A stretch of DNA of 64,000 bases from Cenococcum geophilum (taxonomy: Eukaryota). The position numbers and the translations under genes are program-made. Where the stretch lies: NCBI GenBank assembly GCA_050273025.1, contig CP158635.1, positions 5,208,001 to 5,272,000 on the forward strand. The letters run 5' to 3'. The notes below the pieces were generated by a model. That model did no database searches, had not been told where the DNA came from, and saw nothing but the letters and a program-made list of their open reading frames with translations. Positions 1-64,000 of the stretch are shown one piece after another (position 1 is the first letter of the stretch; each line of letters begins with the position of its first letter).

Positions 1-549
1 TTTCCTGATGCGTGGTCTCCATGTTGTTTTTTACTATATAAATGCATATTCCGCCCCAAAACCACTCAAAGCCATCTTTATTGCTTGGATTTCGAGGTCT
101 TCGACCTCCTTCCATCAGCTTTTATTCTAAATGTCGACGCCAAGTTGGCTACACTCGCCAGGGTGGAAAGATGCTCCGCCAGTAGCACCCTCACACATAT
201 TTCATTTCTGTCACTTGAAAATCCCTTAGCCTTCTCCTATGAGCCTTGATTCCCGTACGTTGACGCTTGGCTGTTACACTATTTGGCGCAGAGTGATGCT
301 CTACTGCTAGAGTCTTTTTTGTACCCCTTAGCGCTCGTTAGCTCATTTCATCCGCTACTTTGTAGGTTTATTTATCATCAGATACCATTATACGGCGAAG
401 GCACTATTCTGAGTGTATATGCTGTAGTATATCGAATACCATCAAATGCACGATGATCCCGTACTGCGGTTTGATGATTCATTGATGTATAGGCTCTGAA
501 ACACTTCTACTTTAATCGTCAATCTCCCGAAGTAATTTGGGTTCGATAT

Positions 550-1720
550 TCAGGGAGTTTTCGGAGCAGTATTAGTATTGCCTAGATTCCCAGACACAAA
601 CACCACCAGAACGGCTGCGTAGGCTGCCGTCGCCGCGAATATTTCTGACCTTTTCGCATTAGTTAGAAGCCCCACGCCAATAGCGAAGAGAATGGTGAAG
701 CCAGAAATCATCCCGAGTTTAGCACCCGGATTTGTCACAAAGTATAAACTTGTAATGGCACCGATGAGAAGAATTGCAGCGATGACAGTGCTGATGAATG
801 CTACCGCCCACATGACATGGCGCTCGGGGAAGTGCCTCGTATTATCTCCAGGGTCTGGGTATGCTTTGTCCTTGTGTAAAATATTAGGTAGGGATTGAAT
901 CAGGAAGCGGGTACGTTACCTGGAAGGGCCAGTGGTCCTGTAGAAAGCGGGATAATGCATCTTTATCTGTGGGAGGTCGAAGGGCAGCGAGATCTTTCTC
1001 ATCATCTAGCATGGACTTCGCTCTTCCGGTCAGGATTGGACTCTCTCCGCGCGATTTTGGATACCTATTCTTTCCATTGAACCAGTTACGGAAAGCAGTG
1101 AGTACCCGGCTACTAGGTCGGTCGAGATTCGCAATTTGTGATTGAAGCAGCAATGCTTCATCTAGTCTCTGGTTAGAAATGCAAAAGAACGCTTCGTCTA
1201 TAATGTCATATCGGAATACAACACTTAAAACGTCCGTAAAGGTTAGCATTTGAGGAAGCCAACTCAGAGAAAGAGGCACCGCGAGGGTTATGACGCCTGT
1301 AATTTCGAAAATCTAATGGAAATAATATTCGAGTATTGTAGTTGACTTACGGTATTCCTTAATCTTTTTCTGGATGAGCTCGGCGAGCTCCATGCGCCTT
1401 CTCTCAGGCCGATTCGGGTTCTCGGCATTCTCCACAAACGTTTCCCACCTCTGCGCCGACAACCTCAATTCCATGTCCTGGCTTTCTTGTGTTTCTTCAT
1501 CCAGCCTATCCAAGGTCCCTTCTAACGCAATCAATTGGCTCTGGAGGTACAGAAGATTGCGCGCGCTGAGTCGATCAAATTTGCGGAAGACATACGACTC
1601 GTTGTTAGGATCATGCGCAATCCAAGCGGCGAGCGCAGGATAGCCGTCTCTAGGGGCTCTCGGCGCTCTAGGAATTGCGAGTTCGATGTCTGGAGGCGCA
1701 CCGATCGCTTGCTTCTGCAT
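550..1720 (-). CDS. DUF6594-type protein with C-terminal transmembrane helices (~310 aa, 3 exons: 1720-1351, 1161-920, 870-550)
   Basis: Three ORF-track fragments join in frame across GT..AG introns. Motifs GYPALAAWIA..VFRKFDRLSARNLLYLQSQL, KEYHEALLLQ and C-terminal FAATAAYAAVLVVFVSG are typical of this fungal family. Confidence 0.8.
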
Positions 1721-2959
1721 CTCATTGTAAGTAGTAGAATTTCATACCATTGTATTTGATTCTGGAGCAACTTCCTTTTCTTCTTCACAAGAACAGATCA
1801 TTACGGTGCTATTTGGAGGGTTCGCCACCCTCAAAGCTGACTTGTCGACTCAACGGGGCGTAAAGACAGCGCCAATCTCACGCTGACAACAATCATACCT
1901 TCGCTGTCTTTCCAGCCGCTTTGTTGTGGTTGGGGGAATAGCTGACGTACTCGAGAAGACAGCAAATTAGGCCAACTCATGTATTGCGAATGATACAACA
2001 CCATGACGATGTTTCCACCTATCCTCTCATTCATGACTTTCTCTTGCATTCCAAAATCTATAACTACTAAAGGTCCACTATGCTCCGTCGTTTATCTACT
2101 GTTTTCTCGCACATCATCACAATTCGCCTCTGCAGGCAAAGTTGAGACTCTAGAGCCATGACGAACTATGTTCAGGCTAAATTCGAGCTTTAATACCTTT
2201 CACAAGAGACTGAACTCCAGCCGCTCCCCCTACGCAGTTTCAAGGTCAGCCGAGGACAAGCAGTGACAAATATTCCTCTCGTCTGAGGTCTCATATTTCC
2301 TTGTATTTTGGGAGGCTCTACAGTGCAATACGATAGGTGTCGTGGCCTTTTGATTTGATGCTTTTTCATTGGTTATGCCAAATTTACGGCCACGTAGCGC
2401 TGCCAGTTGGCATGAAGTCGATGTGAACCCTTTTATGTCGGACATTAGAAGACAGGACGCGGCAAAAAGAGAGTAAGTTCTCGATTCCGCTTCTGGCTGA
2501 TTCTCAAGCCGCTATTCTACAACCATTCTGCCTAAGTTCAAACATCAAGCTCATACTCAATTGCACAATAGGATAATAATCGCATACAGATGTAATTCAA
2601 AGGCTCGGGGGAAAATATCGGAGCGTAAAAGGAAGTTCAGCTCTAGCAGGAAATACAAAGCAGTATGTACATCGGCAATAAATCGGATTATGATTAGTTG
2701 TGAGAGCAACACTGACGATTATTTTAATTAGGATTATTCAAGAGACAAGTTTTGGATAACTGAGCTACCAGATCTAACCCAACAGATATTCAAAGCGCCA
2801 GTTTATGGAATTCTAAATGACGATTATGAAGTTGGTCACTCTCCAAATTTCATTAATCTAGAACAGCAAAATATCTTACTGTCTCAAAACCCACAAGGCA
2901 TTCAAAGCGATGCCAAGGCTTGCCTTCCAGAGTTTTCTCAGCCAAGACAGTGTAAGCGT

Positions 2960-4159
2960 ATGAAGACGGAACGATGGATACCCGGTCTCCTCAAAGGAAT
3001 TCCTGTATCAGCATTGCCGGACAACTGTTCTGACCAGGACGTATTGTCAGAGACTTTTGTGACACGCAATGGCTTTTCGGTGGACACGAACTTCCAGAGA
3101 CCTATGAGACTACCAAATGGAAACGTAATAACTTCGGTTGGTACTGTAACGCTTCCATTCTCCTTCGATGGCGAGCGAGAATCATATGAGCGAGTCTTCA
3201 CCATTCTTCCGCGATCAGTTCATGATGCCATGCCGTCTAGGCTTTGAATTCGCTTTGGAGGCTGTGGTAGGAGGCTGCGGGGGCTTCCTTTGACCGTAAG
3301 GTGGACTATAGGGTATAAGGATGCTTGGAAGACTCTATTTCCGTAAAAGGCAAGGGGTAAATGTGTGAGTACTATATGGGTAAATAGAGTAACCGAACGC
3401 GTAAATATTAAAGGAGGAGAAGAAGAAGAATGCTTTATATTATGGAATTAGAATTGTAGCGGGCCTTTTAATATATAATTAGAAGCCCCGTATAAGCCTG
3501 TGCGGGTATGAGAATAGGAGAGGGTTAGAAAATAGATTATCGAGGCGATGATGAGGTCGAGGGCGCGCGACGACGCCCTCCATACTAACCTAGTACTAAC
3601 CTAGGCCTCAAAAACGCGTCCGAAAAGTAGGGGCTACCGCCTAAGGGGGGGGGTAATATTTGGATAATATGTGGTCGATATGGGGGGGACCGTGTGTAAC
3701 CCTAGGTTACGCCGAGCCTAACCCCGACCTCCGATACCTTGTTTGGCAGTAGCGCATTCTCGGTCTATAAAAACTACTTCTACAATAATGTCCTGAGCGA
3801 TGATGGTCTTTGCCTGATTCGCGAAAAGCAAAACTGCGGCATTCTAAGACGATTTTTTGGCCATCCGCAGGGACAGAGTAAGTTGATTGAACCCTTTCAC
3901 CTTGAGTATTAAATTTGAGCTTAGGGATGCTCTAGATGCAACTCCAAGCCCAGCCCGCACCCCCTCCGAAGAGTGGCAAGATGAAACGAACCGTCAAGGC
4001 CGAGAAGCAGACCGCATTGCTCAATTACCGGAAAGCGAGCAAGCAGATGCGCGGGAAACGGAGCGCTTGCGAAGAGATCAATTTCTCCGCCGTATCCAGA
4101 CCCTTCAGCGAGCTGAGGTGACTGCGGTCACGCAGCAGGGTTCCGCCACCGGGTCATGA
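2960..4159 (+). pseudogene. Retropepsin/aspartyl-protease-like fungal gene, interrupted by an insertion at ~3230-3730
   Basis: 5' part reads GIPVSALPDNCSDQDVLSETFV..LPNG..SVGTVTLPFSF..F.ILP.SVHD (retropepsin-like, degenerate DTG). Coding-like sequence resumes at ~3737 (LFGSSAFSVYKNYF) and ends in the charged helical ORF 3887-4159. Confidence 0.5.
3230..3730. mobile_element. Truncated, lightly RIP-affected DNA-transposon-like end (family uncertain, possibly Mutator-like)
   Basis: Abrupt TpA-enriched segment with G-runs and a short repeat (TACTAACCTAG x2) that breaks the protease-like frame. No second TIR or TSD found. Confidence 0.35.
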
Positions 4160-5345
4160 GAATAGGACATCTTACTGCCCGATGAAACTTTACACGCCCC
4201 CCAGGCACATACGACACCTTACGGTAATGCTCTCGCGGAATTGGAGGCTACGGTCGTGACGAATAGGAAGGTAATGAAGTGGTAATGCCATACGCATGTA
4301 CGGAGTTAGGCGGTCACGGAACTTATGCAAATGCTTTGAGCTCATTCCGCTTTCAATGTTATTATTTTTACACATTTGCAAAACGCGGACTTAACACCGC
4401 TGAGCACTGGGTGTCCTAACCTGGTTGGTAAGGAAGGTATGTACGATGAGATAGACCTGTTATTTCCCGACCTCACGGTTGAAGCTCTCAAGCAACTGAT
4501 ATGAATAAATACTGCAGAATTCGCGCCTTGATTCTTGTGACTCTGCAACTTCAGATCGTTATGCTAGCCCTGGGTGACAGGGGTGTTATTACGACACCTT
4601 AAAAGCACGCGGAGCTGACGATCGCTACCTACAATACCTCACACCTCACTTTACCTCACCAGTATCAATCAAGAAAGTTCTAGCCAACACGACTCTTCCA
4701 TTCCACTAAAGTACACTCGAAAATATCCTCAAGTCTGCTTATACACGATCGCCTACTTCCCTTCCTATCCCCTAATTCTCCCCTTCTCTCCCCTCCTCCC
4801 TCCAAGCACCCCAGTCTACAACCGTGAAAACCCACCCGCCTTGCAAAGTGAGGGATAGAGAGAGATCTGTACTCGAGAAGTAACTAAAATAAAGAGGATG
4901 AGCCCGAAAAAGCGCTCAAGGGAGAAGAAGCCAAGGGGCAACCCCTCGCGCCTACAATCGCTATCCGAGTTATTTGCTAGAACCAAGAAGAAAGTAAAGC
5001 CCGCCCTGCGAAACAGAACCCCTCAACGGCCTCCCAAGATAATAGAAATGCCTATCCACATCAACCGGCGGCTGTAGTGGGCGCTGAGTTGCAAAATAAA
5101 ACACAGGGGAAGGCGGGAAATCGAGTATGAGGATGAGTTAAGGAGCACATGCGCGAACCTCGCTAGCTATGACAGATGGAAATCCCGATTTCCGGGAATA
5201 GACAGGGAAAGAAATAGAGCTTTGTTGGGGGATCCCAGCGCCGGTGGTAGGGAGGACTCCGGTATAATAGTGCGAGATTGGGGTATGATGAGGAAGATTA
5301 GTGGGGAAGGAAGAGGAATGGTGTGAAGTAGCCCTGCGAGGTTGC

Positions 5346-7724
5346 TCATGACTCGCCACCTGCCGATGCCGCCGCACCCTCTCCTTGCCCGCCTCGCCCG
5401 AATCCGCGGCCACGTACCCGGCCCCGCTGGCTGCCGCCGCGGTCGCCTCGGCCCCTGTATCCGACACCTCGTCCGCCGCGGCCGCCTTCACTGTCGCTGG
5501 CACCGCCGCTGCGATATCCGCCACTTTGCAAGCCGCCTCTATTGCTGCCCTGCCAGCTGCCAGCTCCGAAGCGTGGCGTGCTGCGGTCAGATGGGTCTCG
5601 GTAGATCTTGACGCTAGGCTTGTCTGCTTTGTTACCTTTGTATTCTTGGGAGACGCGGCCAAGGGCAGCTTGCATCTCTGCTGGAGTAGCGAAAGTTGCA
5701 ATGAAGTAGTGTTTGTTCTTTTCGATCTTCTCGCACTTGGCCTTGTCTTCTTCGGCGAGCAATAACTTCGCCTCTTCTTCATCCTTGACGTTCACAATGA
5801 ATAGAGCCTTGCTCTCTTTTCTCTCCGCAGGAGTATCTGTCTTTGGTACTGGTGATGCCGGGCCTTTTTCTGGCGCTGCTGTCCCATTGGGCTTAATTTC
5901 GCTTAGTATAGCCTTCTCTTGACCAGCATTTGAAGGAACAGTGCTTCCAGCGTTAGATGGCGGTGGTTGAGGAGTAGCGGGTTTGATAGGCTCCTTGGGT
6001 GTGGCAGGTGTAGGAGATGGTCCAGTTCTTGCGGGCTGCGGCGCGGCGGGCTTGATTTGCTGCTGTTGTGGGGGCGGAGTAGGCGCAGATTGTTGACGCG
6101 GTTGTTGTGGTGCAGCGACTGGCGCAAGTGGCGTTCGAATCTGCGCAGGAGAAGGTTGCGCTGATGGGTTCGGAAGATTTCCGCCAGTAGGAGCACTAGT
6201 GCTTGTTGAAGGCGCAACGGGTGCGCCTTGACCTTGCTGAGGTGCGCCAACCTTCCCACCACGATGGGCGAAGTTGAATCCTTGCGCTCTCATTTCGGTC
6301 CCAATCCTTCCATTATCAACATCAAGTACTAACCAGCCATATGCTGCATCCGCCAGGTTAAAATTCCACATATTCTTAAATGCACTCTCGTCCACCTGCC
6401 CGCTAGCTGGTCCTGGTGCAGGTCCTCCGAAAGGATTGCCACCATTTGCGATGGTCGGCATCTTGTTGACTATATCGATAGCCAGATTGAGTAACCGTTG
6501 CTGTGACTCGCTCTCTGCAACTGCAGGCTCGACCTCAGCCTTCACCGTGTCCCAGACATCATTGAATGACGCCTTTGATGCTGCAAGCTTGCCACGATAG
6601 TGATCCAGCGTAGGATTGACGCTAAATTCGTTGTAAGAGCTACCGTAGCGGAAATGGAGACCAGCAGATATTGAAAAGTCCGCTTTTAGTGTGACCGACA
6701 ATTGATTCAGTAGACCTTCACGTGCTGGGGATGCGTGTGTCACAAAGATTCGCGTCTCTGTGGGATCATAAACCCGGTTTGCCGTATCCACCAGCTCACC
6801 CATCTGTAAGAGTGTGGTCCACATTGTTCCCTGTCCACCAGCGATTGTGGTTCTGCCCTCACCATTATCAAAAAGTTTGTGCATCACCACAGCGCCCCCA
6901 AGGCCCAACAGACGGAGCTTGATCCCCCCAACATCTAGTAGTCGTGAGTGTGCCTCATCGATGATGTGAAGGTTGTCGATCTTGTATTCTCCAGACCGAA
7001 GCTTCTCAAGGACCTGAACATCTTCACACGCACCCCATACGGTATAAACGGGTACGTTTAATGTGTATGTCTTGTTGAGGAACAGCGGCAGTTCTGACAG
7101 AGGGAGATTATCCCTAGCAAATCGCTCTTTGATGGGTGGTTGTGGTGGAGCGGCTGCGATTTGGCGCTTTACGGGGTCAGATAGAAGAGGTGAGTACTGG
7201 GCGACGTGCTTGAGCGTCCTGTGAGGTAAAGTGAAATGAAGTGTCAGTTTGTTTGCATCAAGGCAATTCAGTCAAGGAAGCTCAGATATCGCGTTCAATT
7301 ACATACTTTTCTGCGATCCGATCCAGTGAGCGATCATCGTAGAAGCCGAAGTCGCCAGTGTGTATAATATAGTTTGCCCGTGCGTCTGCGGCGAGATGGT
7401 TGAGAGACTGGAGGTTACCTTTGTAAGATTGTTAGCCTCGCGTAGAGCTACCAACTTCACTTGCTGCTCAGATATCGTACCTCTCACGTCGGCAATACAC
7501 AGAACTCGAGCGCTTCCAGACTGTATTACACGGCCTTGATTGGGAAGAAGTGGCTGGGCACCAGGCGCAGGACCTGAAGGTGTTCCGCCGTTAGGGAGAT
7601 AGCCCTGGGAGTTGTAAGGGCGCGGCTGAGTTGGAGCTTGCTGCGTATTGTCAGCATGCTATGACGCCTTCAGATAGCACGTTTTTGCGGTAGTGTTTGT
7701 GCGCGCTCAACTTACGGAAGCCAT
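5346..7724 (-). CDS. DUF2433 / calcineurin-like metallophosphoesterase-fold protein with Pro/Gln-rich linker and C-terminal RGG tail (~717 aa; exons 7724-7716, 7640-7481, 7418-7307, 7218-5346)
   Basis: Spliced frame M-A-S|QAPTQP..RVLCIADVRG|NLQSLN..IIHTGDFGFYD..|KTLKHVAQYSPLL runs into the 520-aa ORF. Canonical donors, branch sites and acceptors; total length 2154 nt is in frame. Confidence 0.85.
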
Positions 7725-9236
7725 GGAGATGTCCGATGCGGCAAACTGAAGGGGTGTCAAGAACAGTGATTTCGGATTCGATAGGTAAAAGAGAGGTATA
7801 AGGGGGGTATTCAGGAAGAAGCGGGAATAGAAGGATTAGATGGGCTTCTGCTCGAGCTGTGGTGGTGAATAGAAAAGGTGATGGTTGATGCGGAACTGAG
7901 CTTTGCACACTTCACTCCTGCCTTTTTCGCTGCTCTCGCTAACGCGCTCCCGCCTTGGCGATCAGGTTCGAGGTTTTCACCAGCTCACTTTTTCCCCATC
8001 CAAGTCCCCTGCACTCCCGTCTGAAATCCTAGGACCGACGACTTTTTCATTAACTTAGTTTTTGTGCGTCTAGACCTAAGCCAATCTCATACAGAGCCGA
8101 GCCTTATTTCTCCCCTTCTTATACGTCATTCGACAAGCTGGATCCCATCTGCATCCTATCTCGTTGCTTCATTCATCCCACGTCGTGGATTCTTCTAGAA
8201 AACGTCGGCCCTCCGTCATTTCTGAGCAACTTCAGCAAACCCCCTGCCTTAACAAGAAGGTTTGCGCCTGAACTAAATCTATTAAAATACCCCTAGAGAA
8301 GCAATCCCTCACATGTCCCTCTAGGAACACAAATCAGAAGAAAGACCGCTCTAGCCTATCACAGATTAGCGAGTGCTTGTGGTGCCTTCATATGGGCTCC
8401 AGTGGGGGATAGGACCATAATTCCCTGGAAAAGGCAGCTCCAAGACTACCTTAACGCATGAACTTTTGTCCTCACGAAGTGGTTAGCCGCACTGAAGATA
8501 CCCGATTGAATTCGCAACTAGCCTACCCAAGGCATCATCTCATATTGTGCCGTTAGACCATACCAAGTACAGCCTGTCAATTTTAACTTCCAATTGATTT
8601 GGCAAAGCCCTCAGCTCTAAGAGTGTCTAGTAAAGGCCGCTGCAAAACATGTCACCTACGCCGTGCAATTGTGTGAAATGACGATGATTGCTCGGTATAA
8701 CTAGACCAATTTGTTGGTGTACGGTACATTTTGACCAGGATGTTGATCGATCGATGTAATAAAAGGCACATCTACCAACTGAAATTAGAAAATAGCTGCA
8801 AGGATATCACATAACCATTGGGATTGTATCCGGGTTGGGCAATAGCCACTCTTCACGCTGACTTACGAGTATTCTACTCGCATAAAAGGGTAGGGCCCAG
8901 TATCTGTTTGGGCTCATCATTTCTCAATATTTCTATTGAATTGACTGCGTAAAGCGCGGTTGGAGAGCTGAAGTTACTTTTGGGGTACATTTTCAGAAAT
9001 ACGCAAGCTGTGACAGAAGGTTCGCAGGATAGAGCTCCAGCGTTCACCGCCTCGCTTCCAAGAGAAATTTCCAAAATCTTTCGCGACCAGGATACGTACA
9101 CCCCCCACCGTGGAAATCCTGTTTACTTTCTTACCTTTCTCTTCTTCACCTCTTTTCCTTTTCTTCTTTTCCCTTCTTGTAGCGGCGCTGGATACCCACG
9201 TTTTCTATTGTTTATTGCATCCTACACATACGCACC
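7725..9236. promoter_or_regulatory. Divergent intergenic/promoter region shared by the DUF2433 gene and KAP123
   Basis: Head-to-head start codons at 7724 (-) and 9237 (+). Pyrimidine-rich tract at ~9120-9180 precedes the KAP123 ATG. Confidence 0.5.
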
Positions 9237-12200
9237 ATGGATGAACAAGAGTTTGTCCAGCTCCTCGAGAGCCTGCTGCAACGTAAGTCAAATTTTACCA
9301 CGACGTGTTTCTTGCTGATATAGAATAGCCGACACTGAACGCGTCAAGGCTGCCACGGCAACTCTTAATAAAACCTACTATATCTCTCCTGCCTCCCTCG
9401 CTGCTCTTATCCATATCCTTGCCTCTCATCCCAAAGCGGAGCTTCGACAATTAGCTGCCGTCGAGGCCAGGAAACTGGTTCAAAAGCACTGGGCTTCAGT
9501 ACCTGTCGACCAAAAAGCACCGCTCAGAAATCAGCTTTTCCAGTCCACTCTTAACGACGATGTCACCCTTGTTCGACATTCCGCTGCACGCGTTGTATCC
9601 GCAATTGCCAGGATTGACTTCGAAGATGGAGAGTGGGGAGATCTGCCGGGCTACCTGCAGCAGGCCGCTACTAGTAATACGGCTCGGCACAGAGAGGTCG
9701 GAGTCTACATACTCTTCACAATACTAGAATCCGTAGGCGATACATTCCCCGGCAATCTGAGCGACCTCTACAAGCTCTTCAGCACTACCATCCAGGACCC
9801 TGAGAGCGCAGAGGTCAGAGTCAACACCATGCTCGCATTAAGCCGCATGGCTATGCTGCTTGACCCTGAGGAGGATCCAAAGTCTCTCAAGGCATTCCAG
9901 GATACTATACCGAACATGGTGGCTGTTCTGAAATCAACTGTTGAGCAAGGTGACGAGGACCACGCCCTACAGGCTTTTGAGGTATTCCAAACACTGCTTG
10001 GTTGCGAAGCTGCTCTCCTTCAAAAGCACTTTGGCGATCTCGTCAAGTTCATGATCGAGCTGGCATCCACAACTTCAATAGACGATGACTACCGATCGCA
10101 AGCACTCGCGTTCTTGATGCAGTGTGTTCGATATAGGAAGCTCAAGGTTCAAGGTCTCAGAATTGGTGAAGAGCTTACTGTCAAGGCTTTGCAAATTGTG
10201 ACAGAGCTGGGTGATCTTTCCAATGACGAGGAGGACATCACTCCAGCCAGGTCGGCTTTGGGATTGCTGGACATCCTTGCATCTAGTCTACCTCCTAGCC
10301 AGGTTGTGGTGCCTTTGCTCAGAGCCATCGGTCCTTTTGTCGCCTCTACAAATCCGGATTATCGCAGAGCTGGTATCCTCGCTCTAGGCATGTGCGTCGA
10401 GGGGGCTCCAGACTTCATCGCAACTCAACTCCATGAGATTCTTCCCATGGTATTGCACTTGCTAGAAGACCCAGAGATTAAGGTTCGAGCTGCTGCCTTG
10501 AACGGTGTTGCCCGATTGGCCGACGACTTGGCTGAAGATATGGGCAAGGAACATGCGCGGCTCATTCCAGCTCTCGTAAAGAATTTTGACCTTGCTGCCA
10601 GTTCGAGCCAGGGCCAAGACGGAGAACGGAATCTCGAGATCATTCGAGGAAGCTGCAATGCTATCGACTCCCTTATCGAGGGTCTGGAGACGGAGGACGC
10701 CGCGAAATATGTTTCCGAGCTGGTGCCTCGATTTAGCAGCTTGTTCCAGCACTCCGATTTCAAGTCCAAGGTCGCTGCAGTTGGCGCCGTTGGGTCTATT
10801 GCAGCTGCCGCAGAAGGAGCATTCTTGCCATACTTTGCGCAGACAATGAACGCTCTTGCCCCTTATGTGACAATAAAGGAAAGCCAGGGTGACCTTGATC
10901 TCCGAGGCGTTGTTTGCGACTCAATGGGGAAATTAGCGTCGGCGGTTGGAGCAGCTCCATTCCAACAATACGTTCGTCCTCTCATGGAAGCCTCTGAAGA
11001 GGCTCTACACCTCGATCATCCCAGATTGCGTGAGACAAGTTACATTCTCTGGAGTACGATGGCGAAGGTCTACGAAGAAGAGTTCTCACCATACCTTGCC
11101 GGTGCCATCAAAGGTCTCCAGGAGTGTCTTAGACAAGACGAGACAGAAATGGAGGTCCAATTGGGTGAAGAAGCCAAAGACTTGTTGGGCAGTGAAGTTG
11201 TTGTCCAGGGACGAAAAATCAAGGTCGCTGCTGCAACTGACGATGAAGATGATGATGTAGTCAATGCAGAGGATATGGATGAAGATGATGACTGGGACGA
11301 CATTGGAGCTGTTACTGCTGTAGCTATGGAAAAAGAAATCGCCGTCGAGGTTATTGGAGATATCATTACGCACACAAGACGTAATTTCCTTCCTTATCTC
11401 GAGGACACAGTTACATCAGTCCTAGAGCTTGTCGAGCATTCATACGAGGGAGTCCGCAAATCTGCCATTGGTACCCTCTGGCGAACCTATGCTTGCCTCT
11501 GGGGCCTGGCTGAGGGCGACGGTATGGATAAATGGAAGCCTGGAATTAAACTCCAAGTTCAACCCACGGATGCTCTTAAGAAGCTCGGAAACATGGTCAT
11601 GACTGCCACTATGGGTGTTTGGCAGGATGAGATGGATCGGTCAGTTTGATTTTTTATTCTAGTTGAGTGCTGTACTTTTTTCTCGGCACATCTCTTTACC
11701 TCGAAAGGATGACCCTACTTCGTTAATCCCAGCTCACTCAGACGCACAAAGTGCGGTTGATGCGAAAGCGATTCTATTTCTGATCGACACCTCACCCAAC
11801 CTTAAATTTCTGGCTTTGTTGTCATTGCACCAGCTAACTAGATATGTTCCAGTGGCACCGTCACAGATATCAACCGCGATCTCGCCGCATCCCTCAAGCT
11901 TTGCGGTCCTGCCGTCCTTGTTACCGAGCAAGGCGATGTTGTGACTGAAATCGCGCAACAACTTGTCTCAATCATCACGAAACGCCACCCATGTCAACAG
12001 GACCTTGGTGACGAAGCCGATGAAGACGTCCTAGAAGAGTCTTCCGAGTACGACTGGCTCGTCATCGAGACTGCCTTGGATGTTGTTACATGCCTCTCCG
12101 TAGCTCTAGGCCCCGACTTCGCGGAACTTTGGAAAGTCTTCGAGAAACCGATCCTAAAGTACGCAAGTAGCCAAGAATCGACCGAACGCAGCGCAGCCGT

Positions 12201-12834
12201 GGGTTCAATTGCTGAATGCGTCGGTAATATGGGCGAAGCATGCACGCCCTACACGAGCGGCTTGCTCAAACTCCTCATTCATCGCTTATCAGACGAGGAC
12301 TCAGAGACGAAGTCAAATGCCGTTTACGGTCTCGGTCTGCTATGCGAGAAGTCCAACAATGAGCAGGAGATTCTGAAATCGTACATGAACATCTTCCAGA
12401 AGCTTGAACCGTTGCTGGATGACCATGGCCAAGCCCGGCTACTCGATAACACCGCTGGGTGCGTCAGCCGCATGATCTCGCGGCACCCGAACAACATCCC
12501 TATTAGCGAGGTGCTGCCGCGGCTAGTACAGCTTTTACCTCTGAGAGAAGATTACGAGGAGAACAAACCGATTTTCAAGATGGTTGTGCAGTTGTGTGAG
12601 TAGTTGCTTTGCCCGGTCACTATGCCTTATCCCATTTCTCGTCGTCCTCCCACCGAACCTTCTTTCTGACGCTATCCTCTCCCCCCAGACCAAGCAAACG
12701 ACCCTACGATCATGCAACTTACGCCTTCTCTGATGCCTGTTTTCGAGAAGGTGCTCGGACCACCCGAGGAGCAGCTTGAGGACGAGACGCGCGCGCAGCT
12801 ATTGGAGTTGGTTAAGTATCTACAGAAGCAGTAG
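9237..12834 (+). CDS. KAP123: Importin beta-4 / karyopherin Kap123 (HEAT-repeat nuclear import receptor, ~1081 aa; exons 9237-9282, 9329-11639, 11853-12595, 12689-12834)
   Basis: N-terminus MDEQEFVQLLESLLQPDTERVKAAT..LRQLAAVEARKLV (importin-beta N-terminal domain), HEAT repeats, acidic loop followed by AVTAVAMEKEIA. Three GT-AG introns restore a 3246-nt frame. Confidence 0.92.
11701..11787 (+). ncRNA. Intronic box C/D snoRNA, snR71/SNORD29-like (predicted guide for LSU rRNA Am2946, yeast numbering)
   Basis: Lies in KAP123 intron 2. TCGA terminal stem, box C AGGATGA 11706-11712, guide CCCAGCTCAC 11728-11737, D' CAGA 11739-11742, CGCAC/GTGCG stem, C' TTGATG, box D CTGA 11780-11783. Confidence 0.8.
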
Positions 12835-13305
12835 AGTGAGCGAGATACTGCATTTTCGGGGTCGAGGGTGACAGAAAGAAGGATGGACGTGTTTTGCTAG
12901 TCGATACCACTTATGTTAATGCGGCATGAATTTATGAAAATTGCATGGCGGCGCTCTCACTTATTTTCTTCACGTCTAAGTACTATGGAGCAGCCCCTGA
13001 GTAGCCAGAAGGCCCATTCCGGAGACCGAGCCTACTAGAGGAGGTAGCTCTAGGGCCTTAAAGCCCGGGTACAGTTGCCCTCAATCTAACATAAGCATCA
13101 TAATCTTGGAAACCCTGTAGAATATATTTTAAGAAACAACGTCTTTTTTCGTTCACCCGTCGCTCCTTTCTGCTCAATGATTGCCCTGAAGAGACGCACC
13201 TAGCCAGTCAGAGAAATAGTGATAGACCAGCCTAATTTCTATTTAAGTTACAGCCTCAATATTAGCGACCGGTAAGGATTTCCATCTTCTACGACTAATA
13301 GATCT

Positions 13306-14450
13306 TCAGCGGAAGTCTTGCCAAACTCTCGGGTAACTCATACCTTCTCCATTCATTAAACCGTAAATATAACATTCACCTTTAAACACATGATATCTCC
13401 CCTCCTGTCGCAAGATAAAAGGAACTTGTCCACCGTGAAGTATGCAGATTTTGTCTCCTTCTCTCACATCGTAACGAGCTAGGCCTATATAACCTTGCTT
13501 TGAAAGAAAGAACCCTCGAGAATTAAGCACCATCTTAAGAATGCTGCCCGAAATGAAAGAGATCTCTGTATCCAACTCATCCTGAATAGGCCAGGATACG
13601 GCAAAACCACGCACACATCGTCTTCGTACCTGCCCTATGTCCACAACAAGTGTATGGAGAAAGGCTTCGTGTGGTCTCTACTGTGTGATACCTACTTCCA
13701 AGCTCTACTTTAATCCATGAATGCCAGAGCCGTATGGTCGATGAGGTAAACGGACAGGCAAATTTTCACCGAGTTTTAAAACTATGTAAAATGTAGACCC
13801 TCGTACAAACAATGTTTGAAAATCCTTATCGAGATGAACTGCTGTAGGATAGTGGCTACTTGCTTTATATACCTTATTTGAAAAGTCATTTTGGACTTCA
13901 TTCTTTATGAAAGGCGTGGCTTCCAGTGATCTATTTGGACTGGAGCGGCGTGGATCCGGCGTGGAGCGCCGTTGGAGCGCCAGTTTACGTTTATCAATTA
14001 TAGGTTTAGCACTTTCCTATAATGGATAAACGTAAACTGGCGCTCCAACGGCGCTCCACGCTGGATCCACGCCGCTCCAGTCCAAATACTGGTGGCTTCT
14101 AGATCCATTGTCTAATTAGGGATCCAGGAAGGTAGAGGCCGCTTGGGGACCAAAGACGGAGGGAAGAGTCCGAAGGGTGACCATGACTGGGGTTCCGTAC
14201 GGTGTCCTAGGATATTCAAATTCCGGTCTGCTTCGATTAAGGCATTTGCGAACTTCGTGTATCCTTTATCGAGGGAGATGGAGTAGTCCGGGTTCCTAGC
14301 CTGTCTCTGAGTACCGGTCGCTAATCCTAGCGGTGCAAAGAGCTTGTCCCTTGAGTCTAGTGCTTTACACGTCCGTGAATTCTTGAGGAGCGAGAGTACT
14401 TAGAGGGGCAACCATGACGTAAATACTAAAATTGTAAGATAATCATAGTT
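13306..14450 (-). pseudogene. HET-6-like heterokaryon incompatibility gene remnant (C-terminal portion)
   Basis: C-terminal GYIGLA..V.EGDKICILHGGQVPFILR..GECYIYGLMNGE. Upstream LPSWIPN*(W) and SRDKLFAPLGLA..PDYS motifs, with stops, frameshifts and a MITE insertion. Confidence 0.75.
13934..14086. mobile_element. Foldback MITE (Tc1/mariner type, TA TSD) inserted in the HET pseudogene
   Basis: Arms 13932-14004 and 14016-14088 (including flanking TA) are inverted repeats with 2 mismatches around an 11-nt loop. Confidence 0.85.
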
Positions 14451-14657
14451 CAAATTTAAGCTGAGGTTACTCCAGTATGGTTAGGGTTTTTGTAAGGGAA
14501 ATAGAACAGCAGGGGTAGATATAATGCACAAGGCAAAAGAGTGTATCGAGACGAATATACAAGGGCGGTCCACAAACGGGTCAGACGCCCCCCGCTAGTA
14601 TGTGTGTCAGAATAAGCAAGCCCTAAAGAGTTATTTTACTTACCATACTAGTAAGGG

Positions 14658-15252
14658 CCAGCGGCCCCAGTAATGAATGGATTGATATTTTGACCAAATA
14701 TCCATCATTATCATTAAGGGAGCCAAAATATTGCGATACGAATGGATATTCGCGATATAGCTTATATACGTACTTACCTGAGCTCTATCACCAGTCTTGG
14801 CATTACCCCTTTATTGCTCTCCAGCAGTTTCCTCTTACTTTTTACCCACAACTCTAACACGAAATATAGCGCATAAAATTAACACTACGCATATACTTTA
14901 GCATTCTTTTACTACAATACTATACCACGACAAGGTGTCAATCGGTAGTCCGTGCACCGATTGTAAGAAAAGAAGGACTCGTGTAAAGATTGATCTATGA
15001 AGAAAAAGAGGCTATATACACATAGCGTAGGTGCAGACAATAGGGGGGGAACAGGGGGTATACAATACATCTGAAACAGGGTGGTAGTACAACCTGATTC
15101 AAATCGACACAAGGCTTTAACTTTCCTATATATATTCATAAGCTTATGGATATTCATTCATAAGGATTTCAAAATATCCAATCGTTATCACTTACTTATG
15201 AATGAATATATCGTTAAGAAGCAATGGATATAAATATCATTGGGACCCCTGG
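14658..15252. mobile_element. Probable non-autonomous hAT-like relic
   Basis: Imperfect inverted ends CCAGCGGCCCCAGTAA / TCATTGGGACCCCTGG with repeated subterminal ATGGAT(A)/ATATCCA motifs. No TSD seen. Confidence 0.4.
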
Positions 15253-15449
15253 CTTTAAGCATTACCCTCATGTTGCACTGAGCACACAATAGATATGGCC
15301 GGAATATTTTGAGTTGGTATAATGCACGAGAGGAGCTGATCTTCTATCATAATGAGGCAGCGCGAAGTACCCTAAATAATGACAACGGACGTAAATGGGG
15401 TTGTTTTGGGGAACTTCCAACGCTGCTGGAAAGCCGCTATTACACAACC

Positions 15450-17068
15450 GTGGTATTGATTAGTGATATTAGATATTGAATATTGAACATTCAATATTAA
15501 TATTAATACGATATGTTTAATACTGAAAGATATTGAATATTAAATATTTTTAGAGTTGAGGTGGTAAAAATAAGGTAGATGTATTAGTAAATGGCTCTCG
15601 GGCCTCCTTATAATGCGTACGCATTTCAGATTTGTTAGGTAAACCTATAGAAAGTAGATCTTAAAGACATCGCGCACAACATCGTTTAATTTTAACGATT
15701 TTTATAACCCCCTATACACCCACCCTTTGATTAACGCTATGCCTCCCTTATCTACTATTGTAATTAAGGACGATAATACTTCCTCCTCTGCCATTTCTAA
15801 GCTTGGTTCTGATTAGTTTACCCACTCTAGCAACGACGACGCGTTAAGCGACTCTACACTAAATACACCACCCGTAACCACACCTAAGTCGCCTCGTAAA
15901 AGGCGTAGGTTAGCTACTTCTACTTAGAATAGCGCTGCAGTGGCTTAATCAAACTTGCAGAGTTGACTACCCACGACTAATATATTATCCAGTGCTTTCA
16001 TCAAACCGGACCCTTATCGACGGTTGTTTGGTTTGATTGATTTGGTCCAATTAAGGTTTATTTAATATAGATCAAACCAATTAAACAAACTGATTGGACC
16101 AAATCAATCGTCTATTGGTTTAATAAATTGCTGGAACAGCCTTCCTGCCCTTATTATGAGCTAGTTACTTTAGAAACTAATCTCTTAGTGGAAATGAAGC
16201 TCTAGCAGGATAGTAGAGAGCCAATAGCCATAGATATTAGAGGCGTTAAAATCCTTTAAGCCTCGTGCCAGTGCTAGGTAGAAGGCGCCCGTTGCTAGGT
16301 AGGAGGCGCCCGTTGCTAGGTAGAAGGCGCCTATTGCTTGGTATAAGGGTGCCTGCGCTATATGGCGTGGATATTATTATAATTAAACCAATTAATAATA
16401 ATTAATAATGATAATTATATTATTAATAAAACTTTATTAGATTAATAGGAGCACTGCACGAAGGTTTACAGCTATAGGCTTGCAGCTAGAGTAATATAAA
16501 CAATTAATTATCAAACTAGATCAATCGAGTTTGGTTTGATTGATAGTTATTAAACCAAATAAACTCAGTTTGATATCAATCAAACGTCTGATAAGATGGT
16601 TTGAACCGTTTGGGTTTGGTTTGATGAAAGCACTGATATTATCTATACCGTTAATATTAGCAGAGGCCGAACAAGTCTTTTTAGGTATACGGTAAACAGT
16701 CTTATGGGACCGCATATTATTAGGGAGTACGAATATTAAACGTACGGAGTGCTTAAAAAGCTGGCTATAAAGTAATATTACTGCCGGGGGGAGGCTTATG
16801 GTGACGAATGTAGTACGAGAGGCTTCTGAGCTCTTGGCAGAATCTAGAGAGCAGCCGACATCTGCTATACCACGCCAAGGACCACGAAGGTGACGATGGT
16901 GGTGAGAGAGCAGTCGCGAGAGAACAGCTATTTTGAAGCTCTACCAGAGCCCGGGGACATGGAGCGTTCTTTCAATTAAAACACTATGCTAAGACTGTAC
17001 TATATTCAATATTCAATATCAATATCAATACGGCCGAATACTGATATTGAATACTGATAAAAGCACTG
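15450..17068 (+). mobile_element. Internally deleted hAT transposon (left end not resolved)
   Basis: Right TIR ..GATAAAAGCACTG ends at 17068. ATATTGA/TCAATAT subterminal repeats at both ends. RIP-degraded hAT dimerization motif ILSIPLILAEAEQVF..TECLKSWL at 16636-16770. Confidence 0.7.
15990..16635. mobile_element. Non-autonomous hAT element nested in the hAT relic
   Basis: 18-bp TIR CAGTGCTTTCATCAAACC / GGTTTGATGAAAGCACTG; 8-bp TSD ATATTATC (15982-15989, 16636-16643); internal 21-bp tandem repeat at ~16275-16340. Confidence 0.9.
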
Positions 17069-17070
17069 GC

Positions 17071-17937
17071 TTACCGCTTCGGTAAGTCCATCAGCAAGGG
17101 CGGATCACTGCAACCTCTATCTCGATCTCCCCATTCCAAATGCGCCATCTCCTGGCATTCGTCCCTGCATCTACACCACTTTCCACCCAGATTTTGTATA
17201 ACATAACACCTCTCGTCCATCAAGCCTGCGTTGTAGTATCCTTTCAGGCCTTCGCCAAACTTCTCTTCAGCTTTCGTCAGATTGACGTAGCACCCTCCTC
17301 TTCCGTCCTCTGGCCATCCAAAGGCCAGGTCATTCTTGATCTGCGGCTCGAAGCAATCCTCCAACGTCTCACATGCGAATTTGTGCGGACCCTGGCGAGA
17401 CTCGAAATTTGGAGGGAGATCCCACCACTGGGCTCCAACCATACGCAATTGGTTGCAGAATGCATCCTCAGCCGCGCCGCGGTGAGGCGATGACCGTTGG
17501 ACTTCCTTGTAGCGGCTGAGTCCTAGAAAGTCAATCTCCAATGGGTCCGCGTGCTTGATCCAGATGCCCCCAGTGCTGGGCCAGCAGGCAACGCGGGCAC
17601 CGAACTTCGTGATGGTCGATCGGGCCGTGGGCTCTGCAGATCTGACACTGTATTTTGCCCTCCAGGCGGCGTAGGAAAGTGGTAAGCCCTTATCATCATA
17701 CCAGGGCCCATCAGGCTTGTTGATATCCGGATTTTGATCGTCCCGCTCTTGGTGAGATATTCGTCTCGTAGGAGAAGGCGGTTGCTCGATTTTAGAGTTG
17801 GTTAAAGAAGATCGGGCATTCTGGGAGTAAAAAATGCATGCGGCAATTGCGAAGAGGATTGGAAGACATGCTAGGGAAACACGCCAGATGATTGTATTGC
17901 TTGAAGCTGTGGGTTTTAGCTTGTTTTGTTGTGGCAT
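17071..17937 (-). CDS. Hypothetical protein with one N-terminal TM/signal anchor and Cys-rich C-terminal region (~288 aa; alternative start 17979)
   Basis: Intronless open frame with normal GC. Hydrophobic IIWRVSLACLPILFAIAACIFY, multiple Cys including WCRCRDEC. Confidence 0.7.
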   Translation of the reverse strand: MPQQNKLKPTASSNTIIWRVSLACLPILFAIAACIFYSQNARSSLTNSKIEQPPSPTRRISHQERDDQNPDINKPDGPWYDDKGLPLSYAAWRAKYSVRSAEPTARSTITKFGARVACWPSTGGIWIKHADPLEIDFLGLSRYKEVQRSSPHRGAAEDAFCNQLRMVGAQWWDLPPNFESRQGPHKFACETLEDCFEPQIKNDLAFGWPEDGRGGCYVNLTKAEEKFGEGLKGYYNAGLMDERCYVIQNLGGKWCRCRDECQEMAHLEWGDRDRGCSDPPLLMDLPKR

Positions 17938-18262
17938 GTTTGTAGTTATTTGGAGGAAGATGATCCAGGAATTAGACACTGATGAATGTTGTGATACGGC
18001 TGATATGGCTGCCTGCCTAGGCAGGCTACGTGTCCTCGATCTTTCACCAGCTCGTGGGAAATAACATTCGAAATGGATTTCTGCAGCCTTTTACGAGCTC
18101 CAACACGAGAATCAAATTAGGAGATCTGCTGCAGATAAAATGATGCCACCAAGGTACAGCCAGCGAACGCCATAGAGAACGATGTGAATCAATACAATCA
18201 ATCGAATCAGCCAGAGCGTTCGATCGGGCCGACCTCCCCCCCGAACTGAATTAGACACTATG

Positions 18263-18322
18263 GACAGGCAGGCACAGACAGGTAGGGAGGCAAGACAGGC
18301 AGGACAGGCAGGACAGGCAAGC
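18263..18322. repeat. (GACAGGCAG)n-like low-complexity repeat
   Basis: Directly visible imperfect tandem of CAGG/GACAGGCAG units. Confidence 0.6.
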
Positions 18323-20003
18323 ACTAGGCCTAGTTAGGAAATCAGCACACGGCCGGCGGATCATCGGGGACACTGTAAATCGACGATTTGGAGCCTCCGC
18401 GAGAGGCTCCTCAGTCTATCGCCCGACGCCCGAGCGATCGTAGAGCTCCTATGACAGACATAGGCGGTAGGTAGAAAGGATTAACTTAGAGCTTTACATT
18501 TTAATATAATTAAATTAGTTTTATATATTTTTTTAACTAGCTATAAATAAAGTATTAGGAGTATTAAGTTATAAATAAGAGGTATTTATACTAAGGCCTT
18601 ATATAGAGAGTACTCTAGCCTACTAACTTAAGAATTAGAAATAGCTACTTAGTTTAATAAGCTTAGCAATCTAGCGCTTACCTTTAGTATCTTTAATAAC
18701 TTAAATAGCAAACTCTACGTTTCTATACTCGTTATAAAACACTACGAATTTTATATCCTATATTAGGATTAAGTTAGTTTATTGAATTACTACGCTATAT
18801 ATATTAGGGGGGAGGGGGGAGAGGTTCTTACCCTATAGTATAAACCCTAGCTAAAACCCGCTTAATAGCTAGACTTAATATACTTACTAATTTACGTAGA
18901 AGAATAGATAATAGCTGTAAGATCTACCTAATTGTTTACTCTTATTGGTAGGCTTTTATTAATAATCTACGTGCTTAAGTTAACGGGTTAAGGGATAAAC
19001 CTCTAAGGCCTTTTTTCCTAAAGTAATTTTAGCTTATTAGCTAGCGGGCCTTTAATAAACTAAATAAGATTAGATTTTCTAATAAGAAGAAGATAGGAGA
19101 TATATTTATAACTAAGAGTATTATAACGGCTCGTATAAATGCCTCTGAACCAAAGCTTGTAGATTACTATCTAATAAAGATACTAAGCTAAGGAGAAGGA
19201 AAGGGGGTCGCGAGAGCTGGTGTTAACAAATAGGTAGCGTAAGCCGCTAAGGCGCTAGTAGTAGACAAGCCAATAGTAGGCGGGCTAATAGTAAGAAATA
19301 GTACTAGATAGTATACGATAATACTAAATAGTATGCGACAATACCAGATAGTATATAATAATACTAGATAGTATACGACAATACTAGATAGTATGCGGAA
19401 TATAACAGGTAGTAGAATATAGTAAAACTTAGCAGGTGACGCGCTCTAGCACTATTACATTACCCCCCCCCCTCCTAAAAAAGCCTGCCCTTAGGCGTTG
19501 TCCAAGCTCCTTATTATTATCTAAATCGTTATAGTTATCTAACCCTTTTTCCTAGCACTTAATCCAGTTATCTAATTTGCGTAGTAGTTTAGGGAGGTTG
19601 GGGTAGGCTAGGTAGAAGTCCTGCAGCTTATAGGGGGAGTACTTAAAGTTAGATGCGGGATACCATTCTAGGTCTTTGTTGTGGCCTACCTAGCTTATAT
19701 AGTATTTTAAGACCTTACGGTCCTTTTTAACCGCTAAGATTTCTTTAACTTTTTATTCTTCGTCCTCTGCAATCTAAATAGGTAGTAGGGGGTTATTATA
19801 TTGCCTAGGTAATAGATTATCCGTAGCTTTTTATAGCCGGTTTAGGGAAAAGATAGGGTAGATCTTTATTAATTCTGGTAGCTTAGCCTTAAAAAAGTAT
19901 CTTACTTTTTAAAGAATCTTATATAGGCTAGCTATTTAATAGTCTATCTTATAGCTTAGCCTCTAAGTTTTCTAGTTCTTTATTAATACCTATACCTTAT
20001 CTC

Positions 20004-23000
20004 TATTACGGCACTAGTAAAAACTAGTAGATTATAGCTAATAGATATTAGTGGATTATGGCGGACAGTTATAGACAGTCGTAGATAGTCGCAGACAGTT
20101 TTATACAGTTTTAAATAGTTGCCGTTACGTAACCAGAGGATCGTATATAATATTAAGCGGCGCCACCCTCTATCTCCTTTCCTCTCTTTAGCTTTAGATC
20201 CTTATTTATAGACTACCAATTATATAGGCTTGCGCGTCCCTTTTACTATACTTATACCTTAATTAACTAAATCGCTAATATTATCTAAAGCTAGTCTACT
20301 CTTCTTCCTAAGAAGGAACTTAAAAATATCTATAGACTATAAATAAGAATAGAACACAGAAATAGACCTAAAGACTATTACTAAAACTTAAAGAATAAAA
20401 TAGAACTAGAGGAATAGAAAAGAATAATAAGACCTATAGAATATGTATAGACTAGAACCCCTATAGAATTCTACTAGAAGTTACCCTAATAACTATATCA
20501 CTATGCTAAGAACTATAGCGGCCGGCAAAGCAGCCGTAGGACTCTTAAATACCTCCAATAGTAAAACAGCAACTGACTTAAACCCCTAGGTGAAGCTTAT
20601 AGCAGCCAATGCTAAAATTAAACAACTTTAAGAGCTGCTTAAAGCTAGAGAACCCCTTATACCTAGTAAAGAGTTATTAAACACCTAGAGACTTACTATA
20701 GTCCTTAAGGCCCTAGCCTAACTTATAGCATTAGCATTATTGCGGTCCGTAAAGGTCGCGGACCCCCTATTGCTTATAGACGGAACCAACCCTATATTTA
20801 ATAATTAAAAGCTTTAATTATAGGATAAGCTCGAAGTTAATACGGACTACTTCCCTACTACTTAGGCTAAAATGGCCTATGTTTTTAGCCGTACTAGTAA
20901 GGATATATAAACGCACCTACGTCCACAATACGCATAGGACTTAGTGGATCCCTTCCTCTCTAGAGAAAAGATAATTATATACCTATCTTCTATCTATAAG
21001 GACCCCTTTAAAGTATAAAACGCCTAACTTAATTATAAAAGCCTAAATATGAAAATAATAGAGACCTTCTTAGCCTTTTAGACCCGCTTTCTATATCTAG
21101 CCGGCCAGGCTTAAACTCCCTAGGAAGACCTAATACTAGACCTATTTAATAAGCTTACTCTAGACTTGCAGCAAGCCGTACTACTAGTTTTTACTACTAT
21201 ATAGACGCTAAAGGAACTTATAGACTAGTGCTTAGCTATTAACTAAGACCTCCGCTAAATTAAGGTACGCGCCAAACGGTATAAAGCCAGAAACCCTTTA
21301 AATCAGACTATAAGTAATATAAGAACGGCCCGTAATGCCTCAGCACGATTAATAACCCCTATAGCACCACCTGTACAGCCCGCCGCCAATTTAGCAGCTA
21401 GCCGTACGGCCAGTCCTACTATAGGCCCGGCGAATGCTTAGCTAATATATAGCAACCCCTATATATAGGCCCTTAGTAATTAAGGAGCTTGCTTTTCTTA
21501 TGGTTAAAAAGGTTACCATATAAAGGATTACCTAATAAACATAAAAGTGGACAAGGTTCTGTTAATCCAGGAGGATAGCGCGAAATTAGAAAAAGAGAAA
21601 CCCTAAAGGAAGACTCCTCTCTAGGGTTAAAAGGGATTAATATATTAGATATTAATCTAGGTCAGCTAGTTAGTAGATGAAGCTGCACTATCCCTTATAC
21701 TTTATTCTATAATAGATATTAAGTTTTAACCTTTACTTTAGCTAACTCTAAAGCAAATACCTTTACCTTAATAGACACTTAGTGTGCTATAAAGCTAGCT
21801 AACTTTCTAAATATACCTATTAAAGAACTGCCTAAACTAATTCCTATTTACGGGTATAACGGGCGGATAGGGCTACCTATTATAACTATCTTACGGATTT
21901 ACCTCCGTGTTAATAGACAAAGGTAGTATAATATCCCCTTCCTTATTACGGACCTAGGTAGCTATAATATAATTTTAGGGCAAAAATAGCTAGCCTATTT
22001 AGGCTTACAGCTTAATATACGGAGTAGACGGCTTATCTGGCCTAAAACCCTACCCCTAACCCCTTCCTTTATAAAAGAAATTAGCATTATAATAGAAAAT
22101 CTCATACGGCCCTAGATTAATACTATTTACTAGGCTAATGCTATGCGTAGGGACTAGGCTTTTAAGAAAGATATATAGCTTAATTCGCAACGGATCCGTA
22201 TACTATGTTGCCCCTAGACTACCTATATTACGCCACCCGCATTAAAGACCTAAAAAGTTAGTAGTAACCTAAAAAAACCCCTATAGAGAGCTTAGGCCCT
22301 ATATAGCTATAAAGAACAGTAAGGGACGTTAGATATTATACTAAACTAATAAATTAGAGGGATAACCTATAGAAGATAGAATAGGAGCTAAGAAAGATTA
22401 TAAACCCTAAACCGTAAAATACGGTCCGGAAAATAGCTATAAGGAAACCAGCGGACCTCCTACTAGTTAATATCTGCTATATTAGTGCCGTAGGATTCTA
22501 CTAGAACTTAGTTTAGCCTAATACCGTCGCCTTTATAACAAGCTTATACAAAATTAATTAAATAATTAAGGAAAAGGGAAATAAGCTTAGCGGATAAGAA
22601 AGCGAGCTTATAGATAAGGAACTAGTAGAATAAAAGCTACCCTATTAACACTAGAAATTTAAAAACGTATTCTCTAAAATAGTATCTAATATACTACTAC
22701 CTTACTAACCGTATAATTATAAGATTAAGATTAAGTAGGGCAAGGAAAACACCCTTAGCTTTAGCCCCCTTTATAAGCAGTCTATTACCAAATTATAGGC
22801 CATAAAGTAGTATCTCATTAATAACCTAAATAAGGGCTTTATTAAGCCTAGCTAAGCCCCTTTTGCCTTACCTATTCTCTTTATTAAAAAGCTAAATAGA
22901 GGACTCTGCTTCTGTATTAACTACTATAAGCTAAATAATATAACCCGTAAGGACCGCTATCCGCTACCCCTACTTAATAAGACTCTGGCCTAAATAAGTA

Positions 23001-26000
23001 GAGCTAAGGTCTTTATAAAGCTTAATATTTACTAGGCCTTTTACTAAATTAAAATAGACCCTAGGTCTAAAGATCTTACTATATTTTAGACCTATTACGA
23101 AACGTATAAATATAAGGTACTCCCTTTTAGACTAACTAACGGACTAGCTACGTACTAGCGGTATATAAATAATATACTCTTTAACTACCTTAATGACTTC
23201 TATACGGCCTATTTAGATAATATTATAATCTACTTTAAGAATAAGCTAGAATATAAGGAGCACGTCTATAAAGTCCTATAATAGCTCTACAAGACTGGCC
23301 TTTAGGTTAATATTAAAAAGTTAGAGTTTAGTGTTAAGCGTATAAAGTACCTAAGTTTTATTATTAGTACGGACGGAATTAAAACCAACCCAGAAAAGAC
23401 GGCTGTAATTAACTAGTAGGCACCCCTACGGACCGTAAAGGGGGTACAATTATTTTTAGGTTTTTATAACTTCTACTAACGCTTTATTAAGAACTATAGT
23501 AGGATCGCCTAGCCTTTTAACCGTCTTACTAGAAAAAACCAGCCCTTTTACTTTAACGCTATATATAGGCAGGCCTTTAATAAGCTTAAGAAACGGCTAG
23601 TATCGGCTCCCCTACTTGCCTATTTTAACCTAAAACGGCCCTTAATACTAAAAACTAATACCTTAGACAGCGCAATAGCTAGTATTTTTCCCAGAAGTAA
23701 CCGGACGGAGAGTAGCACCCTATTATATACTATTTAAAGACTATAATAGATACTAAGCTAAACTACCACGTCCATAATAAAGAAATGCTGGCTATTATCT
23801 CTAGCTTTTAGCACTGGCGTATATAGCTAGAGGGGACCCCTAAGCTAATTAAGGTAGTTTTAGATTATAAGGCCCTAGAATACTTTATAACAACTAAGGC
23901 CCTTATAGCCCGGTAGGCACGCTAGGCGGATACCCTATCTTAGTTTAACTTCTTAATTATATATAGACTAGGCGCTACAAACTATACGGACGCTCTTATA
24001 AGGCGTAAGTAAGACTTAGATAACTAGACGGCTATAAAGATCTTATTATAGACCTAAACGCTACTATAACTAAAACACCTTAACCCCTAGATATAGGTAG
24101 AACTAAGTATAGACTCTTTAGGCGCCAAGATATATTCTATTAACTCCTCTAAACTTAACCTTATTAATAAACTACTACAGGCTAACTAAATAACCCCCTC
24201 TCTATAGGAGTACTATAAAAGGTAAAGAACGTTACTAGCCTATAGTCCCTTAAAAACGGACTACTTAAGCACTAGAAACGGCTAGTAGTAGCTAAGGAAT
24301 AGAACTTACAGACCTAGCTTATTACCAAAGCTTATACCTAGGTCTCTACGGCCTACCCTAGAAAAAATAAGACCTATAAGATTATTAGCAACCGCTACTA
24401 CTAGCCTAGAATAGTTATAGATATTAACTACTATATACAGAACTATAACGACTACCGTAGATCTATAATTCTACAAGACAAGACCCTAGAACTATTAAAA
24501 CCACTCTTAATACTAGAACGCCCCTAGCAGTATATCTCTATAAACTTTTATAAACTACCTACGGACCGTAACGGATACGATATATTTATAATCCTAGTTA
24601 ACCGCTTTAGCAAGCGCCCGTTCTTAATCCCCTGTTATAAAAATATTAATACTAAAGAGGCGGCCTAACTATATATCTACTACGTCTACTAAATTTACGG
24701 ACTACTAGATACTATTATATCCAATTACGGGCCGTAATTTATTTCGGCTTTTTAGAATAAGTTTACCTAAATCTTAGGCATTAAGCTAAAGCTTTTTATA
24801 GTATACTACCCCCAGATAAATAGTTAGACAGAAATTATAAATCAATACTTAGACTAGAGACTTCGGCCCTTTATTAACTACTTTTAAGATAACTAGGCCG
24901 AACTGCTACCCCTAATAGACTACGCCCAAGCGACCCTACCTTACAACTCTATAGGATTTGCCCCTATTTAGCTAGAAATGGGCTACTTACCTTATATAAG
25001 CTTTAACTAGGAAAGACCAAAGGGACCCAGACTATACGCGAAAAACTATCTTATAAGGAAGCCTAGTAGTACGCTAAGCGCTTAGAAGAAGCTTAGATAG
25101 TAGCCCATACAAATCTAAAAAAGGCCCAGAAATTAATATAATAGTAGGCGAATAAACATAGGCAAGAGCCTAACTTTGCTATAGAAGATATAGTCTAGGT
25201 TATAATAAAGAACTAAAAGACGGAACGACCTAGCCATAAGCTAAACTATTAGATAGTAGGACCGTATAAGGTTCTTAAGAAGATAGGCAACGCGTATAAA
25301 GTAAAGCTCCCAAATTTAATTAAAGTTTACCCTATTTTTTCTCTAGATAAACTACGAAAAGCCGCAAATAACCTATTACCTAAACAAAAAAATAAACCTC
25401 CCCTGCCGATCTAAGTTAATGGTAATAATAAATAGGAAATTAAAGAGATACTGGCCTGTAAGCTTATAAGGGGAACGTTAAAATATTATATTAGTTAGAA
25501 AGGGTATAACCTAGACCCCACTTAGTACCCTATATAGAACTTTATAGGTAGTCCCTATAAGCTTTAGGAATTTTATAGTTATTACCCCAATAAACCCGGA
25601 CCCCTAAAGTACCTTAATAAGTAGATAAAGTGCTAGAATAGCGAAGATAATAAGCTGCCTATTAAGCATAAAGATAAGAATACCCTATAGATATAATATG
25701 GACGTATAAAGCCTAAGGGCAGGCTTTTTTAGAGGGGGAAGTAATGTTACGGCACTAGTGGAAACTGGTGGATTATGGCTAGAAGGTCTCCCGCCAGCGT
25801 GCACGTCCCTACAGCGTGCACGTGCATTTACCCACAAGATAGAAAACTTCAAAATTAATTATCTCTATTAATTCTTTACTAAATCACATAAAAATGAATT
25901 CATTATCTTTACAAAACGTGCCTCTTTTAGCTCCTACAACGCTAGTACAACAGCCCCATTATATAACACTCGCAAGGCGTGCATAAGGTAAAATTAACCC

Positions 26001-28173
26001 ACGGCATATTTACCGGGACAATATCTTATTACTATCGGCACAACAGCAGCTCACCCTAGTAAATGAGATTAATTAATTAACTAATTAAGGGCTACCTCCT
26101 ACTTGTGCAATAGTCCGAAACTTTGCTAAGAATATAGTTAAAAAACGCCCTGGAAAAAATTGGGCGTATAAGTTTATTAAGCGGCATTAAAAGGTCTTAA
26201 AATCTGGCTTCCTAGTGGCGGCAGATTTAAGCCATAAAAAGGCGGATAATGCATATTAATATACTCTTTATTTTAAGCTGGTTTGTAGCCTCCTAAATAC
26301 TAGTATTTATACTAATATTTTAAAGGTTTGGGCTAAAATTAAGCAATATAACGTCCTTCCGCAAAATATATATAATATAGATAAAAAAGGCTTCCTAATT
26401 AGCATCCTTTAGAAAGTAAAGAGGATATTTAATAAGGATTTAGAAAAGAGGGGTAAATTAATTAGTACTAGCTAGGATGGCAATCGTGAATAGATTATAT
26501 GCATGGCAACAATCTGCATAGATGGGATATATATTCCACCCTCCCTTATCTACTAAGCCATAACGGGCAACATCTAAGATACCTAGCTTAACGATTTTAA
26601 GCCTACTGAGCTAGATACGGCCTATTTTATAAGTTTACCTTTAGGGTGGACAAATAACGAGCTAGGGATAGCGTAGTTAATTACTATTTTTAATTACTAT
26701 ACTAAAGTAAAAGCTAGGCACGGGCGTAACTGGCGGCTTCTCTTTATTAACAGGTATAGTAGCCACGTTAATATACTATTTTTAGACTAGTGCCTTAAGC
26801 ATAGGATCCTAGTAGCAGTATACCCCCCCTATTTAACTTATTAACTCTAGCCTCTAGACATTAGCCTTTTTAACCCTTTAGTAAACTACTACTCCCAGGA
26901 GCTTAATAAATAGATCTATAATACGGTAGGGCTTTACCATATTACAAAGAGAGAGTTTTACGGCTTATTTTAAGCCGCCTAGCGACGTACTTTTATAGAA
27001 ACTAATATTCTTAGCGGCTGGCGTAAAACCGGCTTATAGCCCCTAGATCTAGACCTAATACTTAACTAGGTTAAGCTAGCGGCCCCTAAGCGGCCCAGTA
27101 CGAGTGGATCTATATTATCTACATCGACTATATACTTAGTATTAAATATCCGTTAGGTACGGAGACTTATAAAGTATATTAGTAGTACTAAGCCGTTATA
27201 TAATGCGGCTAAACTAGATAACTTAGTGGAGAAGATAGTAGCCAAGAACAGCATTTTATAAGCCCGAATTAAGGGGCTTAAGAATGCTATTATTATTAAG
27301 AAGAAAAGGCGAAAAAGAGGGAAGCTGTATATTAAGAATATTTATATAATAAATAAAGGTAAAGCTACCTTCTAGTTACTAACTAAACTTAAGACTACAA
27401 AGCAGGCTATTAGGGACGAGAAGGCTATAAAATAATAAATAGCGCTAGAGAAAGCCTAGGGAAAAATTCAGAAATAGGAAGAGAAGAAAAATAATAAGAA
27501 AGTAGTAAAACAAAGGCGTTAAGATCGGGAGAAGTTAGTACGGCAAAAGAAGTAGGCAAAAGACGATAAAACTGCTTAACGTTTAGCCTCATTATAGCTT
27601 AAAAGAGACTTATAATAATAAGTTTAGAGCCCTCTAAAGTAGTTTAGAGGCTCACCGTTAAAGAAACGGGTAATAATAATGGTGGAGTCTAGTGATAATA
27701 AAGAGGTAGTAAAAATCCGAAGCCCGCGGCTTTAGCGGCAGAGAAACGCGCCCGCTTACCTAACCGACTATATAGTTAGATAGAAGTTTCGTATAGTATT
27801 CCTAGTTATAACTTTAAAATTTAAGCCTATTTAATGCAGTAGTTAAATTATTATTAATTAATTAGAGTAATGCGTTGTTTAAAAAAATGTGGTGCAAGCC
27901 GTAGGGACGTGCACGCTGGCGGGAGACCTTCTAATAGATATTAGTGGATTATAGCGAATAGTTGCAGATAGTCGTAGATAGTCGCAGACAGTTTTATGCA
28001 GTTCTAGATAGTTGCCGTCACGTGACCAGAGGATCGTATAGAACGTCGAGCGGCGCCGCCCTCCGTCTCCTTTCCTCTCTCTAGCTTTAGATCCTCGTTT
28101 ATAGACTACCAATCGTATAGGCTTACGCGTCCCTCTTGCCGTGCTCGTGCCTCGATTGACTGAGTCGCTAACA
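20004..28173 (+). mobile_element. Ty3/Gypsy chromovirus B1 nested in the A1 integrase 3' region
   Basis: 5' LTR 20004-20280, 3' LTR 25745-28173 (interrupted); TSD ATCTC; PPT AGAGGGGGAA before 25745; degraded gag zinc knuckle, RT (AYLDD at ~23210), RNase H, integrase and chromodomain. Confidence 0.92.
25782..27931 (+). mobile_element. pogo/Fot1-like (Tc1/mariner) DNA transposon inserted in the B1 3' LTR
   Basis: Perfect 31-bp TIR GAAGGTCTCCCGCCAGCGTGCACGTCCCTAC; TA TSD; RIP-degraded DDE_1 motifs (YNMDEKGF-like, DGNREWI, GWTNNELG, QPLD). Confidence 0.93.
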
Positions 28174-29076
28174 ATCTCCTACTTAAAAATCTATCTTATG
28201 ACGATGTTAATTTACATCGGACTCCTTCTCTTACGCCTTTTTTATAATTGTTTACGCGGTCTCCTAGGCTCCGTATATTCTCTTAGCAAATACCTAGGCC
28301 TCTTCACGGCTAAGGCGTTTATAAGCCGTAGTGGGTTCGGTAGGCCTATCCCAATTAAAGGATATTTGGGGTGTATACCCGTTAAGCAGTTTAAATGGCG
28401 ATATCCCTATACTATTATAGGGGAGTATAAGCTGCGCGTAGTCTATTATAGGTAGTAATTCCAACTCGTTGTCCTAATAGTAGTCTATAAAGGGGCGTAG
28501 TCGCTAGTTAAGATATTGGTTTATAATCTCGGTTTAGCCGTCCATCTAAAGGTAGAATATAGTAGAGAGTTTAATCTTAATCCTAAAGATACGGCAGAGT
28601 TTATTTTAGAAATCTGATATAAACTAGGGACTATAGTTAGAAATAATTAATTTAGGGGCGCCGTAGAATTAATAGATGTTGTTAACGTAGAGGCGGGCTA
28701 TATCCTTCGCAGTTATAGTCTTAAAATAAGGGAGGGAGACGGATTATTTATATAGCCGGTTAATTACTATAAAGGCCACATTATGGCCGTAGGCGTCCTT
28801 TAGAAACGACTTAAAGTCTATTATAATATATTGCTAAGAGCATTTTAGAATAGGCAGTAGTCGTAACTACTTAGGGGTTTAATCCCTAGGAGTATCTACG
28901 CGTTTATAGGCGTAGTAGTTTTTAATAAATCGTTCTATATTAGATAGAAGTCCTTACTAGTAGTAACGGGGCGCTAATAGTTAGTGGGTTTTATCTTAAC
29001 TAGGGTGTGCTATAGAGACTTAATAGTGAGCTTCGCGGATTAGCTTTGTTCGTAGGTTATTAATATCTAGGACTAT

Positions 29077-29291
29077 TGTAGTGGGGTAAAATGGGCCACT
29101 GTTTAGTGCCTTGGCATTTTCCTGTATATATCGAGCCTTCGGCTTCTCTCCTTCTCCCTATCACGACCTACCGGAATACATTCTTTCCTTTCTTCTTACT
29201 GACTGCTTTCCTACTAATTGATTACGACTAACGACCGACAGACAGACAGCACTGTGACTTTCCTATCTGAGAGTGGTCGTACCCTCCCACA
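29077..29291. mobile_element. Solo LTR (215 bp) inserted in A1 pol
   Basis: TG...CA ends; flanking duplication CTAT; removal restores A1 sequence matching A2 at ~52261; much less TpA-rich than its flanks. Confidence 0.8.
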
Positions 29292-32200
29292 CTATAAGCC
29301 GTTTTTAGTATAAAAGTAGTCCTTTTTCTATTTTTAAATTAGGGTTACCTTTTATGGCTTAATTACGGAGGGCTTTTAGGGAGTTAGCTGTGCGGTTTAT
29401 AGTTCGGATATAGTTAACTAGCCCAATTAGTTTATTTAAGACTTTTCCTTCTAAGGGTGCTAACTTATTCCGTTTAGAGTCTATTTTTTTTTTAAGAATT
29501 TGCGAGTTAAGCTGTTTGGGGTAGAGGAGGGCGCGCGTCCGGTATTAGGTCTTTAGCTTATCCTAAGGTTCTACATCTTATTCCCTTTAGGTTAATATAT
29601 TAGCTTTAGTATTTTGCTTACTAGAATAATATATAATTATAAAGAAGAATTAGGAGAGTATTTCGGCCTAATAGGCTTATTATTTAGTAAGTTGCTTTAT
29701 AGTTATAAAATACTCTAGGGCTTTATAATCCGTATATATTTTAATCTAAAAGTTAGTACCTTTAAGCTCTACACGCTATTAGGACAACGATTAGATAATA
29801 GCTAGCATTTATTTATTATATACTTTATAGTTATACTTAGCTAGGTCCATTATTTTTAAGAAGAAGGCAATAGGGTACTATTCGCCGTCTAGGCATAGCT
29901 ATAATAGGATTTCCGCTATAACTCTATTAGAAGCGTCTGTTTCTAGCATTAATTTAAGGTCCAAATTATAGTAACGAAGGATTAGAGCAGAGATAAGTCG
30001 ATTTTTTAACTCCCTAAAGGCTTCTATATAGTCATTATTAAAGATAAAAGGCGTATCTTTCTAGGTAAGTTATATAAGAGGCTTTACTACCATTCTATAG
30101 TTATGGATAAACTAATAATAGAAGTTATAAAAGCTAAGGAAGGACTGGATCCCTTTTGCGGTATAAGGGGGTTTCTAGTTATAGATTGCTTTAACCTTCT
30201 CTAAATTAACTTTAATTCCGTCTATAGTAATAATAAACCTAAAATACTTTATACCCTAAATTTATATTTCTTAATATTAACTTATAAGCCTGCGTTCCGT
30301 AGTATCTTTAAAACCTTTTTAATATAAACCTAGTGCTCTAGTTTATCGTCTAAGTATATAATAATGTTATCTAGGTATACCGTACAGAATTTGGTAAGGT
30401 AGTTAAATAGGACGTTATTTATATACCTTTAGTACGTAGTAGGCCTATTTATAAGTCTAAAAAGGAGGACTTTATATTTATAGGACCCGTAACGGGTACG
30501 GAATATTATTAAGTCTTTAGAAGTAGAATCTATCTAAATTCGGTAAAAAGCTTAACGGATATTAAGTTTAGTAAAGATCTTTACCCGGCTTAGACGTGTA
30601 AGGGTCTTATTAATTAAGGGGAAAGGGTACTAATCCTTTTAGGTAATAGCGTTTAACTTCTAATAGTCAATACAAAAGCGTAGGCCTCTATTAGGCTTTT
30701 TTATAAATAAAATAGGTAAAGTAAAAGGGGCTTAACTTAGCTCAATAAACCCTTTATTAAGGTTATTAATTAAGTACTGCTTTATTGCTTTTAGCTTATC
30801 TATTAATTATTAGTAAAGGGGGCTAAAGCCTAACAAGTTATTGGCTTCTAATTAAATCTTATAGTTATATGTCTAGTAAAGTAGTAGCGTATTTAAAGCC
30901 GCCTTTAAGAATGCGTCCTTATAATCTGCGTAGATAGTAAAAAGGAGGCGTTTAACTAGTTCCTCGTTGGTTTCCTTAGCTAGCTTTTCCTCCCTATTAT
31001 TAATAATTTAATTAATCTTATATAGGCTTGTTATAAAGACCTTATTATCTTTTTGGTATATTTTAAAGTAGAACGCTATAGCGCTAATTGCGGTAATATC
31101 TACTATAGGGGGGCTATATAATAATAAGGACGTACGCGACTTTAGGGGCTTCTGGGGTATTAGCGATATTATTACTCCTTTTAGCCCCTATTATATCTTA
31201 TTAGTATATTCTTTTCTATACCAGTTAAATCTACGCGATTTAGACATTATCTATATTACTATCTATCCCGCTTCTATATGTAGAGTTTTCGTTAACTATA
31301 GCGCTTTAGGAAAGTATCTTCACTAGTATAAAAGAATTCCTTCCGGCCTCGCGACAGGCATCTTCTTAGGTAAAGGCTAGGTTACAATCGGTCACATTCT
31401 GCTAATAGGTAGGGTTAGCTTTCGCGGCTAGTGTCTTACGGTTAGTTCGGATTTCCCTAATAAAGGAGGGTAATTTTAGTCTATCCTCTAACCAGACGAA
31501 CTATCTTTACCGTATATTTAACTAAATATTAAAGTAAGATATCTATTTTTGGCTAAGGATTATATTATAGGAACCTAGGTCTAGAATATAAAAGGGAATG
31601 CCGTATTAGCATTGTCTATTAGGGAGATATATAACTTTAAGACGTGGGTAACCGGCTTGCCGGCTTAACCGTTATAGCCTTTTACTTAAATAGGCTTCTC
31701 TAGTTAAGTAGCTTTTATATTTAGAAACTTGGCAACGTTAATTATATAGGTAGTATTTATAAAGGCAAAGCTATTTACTCTAGTATTAATAAGGGCGGTT
31801 AAGTTAACTCTATATCTATTTTAAGATACTATATATAGAACTATAAAGTATTTTCCACTCATTAACTAACTTAGATTAATCTCTTTAAGATTAATAAGAT
31901 ACCCTAGGGGGGAGTCTTTCCGTAGGGTTCTTTTCCTAACTTATTAGACGTTTCTCCTTCCTCTATCTTCTTAATATTGCCTATATCCTTTAGCTCTAGG
32001 TAAGATAAGGTAAAGTAATCCTCTTTATTACAGTTATAGCATATAGCCAAGGTAGGGTTAATTAGGGTATTGCGACGAGTACTAGTTGGGGGTGTAGTAC
32101 GTAGCTAGTCAGGCGAGGCTCGCTAGTGCGTAAATGTGACCGCTTTTAGTATAAGAGCGGTTATAGCTTATCTTCCTACTCTAGCTCCTATAGGTGTAGC

Positions 32201-35080
32201 TAATAAGTTTTAATTATTCTAGGGTTGCTTCTGCCGATTAGGGTAGGCGTTAATTCGCTTTAGTTCTAAATCTAATAATAGGTAATAAGTTGCGAGTCTA
32301 TTGTATAATAGAAGGTTATTTAAGGTTATAGCGATCTTCTCTTATAGCTAGATTATTAGCTTATTATATAGGTCTAATTAGTAGTTCTTAAGGAGAACCT
32401 AGCCTTCTCCTGTAAGGTATAGGAATTAAGTTTAGAATTTAGTAAAGGGTTAGTTTGGTTTTATTATTAGGCGATTATAGTTATACTAGGCGTCCTATAC
32501 TTTATTTAGGTTAATATAAATAGCCGCTAGGTGCTGTATTATCTCGTTAACAGATATAAATTAGATAGGGAAATTGTCCTCAAACTTAGCTTAAAGGTAT
32601 TATTAGGCGTCCCCAGTAGTTCGACCAAAGAGGTAGAGTATTTTAGCTTCTTTAGAAAGGAAATAGTTATAGTTAACGCGGAGCTTTCCTTATACTTAGA
32701 TCCTCTAATTCTTAAAGGTAGGGTTTATCCTGTTAGATAGTAGTTAGGGGTTAGGGAGCTTAACGGGCTTTAATTACTTCGTTATTATATCCGTACTCCC
32801 TAGTGTATTATATTTAGTAGAGTAAATAGGTTAGCTAAGGCTTTAAGAAGGGGAAGCTAGGCTATTTTATAGGGCTATAAGGCTTTCTAGGATCTCTTAT
32901 AGGGTCTCTTATATATTTCTTACTTTAAGATAATTAGCTTTCTAGCTAGCTACAAAGGCGCAAATCTACTCGCGTACGTTTATAACGTTATTATTATCTT
33001 TAATTTCTGATCCTAATTAGATCTTAGGTTTCTCTTAGGTAAAGGCAGCTCTCTTAAATAAGCTTGCTTTAGGTGCCATTATTAGCTTCCTAGGGTTCGT
33101 TGGTATTATATACTTTAGTTTTAATTCTAGGGGTATAGGTTTAGTCCTATCTAGCTTATAAGGTAGGATATTATTTAGGCCTTCCCAGGTAATATAGAGT
33201 TGTTTTAGTGTCTAAGTATAGCGCGTTAACGCGTTGTTATAGACGAAGTTTTCTTTTTAGGGTGGGATATTATTAAGGCCTTCCTAGGTAATATAGGGAG
33301 AGTTTAGTATAATATAACGGCTTGTATAAATGCCTCTAAACTAAAGCTTGTGGATTGCTATTTAATAAAGATACTAAGCTAAGGAGAAGGAAAGGGGGTC
33401 ATAAGGGCCGGTGTTAATAAATAAGTAGCGTAAGCCGCTAAGGCGCTAGCAGTAGACGAGCTAATAGTAGGTGGGCTAATAGTAAGAAATAGTACTAGAT
33501 AGTATATAACAATACTAGACAGTATATGGCAATACTAGATAGTATATAACAATACTAGATAGTATACGGAATATAATAGGTAGTAGAATATAGCAGAACT
33601 TAGTAGGTAATGCGCTCTAGCACCATTATAAGTATTATATTTACGGGTATTATAAGGCAGTTATAGCGCCAGCTAGCTATAAAATCGTTTTAATACTAGC
33701 TAATAGTATCTAAGGCTGCTTTTAGATTATCCTTAACGCCATTAATACCGTATACTATATTCTTAATAAAATCTTTTAGCGGTAATATATTATATAGGGT
33801 AGTACTAGGATATTCTTTAGTATATCTATATAGGAAAGAGGTAAAGAGGTAAAGTAGGGTAAAATCCGGCTACCGTAGTACGTTAATTATAACTTACTAG
33901 TTCTATAGCTCTACCCTCCTCTAGTAAGCTCTCTCTATCTTTAGCTTAAGAAGCTTTTAAACTTTAGTGCCATTAATACCCTCCCTACTTTACTTAAAAC
34001 CCTTCGCCCTTACTATAGTAAAAAACTAGCAAGGGTTTTTCTTTTTTAGTATTTTATAGAGAATATATAAGGTAAGTAGAAGTTAGTATAAGAAGGAAGG
34101 GAAGAAGGAATATAAAGATAAACCTAGAGAAATATATAGGTGGAAAAGCCAAGAAATAGCAACTAAAAGAAGAGAGGATAGAAGTTAAATAGTAGGTAGG
34201 TAAAATAGAGCGAATAAATACAGCTAAAAGGAGGTCTTATAATAAGAGGGATAATGTACCTCCTCTTTAACTAAAACCTTTAGGGACGCTATATTATAAA
34301 ATAGATATAGCTTAGGATGGACAAATACTCTATTTTAAGGAAGGCCTAGTTTTAAGAACCCCGGGGGCCCTAAACGCGGCCCTATAAGATTATTATATAG
34401 AGTTAACAATTTGTATTATAAGGACGTAGCACTTTTAAGGAATTATTAGTTGCTAAGAGCAAGAGCGTAACTAAGTAGCCTAAGTAGGGCCTAAGCAGCG
34501 GGTAACGTAAGGGTACTATAAGAGTATATATTAGATCCCGCCGCGCTTACAATAAGTTCGCAAGCACTCTTAGTCTTTTTAGCCATATGGCGACGTGAGG
34601 CGGGACACGTTAGAAGTGCTTAGCGCCTAAGTAAAGCGGTAGAGTCGGATTTCGCCAAGGGGAGTTTTGGTCTATAAATACCTAGGTACTTAATAGTAAG
34701 CGTATTAAGGATTGTTCGTGTTAGCAATGTACAATATATATTAGACACGTAATAGGAATTTTAATAGAAGTACTCTAAAAGTTCTAGTTATACTATATAT
34801 ATAGTAGCAGACTTTTAGAGGATAGGCTAGATAGACCTCTTAGATAATAGACCTATTAGCTAATAGTATCTGGAGACTATCCGGATAGTCTTCAGATAGT
34901 CTTAGCAAAATCCCCTTAATATACTTATACTTGTAATATACCCCCTAATAGTAAATAAAAAAATTTTAATAAAAATTTATAGAGCTTATAAAGCGCTTTA
35001 AAATAGTACTACTTTTATTTAAATATCCTAAAGATAAGTAATATTATATAGATATAAAGCTTATAAGAGTTCTACGGAAT

Positions 35081-35328
35081 TGTCACGGGACTTATACGTT
35101 CTCACGTCCCTGCGCGTTTTGACATTCTTAACCCGTGCTCACGTTCGTCCTAAGACACCTACGCACGTTCCCCTACAACCCCTATTTATACCCGTACCTA
35201 ACCTATTCTATTCTATTTTTTATCTAAATATCTTTATATTAACCACGCATAGTTACGCGTACGTAGCCTTCTTCAATTACTACCCCGTTTAGTACATTGT
35301 ATTCTAGCTTATACCCACTTCCGTAACA
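35081..35328. mobile_element. Solo LTR (248 bp)
   Basis: TGTCACGG...CCGTAACA inverted termini; 5-bp TSD GGAAT. Confidence 0.9.
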
Positions 35329-35349
35329 GGAATAAGGCTTAGGGGGAGC

Positions 35350-35500
35350 CGCGTATAAAGCTCCGTAAAAGCTCTATATAAGCTCTATACAAAGCTCTAC
35401 GTATAAAGGCTCTATATAAAGCTCTATATAAAGCTTTTATATAGAGCTTCTATAGTAGAGCCGTTATATATAGAGCCTCTGTATAAAATACTATATATAA
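35350..35500. repeat. Degenerate ~12-bp minisatellite (AAAGCTCTATAT)n
   Basis: Directly visible tandem units. Confidence 0.6.
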
Positions 35501-37392
35501 AAATTAAGATAGTAAAAAAAAAGAGGATACCTAGTAGTTAAATTTAGTAACTTTTATCTATTCCTTATTATCCTCCAGTTCTATAATCTAACCCTTACCC
35601 TTTAGTACTTTTACTGCCGCCGCTATAGGCTAAGAATTTTTATTGTATAATAAACATTAAGTGTTACGGACCTTATATCGGCAGTAGTAGAACTACTAAA
35701 AAGGGATATAAACAGACTAGTGGTGGAAGCACGGGAGGCGCTAAAACTAGTAGAACTATGGGATAAGGGATAGCTAAGTTATATAATAAGTCACGAGAGG
35801 AGATCTGTTAATCTATAAGATCTGTAAGATCTATCCACGTACCTTACGTACCTTACGTACCTTACGTACTTAGTATTTCTTAGGCGCAGTATTGTGTATT
35901 TAAAGGACTATAGTCCCTACCTAGATAGTTCTCTTCTTTATAGTAAATCTTAGAATATAATTAGAGTTAATCTTTTAGGCGACTACTCTACTGGTTATTT
36001 ACGTTATTAACTAATCTATACCTATATACCTAGCCTATTAACAAGTCTACCGTAGTATTTCCTATAAGGCTTTATTATACATTCACTACTAAGGATATGA
36101 TAAAAAAAGTTAAATAATATGCCACCAAAAGCAGCAGCTATAACGCCGTTAACGGCAGCAACTACATCGGGATTAGGTAACGACACTAGTATAGCAAATA
36201 CTAACTCTTAGCTAGTTACCGTTAGACAGCTATAGGAAATAGTTAATTAATTAATAGATAATAATAGGATATTTAAAGAAAGGATTAATGGAATCGGAGT
36301 AGCTAAGGTTAAGTTACCCTTAATTAAGCGATTCTTAGGGGAGAAGTTAAAACTTAAAGGATTCCTTATGTAAATGCACTTTAAGGTTATATAGAAAGGA
36401 GTAAAACTAGGAACGCCTATAGATTAAGTCACTTACGTAGGATTGTTCTTAATAGGAAGGGCACTTAAGTAGTTTAAACTTTACCTTATGGAGGTATAGG
36501 AATACGGTATAATAACCACTAACTAGGAGGTACGGTATATATTCTTAAGTTAGAGCAGGTTCGTAGAATACCTAACGCAAATATTTAGAGACCTGGAGGT
36601 AACTACTACGGCGAAAAGAAAACTTTAAAACCTAGTATAAAGGACTTTAGCAATTAAATCCACGACGTAGTTTTAGATATTAGCTATATAAGTTAAATGG
36701 AACAATAAGGCGCTTATAGTATAGTATAAGCAAGGACTTAAAGCGAAAGTTTAGGATATAATTATTCTAATAGAAGATACGGATACTCTTAGGGATTTAA
36801 TTAATTAAGCAATTAAGATTAATAATAGGATCTACTAAAGAGAGCAGACTAAAAAGGGTTAGGATAGAGTTCTATAGTTATATAAAACGCAAAGTACGTA
36901 ATAATAAAGTTAAAGTTAAAAACTATAGTATAGCGCAGAGCTAATAGACCTAAGTAGTACTAAAGAAAATAAGAAATAGAATAAACGACTATAGAAACCC
37001 AGAGAATAAGGATTAAGTAATTAAAGGTTTAAGAAGTAAAGGCTAAACTAGGGATCTTAATAGTAGAAGACATTTAGGCGAACTCTATAGTAAGAAAAAT
37101 GGTTTAAAGAAGAAGCTTATATAAATTATAAAAAACAAGAATATTTTATTAGAGATTATAGAAGTAGGTAAAGTTACTATATAGTAAAAGGAATAAGACT
37201 AGTAGACAATATATATAGATAGAAGGATAATAATATGCTACGGGGAATAAAAGAATGTTTAATTAAAAGTTTCGCGTTTTGTTATAATAACGTATACCAA
37301 ATTTATAAGGACGCTAAGTATAGCGTAAGCTATTGGCTATAGGAGCCAAAATTATTAGAGTTTAGAGGAACTAATAAACTATCTCGTAAATC

Positions 37393-40300
37393 CACTTCTT
37401 AGATACACAATGCAATCGCCCACTAAAGAAACCTGCGAAATAAGCCCAATAGAGCTCCCACGAGCTCCAGAGGACTACAAAAACCCTTCCTATCAAAACC
37501 ACACACCCCAATTCGGCGTTAGTAGAGGTATATATAGTGTTTTCTAATATATAGCCCCTAAAGCCGGATTATAACAAACAAATAAACCCCTAACCCCAAC
37601 CACCCTAACCACCCTAATTAAACAGCGCGCCTTTTAAGAACGCGTTCTATAGACTATATAAACCGCAAAATAAACCTAGCAGGCACTATAGAAACGATCT
37701 CTTAATATAGACAAGGAGCGCTCTACTATTATTCTCCTTCCTCACTACCGCGATTATAACCCTCTAGATAGCCTTCGCTACGTTAGCGGAGCTTATCTAA
37801 ACTTAAAGAACCTAGGAGCAATATGCCTAGAATATAAAGGCAATCCGGACAGATATTGGCGCCCTTAGGAAGGCCGTAACAATAGCTATAAAAAGCAGAC
37901 CGACGTTTATAGGCCCGCTGTTATACGTATACATCGCTGCCACTATACCTATAATGCCCCAAGCTATAAGATAAGTTGCCTATAAACCTACAGAAGTATA
38001 TTAGATTATAATCCGCATAGGTAACGCCACCAACTATAAGGAAACCTTAAAGCAGAACAGCTAAGCCTTAGTACATAAACTCTAGGCCGTAGGACACCTA
38101 GACACCCACAGGATATAGGCCGTAAAGAAGTTATAAAGCGGTGACGTTAGGGCGTATGTTATAGATAAAGACGTAAAAGATAAGTTGCTATAAGAAATAA
38201 AGTAGACGAAGGTCCTTAGACGCTTAGCTATACTAGCTGTTCTACTAGTACTAGTAGAGGTCCACGTGGTACCTATAAGCCTCGCTATCTAAGGCCTAAA
38301 GGCTAAGCAAATAATAAAAGATATAATAAAGCAGAACTGTACTATAGCGGGGCTTACAGTAGAAAGGCTGGCGTGGAAAAGGCTAGGAAGAGTCTAAATA
38401 GGACAAAAGGTCAAATCGTCACTTATTATAGGTATACAGTTAAAAGAGTTAGCAAATGTGCTATTTAATTAGGGCCTCTTCCTAGGAGGAGACTACTACC
38501 TAGTTATAAGGCATAAGACAACATTTCTAGTAACGCAGTGCTTTAAATACTAAGGCTTTAACTATATAGCCAAGAGTTATAGAAAAGAAGCTAGATGCGG
38601 ACACTGTGCTAGGTAATATAATACTAGCAAATATATAGGAGACCTACCTAAAAAGTGTATTAACTGTAAAGTAGACTATAAGGCATAAAACGGGGCGTGT
38701 AGTGTTAAGCAGACATAGTAGGAGAAGGCTATAGCAATTAGGGCCTATACGCTAACACACTATATAGGCATCTATAAGGCACCTATAAGTAGATAGTAAT
38801 CACAATTATAGTATAAGATCACTACTAAGGAGGCCTTATAACGAGCTAAGAAAAGGAAGCTAAAGGAAATAGTTACACAAGAGAGCTCTATATAGGCAGA
38901 GGAAGCCCCCTAAAAGGTCAGCCGGCCACAAACCTTCAATTATTCTAGGAAGGAAATAGGTTAGAGGACCCTCCAATTAACACTCTAAATAATACTATAT
39001 GGTAGTATATACGCCCTAATTTAAATCCTAGTAACCTAGGAGCCCCTACTAAATATAGAGTTTAATATAGAGGTGGAAGCAGAAGCCCAGATCCGGAGAG
39101 AGGCATTTAAAGGCTTTAAAACTGTATTATAAGGAAGTAAACGGACGCTAAAGGGCACTAACTTAGCTAACTCAGAGGCTAGTATAGATCTCTTATATTA
39201 GGACACCGGAAAACACTTATAATTATACAGTATAATACTAATAATAGTAGGAACAGCGTACTGCTCTACTTTCTATAAGAGGTAGAGTAGGCGGACCCCT
39301 AGCTAAATATATTAGCCATTTAGGAGCCATAGCAGAGGGATTAAGGAAATATAATATATACTATAAAATCCTACCACCTAGTATATATGGGTGTAGGTAA
39401 TATAAGGGTCTGCTTCTATATAAATAAGGCTATTAATATAAATAAGTAGGCGCCTATATACTACTTAGCGGACGTATATATAATTAAGCTAGAGGGCTGT
39501 AAGAGGACTATCTAGATTTATAATATTTATAACCCCTAATAGACGAATAGCAATATCTATATACTACTGGAGCTGCTAAGGGCCGAAGGAGAACATATAC
39601 TATTAGGTAATTTTAATCTACACTACCCCTTTTAGGGGGGTATAATAGTAATATACGCGGATAACGCGGTAGATAACCTTATCCGCGCTATAGAGGTAGC
39701 TAGCCTAAGCCTAGCCACTAAGGCGGGCATAGAGACGTGGGTAAAAGGTATATTAAGAAGCACGCTAGACCTAGTGTTTACCTCCTCCTAGATTACTAAT
39801 AGGCTATTATAGAGTTAAAGATAAGACCGCTAGCATATAGGGTCTAACCACTTTCCTATTATTACAAAGGTGGACGTAGAGATGCTAGAGGGGCCCCCCT
39901 TACCTAGGAGACCGCTATAGAAGAAGGCTAATTAGAAAGTGGTGCAGAGCGAGCTAGAGGGCTAACTTTAGCCCCTATATAGACTCCCATGCGATATAAG
40001 AGATAAACTAAACACGCTAGCAAAGGCTATATACCAGGCGATTAAGAATATTATAGTAAAAACAGTACCTAACGCGCGGCCCTTGCCGTAAGCCTCTAAA
40101 GTATAGTTAGAGGAATATATAGAAGTAGTAAAAGAAACCTAATAGGCCTTCTGGGTATAGAAGGTCTCTTAATTAATACCTAACTAGATTAACTATAGAG
40201 TTATATAAAATAAGAAGAAAAGGGAAATCTAATAAGAGGCTAATAAGCTATAGAGGAGGACCGTTAAAAAGTTAATAAATAACCCTAAAGGGATATAGAG

Positions 40301-43281
40301 GATAGTAAAATAGGCATATATAGCGGACGGGAAGCCAAAGGCCCTACTATAGTTTCCTCCTATTAGCAGACTAGGAGAGGAGACCCTACACTATAATAAT
40401 AAGGAGAAGGCTACTACCCTTATAGAGCAGTTTTTCCTACTACCGGTAGAGGCAGACCTTAGCAATATATTAGGGTTTATATACCCAAAGCCGCGAACAG
40501 TAAAGGAAGTAGTTAAGGAGGAGGATATTATTATAGCCCTAAAGGGGCTTGCCCCTAATAAGGCCCTAGGTTTAAAGAAGATTACTAATTAATTTCTTAA
40601 GATATATAGAGAGCAGCTAGCCCTAGTACTGGCTAAACTCTTTAGCAGCTATATAGCAATTAGACATCACCTAAAACTGTTTAAAGACGCTATTATAGTA
40701 GTTCTCCAGAAACCGCAGAAGCTATCCTATACCACGGCAAAGGCCTACTAGCTAATCGCGCTACTTAATACCATTAGGAAGCTACTTAAGAGAATAGTAG
40801 CTAGCTAACTATCTAAAATTACGGAGGAGACGGGTATACTACTAGCTAGTTAAATAGGAGTAAGGCCGGGGCACTTAACGTAAATAGTACTGGAGCTACT
40901 AACCTAACAGGTATATATAGTATAGAGGAGTAACCTAAACCTAGTAGCCTTATTACTTAGCCTTAATATTTCCGGGGCCTTTAACTAAGTCTTTTATAAT
41001 AATAAAAATCTATAATATAAAGGCCTAAGCGGTGCCCTACTAAATAGTATAGTTTATAAAGTTTTTCCTTAAGGATTAAACAACGAGGCTCTTAATTAGA
41101 GGATATATGGCATAAATAATATAAATAAACACCGGTATACCCTAAGGCTTAGCGCTATTACTAATCCTATTTCTCTTTTTTACCTATACACTCCTACTAG
41201 AGCTGGAAGGGGGAACCACTATAGCATTCGGATTTATTAATAACTCTAATATACTAATATATAGTAAGACTATGGAGGAAAACTATAGAATTATAGAAAG
41301 GGCGTATAAGGTATATATGGCGTAGGCACACTAGTATAGGGTAATATTTGCCCCTAAAAAGTACCACCTTATCCATTTTATAAGGAGCTATAAAAGGTTT
41401 AATATAAAGGCCACAGCTAATATATATAGCTTTACGGAAGGCCTAGTTAGTAACCTATATATATTAGGGGTATAGGTTAACTTAAAGCTTAAATAGGGAC
41501 CGTATGTTAACATCGTTAAGATAAAGGCGATTACCTAAATAGCCGCACTAACCCGGCTTATGGCCTCTATATAGGGCGCCTCCTTCTAAAAGGTACGGAT
41601 AGTATACTCCGCCGTAGTCTGGCCAGCAATCTTATACGGATATAGTACCTAGTACTCGCTACTAAAGTAAATAAAGCCTAAGGAGATAAGTAAAACCAAG
41701 CTGCGCCAGCTGGGTATAGCACAAAACCTATATCTCTGCACTATTGCAGGGGCGTATAAATTAACGCTAATAGTAGTACTGGAGCATAAGACGGGATTTC
41801 CGCCGCTTTAGATACACCTTAAAGAGCTAGCTATAGCCTACGTAAAAAGGACGCTAGAAGGACCGGTAAGAGAGTATATTAAGAGGGAGTGCAATACTAT
41901 ACAGGCCATAATAGCCTACTAACTCCGGCCTAGAATAAAGCTACTAATACGGCCCACTAGACGGGATAAGCTTAAGAGGATAGTGGCCGCTATCTTAGGG
42001 ACAGATATATAGCTAATAGACTTATCTAAAGCGCAGTATAAGAGAAGTAGAAGGGCTAGGGTAAAAGAGGCGTTTAAGGAGCGGTGAAAAAGGGAATAGG
42101 AAAAGTACTAGAGCACGCTTACCTACTATATAACGGCTTAGGCCGAGCTATAGAATAAGGAAGTCTTTAAACGCCACGTGGGGCTTATAAAGGTAGAAAG
42201 TATAATTAATATATTGCTCAGAACTAAGTATATAGGGCTTAATAGATACCTTTATTACCAAAAAGTACTAGGGCACCTAACTCCAGCCTACCTATACGGC
42301 TATAGCCAACAATTAATAATATACGTAGTGGTGTTCTACCCTAGGCACGCTGCTAGCCAGGCGGAAATATATTACTATACTAGAATATTCTTATATAAAG
42401 AGCTCCTAATTAAGCTAAAGGCTGCTAAGGTAGTTATAGACTGGTTTATATAGACAAACCTCTTACTGCACCTTTTATTTGCTAGAAAGCTGGCTAGGGT
42501 AAAGAAAGGAGGCTAAAAAGTGCTTTAAGAGGCGGAGAATAAATACTACAGGGATGGTAGAATATAGTAGATTTTCGCAGATAGCAACCTAGCAGAAGTT
42601 AGTAGAACTCTAGTAACCCAGTAAAATTTAGCAAAACCCATTAACCTGGCAGAATTTAGTAGAATTTAGCAACCTAATAGAAGTTAGCAGAATTTTAGCA
42701 ACCTAACAGAATTTAGCAGAGTTTTAGTAACCTAATAAAATTTAGTAGAATCTTAGCAACCTAGCAGAATTTAATAACCTAATAGAAGCTAGCAAAACCT
42801 TAGTAACTTGGTAGAATCTAACAGAATTTAGTAACCTAGCAGAATTTAGTAGAGGTTAATATCCTAATAGAACTTAATAAAACTTAGCAAGGTATAGAGC
42901 TAAGTATATTAACGTAGATATAAATAACGGAACCTTCTACACCACTACTAGCCTTAAGGGCTACTAGCCTATACCCTACCTAGATAACCGGAGCAGCCAG
43001 GAACGGAACCTAGGCCCTAGCTATACACCCCACTAGACAAACCCAAAAGTACGCATTAAGATAGCTTTTCTATAGCGCCTTAAAGAGACGTCTACTTGTG
43101 CTTGGCAGTTACTAATTAGAAGAGAGGCTATATAGGCCATATAATAAGAGAAGGAGAGGTTTTATCCGGCCCTAGCGGTACGGTTCCCCTCTTATACATA
43201 TATATATATATACCCATATAGACCCGCTACATAGACCCTAACGGGAGCCGCAATAGCGTAATTAAATAGTATAACATAACA
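37393..43281 (+). mobile_element. Full-length Tad1-like LINE (ORF1 with zinc knuckles; ORF2 APE endonuclease + RT), RIP-degraded
   Basis: 13-bp TSD TATCTCGTAAATC (37380-37392, 43282-43294); (ATAAC)n tail; CX2CX4HX4C relics ~38535-38700; APE motifs ILAIQEPW, LGDFNLHHP, SDHFPI; RT motifs IALLNTIGK, QGSALSP (all de-RIPed). Confidence 0.93.
42575..42890. repeat. Minisatellite (AGCAGAATTT/AGCAACCT units) in the LINE 3' region
   Basis: Directly visible degenerate tandem array downstream of ORF2. Confidence 0.7.
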
Positions 43282-46200
43282 TATCTCGTAAATCAGATAT
43301 TAAGGATAATAAATTTAATATAGGCGAAATATTTAGTAACGATAAGGTAATAAAGGTAGCTTACTAGGAGTATATAGACCTTAGAGATGTTATAAAAGAG
43401 GTAAAGGATAATTCTACTACAGAATAGGGAATATTAGTAGGGATTAAGACTCTACTAGATATAATGTCTATTACTTTATAAGACGCAAGAGAAGTAGGAT
43501 AATAAACTACTTCGGCACTTAATAAAGGTAAAAGGCTTAAGATTCTTAAGAAGAGATAAAAGACGCTTAAGATTCTTAAGACGAGATAAGATAAGCTTAA
43601 AGACCTATAATAGATAATAACCGATAGAGTAGAGCAATGTCTTAGTTTAGTAATATATAAATAAGCTTAGGACGAAGTTTCCTATGGATACAAGATTCTT
43701 AAAAAGAAATAAGAACACCGTAGAAGCCTAGTTAGACTAAGGCTAGAGCGAAGCTTAAGAAAAAAGTAAGCTTAGGATTAAGAATCCTATAGGACCAAGA
43801 TTTTAGCAACTAAATAAAGACTATCGAAGAAATTACGAGTAAGGCTCAGCAATAAAATTAAAGGGTTAATACTACAACTAAAAAGTAAGAGAACTTTAAG
43901 GATTTACTTATAAGATGTAAACCAAAAGAAACTAGAAAAGAATTTAGATAAAGAATTATTGCGTAGTAAGAACAGAAACTAGATTAGAGAACTAGTATAC
44001 TAGGTTATACTAGGGACAGAATACCTATATAAAAATTTACTAATAGGCTTAGGGTAGAAATACTAAGAGCTAAGTAGCTTATTAAACTAGAAAATAAAGA
44101 GAATCTAGAGATCCCTACTAGATTTAAAGAATGGTATATAAAGGGCTATTACAATATAGTAATAAGAAGATACTTCCTTATAGATAAGCCGTATACACTC
44201 TAGTAGCTATACTAAAAGTAGTATAGGTAACGACACAATAATAAGTAGGAAGACTTTTATATATAGTTAGATAAAAAAGTTATTTAGGACCACCCTATTA
44301 CAGAAAAGGCAATAAGTTACATTAAAGGAGCATTAATTATAATATTAAAAGATTTAGAGGAACGATTAGAGGACTAAAGAAGTAAAAGGCGTATATTAGT
44401 ACCCGCGAATAAAGTTATAACGTTTAGATTAATACGGCAAAGGTTTAAACTTAAAGGTAAAGACGAGTTAAGAGTTAACCTAAAGCACCTAGTATACTAT
44501 ACGCTATTATAAATTGCATGTGTGGATAATATATATAAGATACATAAGAATCTAAAAGAAAAGAATTAGAAGTACTTTATAAGGATATATTAGGCGCCGG
44601 AGGAGCAATAATATAGAAATGCTAAATATATATATAGATGGCATCTAGTAAAAGTTTAGAAGTTAGAAGACTTAATATTTTAATTAGAAAGATTCCTTAC
44701 GGAAGAATGCTTAGACGAATAATAGTAGTGGGAATGTCTAAAGAATATATGTTTATAGTATATTAAGGATAAAAAGCGAACTAGGTATTAGCTAAAAAGT
44801 AAACTAAGTATATAAAGATCTAGCAGCTAATAGTTAGGAAAAGTAGAGGCCTATAGGACTAGAAGGAGCTAGTAGTAGAGCCTTAGACCCTTAAAGGAAT
44901 TTAAGGATAATACCTAAATTTAAAAGTTAATTGGCAAGATTAACAGTTTAAAGTATTAATAGATAGTGGGGTAATAAGGAACCATATCTTATTAATAGCA
45001 GTTAAAAGAATAGGATTACCTTACAAGTAGAAGGAATAATTTTACCTATTAGTTATAATTTTAGGAGATCCAATAACCTATAAAGGAGGGATTATTAATC
45101 TTAAAATAGGACCTATTTAGATAACTATTAAAGGAAGATAAATTAAGATGTCTTTTAATATCCTACTATTAGGACGGGATAAGGCAGTATTAGGCATACC
45201 TTAGTTACAGGAATATAATCTAAAGATTAATTGGATTATAGATTAAGTTGATATTAAGGATACTTAATAATACAAAATGTAATAATAGACCAAGTTAGTA
45301 TAGTACTAAGTTAGAGTAATATATAAAGAGACTAAGTAAGGCTTAAGTTATATACTAAAGAGATATTATAAGTATAGCAAGAAACTATAAAGCCTAGAAA
45401 ATAAAAAGCTAGCAGATTATATAGTATAGGACTATAAAATAGAGTTAGAACTAGGAATAAATCTAAGGTTCTTTCTAACCTATAAGCTTACTTAAGAGAA
45501 GGTAAGAGCACTTAAGGAGTTTGTTTAGGAAAACTTACGGAAGGGATATATTAGACTATTATAGTTATTAGTAGGATATCCAGTATTGTTTATACTAAAG
45601 AAGAACGGAAAACTTAGGCTATATATTAACTATAGGCAGTTAAATAGTATTACTTAGAAGGATAGGTATCTTTTACCGTTAATTAGCGAAATTTAGGATT
45701 AGATAGGTAATGTATAAATCTTTATAAAGATAGATCTAAGATAGGCGTACTATTAGATTAGAATTAAAAAAGGCGATAAATAAAAGGCAGCCTTTAGGTT
45801 AAAGGAAGGACTATATAAACTATTAGTTATATAGTTTGGATTAATAAATATACTAGTAATATTCTAGAAACGAATTAATAGTGTATTAGGAGAACACCTT
45901 AATAAGTTTGTTATAGTATACCTTAATGATATTATTATCTACTTAATAACTAAGGAAGAATACGGAGAATATATTAAATGGGTCTTAAGGAGACTATAAG
46001 AAGAATAGATGCTAGTAGCAATTAAGAAATGTAAGTTCTTTATATGGAAGACCGATTTTATAAAATTTATTATTAAACTAGGTTATATTAGTATAGACCT
46101 AAAGAAGATTAAAGCTATAGTAAGTTAGTTAGAACTAGAGAATATAACGTAGTTAAGGTTATTTTTAAGAGTTTGTAACTACTACAGAAGGTTTATAGTA

Positions 46201-47519
46201 TAATAGTTAAAGAATATTAAACCATTTACTAGGCTTATAAAGAAAGAGAAACTATAAGTATAGGGAGATAAATAAAGGAAGTTATTTAAAGAACTTAAGG
46301 AGTTATTTACTTAGGAACTAATCCTTAAGATCTACTAACTAGAACTAGACACGGTTATAGAAACGAATATATTAAACTTTATACTAAAAGTATACTTATT
46401 ATAGAAGTATAGAAGTATATAGTACCTAATAGCATACTATAGTTAAAAAATAACACTACTAGAGTTAAACTATAATATCTATAATAAGGAGTTATTAGGT
46501 ATAGTTATAGTACTTAAGAAATAGAGAGCATTCTTATAAGGTGTAGAGAAACTATTTATAATTAAGACGGATTATAAGAACCTAATAGGGTTCCTAATAA
46601 TAAAAGAACTTAATTAGAGATAAGTTAGATAGGTAGAGATACTTACAGAATACTATTTTAAGATTTAGTATACTAAAGGGACTAAAAATATAAGAGTAGA
46701 CGCGCTTAGTAGAAAAGCTAAACTATAAAACAATAAGAAACTATTAGGAGTAATGCTACGCAAAGATAAGGACGGATTAATTAGATATAATTACCCTAAG
46801 CTAGCAGTAATTTAAGAAGATAATAAACTAGGAAGAGTCTACAAAATACTAGAAAGCTTTTAGGTATAGAGAATTCTAAAAGTATAGCTAAAAGATCTAT
46901 AAAAGGATATATATAAAAACTGAGAAGTAAAGTATATCCTAAGAAGTATCGTAGAATATTTTGTAGAAGATTTATATAAGGGAATAACTTAAGGATATAA
47001 TGGAGTATAGGCTTAGTATTAAGATTTTAGGAAGAATATATTATTAATAGAATCTAGGGCATCGCTAAAAAAGTAATAAAAGAGTGTTTAGATTGCTAAA
47101 GAAATAAACTAATAAGGTATAAGCTATATAGAGGGCTATAACCTATTAAAATACTAGAGAGACTATAGGAGGTTATATTATAGGACTTTATTATTAAATT
47201 ACTAAAGTTAAGAGATCCTATTACTGGATAGGAGTATAATGTAATTCTAGTAATAGTGGACAAGTTAACTAAATAGGGCTACTTTATAGTATGTATAGAA
47301 GAAATCTTAGTAGAAGATGTCGCTAGAATCTATATTAAAGAAGTATTTGTAAGATATAGAGCACTGAGTAAGATTATATCGGATAGGGATTTAAGATTTA
47401 TAGCAGTATTCTAGAAGGTATTTTTAGCGGAATAAGGGGTTTGCGTAGCAATATTAATAGTATATTATCTATAAACGGATAGATAGATAGAAAGATTAAA
47501 TTAGACGTTAGAATAATAT

Positions 47520-50500
47520 TGTTACGGGACAAGGGTAGTGGCTACAAAGTGTACGTATTTGAGGAGTCTATAAGACATTACGCGATCGATTGTAAGGGTT
47601 AAGGGCGTAAGGAGGTAATATACCTACGCGTAGCTAATATAAGCTATACGCGAGGTATACGCGAGAGCACGGGGCTCTCCTATAGAGGCCCTTATAGTAG
47701 GGTTCCGTAATACTACCCCCCCTCCTATAAAGGCGGAGCTCCGGCGACGCTGTAGTTACTATATATATATAGAAGGGACACTTAAGATATAAAAAAGAAG
47801 AAAAAAAGGGGGGTATTACTAAAGATTTAAAACAACGTTATGTAATAAGGCTTAGCATCTAAAAATCCAACTAATTAGATAACTTTAACCGCCGGTTAAA
47901 GTTCCTAGATATCTTAACAATATTCTAGTTACGTAATCGCACTTTGCCGCAATCTAATAGTAATCTAACGGCAATTTTCCCTTACGTGGTAATATACAAT
48001 GGCTTAACTCTATAAGGGTGTAACGGCGCTATCGCACGTTACCTGCTAAATTCTGCTATATTCTGCCGACCTGCGATTGGCCCGCCTAAAGCTAGCGCCT
48101 TGGCGGCTTACCCTATATATTTGTTTACATCGGTTCTGGCGACCCCTTTTCCTTCTCTTTAGCTTAGTATCTTTATAATATAGCATTCTATAAGCTTTGG
48201 TTTAGAGGCATTTGTATAAGCCGTGATATTATACTAAGCTTATCTTACCTTGCCTAGGAAGGCCTTAATAATATCCTACCCTAAAGAAACTTCGTCTATA
48301 ACGACGTATTAACGCGCTATACTTAGATACTAAAACAGCTCTATATTGCCTAGGAAGGCCTGGATAATATCCTACCTTATAAGCTAGATAGGACTGGACC
48401 TGTACCCCCGGAATTAAAACTAAAGCGTATAATACTAATAAACCTTAGGAAGCTAATAATAGTACCTAAAGCAAGCTTATCTAAGAGAGCTGCCTCTACT
48501 TAAGAGGAACCTAAGATCTAATTGGGATTAGAAATTAAAGATAATGATGACGTCGTAGATATATATATAAGTAGATTCGCGCCCTTATAGCTAGCTAGGA
48601 AGCCGATTGTCTTAAAGCGAGAAATATATAAGAGACCCTATAAGAGATCCTAGAAAGCCTTACGGCCCTATAAAATAGCCCAGCTTCCCCTTTTTAAAGC
48701 CCTAGCTAACCTATTTACTCTACTAAATATAATATACTAGGGAGTATGGATATAATAACGAAGTAATTAAAGTCTGTTAAGCTCCCTAACCCCCTATTAC
48801 TGTCTAATGGGATAAACCCTACCTTTAAGAATTGGAGGATTTAAGTATAAGGAAAGCTCCGCGTTAACTATAACTATTTCCTTTCTAAAGAAGCTAAAAT
48901 GCTCTACCTCTTTGGTTGAACTACTGGGGACGCCTAATAGTACCTTTAAGCTAAGTTTAAGGACGACTCCCCTGTCTAATTTATATCTGTTAATAAGATA
49001 ATATAGTACCTAGTGGCTATTTATATTAACCCGAATAAAGTACGGGATGCCTATTATAACTATAATTGCCTAATAATAAAACCGAACTAACCCTTTACTA
49101 AATTCTAGACTTAATTTCTATACCTTGTAGGAGAAGGCTAGGTTCCCCTTAAGAACTACTAATTAGACCTATATAATAAGCTAATAATTTGGCTATAAGA
49201 AAAGATTGCTATAACTTTAGATAACCTACTAACCTATAAAAGACTTATAGCTTATTGCCTATTATTAGACTTAGAACTAAAGCGGATTAATGCCCGCCCT
49301 AATTAGTAGAAGCGACTCTATAATAATTAGAACTCGCTAGCTATACCTATAGGAGCTAGAGTAGGAAGATAGGTTACGACTGCTCTTATACTAAAGGTGG
49401 TTATAACTATATATTAGTAAGCCTTGCCTAACTAGTTATATACTACGCTATTAACTAGTATTCGCTGTAATACTCTAATTAACCCTGCCTTGGCTATATG
49501 CTATAACTATAATAAGTAGGGTTACTTTACCTTGTCCTGCCCGGAGCTAAAGGATATAGGTGATATTAAGGAGATAGAGGAAGGAGAAACGTCTGATAAG
49601 TTAGGAAAAGAAGAACCCTAGGGAAAGACTTCCCCCTAGGGTACCCTATTAATCTTAAAGAGATTAATCTTAGTTAGTTAATAGGTGGAAAGTATTTTAT
49701 AGTTTTATATATAGTATCTTAGAATGGATATAGAGTTAATATAACCGCCCTTATTAATACTAGAGTAAATAGCTTTGCCTTTATAAATACTGCCTGTGTA
49801 AATAATATTGCTAAGTTTTTAAATGCAGAAGCTATCCGACTAGAGAAGCCTGTTTAGGTAAAAGGCTATAATAGCTAAGCCGGTTAGCCCGTTACCTATA
49901 TCTTAAAGTTATATATCGCTTTTAATGGACGACGCTAATATAGTATCCCCTTTTGTATTCTAGATCTGGGATCCTATAATGTAATCCTTGGACGAAAATA
50001 GATGTCCTATTTTAATATTTGGTTAAATATATAATAAAGACGGTTCGTTTAGCCGGAGGATAGACTAAGGTTGCCCTCCTTTATTAGGGAGATCCGAACT
50101 AACTATAAGACACTAGCCGTAAGGGCTAACCCTACCTACTAGTAGGATGTCTGGGCCCGTGACCTAGCCTTTGCCTAAGAAGACGCCTACCGTAAAGCTG
50201 GAAAGAACTTTATATTAATAAAGATACTCTCCTAAAGCGCTACGTTTAAAGAGGACTCTATATATAGAAGTGGGATAGATAGTAATATAGATAACGTCTA
50301 AATTGTACGGATTTAACCAGTATAGAAAAGAACGTATTAATAGGATATGAGGGATAACCTCTGAAAGATGTAATAGGAGCTAAAAGGAGTAAAGATAACA
50401 CTAGTACCCTAGAAGTCCCTAAAGTTATATACGCCCCTATTATTAGGCAACCCCCCTACTATAGATATCGCCGTAATTAGCGCTATAGTGTTCCACTTTA

Positions 50501-53500
50501 ATATATACTGGAAGGATAATAAGGTCTTTATAATGAGCCTATATAAGATTAACTGAATTATTAATAATAGAAAGGAAAGGCTAGCTAAGGAAACTGATGA
50601 GGAACTAGTTAAACGCCTCCTTTTTACTATTTATATAGACTATAATGATATATTCTTAAAGGCGGCCTTAGATAAGTTACCCCCCTACTAGATATATAAT
50701 TATAAGATTTAATTAAAAGCTAATAACTTGCTAGGCTATAGCCCTCTTTACTATTAATTAATAGATAAGCTAAAAGTAATAAAGTAGTACTTGATTGATA
50801 ACTTGGATAAAGGGTTTATTAAGCTAAGTTAAGCCCCTTTTACTTCCCCTATCCTGTTTATAAAAAAGCCTAATAGAGGCCTTTGTTTTTGTATTAACTA
50901 TTAAAAGCTAAACGCTATTACCTAAAAGGACTAGTATTTTATTCCTTTAATTAATAAGACCCTTGTATGTCTAAGCTAGGTAAAGATCTTTACTAAACTT
51001 AATATCCGCTAAGCTTTCTATTAAATTAGGATAGACCCTATATTTAAAGATTTAATAACGTTTTGTACCTATTATAGTTTCTATAAATATAAAGTTCTTC
51101 CTTTTGGACTAATAAACGGACTAGCTATATACTAAAGGTATATAAATAATGTTCTTTTTAATTATCTTAATAAATTCTGCACGGTATACCTAGACGATAT
51201 TTTTATATACTTGGATAATAAACTTGAGTATTAAGTTTATATTAAGAAGGTTCTGGAGAGACTACGGAACGCGGGCTTATAAGTTAATATTAAGAAATGC
51301 GAGTTTGGGGTAAAACGTATAAAATACTTTAGGTTTATTGTGACTATAGAAGGAATTAAGGTTAACCCTAAGAAGGTAGAGGCAATTTATAACTGGAAGC
51401 CCCCTTATATAGTAAAAGGAATTTAATCCTTTCTTAGCTTTTATAACTTCTACTACCGGTTTATTTATAACTATAGAATTATAGTAAAACCTTTTATACG
51501 ACTAACCAGGAAGGATATACCTTTTGTTTTTAATAATAGCTATATAGAAGCCTTTAAAGAGATAAAGGATTGGCTTATTTCTTTTCTAATCCTTTATTAC
51601 TATAACCTAGACCTTAAATTAATACTAGAAACGGACGCCTCTAATAGGGTTGTAGTAGGAATCCTATTACAGTTATATCTAGACGGCGAATGGTACCTTA
51701 TGGCTTTCTTTTTAAAGATAATAGACTTAGTTAAGTGTAACTATAAAGTATATAATAAAGAAATGCTAGCTATTATTTAATTATTTTTTTAATAGTGTGT
51801 AGAGCTTAAAGGTACGAACTCCTGAATTAAGATATATACAGATTATAAAGCCCTAGAGTACTTTATAACTATAAAGTAGCTTACTAGATAATAAGCCTAG
51901 TGGGCTAAAATACTCTCCTAATTCTTTTTTACGATTATATATTGTTCTGGTAAGTAAAACTTTAAGGCTAATACTCTAACCTAAAGAGAATAAGATATAG
52001 GACCCTAGGATAAGCTAAAGACCTAATATTAAACGCGTGCCCTCCTTTATCTAGAATAGCTTAATCTACGGATCCTTAAGGAGCTAGACTTCTAGTAAAA
52101 CGAGCTAGTATTAATAAAGGAGTCTTTAGATAAGCTAATAGGGCTAATTGACCGCCTTTTAACTGTAAATTGTATAGCTGACGCCCTAAGGGCCCTTCGC
52201 GAATAAGCTATAAAAGGAGACCCTAATTTTAAGACGGAGGAAGGATTGCTCTTATATTAGGAGCGGCTTATAGTCCCTAATATTAATAATCTACGGACTA
52301 AACTAATCCGCGAAGCTTATTGCTAAGTCTTTATAGTATATCCTGGTAAGAATAAGACCCGTAAAATTATTAACTACCGCTACTATTAGCCGAGAATGGT
52401 TGCGGATATTAATTAATATATATAGAACTGCGAAGACTGCTAGAGGGCTATAATCCCATAGGATAAGACCCTAGGACTACTTAAGCCACTTTTAATACTA
52501 GAGCGCCCTTGGTAGTATATCTCTATAGACTTCTATAAACTACTTAGGGACTGTAATAGATACGATATGGTTATAGTTATAGTTAACCGCTTTAGTAAAC
52601 ACCTGTTTTTAATTCCCTGTTATAAGAATATTAATGCTAAAGAGGTAGCCTGGCTATATATCTATTATGTCTACTAAATCTACGGACTACTAGATACTAT
52701 TATATCTAATTATAGGCTATAGTTTATATCGGCCTTCTAGAATAAGTTTACCTAGATTTTAGGCATTAAGCTAAAGCTTTTTATAGCTTATTACCCCTAG
52801 ACAGACGGTTAGATAGAGATTATAAATTAGTACCTGGACTAGAGGCTTAGGCCCTTTATTAACTATTTCTAAGATAATTAGTCTAAACTACTACCCTTAA
52901 TAGACTACGCGTAAGCAACCCTATCCTATAACTTTATAGGGTAAACCCTAATTTAGCTAGAAATGGGATACTTACCCCGTATAAGCTTTAACTAAAAAAG
53001 GCTAGAAGAACCCTAGACTTTATAAGAGAAGCTATTCTATGCTAAGGCCTAATAGTATACTAAATAATTAGAGGAAGTTTAGACGGTAGCCCGCAAAAAC
53101 CTAGAAAAAGCTTAAAGGTTAATAGAATAGTAGGCGAACAAACACCGTTAAGAGCCCGATTTTGCCCCTAGTAATATAGTCTGGGTTATAATAAGGAATT
53201 AGAAGACTAAATGACCTAGCTATAAGCTGGACTACTAAATAGTAGGACCGTATAAGGTTTTTAAAAAGATAGGTAACTCGTATAAGATAAAGCTCCTAGA
53301 TTTAATTAGGGTTTACCCTATTTTCTTACTAGATAAGTTACAAAAAGCTATAAATAACTTATTGCCTAGATAAAAGAACAAGCCTCCCCTACTAGTTTAA
53401 GTAAACGGTAATAATAAATGGGAGGTTAATAAAATACTAGCCTATAAGATAGTATGGGGAACGCTAAAATACTATATCTAATAGAAGGGCTATAATCCTA

Positions 53501-56500
53501 ACCTAACTTAGTACCCTATATAGAACTTTATAGGCTGCCCCTAGAAGCTTAAAGAGTTCTATAACTAATACCCTAATATGCCTAGACCCCTAAAGTACCT
53601 AGACAAATGGATAGAATGCTAGTATAATAAAGATAATAAGTTACTAGAAGAATATAGGGATAAAAACGCCCTAGAGCCCTAATATAGCTATCTGCCAAAT
53701 TCTGCCATATTTTGCTGTTTTCTGCTAGTACCGTAAAATTTTAGATATCTAGGAACTTTGACCGCCGGTTAAAGTTGTCTAATTAGTTAGATCCGTGCTA
53801 AGACTTTTAATGGCTACTTTTTCTAGCCTAGTGCTTCTACTTAGCCCACAATCGCCCTTTATACTTAGTCTAGATATACTTATATCCCTTTTGTCTCCTT
53901 ATCTTATATTTTATAATCCTATATTTATAAGCCTAGTGCTACCCTATTTCTAACTAAGCCTAAGGGCAGGCTTTCTTTTAAAGAGGGGGGTGATGTAACG
54001 GCGCTATCGCACGTTACCTGCTAAATTTTGCCATATTCTGCTGACCTGCGATTGGCCCGCCTAAAGCTAGCGCCTTAGCGGCTTACCTTATATATTTGTT
54101 TATATTGGTCCTAGCGACCCCTTTTCCTTCTCTTTAGCTTAGTATTTTCGTAATATAGTATTCTACAAGCTTTGGTTTAGAGGCATTTATACAAGCCGTA
54201 ATAAAGGGCTCCTATAGAGGATTAGGTATAAAATCTCTACTTAGGCCCAGTTTCTATAGGTTTATATAGTAAAAGTCGCTAATTATGTCCTTTGCGTTTT
54301 TAAAGTCTTCCCATAGTTACTATTCTGGCTAGTTTATATTAAATCCTATATATATAGCTCTGTAGTAGAGCCGTTATCCTCTACCTTTACTAAAGTATTT
54401 AGAGTTAATAATTCGTTTAATGGTCCACTCCTTATGGTTTTTATCTTTATTCTTATCTTAGATTAGTACTAGTAGGGGTTTAGGCTATATCTACCCTAGT
54501 AAGGGGTTAGGCTAATAGAGGTATAGTAGCTATAGGTAAAATATAGGCTATATCCTATAGGTGGCTAGGGCAAGTAGGAGCTCTAGCTTATATACGGCTC
54601 CCCTATTAATAACTTATTTAATTAAATAGGGGCTAAGGTTCTTATAATTAAGTAACTTTATAGGCCTTTATATAGAGATATTATATATATCTAGCTATAC
54701 CTAGTTGCCAACACGTATCTCTGGTAGTGGCGTTCTATAATAGTTGGTAAAGTAGGCCTATTTTACTTAAGCCTAGGCTATTTCTTCCTTGCAGTAGTTA
54801 AGTAGATTTTTTATACAGTCTATATACTAGTTAGTAAATAGCATCTTAAAGCGTTTTCTATATAGTGGTTTTTTATTAATAGGTTCTAGTGGCTCTATAC
54901 TAGATTAGGGGTAATAACCCTTATTCGCGAAGAATGGGGTAAGTCCTGTAGTAGTTAAAACGTAGTTATTCGCTACAAATTTACCTAGTTATCTTAACTA
55001 TAGGCGACTACCTATTATAGGTACGCTTTTATACTAGTATTAGCGTTTTCTAATTACCTAGCGGTTTTATAGTAGAAGGATATAGATATCTTAATAGAGA
55101 TGCTAAGGCATTAGCAGATTTGTCTCTATATTAGAGTTAAATTATATACCTTAGTCGGACGTAATTAAGTTAGGTAGCCTATATAGTCGGTAGATTTTAT
55201 AAAGAAAGGCGTTAGTAACGTCGCTAATAGCTACGCCTTTAGTTAGGACGTAGTGGCGCTCTTTTATAAGTCGGTATATTATTATAAGGATGTTCTTATA
55301 AGTACGGCCGTGTTGTTTATAGGGTAGTAGGTTAATAATTAAATCTATAGTAATATCTGCCTATTGTTATATAGGTACTAGTAGAGGGTATAGTAGTCCT
55401 TAGTACTTTATATTAAAGGCTTTAGCGCGCCTATAACTGTAGTAGGCGCCTATAAAGCGTTTAACTAAGTCTATTATTTTTAGCTAGAAGTAGTATCGGC
55501 TAAAAAGCTTATAGGTCCCTTCTTTACCTAGGTAGCCGCTTAATTGGAGGTTATAGGCTATTTAGATTAGTTGCCGTTATAGATTTTCTAAGTTAGGGAT
55601 AAATAGACGGCCTCTATAATAGAGCCTGTTCTCTTTTACTTCTAAGGCTGCTATATTAATCTAGCTTAAGCTTTAGAGGTTAGTAGGTAGTATATGGGCG
55701 CTAGCAGTCTTTACGGCGATAAGTTAATACAGTAGTAGGTTAACAGAGGTATTATATACTATAGTAATAAGCTTATTAATTTTAGGAGATAACTCTAGTT
55801 CTGTAGTATAAAGCTAAGGTATAGTTAGCTCTATTATAGGTAGTATACCTAGGGCCAAATTTCGTGCTTTTAGGATTGTTTATTATTGGAACTAATTATA
55901 GGGGTTATTTTTAGACTAAGAAAGGTCTTGCGAGTGGCGTGTTAGGCTATTAGGTTTAGTACCTTATACTCCTAATCTATATATAATTTTAAAGTTAAAA
56001 CTAAAGAGAAACTCGTTTTAACGTGCCTAGTATTAATTTAGCTGCTTTATAGTTATAAAGTACTTAAGGTTACAATAGTCCGTAAGGACTTTAGTTAGCT
56101 AGTTAGGCTCTACTAAGGAGAGTTCTAGTTAGAATTCTTTAAACGCTTATATAATTATAAGAAGTTCTTTATTATAGATCTTATAGTTATACTTTTATAG
56201 TATAAGCTTAGACAAGTAAAATATAACTAGGTAAAGGAGACCGTTATTACCTATTTAGGAGAGGATGCCTATGTTTATATAGTTTAAGGAGTTAGTTTTA
56301 AGATAGAGTTGTTATCCTAGTATAAAGTAAGCTAGGATAGGTACTTTGGTAAAGGTATTTTTAAGGTCTTAGAACGCCTTCTTATATTTAGGCATCTAGG
56401 TAAAGTATAGGTGCGTTTTTCTTCCTTTTATAGAAAGGCCCTTTGTTTGCATTATTGCTATAAGTAGTATTACTACGCCTAAGAAGTTGTATATAAATTT

Positions 56501-59500
56501 CTAATAGAAGTTAGCGAAACTAAGGAAGGCTTATATATTCTTAATACAATTAAGGGCTTGCTATTTGGTAATTATATATACTTTCTTAGGGTCTATACAG
56601 ACACCCTTAGTAGTAATAATTAGTTTAAGGTATTTTACTTCTATAACTAAGAATTTATATTTCTTTAAATTAATATAAAGTCCTACGTCCTTAAGGCGCT
56701 ATAGGACCTTTTAAATATATTTAGTATACTTAGAAGGGTTATTACTATAAATAAGTATATTATCCAGGTACGTAGAGTAGAAGTTATTAAAGTAGTCCTA
56801 TAAGGCGTTATTAATATAGCTTTAAAAGGTGCCTAGGCCGTTATATACGCCGAAGGGTATAATAGTATATTTAAATTAGCTAAAGCGCGATATAAATGCG
56901 GTTTTCTATTTATTACCTTCCCGTATTTAAAAATAGTTAAAGGCAGCGATAATATTAAGCTTAGTATAAATTTTGGCTTAACTAAGCTGCTTAAAGGTCT
57001 TACGTATAAGCGGTACTAGGTATCGGTTTTTAATTATAATAGCGTTAAGTCCTTTATAGTTAATATAGAATTAAATACCTCCTTTTAGTTTTTTAGCGAG
57101 AAGAATAGGGGCGGCTACTAGTAATATACTAGGACAAATAAATCCTTTATTAAGGTGCTCGTTAATATACTTTTTTATAACTAAAAGTTCGTCTTTTAAT
57201 ATTAGGTAGGGTCTCTTATAAGGTAGCATTTTTCTTTATTTAATATTAATGGTATAGTTATTATATTAATATAGAGGGAGTGTATCTATGCCCTTTTATA
57301 AGCATATATTAGTAAAGTTATAGTACCTTTTAAGGAGGAGCTTACGGAGTTCCTTATTAGTAAGTCCTTTTTAAGCTTTATAAACTTCTTAAAGTCTAAA
57401 GGTAAAAGTCCATAGAGTTCTATAGGGGCGTCGTCTTTTATAAGGTCGACTATATCTATCCTATTACTATAGAGGATATAGTCCTATTCTTTATTAAGCT
57501 TATATAGTTATAATTAGGAAGCTGCGGTAACAGTTTAGCCTTTCCTATATACTATACGGTAAAAGGCCGGGCACTTATATAGTAGTAGTTAGTTATAGAT
57601 AAGGTAATAAGGGGTTCTATAGGTTAATATCCTAGGGAGTAAATAGAGGCGGCTAGGCTATACCCTAGGTAAGTCTCTCTATAGTATTTAGAGTTAAAGA
57701 TTACTTCTTTTTTCTTCCAGTTAATAGCGGGGTTATATTATTTAAGCTAGTTTATTCTAAGGATAATAGGGTAGTTAGTAAGTAGTATAATATAGGCCTA
57801 GAGTTCTTCCTGGTGCCTATTTATATCTAGGTAGAGTTATACTATATAGGTAATCTTCTATATGGTATAGCTACCGTTAGTAAGTTATAGGGCGCGGGCT
57901 TTAATAAGAAGTAAGGTAAGTAGATTATAAGTGTATACAAATTAGGTATCTGTAAATTTATTAGTAGCTCCGCAATTAATTATAGAACGGCTTTTATATT
58001 GATTTTTAGTAGTAGTTCCTATTATAGATAAAACCATCTATTTCTATCTATTTATCTTTACTAAATTATTTATTAAGCAGGCTGATATATAGATCCCTCC
58101 ATTATTAGGGTGTTTTAACCTATGACTTAGAGCTAGGACTTAGCGTTTTCCACTTCTATATCCAACTCTACCGCTATTACTATATCTTTATCTTATACGG
58201 TAGTGGTATATAGCAATGTATTTAGTATTTGGGGTATTAGGCGGCGGCTACTAAACCTAGCTATTAGGCAGTTTGGGTTATTATAATAGCAGCCTTCTTA
58301 ACGGCATCTATAGCAGCATTCTAGTTTCTAGAGTAGCTCGCGCTCTCTATCTAGGAGTTTTTATAGGAAGGTTAGTATAGACAAATTGATATTAGCTCTA
58401 GTAGCACTTAAGGTAATAGGCGTTAGTGGCTTATATATAGGTTTAGTAGGCCTAGAAGGCTTTTATAGAGAGGTCTTTAAGCAAGGGTTAGTAGTAGTAA
58501 TCTAATTTAGTTGTCGTTCGATCTTCCGTAAAGCTACTACTATATTATAAATATTGTTATAGTTATAGCTAGCGGCTGCGTAACTAAGGCGATAAGTAAC
58601 TTTTTTAAGGAGGTCCTTCTAGTCTTTAGTATTATCTTAGATAAGGGCTCTAGGGTATTCCTAGAATTTAATATAGAATTTATTAAATAATTTAGTAGGG
58701 TTTATCTTTAGGGTACGTAGTTTAGCTTAGCTAGTGGCCAATAGGTTATAGTCGCGGTATATTAGGTTAAAATTATTGAGGACTTTTTAGTAGAACTACT
58801 ACTTCTAGGGGCTATTAGTTTCCCATTAGGCGAAGAGTCTGTTAAATAGTATACTCTTTATTCGCCTAATAATATAACCAATCTTAATATCTTCCGTAGG
58901 AAAAAGGTAGGCGCTCTAGGTTAGTTTTTTACGGATTTATATTTTCTAGTAGCTATATTCCTTGCGGTCTCCCTAAAAAACTAGGGGATTAAGGTAGCAT
59001 ATATTAGACCCTATAGTAATAGCTTAGGTTTAATTATTATGGCTTTTATTATTGCTGCTTTAGTAGGGGTTCCTATTAGGTAAGGCTGCTTAGCGCTAAC
59101 CCTCCGTTAAGCGTTAAGTAGGTAAAGTTACTAGGGGCGTAGAGACTTAGGTAGCGTTATATATAATAAAGAGGTGTCTAGCGTTATTATAAATGTGCTT
59201 ATTAAGCTAAAATTATAAGTATTTAATTGTGCCATCTTTTTTAGTAACCGTAGTAATAAGTGCAATCTTAGCCTTCTTTAACTGTTAGACGTCGTGTTTA
59301 AACATATAGAGGTCGTCTTTAGTCTCTTAGCGTGTGTTATTAGTAAGCGCCTTATAAGTTTGCAGGTCTTAGATAATATCGCAATCTTAAGCAGTACGCA
59401 TTTTAGCTCGTATAAGCTTTAGGTGGTAGTTCTATAAAAGGCGGTAGTATTTATTAGGTTCTTATGCTACCTTTTTTATAAACATCTCGGCGTCTTATAT

Positions 59501-60075
59501 TTCAATTTTAATAGGTAGTAGCTCTTCCGCTTGCTTATCCGTAGTTATATAGTTAATAAAGGATAAAATATGATCGATATCTACCTTATTAAGGTTATTA
59601 TAATCTTTTAAGCCACTAGGCTTCCCCTTAGGGGTTAAAGCTAGGGCTAATAAGTTAAATTCTCCTAGGGTTAATTAGCGGCGTAGGTTAAGTATAGGTA
59701 TTGGATTATTCTTTAGTTTAATACAATGGCTAGTAAGGAATATTATCTTACTATTATAGGTTCCTTAGAAGTATAGAGTAGGGTAACTTATAAACACGCT
59801 GCTTTTAGCAGCGCCTACGGTATTACAAAGACGTAGAATTAGTCGTAGGCTAAGTGTTAGTAGTAAAAAAGGCGTAATATAATATTACGGGACGGGGGTA
59901 GTAGCTATAGAGCGTATGTATTTAAGGAGTCTATAAGACGTTACGCGATTAATTATAAGGGTTGAGGGCGTAAGGAGGTAATATACCTACGCGTAGCTAA
60001 TATAAGCTGTACGTAAGGTGTATATAAGAGCACGAGGCTCTCCTATAGAGGCCCCTACGGTAGGGTTCCGTAATA
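47520..60075 (-). mobile_element. Ty3/Gypsy element D1 nested in the C1 integrase
   Basis: 193-bp LTRs 47520-47712 (3') and 59883-60075 (5'); TSD AATAT; reverse-complement PPT after 47712; degraded pol on the minus strand 54209-58100 (YLDD-like ~56765). Confidence 0.9.
48019..54203 (+). mobile_element. Ty3/Gypsy chromovirus A2 nested in the D1 3' region
   Basis: 210-bp LTRs 48019-48228 and 53994-54203; TSD AAGGG; PPT AAGAGGGGGG; YLDDI at ~51190, ETDAS at ~51630; leader and gag closely match A1. Confidence 0.93.
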
Positions 60076-60849
60076 AATATCTAAGGCATTATATTAATTA
60101 TGCATAGAATAATTAGGTATTATTATTACTAGTTATATAGTTTATATACAATATAACGCCACAAAAAGGAATAGGTATATTACTATTTAAGGTAAATTAC
60201 GGATATAAACTAAGAATATTATTATTACTATAATAAGTAAAGAAAATAAGTAGTACAGCTAAAGAAAGAATAAAAATGTTAATAAATCTTTATATAGACC
60301 TTATAGAATTAGTAAAAAAAGTATAAAAAAGAATAAAAAGGTACTATAACGCTAAGAGATCTAAGGGACTAGATCTTAAGGAGGGGGATAAAGTATGGCT
60401 ATTATATAAAAATTTTAAGAGTTAACGACTAAGTAAAAAGTTAGACTATGTTAAATTAGGACCTTTTAAAATTACATAAAGGATTTTACTAGTTATATTT
60501 AAGTTAAACCTACTAGCTAAAATAAAAATATTCCTTATATAGTATATTATAATGCTAGAGCTAGCATACAGAAATGTTAAGCTACTAATTTATAAGGTAG
60601 ACACGTATAGAGGATAAAAGGAAGACAAATAGCAAGTTTTAGGGATTATTAGTTATAAGGATATTAACAATAAAATATAGGTTAAGGTTAAGTGGATAGG
60701 CTATAATAAGACTACCTAGGAGCTATTATAGAACTTAAAGAATGCTATAGGAAAGGTATAGAAGTATTAAAGAAAAATAGGTTAGGTAATATTAAGAAGG
60801 AGCTAAAGATAAAGGGATTAGTTAAAGGTAATAGACAAGCCAAATTACC

Positions 60850-61460
60850 TAAAGGATCTACCGCTAGCGTATTTTCCGCCTTAACTTAACTGGAATCCTT
60901 TTTAGCCTTTTTAGCCTTAAGCTTACGGAGACCTTACTCTATTAAACGGTACTCTTTAGAGCGGACTTTCTTATAAACCTTCTTAAGATAAATTAATTAA
61001 GCAAATATAGTCTAATAAAGCTTAAATGTGTAACGCTAAGCTTCTAGGAGATAGGTAAACTCTTTAGAGGAATAACGGAGCTTATTATAAGCTGTAATAA
61101 GAGAGTCCTTAAGCTTTTTAGCTTTGGATTAAATATGGGACCCTATAGTAAATTAGATAAGGAAGTTAAAAACTTTAAAGACTAATAAAACGCGTATATT
61201 TAGCGTTAGAGACGGATTAAATATCGTAGGATAACCGTATATTCGCTTTTATGCACCTAGTATAAAAAGAAGGTTGGTAACTGGATAAAGCCGTAATCGC
61301 AATATATACTAATTTCTTCTCCGCATAATAAGAATAGGACGGCATAACTTTACTAAAAGAAAGGATCTTAAGTACCACACAATTATAACAATTAGTGGAC
61401 GAGGATAAAGTTACCTTTAGTATAATAAGTAACAATAAAGGTTATTAAATTAAAGATGGG
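60850..61460 (-). pseudogene. Antisense Cys-rich accessory ORF of Gypsy C1 (RIP-degraded)
   Basis: ORF-track 61217-61435 reads MPSYSYYAEKKLVYIAI..QPSFYTRCIKANIRLSYDI. TAT/TAC codons at these positions are RIP-compatible with Cys, giving a CxxC..C..CxxC..C pattern. Confidence 0.55.
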
Positions 61461-62404
61461 AATGCTATACCTCTAATAAACAACTTAGAGATGTAAGATA
61501 TCTTTAAGGACGAAAATAAAGAGGAGGGGGATAGTATTATGGACCTTATATTAGCAGTAATAGAACTACTAAGAAGGGATATAAATAGACTAGTAGTAGA
61601 AGTACGGGAGGTGCTGGAACTAGTAAAACTATAGGATAAGAGGTAGTTAAGTTATATAATAAGTTACGAAAGGAGATCTGTTAATCTATAAGATCTATAA
61701 GATCTATTTATATACCTTACGTACTTAGTATTTCTTAGGCGCAGTATTGTGTATTTAAAGGACTATAGTCCCTACCTAGATAGTTCTCTTCTTTGTAGTG
61801 AATCTTAGAATATAATTAGAGTTAATCTATTAGGCGACTACTCTACTAGTTATTTGCGTTGTTGGCTAATCTATACCTATATACCTAGCCCATTAACAAG
61901 TCTACCGTAGTATTTCCTATAAGGCTTCGTTACATTAAGCCCTATAATCCCGCTATTTATAATTTCTATAGCACCTATTATAGAACCCTAAGAGACTCTA
62001 ACATTTAGTAAAGGGGTAAGGGCCTATTAGACGATATAAAGTTGCCATATAAGCCTTATAAGGCTAGTATTAATTAGCTCTTTACTTTATATAAGTAATA
62101 TAAGGGCCTCCCTATCTATACCTACTTCTCTAATATACCCCCCACCTAAGCCTCTATATTAATTACTAGTAAAGCTTTGACCTTCTCCTATTTATCCTAA
62201 GAGTAGTTAGTTATATAGGTATATTATATAAAAAGTAGAGTTTACTTATAGTATAGTAATATTACCTAAGAATATCTTATATAGTAAAATGGAAAGTATA
62301 TTAGATAATTATATTTTCTAATTCTAAATAAGGACAATATTAGTGGGATTTAAACTTATAATCTATTAAGTTTAAAGTTAGTATATATTTACCTACGCCA
62401 CCTA

Positions 62405-62783
62405 CGTTAGGAGAAAATTTACCAGCATCTAGCCAATATTTCGCTGCATTTTGCTACATTAAAAAAGACTATAGGCAGCTATATTTATATATTATATATT
62501 AATTTTTTTTAAATTACCTATAAATTATATAAGTTATTCTACTTCTAAAAAAAGTTAAAAAAAAAAAGGTTTGAAAATTTTTACTTTTTTTAAAAATAAT
62601 TTCGAAGTAGAATAACTTATATAATTTATAAGTAATTTAAAAATAATTATATAATATACTATATCTAATACACTATTTAAAAATAATTATATATATAATA
62701 TAAATATAGCTGCCTATAGTCTTTTTTAATGCAGCAAAATGCAGCGAAATGCTAGCTAAATGCTAGTAAATTTTTTCCTGACG
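62405..62783. mobile_element. Foldback MITE with TA TSD (Tc1/mariner type)
   Basis: Long inverted arms CGTTAGGAGAAAATTTACCAGCAT.. / ..ATGCTAGTAAATTTTTTCCTGACG, with a further internal inverted segment; flanked by TA on both sides. Confidence 0.8.
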
Positions 62784-63606
62784 TATACGCCTTTAGTAGT
62801 TACCTTTTACCTAAAATTATTTTATTTATATACTCCCCTCCCCTACTTTAGTATTATATAATATATCCCTTATATAACTATAAGAGAGTACTTATAATCT
62901 TATAAGCTGCCTAGTCCTTTACGCACTCTAATACCTTAAGTATTTGTAAAGTAGTTCTTATACAATCCCATAGAACGCAACGTTAAACCCCTAAAAATAC
63001 TCTCTTTAGCTTATTACTTATTCTAGGTATTAAAAAAACTTTAATTATAAGCTATAAGAATTATAGAAATCTTATATACTAAAGAGGCTAATTTTACTGT
63101 TAAATAGCTGTTATATAGCTATTAAGCAAAATTAGATTCTTATTAATATAGTTATTAAACTTATCTAGACTCTATAGATAAGTATACTTTAAATAATACT
63201 AAAGATAAGCCTTATAGAAGGCAGAGAGGTTTTCTTTAAACTCTAAAGGCGACTTTTAAGTTTTCTTAGTTGCGTACAATATAGTTAAACCTAAAATTAT
63301 TGCTTTCTTGCAAAATCTCTTCTATTACTTTTATACGCTAAAGAGCTTCTTTTCTCCTTTAACTATGATATAATTATTCTAATCTTTTAAGAAAGTCGGA
63401 TAATACTCTAGATTAAAAACTCGTACTGCTAGATAGTAGGGGGAATTATCTAGTTTCTTAACGCACTTTATAAGCTTTTTCTTAGCATATTAGATTAAGG
63501 AGCTATAAACTTATCTATATAATTACAGCACCTGGTATACTAAACGCGTGTCTACGCGTTTGGTGTACTAACTACCTGTTTATAAAGTACTAACTAATTA
63601 AGGGGA

Positions 63607-64000
63607 TGTTACAGACGCTTTAAGTACAATGTTACGACTACTTAGAGAAGAGTTAGAAGAAGCTAGTTAGCTAATATAAGCACGGTCCAGAATGGAACCG
63701 GTAGAGCTATATAATAAGGAATAGTAACTAAGGTTATATGACGTTATACGCAGTGTACGCAGTGTATAAGAGGAATGTACGTATAATATATACAATACGT
63801 ATATTACGTATAAGAAGGATTTTATAGGAGTACAGTTATATATTTAAGGGCCCTTAGTCCCTACCTAGATAGTTCCTTCCTTATAGTAATTCTTAGAATA
63901 TAATTAAAGTTAATCTATTAGGCAACCACTCCACCAGTTATTATTACGTTGTTAACTCTAATTTACATTACCTATATACCTAGCCTAATAACGAGCCCAC
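63607..64000 (+). mobile_element. LTR (runs off the window), 3' half related to the C1 LTRs
   Basis: Begins TGTTACAG; 63855-63995 matches C1 LTR (AGTCCCTACCTAGATAGTTC..CTTAGAATATAATT..CCTATATACCTAGCC); 5' half differs. Confidence 0.75.

What the first reader, a model, noticed from the sequence alone, without database searches (positions are those of the whole stretch)
18490..34052. Hidden Starship captain (DUF3435 tyrosine recombinase) relic split by a 14.5-kb retrotransposon nest
Seen: the sequences flanking Gypsy A1 join seamlessly at TSD AGTAT into an intron-containing minus-strand gene absent from the ORF track. Reversing C>T/G>A changes gives WNDFTAGWR..IP.N.TLSVTN|FI.GPLA, RVDDW..SSARIGEYIESSCRAGSGRGLYYR|D..F.VFRNEHGNAEFA.Q..KDAKG and PEHSLYEGL..PLICNPMLP. 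Known: these match my recollection of DUF3435 captains, which head giant cargo-carrying Starship transposons in Pezizomycotina. Inference: the repeat block grew on a dead Starship 5' end. The captain stops near 18490 and lacks its C-terminal catalytic half; heavy RIP suggests it was once multicopy or was hit by RIP spreading from the neighbouring repeats.
Basis: partly seen in the sequence, partly recalled or inferred. Interest (0 to 1): 0.85.

Follow-up and report, generated by a model that had tools for sequence, protein, structure and literature searches.

The report
Dead Starship-type recombinase gene fragment
This is the mutated front end of a recombinase gene of the kind that moves giant fungal "Starship" transposons, cut in two by later retrotransposon insertions; it is an ordinary genomic fossil with no working part left.

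Summary
Removing 19122-33635 (a nested Ty3/Gypsy block plus one copy of the 5-bp duplication AGTAT) joins the two flanks into one minus-strand gene relic. The joined sequence aligns without a gap at the joint to a relative's genomic DNA. It is collinear with residues 1-252 of intact 667-800-aa DUF3435 proteins.

The decay is almost all RIP. Of 231 codons aligned to the closest intact protein, 117 are identical and 86 more can be reached by reversing only C>T/G>A changes. Shuffled controls give 40 +/- 5.5.

The intact relatives pass Pfam DUF3435. One of them is listed by its exact gene ID as family 6 (Enterprise family) in the published starfish catalogue of Starship recombinases.

Only family-profile positions 3-272 of 767 survive. 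The part carrying the HxxR motif and the tyrosine is absent from all 64 kb.

Cargo lies 3' of a captain, which here means left of 18481. That side holds un-RIPped, conserved ordinary genes. No boundary, cargo or Starship accessory gene was found. Pseudogenised and RIP-degraded Starship recombinase genes are already described. Interest is low.

The parts
33636..34052 (-). Relic, 5' part. The start codon at 34052-34050 is now ATA. This part covers residues 1-116 of the closest intact protein, with one intron-like gap of about 24 codons.
   Evidence: tblastn P0004 aa 1-116 -> 34052-33633, E 2e-26. Family HMM positions 3-118 -> 34046-33627, i-E 2.2e-16. RIP composite index 1.88.
33631..33635 (.). 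Right copy of the target-site duplication AGTAT of Gypsy A1
   Evidence: Read directly. It matches 19117-19121.
19117..19121 (.). Left copy of the target-site duplication AGTAT. It belongs to the relic's coding exon.
   Evidence: Read directly. The alignment to L001 is gap-free across 33636|19121.
19122..33630 (-). Ty3/Gypsy element 'A1' (14,509 bp including what is nested in it), inserted in the relic's exon. LTRs at 19122-19457 and 33310-33630. A second copy of the same family lies at 48019-54204.
   Evidence: LTR pair 84% identical over 339 columns; 29291-33476 matches 52274-48065 at 82%. On the minus strand: RVT_1 at about 30704-30255, RT_RNaseH_2 at about 30039-29743, Integrase_H2C2 at about 29058-28900 (coordinates converted by me from residue numbers).
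20038..28171 (+). Second Ty3/Gypsy element nested in A1. LTRs at 20038-20278 and 27931-28171; exact ends and TSD not determined.
   Evidence: LTR pair 84% identical over 241 columns. RVT_1 at about 22907-23365, RT_RNaseH at about 23686-23946, SH3_Tf2-1 at about 25187-25360 (coordinates converted by me).
26056..26190 (+). Trace of a Tc5/pogo-type DNA transposase inside the nested element
   Evidence: HTH_Tnp_Tc5 E 1.7e-4, 21.9 bits against a cut-off of 22.2, so just below the curated threshold. Extent not mapped.
18481..19116 (-). Relic, 3' part: the end of the interrupted exon, two further intron-like gaps, and exons up to about residue 270-285 of the relatives. It holds the mutated SSARxGEYIES, GLYYR, VFRNEHGNAEFA, RDAK and PEHSLYEGL..PLICNPMLP stretches. 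Relative to L001, 25 nt are missing after 18684, which shifts the frame.
   Evidence: tblastn P0004 aa 122-205, 206-230, 239-252. HMM positions 120-205 -> 19065-18832, 206-232 -> 18757-18677, 238-272 -> 18624-18520; the last is weak, i-E 0.083. Deletion. RIP composite index 1.69.
18480..18481 (.). Truncation point: an abrupt switch from RIPped relic (GC 0.28) to un-RIPped host DNA (GC 0.51)
   Evidence: Sequence. Alignment to L001 is lost here while L001 continues for another 1,300 nt. RIP indices.
17071..18087 (-). Nearest host gene on the side where cargo would be expected. It is a conserved hypothetical protein, not RIPped and not part of the relic.
   Evidence: 23 homologues at E<=1e-3. 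The four that a source names come from three Dothideomycetes species and share 35-47% identity with the query; no Pfam family.

Best explanation
A gene for a DUF3435 tyrosine recombinase of the Starship superfamily, closest to the Enterprise family (starfish family 6), once lay on the minus strand with its start at 34052.

What the enzyme does when intact is taken from the literature, not shown here. It cuts and rejoins DNA through a catalytic tyrosine and so excises and integrates the element it heads.

This copy is dead several times over:
1. RIP changed most CpA, TpG and CpG sites. That destroyed the start codon and created 17 in-frame stops in the 231 codons compared.
2. A Ty3/Gypsy element inserted into an exon and made the AGTAT duplication. 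It was itself later hit by a second Gypsy, which carries a pogo-type trace.
3. A 25-nt deletion shifts the frame.
4. Everything 3' of about residue 270-285 has been removed, probably by a deletion whose left end is at 18480/18481. This includes the HxxR, His and Tyr catalytic positions, the Cys/His-rich tail, and whatever cargo followed.

Shown here: gene identity, the split, the RIP spectrum, the truncation, and the absence of the remainder from the window.
Inferred: that the copy was once complete at this locus, that it headed a cargo-carrying element, and that it was multicopy when RIPped.
For: Route to the family:
- phmmer of the X-read translation against 1.84 billion representatives gave 3 hits at E<=1e-3: P0001 6.2e-8, P0002 5.2e-6, P0003 6e-4.
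- A search with P0002 gave 45 proteins at E<=1e-3. Of these, 27 carry precomputed PF11917 and 2 carry a Chromo domain.
- A fresh Pfam scan of 13 homologues found DUF3435 at E<=1e-3 in 13 of 13. Twelve are above the 25.8-bit cut-off; P0019 is below at 23.2 bits.

Match to the relic:
- tblastn and a 22-sequence family HMM hit only the two flanks, collinearly, covering HMM positions 3-272 of 767.
- One blastn alignment crosses the joint without a gap.

RIP as the cause of decay:
- Against P0004, 117 of 231 codons are identical and 86 more are RIP-reachable. Only 4 are reachable by the opposite changes.
- The total of 203 compares with shuffles at mean 40.4, sd 5.5, maximum 59 of 500. Fifteen of 17 stops are RIP-reachable.
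- C>T plus G>A make up 107 of 188 DNA mismatches.
- CpA changed in 27 of 37 cases and TpG in 26 of 35, against CpT 8 of 61 and GpG 2 of 33.

Family assignment:
- P0032 carries JGI protein number 138645 in its locus tag. It appears as cyloli1_138645, fam06, in supplementary tables S3/S4 of PMC11162782.
- P0004 is 53% identical to P0032 over 437 aa. The paper's median identity is 35% within families and 26% between families (section 20).
- Chromo domains in P0019 and P0040 match the paper's remark that several Enterprise-family captains carry them.
- Most homologues have HDFR, the canonical HxxR that the paper gives for clade 2.

Absence of the rest: plus a search in a RIP-collapsed alphabet. 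There the best C-terminal hit scored 58 bits, the reversed control 61.9 bits, and the N-terminal part 178-474 bits.
Against: - The relic itself gives no Pfam hit: 0 families for 6 of 6 frames. A word-indexed search with it found nothing among 1553 candidates. Membership is therefore transitive.
- Only about 50-70 residues of the Pfam DUF3435 domain region survive. In P0004 the domain match starts at residue 202.
- No element boundary, direct repeat, terminal inverted repeat, 5S rDNA remnant or cargo was found.
- None of the 14 ORFs scanned, out of 35 listed left of the relic, is a Starship accessory gene.
- In the part of the starfish supplement that I could search, the 6 members of the cluster that probably contains P0006 and P0007 appear only in the gene tables S3/S4, not in the element table S7. 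The file was cut when stored.
- That P0006 is EJT69642.1 and P0007 is colsub1_7654 is inferred from species, gene length and their 63% mutual identity.
- The window's own genome could not be searched, so multicopy status is untested.
Confidence: 0.8

Rival explanations
1. The fragment was never a complete gene at this locus. Either a 5' piece of a recombinase gene arrived already truncated, for example as filler DNA in break repair or carried inside another repeat, or the gene was a solitary recombinase with no cargo. The starfish architecture allows 'zero or more' cargo genes.
For: - The 3' end stops abruptly against intact host DNA, about 400 bp from a conserved gene.
- There is no trace of the rest of the gene anywhere in 64 kb.
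- The starfish study predicted 10,771 recombinase genes and expects that not all are active and that many may be pseudogenes (sections 11 and 29).
- For two Gloniaceae genomes it lists 37 and 5 such genes and 0 elements.
- Two earlier notes of this scan describe isolated DUF3435 fragments in other genomes.
Against: - The fragment begins exactly at the gene's start codon, and 1.6 kb of unassigned RIPped upstream sequence follows. That fits an in-situ 5' end better than a random internal piece.
- A simple deletion explains the sharp left edge equally well.
Confidence: 0.25
2. It is a Crypton-type or otherwise non-Starship DUF3435 recombinase gene from a small transposon, not a Starship captain.
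For: - The family has relatives in Basidiomycota: P0025, P0027, P0031, P0039, P0042, P0044.
- The starfish supplement gives the two of these that I looked up (rhoros1_675464:701269 and thegan1_3190050:3066379) no family, 'n.d.'.
- DUF3435 repeats were at first annotated as Cryptons.
- No cargo is seen here.
Against: - Captain recombinase domains are reported to form a clade distinct from Cryptons.
- The starfish recombinase models pick up this family and place Pezizomycotina members in fam06.
- P0004 is 53% identical to a listed fam06 member.
Confidence: 0.08
3. The un-RIPped genes left of 18481 are surviving single-copy cargo of the same fossil Starship. The element body would still be there, with only the 3' two-thirds of the captain deleted.
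For: - By orientation they lie where cargo would be.
- Single-copy cargo would escape RIP.
- Degraded Starships that keep cargo but lose the captain are described.
Against: - The genes are of housekeeping type: an IPO5-like importin-beta, a DUF2433 plus fungal RRM protein, and a conserved Dothideomycetes hypothetical at ortholog-like 46-50% identity.
- None is DUF3723, a ferric reductase, a patatin or an NLR (14 of 35 ORFs scanned).
Confidence: 0.05
4. The similarity is chance, produced by permissive de-RIPping of AT-rich junk.
For: - Reversing T>C and A>G freely can create many residues.
- There is no direct Pfam hit.
Against: - Unmodified sequence already gives tblastn E 2e-26 and blastn E 7e-125.
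- Shuffled controls reach at most 59 of 231 against the observed 203.
- Changes in the opposite direction explain only 4 mismatches.
Confidence: 0.01

Closest known systems
Starship 'captain' tyrosine recombinases of the Enterprise family (starfish family 6, clade 2; type element Enterprise of Podospora)
   Same: - It belongs to the same protein family, as judged by its closest intact relatives. P0032 is listed as fam06, and P0004 is 53% identical to P0032.
- Most relatives have the canonical HxxR form (HDFR).
- Some relatives carry a C-terminal Chromo domain, as reported for Enterprise-family captains.
- It lies in AT-rich, RIPped DNA.
   Different: - Only about the first 40% of the gene is left, and that part is riddled with RIP stops.
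- No cargo, no direct repeats and no 5S rDNA or palindromic target could be recognised.
- No reference Enterprise captain was available to align directly.
Pseudogenised or RIP-degraded Starships (e.g. the Wallaby captain pseudogene; 'Derelict' degraded regions; a possible RIP-degraded Tangerine copy in Xanthoria calcicola)
   Same: - Inactivation by premature stops and RIP.
- Smaller transposons nested in the element.
- Persistence as a fossil in a large RIP-affected region.
Sources: passages of PMC11162782, PMC9156397 and preprint 10.1101/2025.11.25.690456.
   Different: Those cases keep cargo or whole elements. Here the opposite survives: a piece of the captain and no recognisable cargo.
CryptonF DNA transposons (fungal tyrosine-recombinase transposons of a few kb)
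   Same: They are tyrosine-recombinase DNA transposons of fungi. DUF3435-bearing repeats were at first annotated as Cryptons.
   Different: - Published trees use them as the outgroup to the Starship recombinases.
- The relatives of this relic are in the Starship recombinase catalogue.
- Nothing here shows a compact element with termini close to the gene.

Membership tests
Pfam DUF3435 (PF11917) protein family | Significant match of the sequence itself to the PF11917 profile | tested here: not met
   The X-read translations of both flanks gave 0 families in 6 of 6 frames at E<=10. Heavy RIP explains this, as does the fact that only about 50-70 residues of the domain region survive.
Pfam DUF3435 (PF11917) protein family | Homology to proteins that pass the PF11917 gathering score | tested here: met
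   Twelve of 13 homologues score above 25.8 bits. tblastn of P0004 to the relic gives E 2e-26 and 1e-13. The RIP-corrected match is 203 of 231 codons.
Active tyrosine recombinase | Complete catalytic set (R-K-H-R-Y pentad as cited in PMC11162782 section 20) in an open frame | tested here: not met
   HMM positions 273-767 are absent from the window, including the HDFR stretch and the invariant Tyr (P0004 Y375). There are 17 stops in 231 codons and a 25-nt frameshift.
Starship superfamily recombinase, Enterprise family (fam06) | Placement in the family's clade of the reference recombinase phylogeny | tested here: inconclusive
Proxy evidence: P0032 is cyloli1_138645, listed as fam06. P0004 is 53% identical to it. 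The probable identities of P0006 and P0007 with fam06 entries are unconfirmed.
Starship element | Captain at the 5' end with cargo downstream of its 3' end | tested here: not met
   Downstream of the truncated 3' end lie ordinary conserved genes with no RIP. The architecture is taken from PMC11162782.
Starship element | Defined boundaries (direct repeats, with or without TIRs) and an empty site in another genome | not testable with these tools
   The window's genome and its relatives are not held. The 1.6 kb upstream of the start shows only short AT-rich repeats, a 27-nt-arm palindrome and no 5S rDNA.
Starship-like region (Gluck-Thaler et al. 2022 definition) | DUF3435 gene co-located with DUF3723, FRE, PLP and/or NLR genes | tested here: inconclusive
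   None of the 14 ORFs scanned, out of 35 listed at 1-18600, is one of these. The RIPped 34-64 kb was not scanned against Pfam except through the recombinase HMM.
Ty3/Gypsy LTR retrotransposon (the inserted nest) | LTR pair, TSD, and RT - RNase H - integrase order | tested here: met
   LTRs and the AGTAT TSD. RVT_1, then RT_RNaseH, then Integrase_H2C2 on the minus strand for A1. RVT_1, RT_RNaseH and SH3_Tf2-1 for the nested element.

The most novel reading that the evidence does not exclude
The truncated captain marks the exact edge between core genome and a 45-kb RIP-affected block. The boldest reading not excluded is that this edge was made by the Starship itself. An Enterprise-family element, perhaps guided to heterochromatin by a chromodomain as in some relatives, inserted at the border of a repeat island. 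A deletion or rearrangement with a breakpoint inside its captain then removed the whole element body. On this reading the relic is the scar of a Starship-associated structural change rather than a passively decayed copy.
Probability: 0.1. Interest if true: 0.45.

Novelty: new member of a known kind. Interest (0 to 1): 0.22.

Why it matters
It matters little on its own. It shows that a Starship-type recombinase family once active in this fungal lineage was silenced by RIP and buried under retrotransposons.

This is useful as a calibration of the method.

For Starship biology it adds one more pseudogenised recombinase gene of the kind that catalogues already expect in number. It also shows that such relics are invisible to direct Pfam scans and need RIP-aware or transitive searches. 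That matters when counting captains in RIP-rich genomes.

Tried and rejected
- Direct Pfam scan of the raw flanks with X at stops: nothing.
- Word-indexed protein search with the relic, longer proteins only: 1553 candidates, none at E<=10.
- Search of the window's own genome for PF11917: no genome is held. Intact or further copies therefore could not be sought.
Replaced by two three-frame scans of the strand that searches indicated as coding, one for each element.
- Accession look-up for P0006, P0007 and others: the database was switched off. The link to EJT69642.1 and colsub1_7654 stays inferential.
- Metagenome scan with the 15-sequence alignment: no sufficiently conserved stretch. The single-protein scan gave one 2.2-kb contig with no flanks. 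The genomic context of relatives could not be seen.
- Search for 5S rDNA, a known Enterprise-family target: none in the window at gathering score. At E<=10 in 34000-36200 there were only spurious hairpin hits.
- Search for the missing C-terminal part by tblastn, by HMM with filters off, and by a purine/pyrimidine-collapsed blastn: nothing above control.
- Idea that the family is the basidiomycete-enriched 'Family 11': dropped. The Pezizomycotina relative P0032 is listed as fam06, and the two basidiomycete relatives I looked up are 'n.d.'.
- Idea that it is the lichen 'Tangerine' family: no passage seen supports it.
- This scan's earlier notes hold nothing for this genome or this sequence.
Full report
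SETTING. The window has two parts. Positions 1-18480 have GC of about 0.38-0.56. They carry ordinary fungal genes: a DUF6594 gene, a DUF2433 plus fungal-RRM gene, an IPO5-like importin-beta, and at 17071-18087 a hypothetical protein. That last protein has 23 homologues at E<=1e-3, and the four that a source names come from three Dothideomycetes species. From 18481 to 64000 the GC falls to 0.25-0.40 and RIP indices are high: TpA/ApT 1.7-2.05 and (CpA+TpG)/(ApC+GpT) 0.16-0.39. The left part gives 0.86 and 1.21.

An LTR pair lies at 19122-19457 and 33310-33630, 84% identical over 339 columns. It is flanked by AGTAT on both sides, at 19117-19121 and 33631-33635. Its interior encodes RVT_1, RNase H and Integrase_H2C2 on the minus strand, so it is Ty3/Gypsy. 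A second LTR pair at 20038-20278 and 27931-28171 encloses a plus-strand Ty3/Gypsy with RVT_1, RT_RNaseH and SH3_Tf2-1. That element also carries a weak Tc5/pogo-type HTH hit at about 26056-26190. Another copy of the first Gypsy family lies at 48019-54204.

When 19122-33635 is removed in a script, one blastn alignment runs from 33899 to 18551 against L001 positions 1-898. L001 is the genomic DNA of a metagenome relative. The alignment is 70% identical over 907 columns, E 7e-125. It has no gap at the 33636|19121 joint.

WHAT THE GENE IS. The raw translation with X at stops has no Pfam hit in any of 6 frames. A word-indexed search with it also failed. An exhaustive phmmer search of window 18487-19119 (minus strand) against 1.84 billion representatives gave three hits: P0001 at 6.2e-8, P0002 at 5.2e-6 and P0003 at 6e-4. 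These are themselves short or decayed. P0002 and P0003 touch DUF3435 only below threshold, at 14.6 and 18 bits against a cut-off of 25.8. P0001 touches nothing.

Searching with P0002 gave 45 proteins. Of these, 27 carry precomputed PF11917 and 2 carry a Chromo domain. A fresh scan of 13 found DUF3435 in all 13, with 12 above the gathering score, and found Chromo in P0019 and P0040.

tblastn of all 47 proteins then held against the window produced 37 HSPs. Every one lies in 34052-33612 or 19080-18580. For P0004 they are collinear:
- aa 1-116 on 34052-33633 (E 2e-26)
- aa 122-205 on 19059-18832
- aa 206-230 on 18757-18683
- aa 239-252 on 18621-18580

A profile built from 22 homologues, with filters off, hits only these stretches. 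It covers positions 3-272 of 767.

RIP IS THE CAUSE OF DECAY. Across 231 codons aligned to P0004:
- 117 are identical.
- 86 of the 114 mismatches can be reached by reversing only C>T or G>A.
- Only 4 can be reached by the opposite changes.
- 15 of 17 stops are RIP-reachable.
- The total of 203 compares with shuffles at 40.4 +/- 5.5, maximum 59 of 500.

Six other homologues gave the same pattern at lower levels. At the DNA level, C>T (54) and G>A (53) make up 107 of 188 mismatches to L001. The changes concentrate at CpA (27 of 37), TpG (26 of 35) and CpG (25 of 47). CpT (8 of 61), CpC (7 of 38), ApG (12 of 65) and GpG (2 of 33) are little affected. The start codon now reads ATA.

A 25-nt stretch present in L001 is missing after 18684. 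This accounts for the frame shift between the RDAK and PEHSLYEGL stretches.

WHAT IS MISSING. The homology fades at about 18520 and the RIPped sequence ends at 18480/18481, while L001 continues for another 1,300 nt. No trace of the remainder exists anywhere in the window:
- tblastn at E<1e-3 finds none.
- The HMM with --max at E<=10 finds none.
- blastn in a C/T- and G/A-collapsed alphabet gives a best C-terminal hit of 58 bits, against 61.9 for a reversed control and 178-474 for the N-terminal part.

I read SSARxGE as the first arginine box and RDAK as the lysine. This is from my own recollection of tyrosine-recombinase motifs, not from a call. Under that reading, those two positions are present but mutated. 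The HDFR (HxxR), KHAGH and HY.PNN (invariant Tyr) stretches of alignment A1 and the Cys/His-rich tail are lost.

STARSHIP OR NOT. I read passages and sections 20 and 25 of the starfish paper (PMC11162782). [quoted passage not shown] The upstream boundary usually lies within 2 kb, and at most about 7 kb, of the start.

Its supplementary tables S3/S4 are held in a copy that was cut when stored. They list cyloli1_138645 as fam06, the Enterprise family of clade 2. That number is the JGI protein number in the locus tag of P0032. P0004 is 53% identical to P0032 over 437 aa. The paper's medians are 35% within families and 26% between them.

Two further entries in the same tables are fam06: colsub1_7654 (2,525 bp) and its 50%-cluster representative gaetri1_EJT69642.1 (2,351 bp). 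By species, gene length and their 63% mutual identity, they probably correspond to P0007 and P0006. I could not confirm the accessions.

The paper also says that several Enterprise-family captains carry Chromo domains and that clade 2 keeps the canonical HxxR. Both hold for this family. The two basidiomycete relatives I looked up are listed with no family, 'n.d.'. The six members of the EJT69642.1 cluster appear only in the gene tables, not in the element table S7, as far as the stored file goes.

So the gene family is the Starship recombinase family. An element is not shown. By orientation, cargo should lie left of 18481. That DNA is un-RIPped (composite index -0.97 at 17000-18480) and holds conserved ordinary genes. 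Of the 35 ORFs listed there I scanned 14.

Upstream of the start, 34053-35659 is unassigned RIPped sequence. It has short AT-rich repeats, one palindrome with 27-nt arms and no 5S rDNA remnant. From 35660 another LTR-like repeat begins. Most of the 45-kb repeat block therefore lies outside any element this gene could have headed.

HOW IT MOST LIKELY CAME ABOUT. A copy of an Enterprise-family-type recombinase gene sat at the edge of, or seeded, a repeat-rich region. It was RIPped while other copies existed. Two points favour this over RIP spreading from neighbours. Its RIP index (1.7-1.9) exceeds that of the neighbouring retrotransposons (1.4). The host DNA that touches it is untouched. P0001 and P0003, decayed relatives in public data, show that the family left other dead copies. 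A Gypsy insertion, a second insertion into that Gypsy, a 25-nt deletion, and a larger deletion ending at 18480/18481 completed the wreck. The order of these events, and whether cargo ever existed, are inferred.

PRECEDENT. Pseudogenised captains such as Wallaby's, RIP of Starships, and degraded Starship regions are in print. I saw passages of PMC11162782, PMC9156397 and preprint 10.1101/2025.11.25.690456. Two earlier notes of this scan describe similar isolated DUF3435 fragments in other genomes. I did not check those.

VERDICT. The claim of a dead Starship under the repeat block is only partly supported. This is a new member of a known kind, of low interest.

Noticed in passing
window 48019-54204: A second, plus-strand copy of the same Ty3/Gypsy family as the one that splits the relic. 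It is 82% identical over 4.2 kb. Its own LTR pair at 48019-48228 and 53994-54203 is 92% identical.
   Followed up: partly
window 35660-36072, 61533-61927 and 63796-63995: A 0.2-0.4-kb repeat family, 79-88% identical, with copies 26 kb apart. It is possibly the LTRs of a further large nest that spans much of the right half of the window.
   Followed up: no
window 550-1738 (-): A DUF6594 gene read in three adjacent ORFs covering profile positions 1-91, 86-149 and 143-238. The ORFs are separated by a stop or a frame change. These could be introns or a broken gene.
   Followed up: no
window 35350-35480: A cluster of short AT-rich direct and inverted repeats (units like TAAAGCTCTATATAA) that folds into hairpins. 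It draws only sub-threshold, spurious microRNA-family hits.
   Followed up: partly
window 34856-34909: A near-perfect palindrome with 27-nt arms, 85% complementary and no spacer, about 0.8 kb upstream of the relic's start codon. The Enterprise type element is reported to target a palindrome, but nothing links the two here.
   Followed up: no
window 44001-47000 and 62001-63000: The lowest GC of the window (0.25-0.29). At 44-47 kb there is also a strong positive GC skew (0.30-0.33). Content not examined.
   Followed up: no
window 2732-3244 (+): A weak, sub-threshold aspartyl-protease (Asp_protease_2) hit, 18.9 bits against a cut-off of 24.3, in the otherwise ordinary left part. It may be an old retroelement trace.
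   Followed up: no
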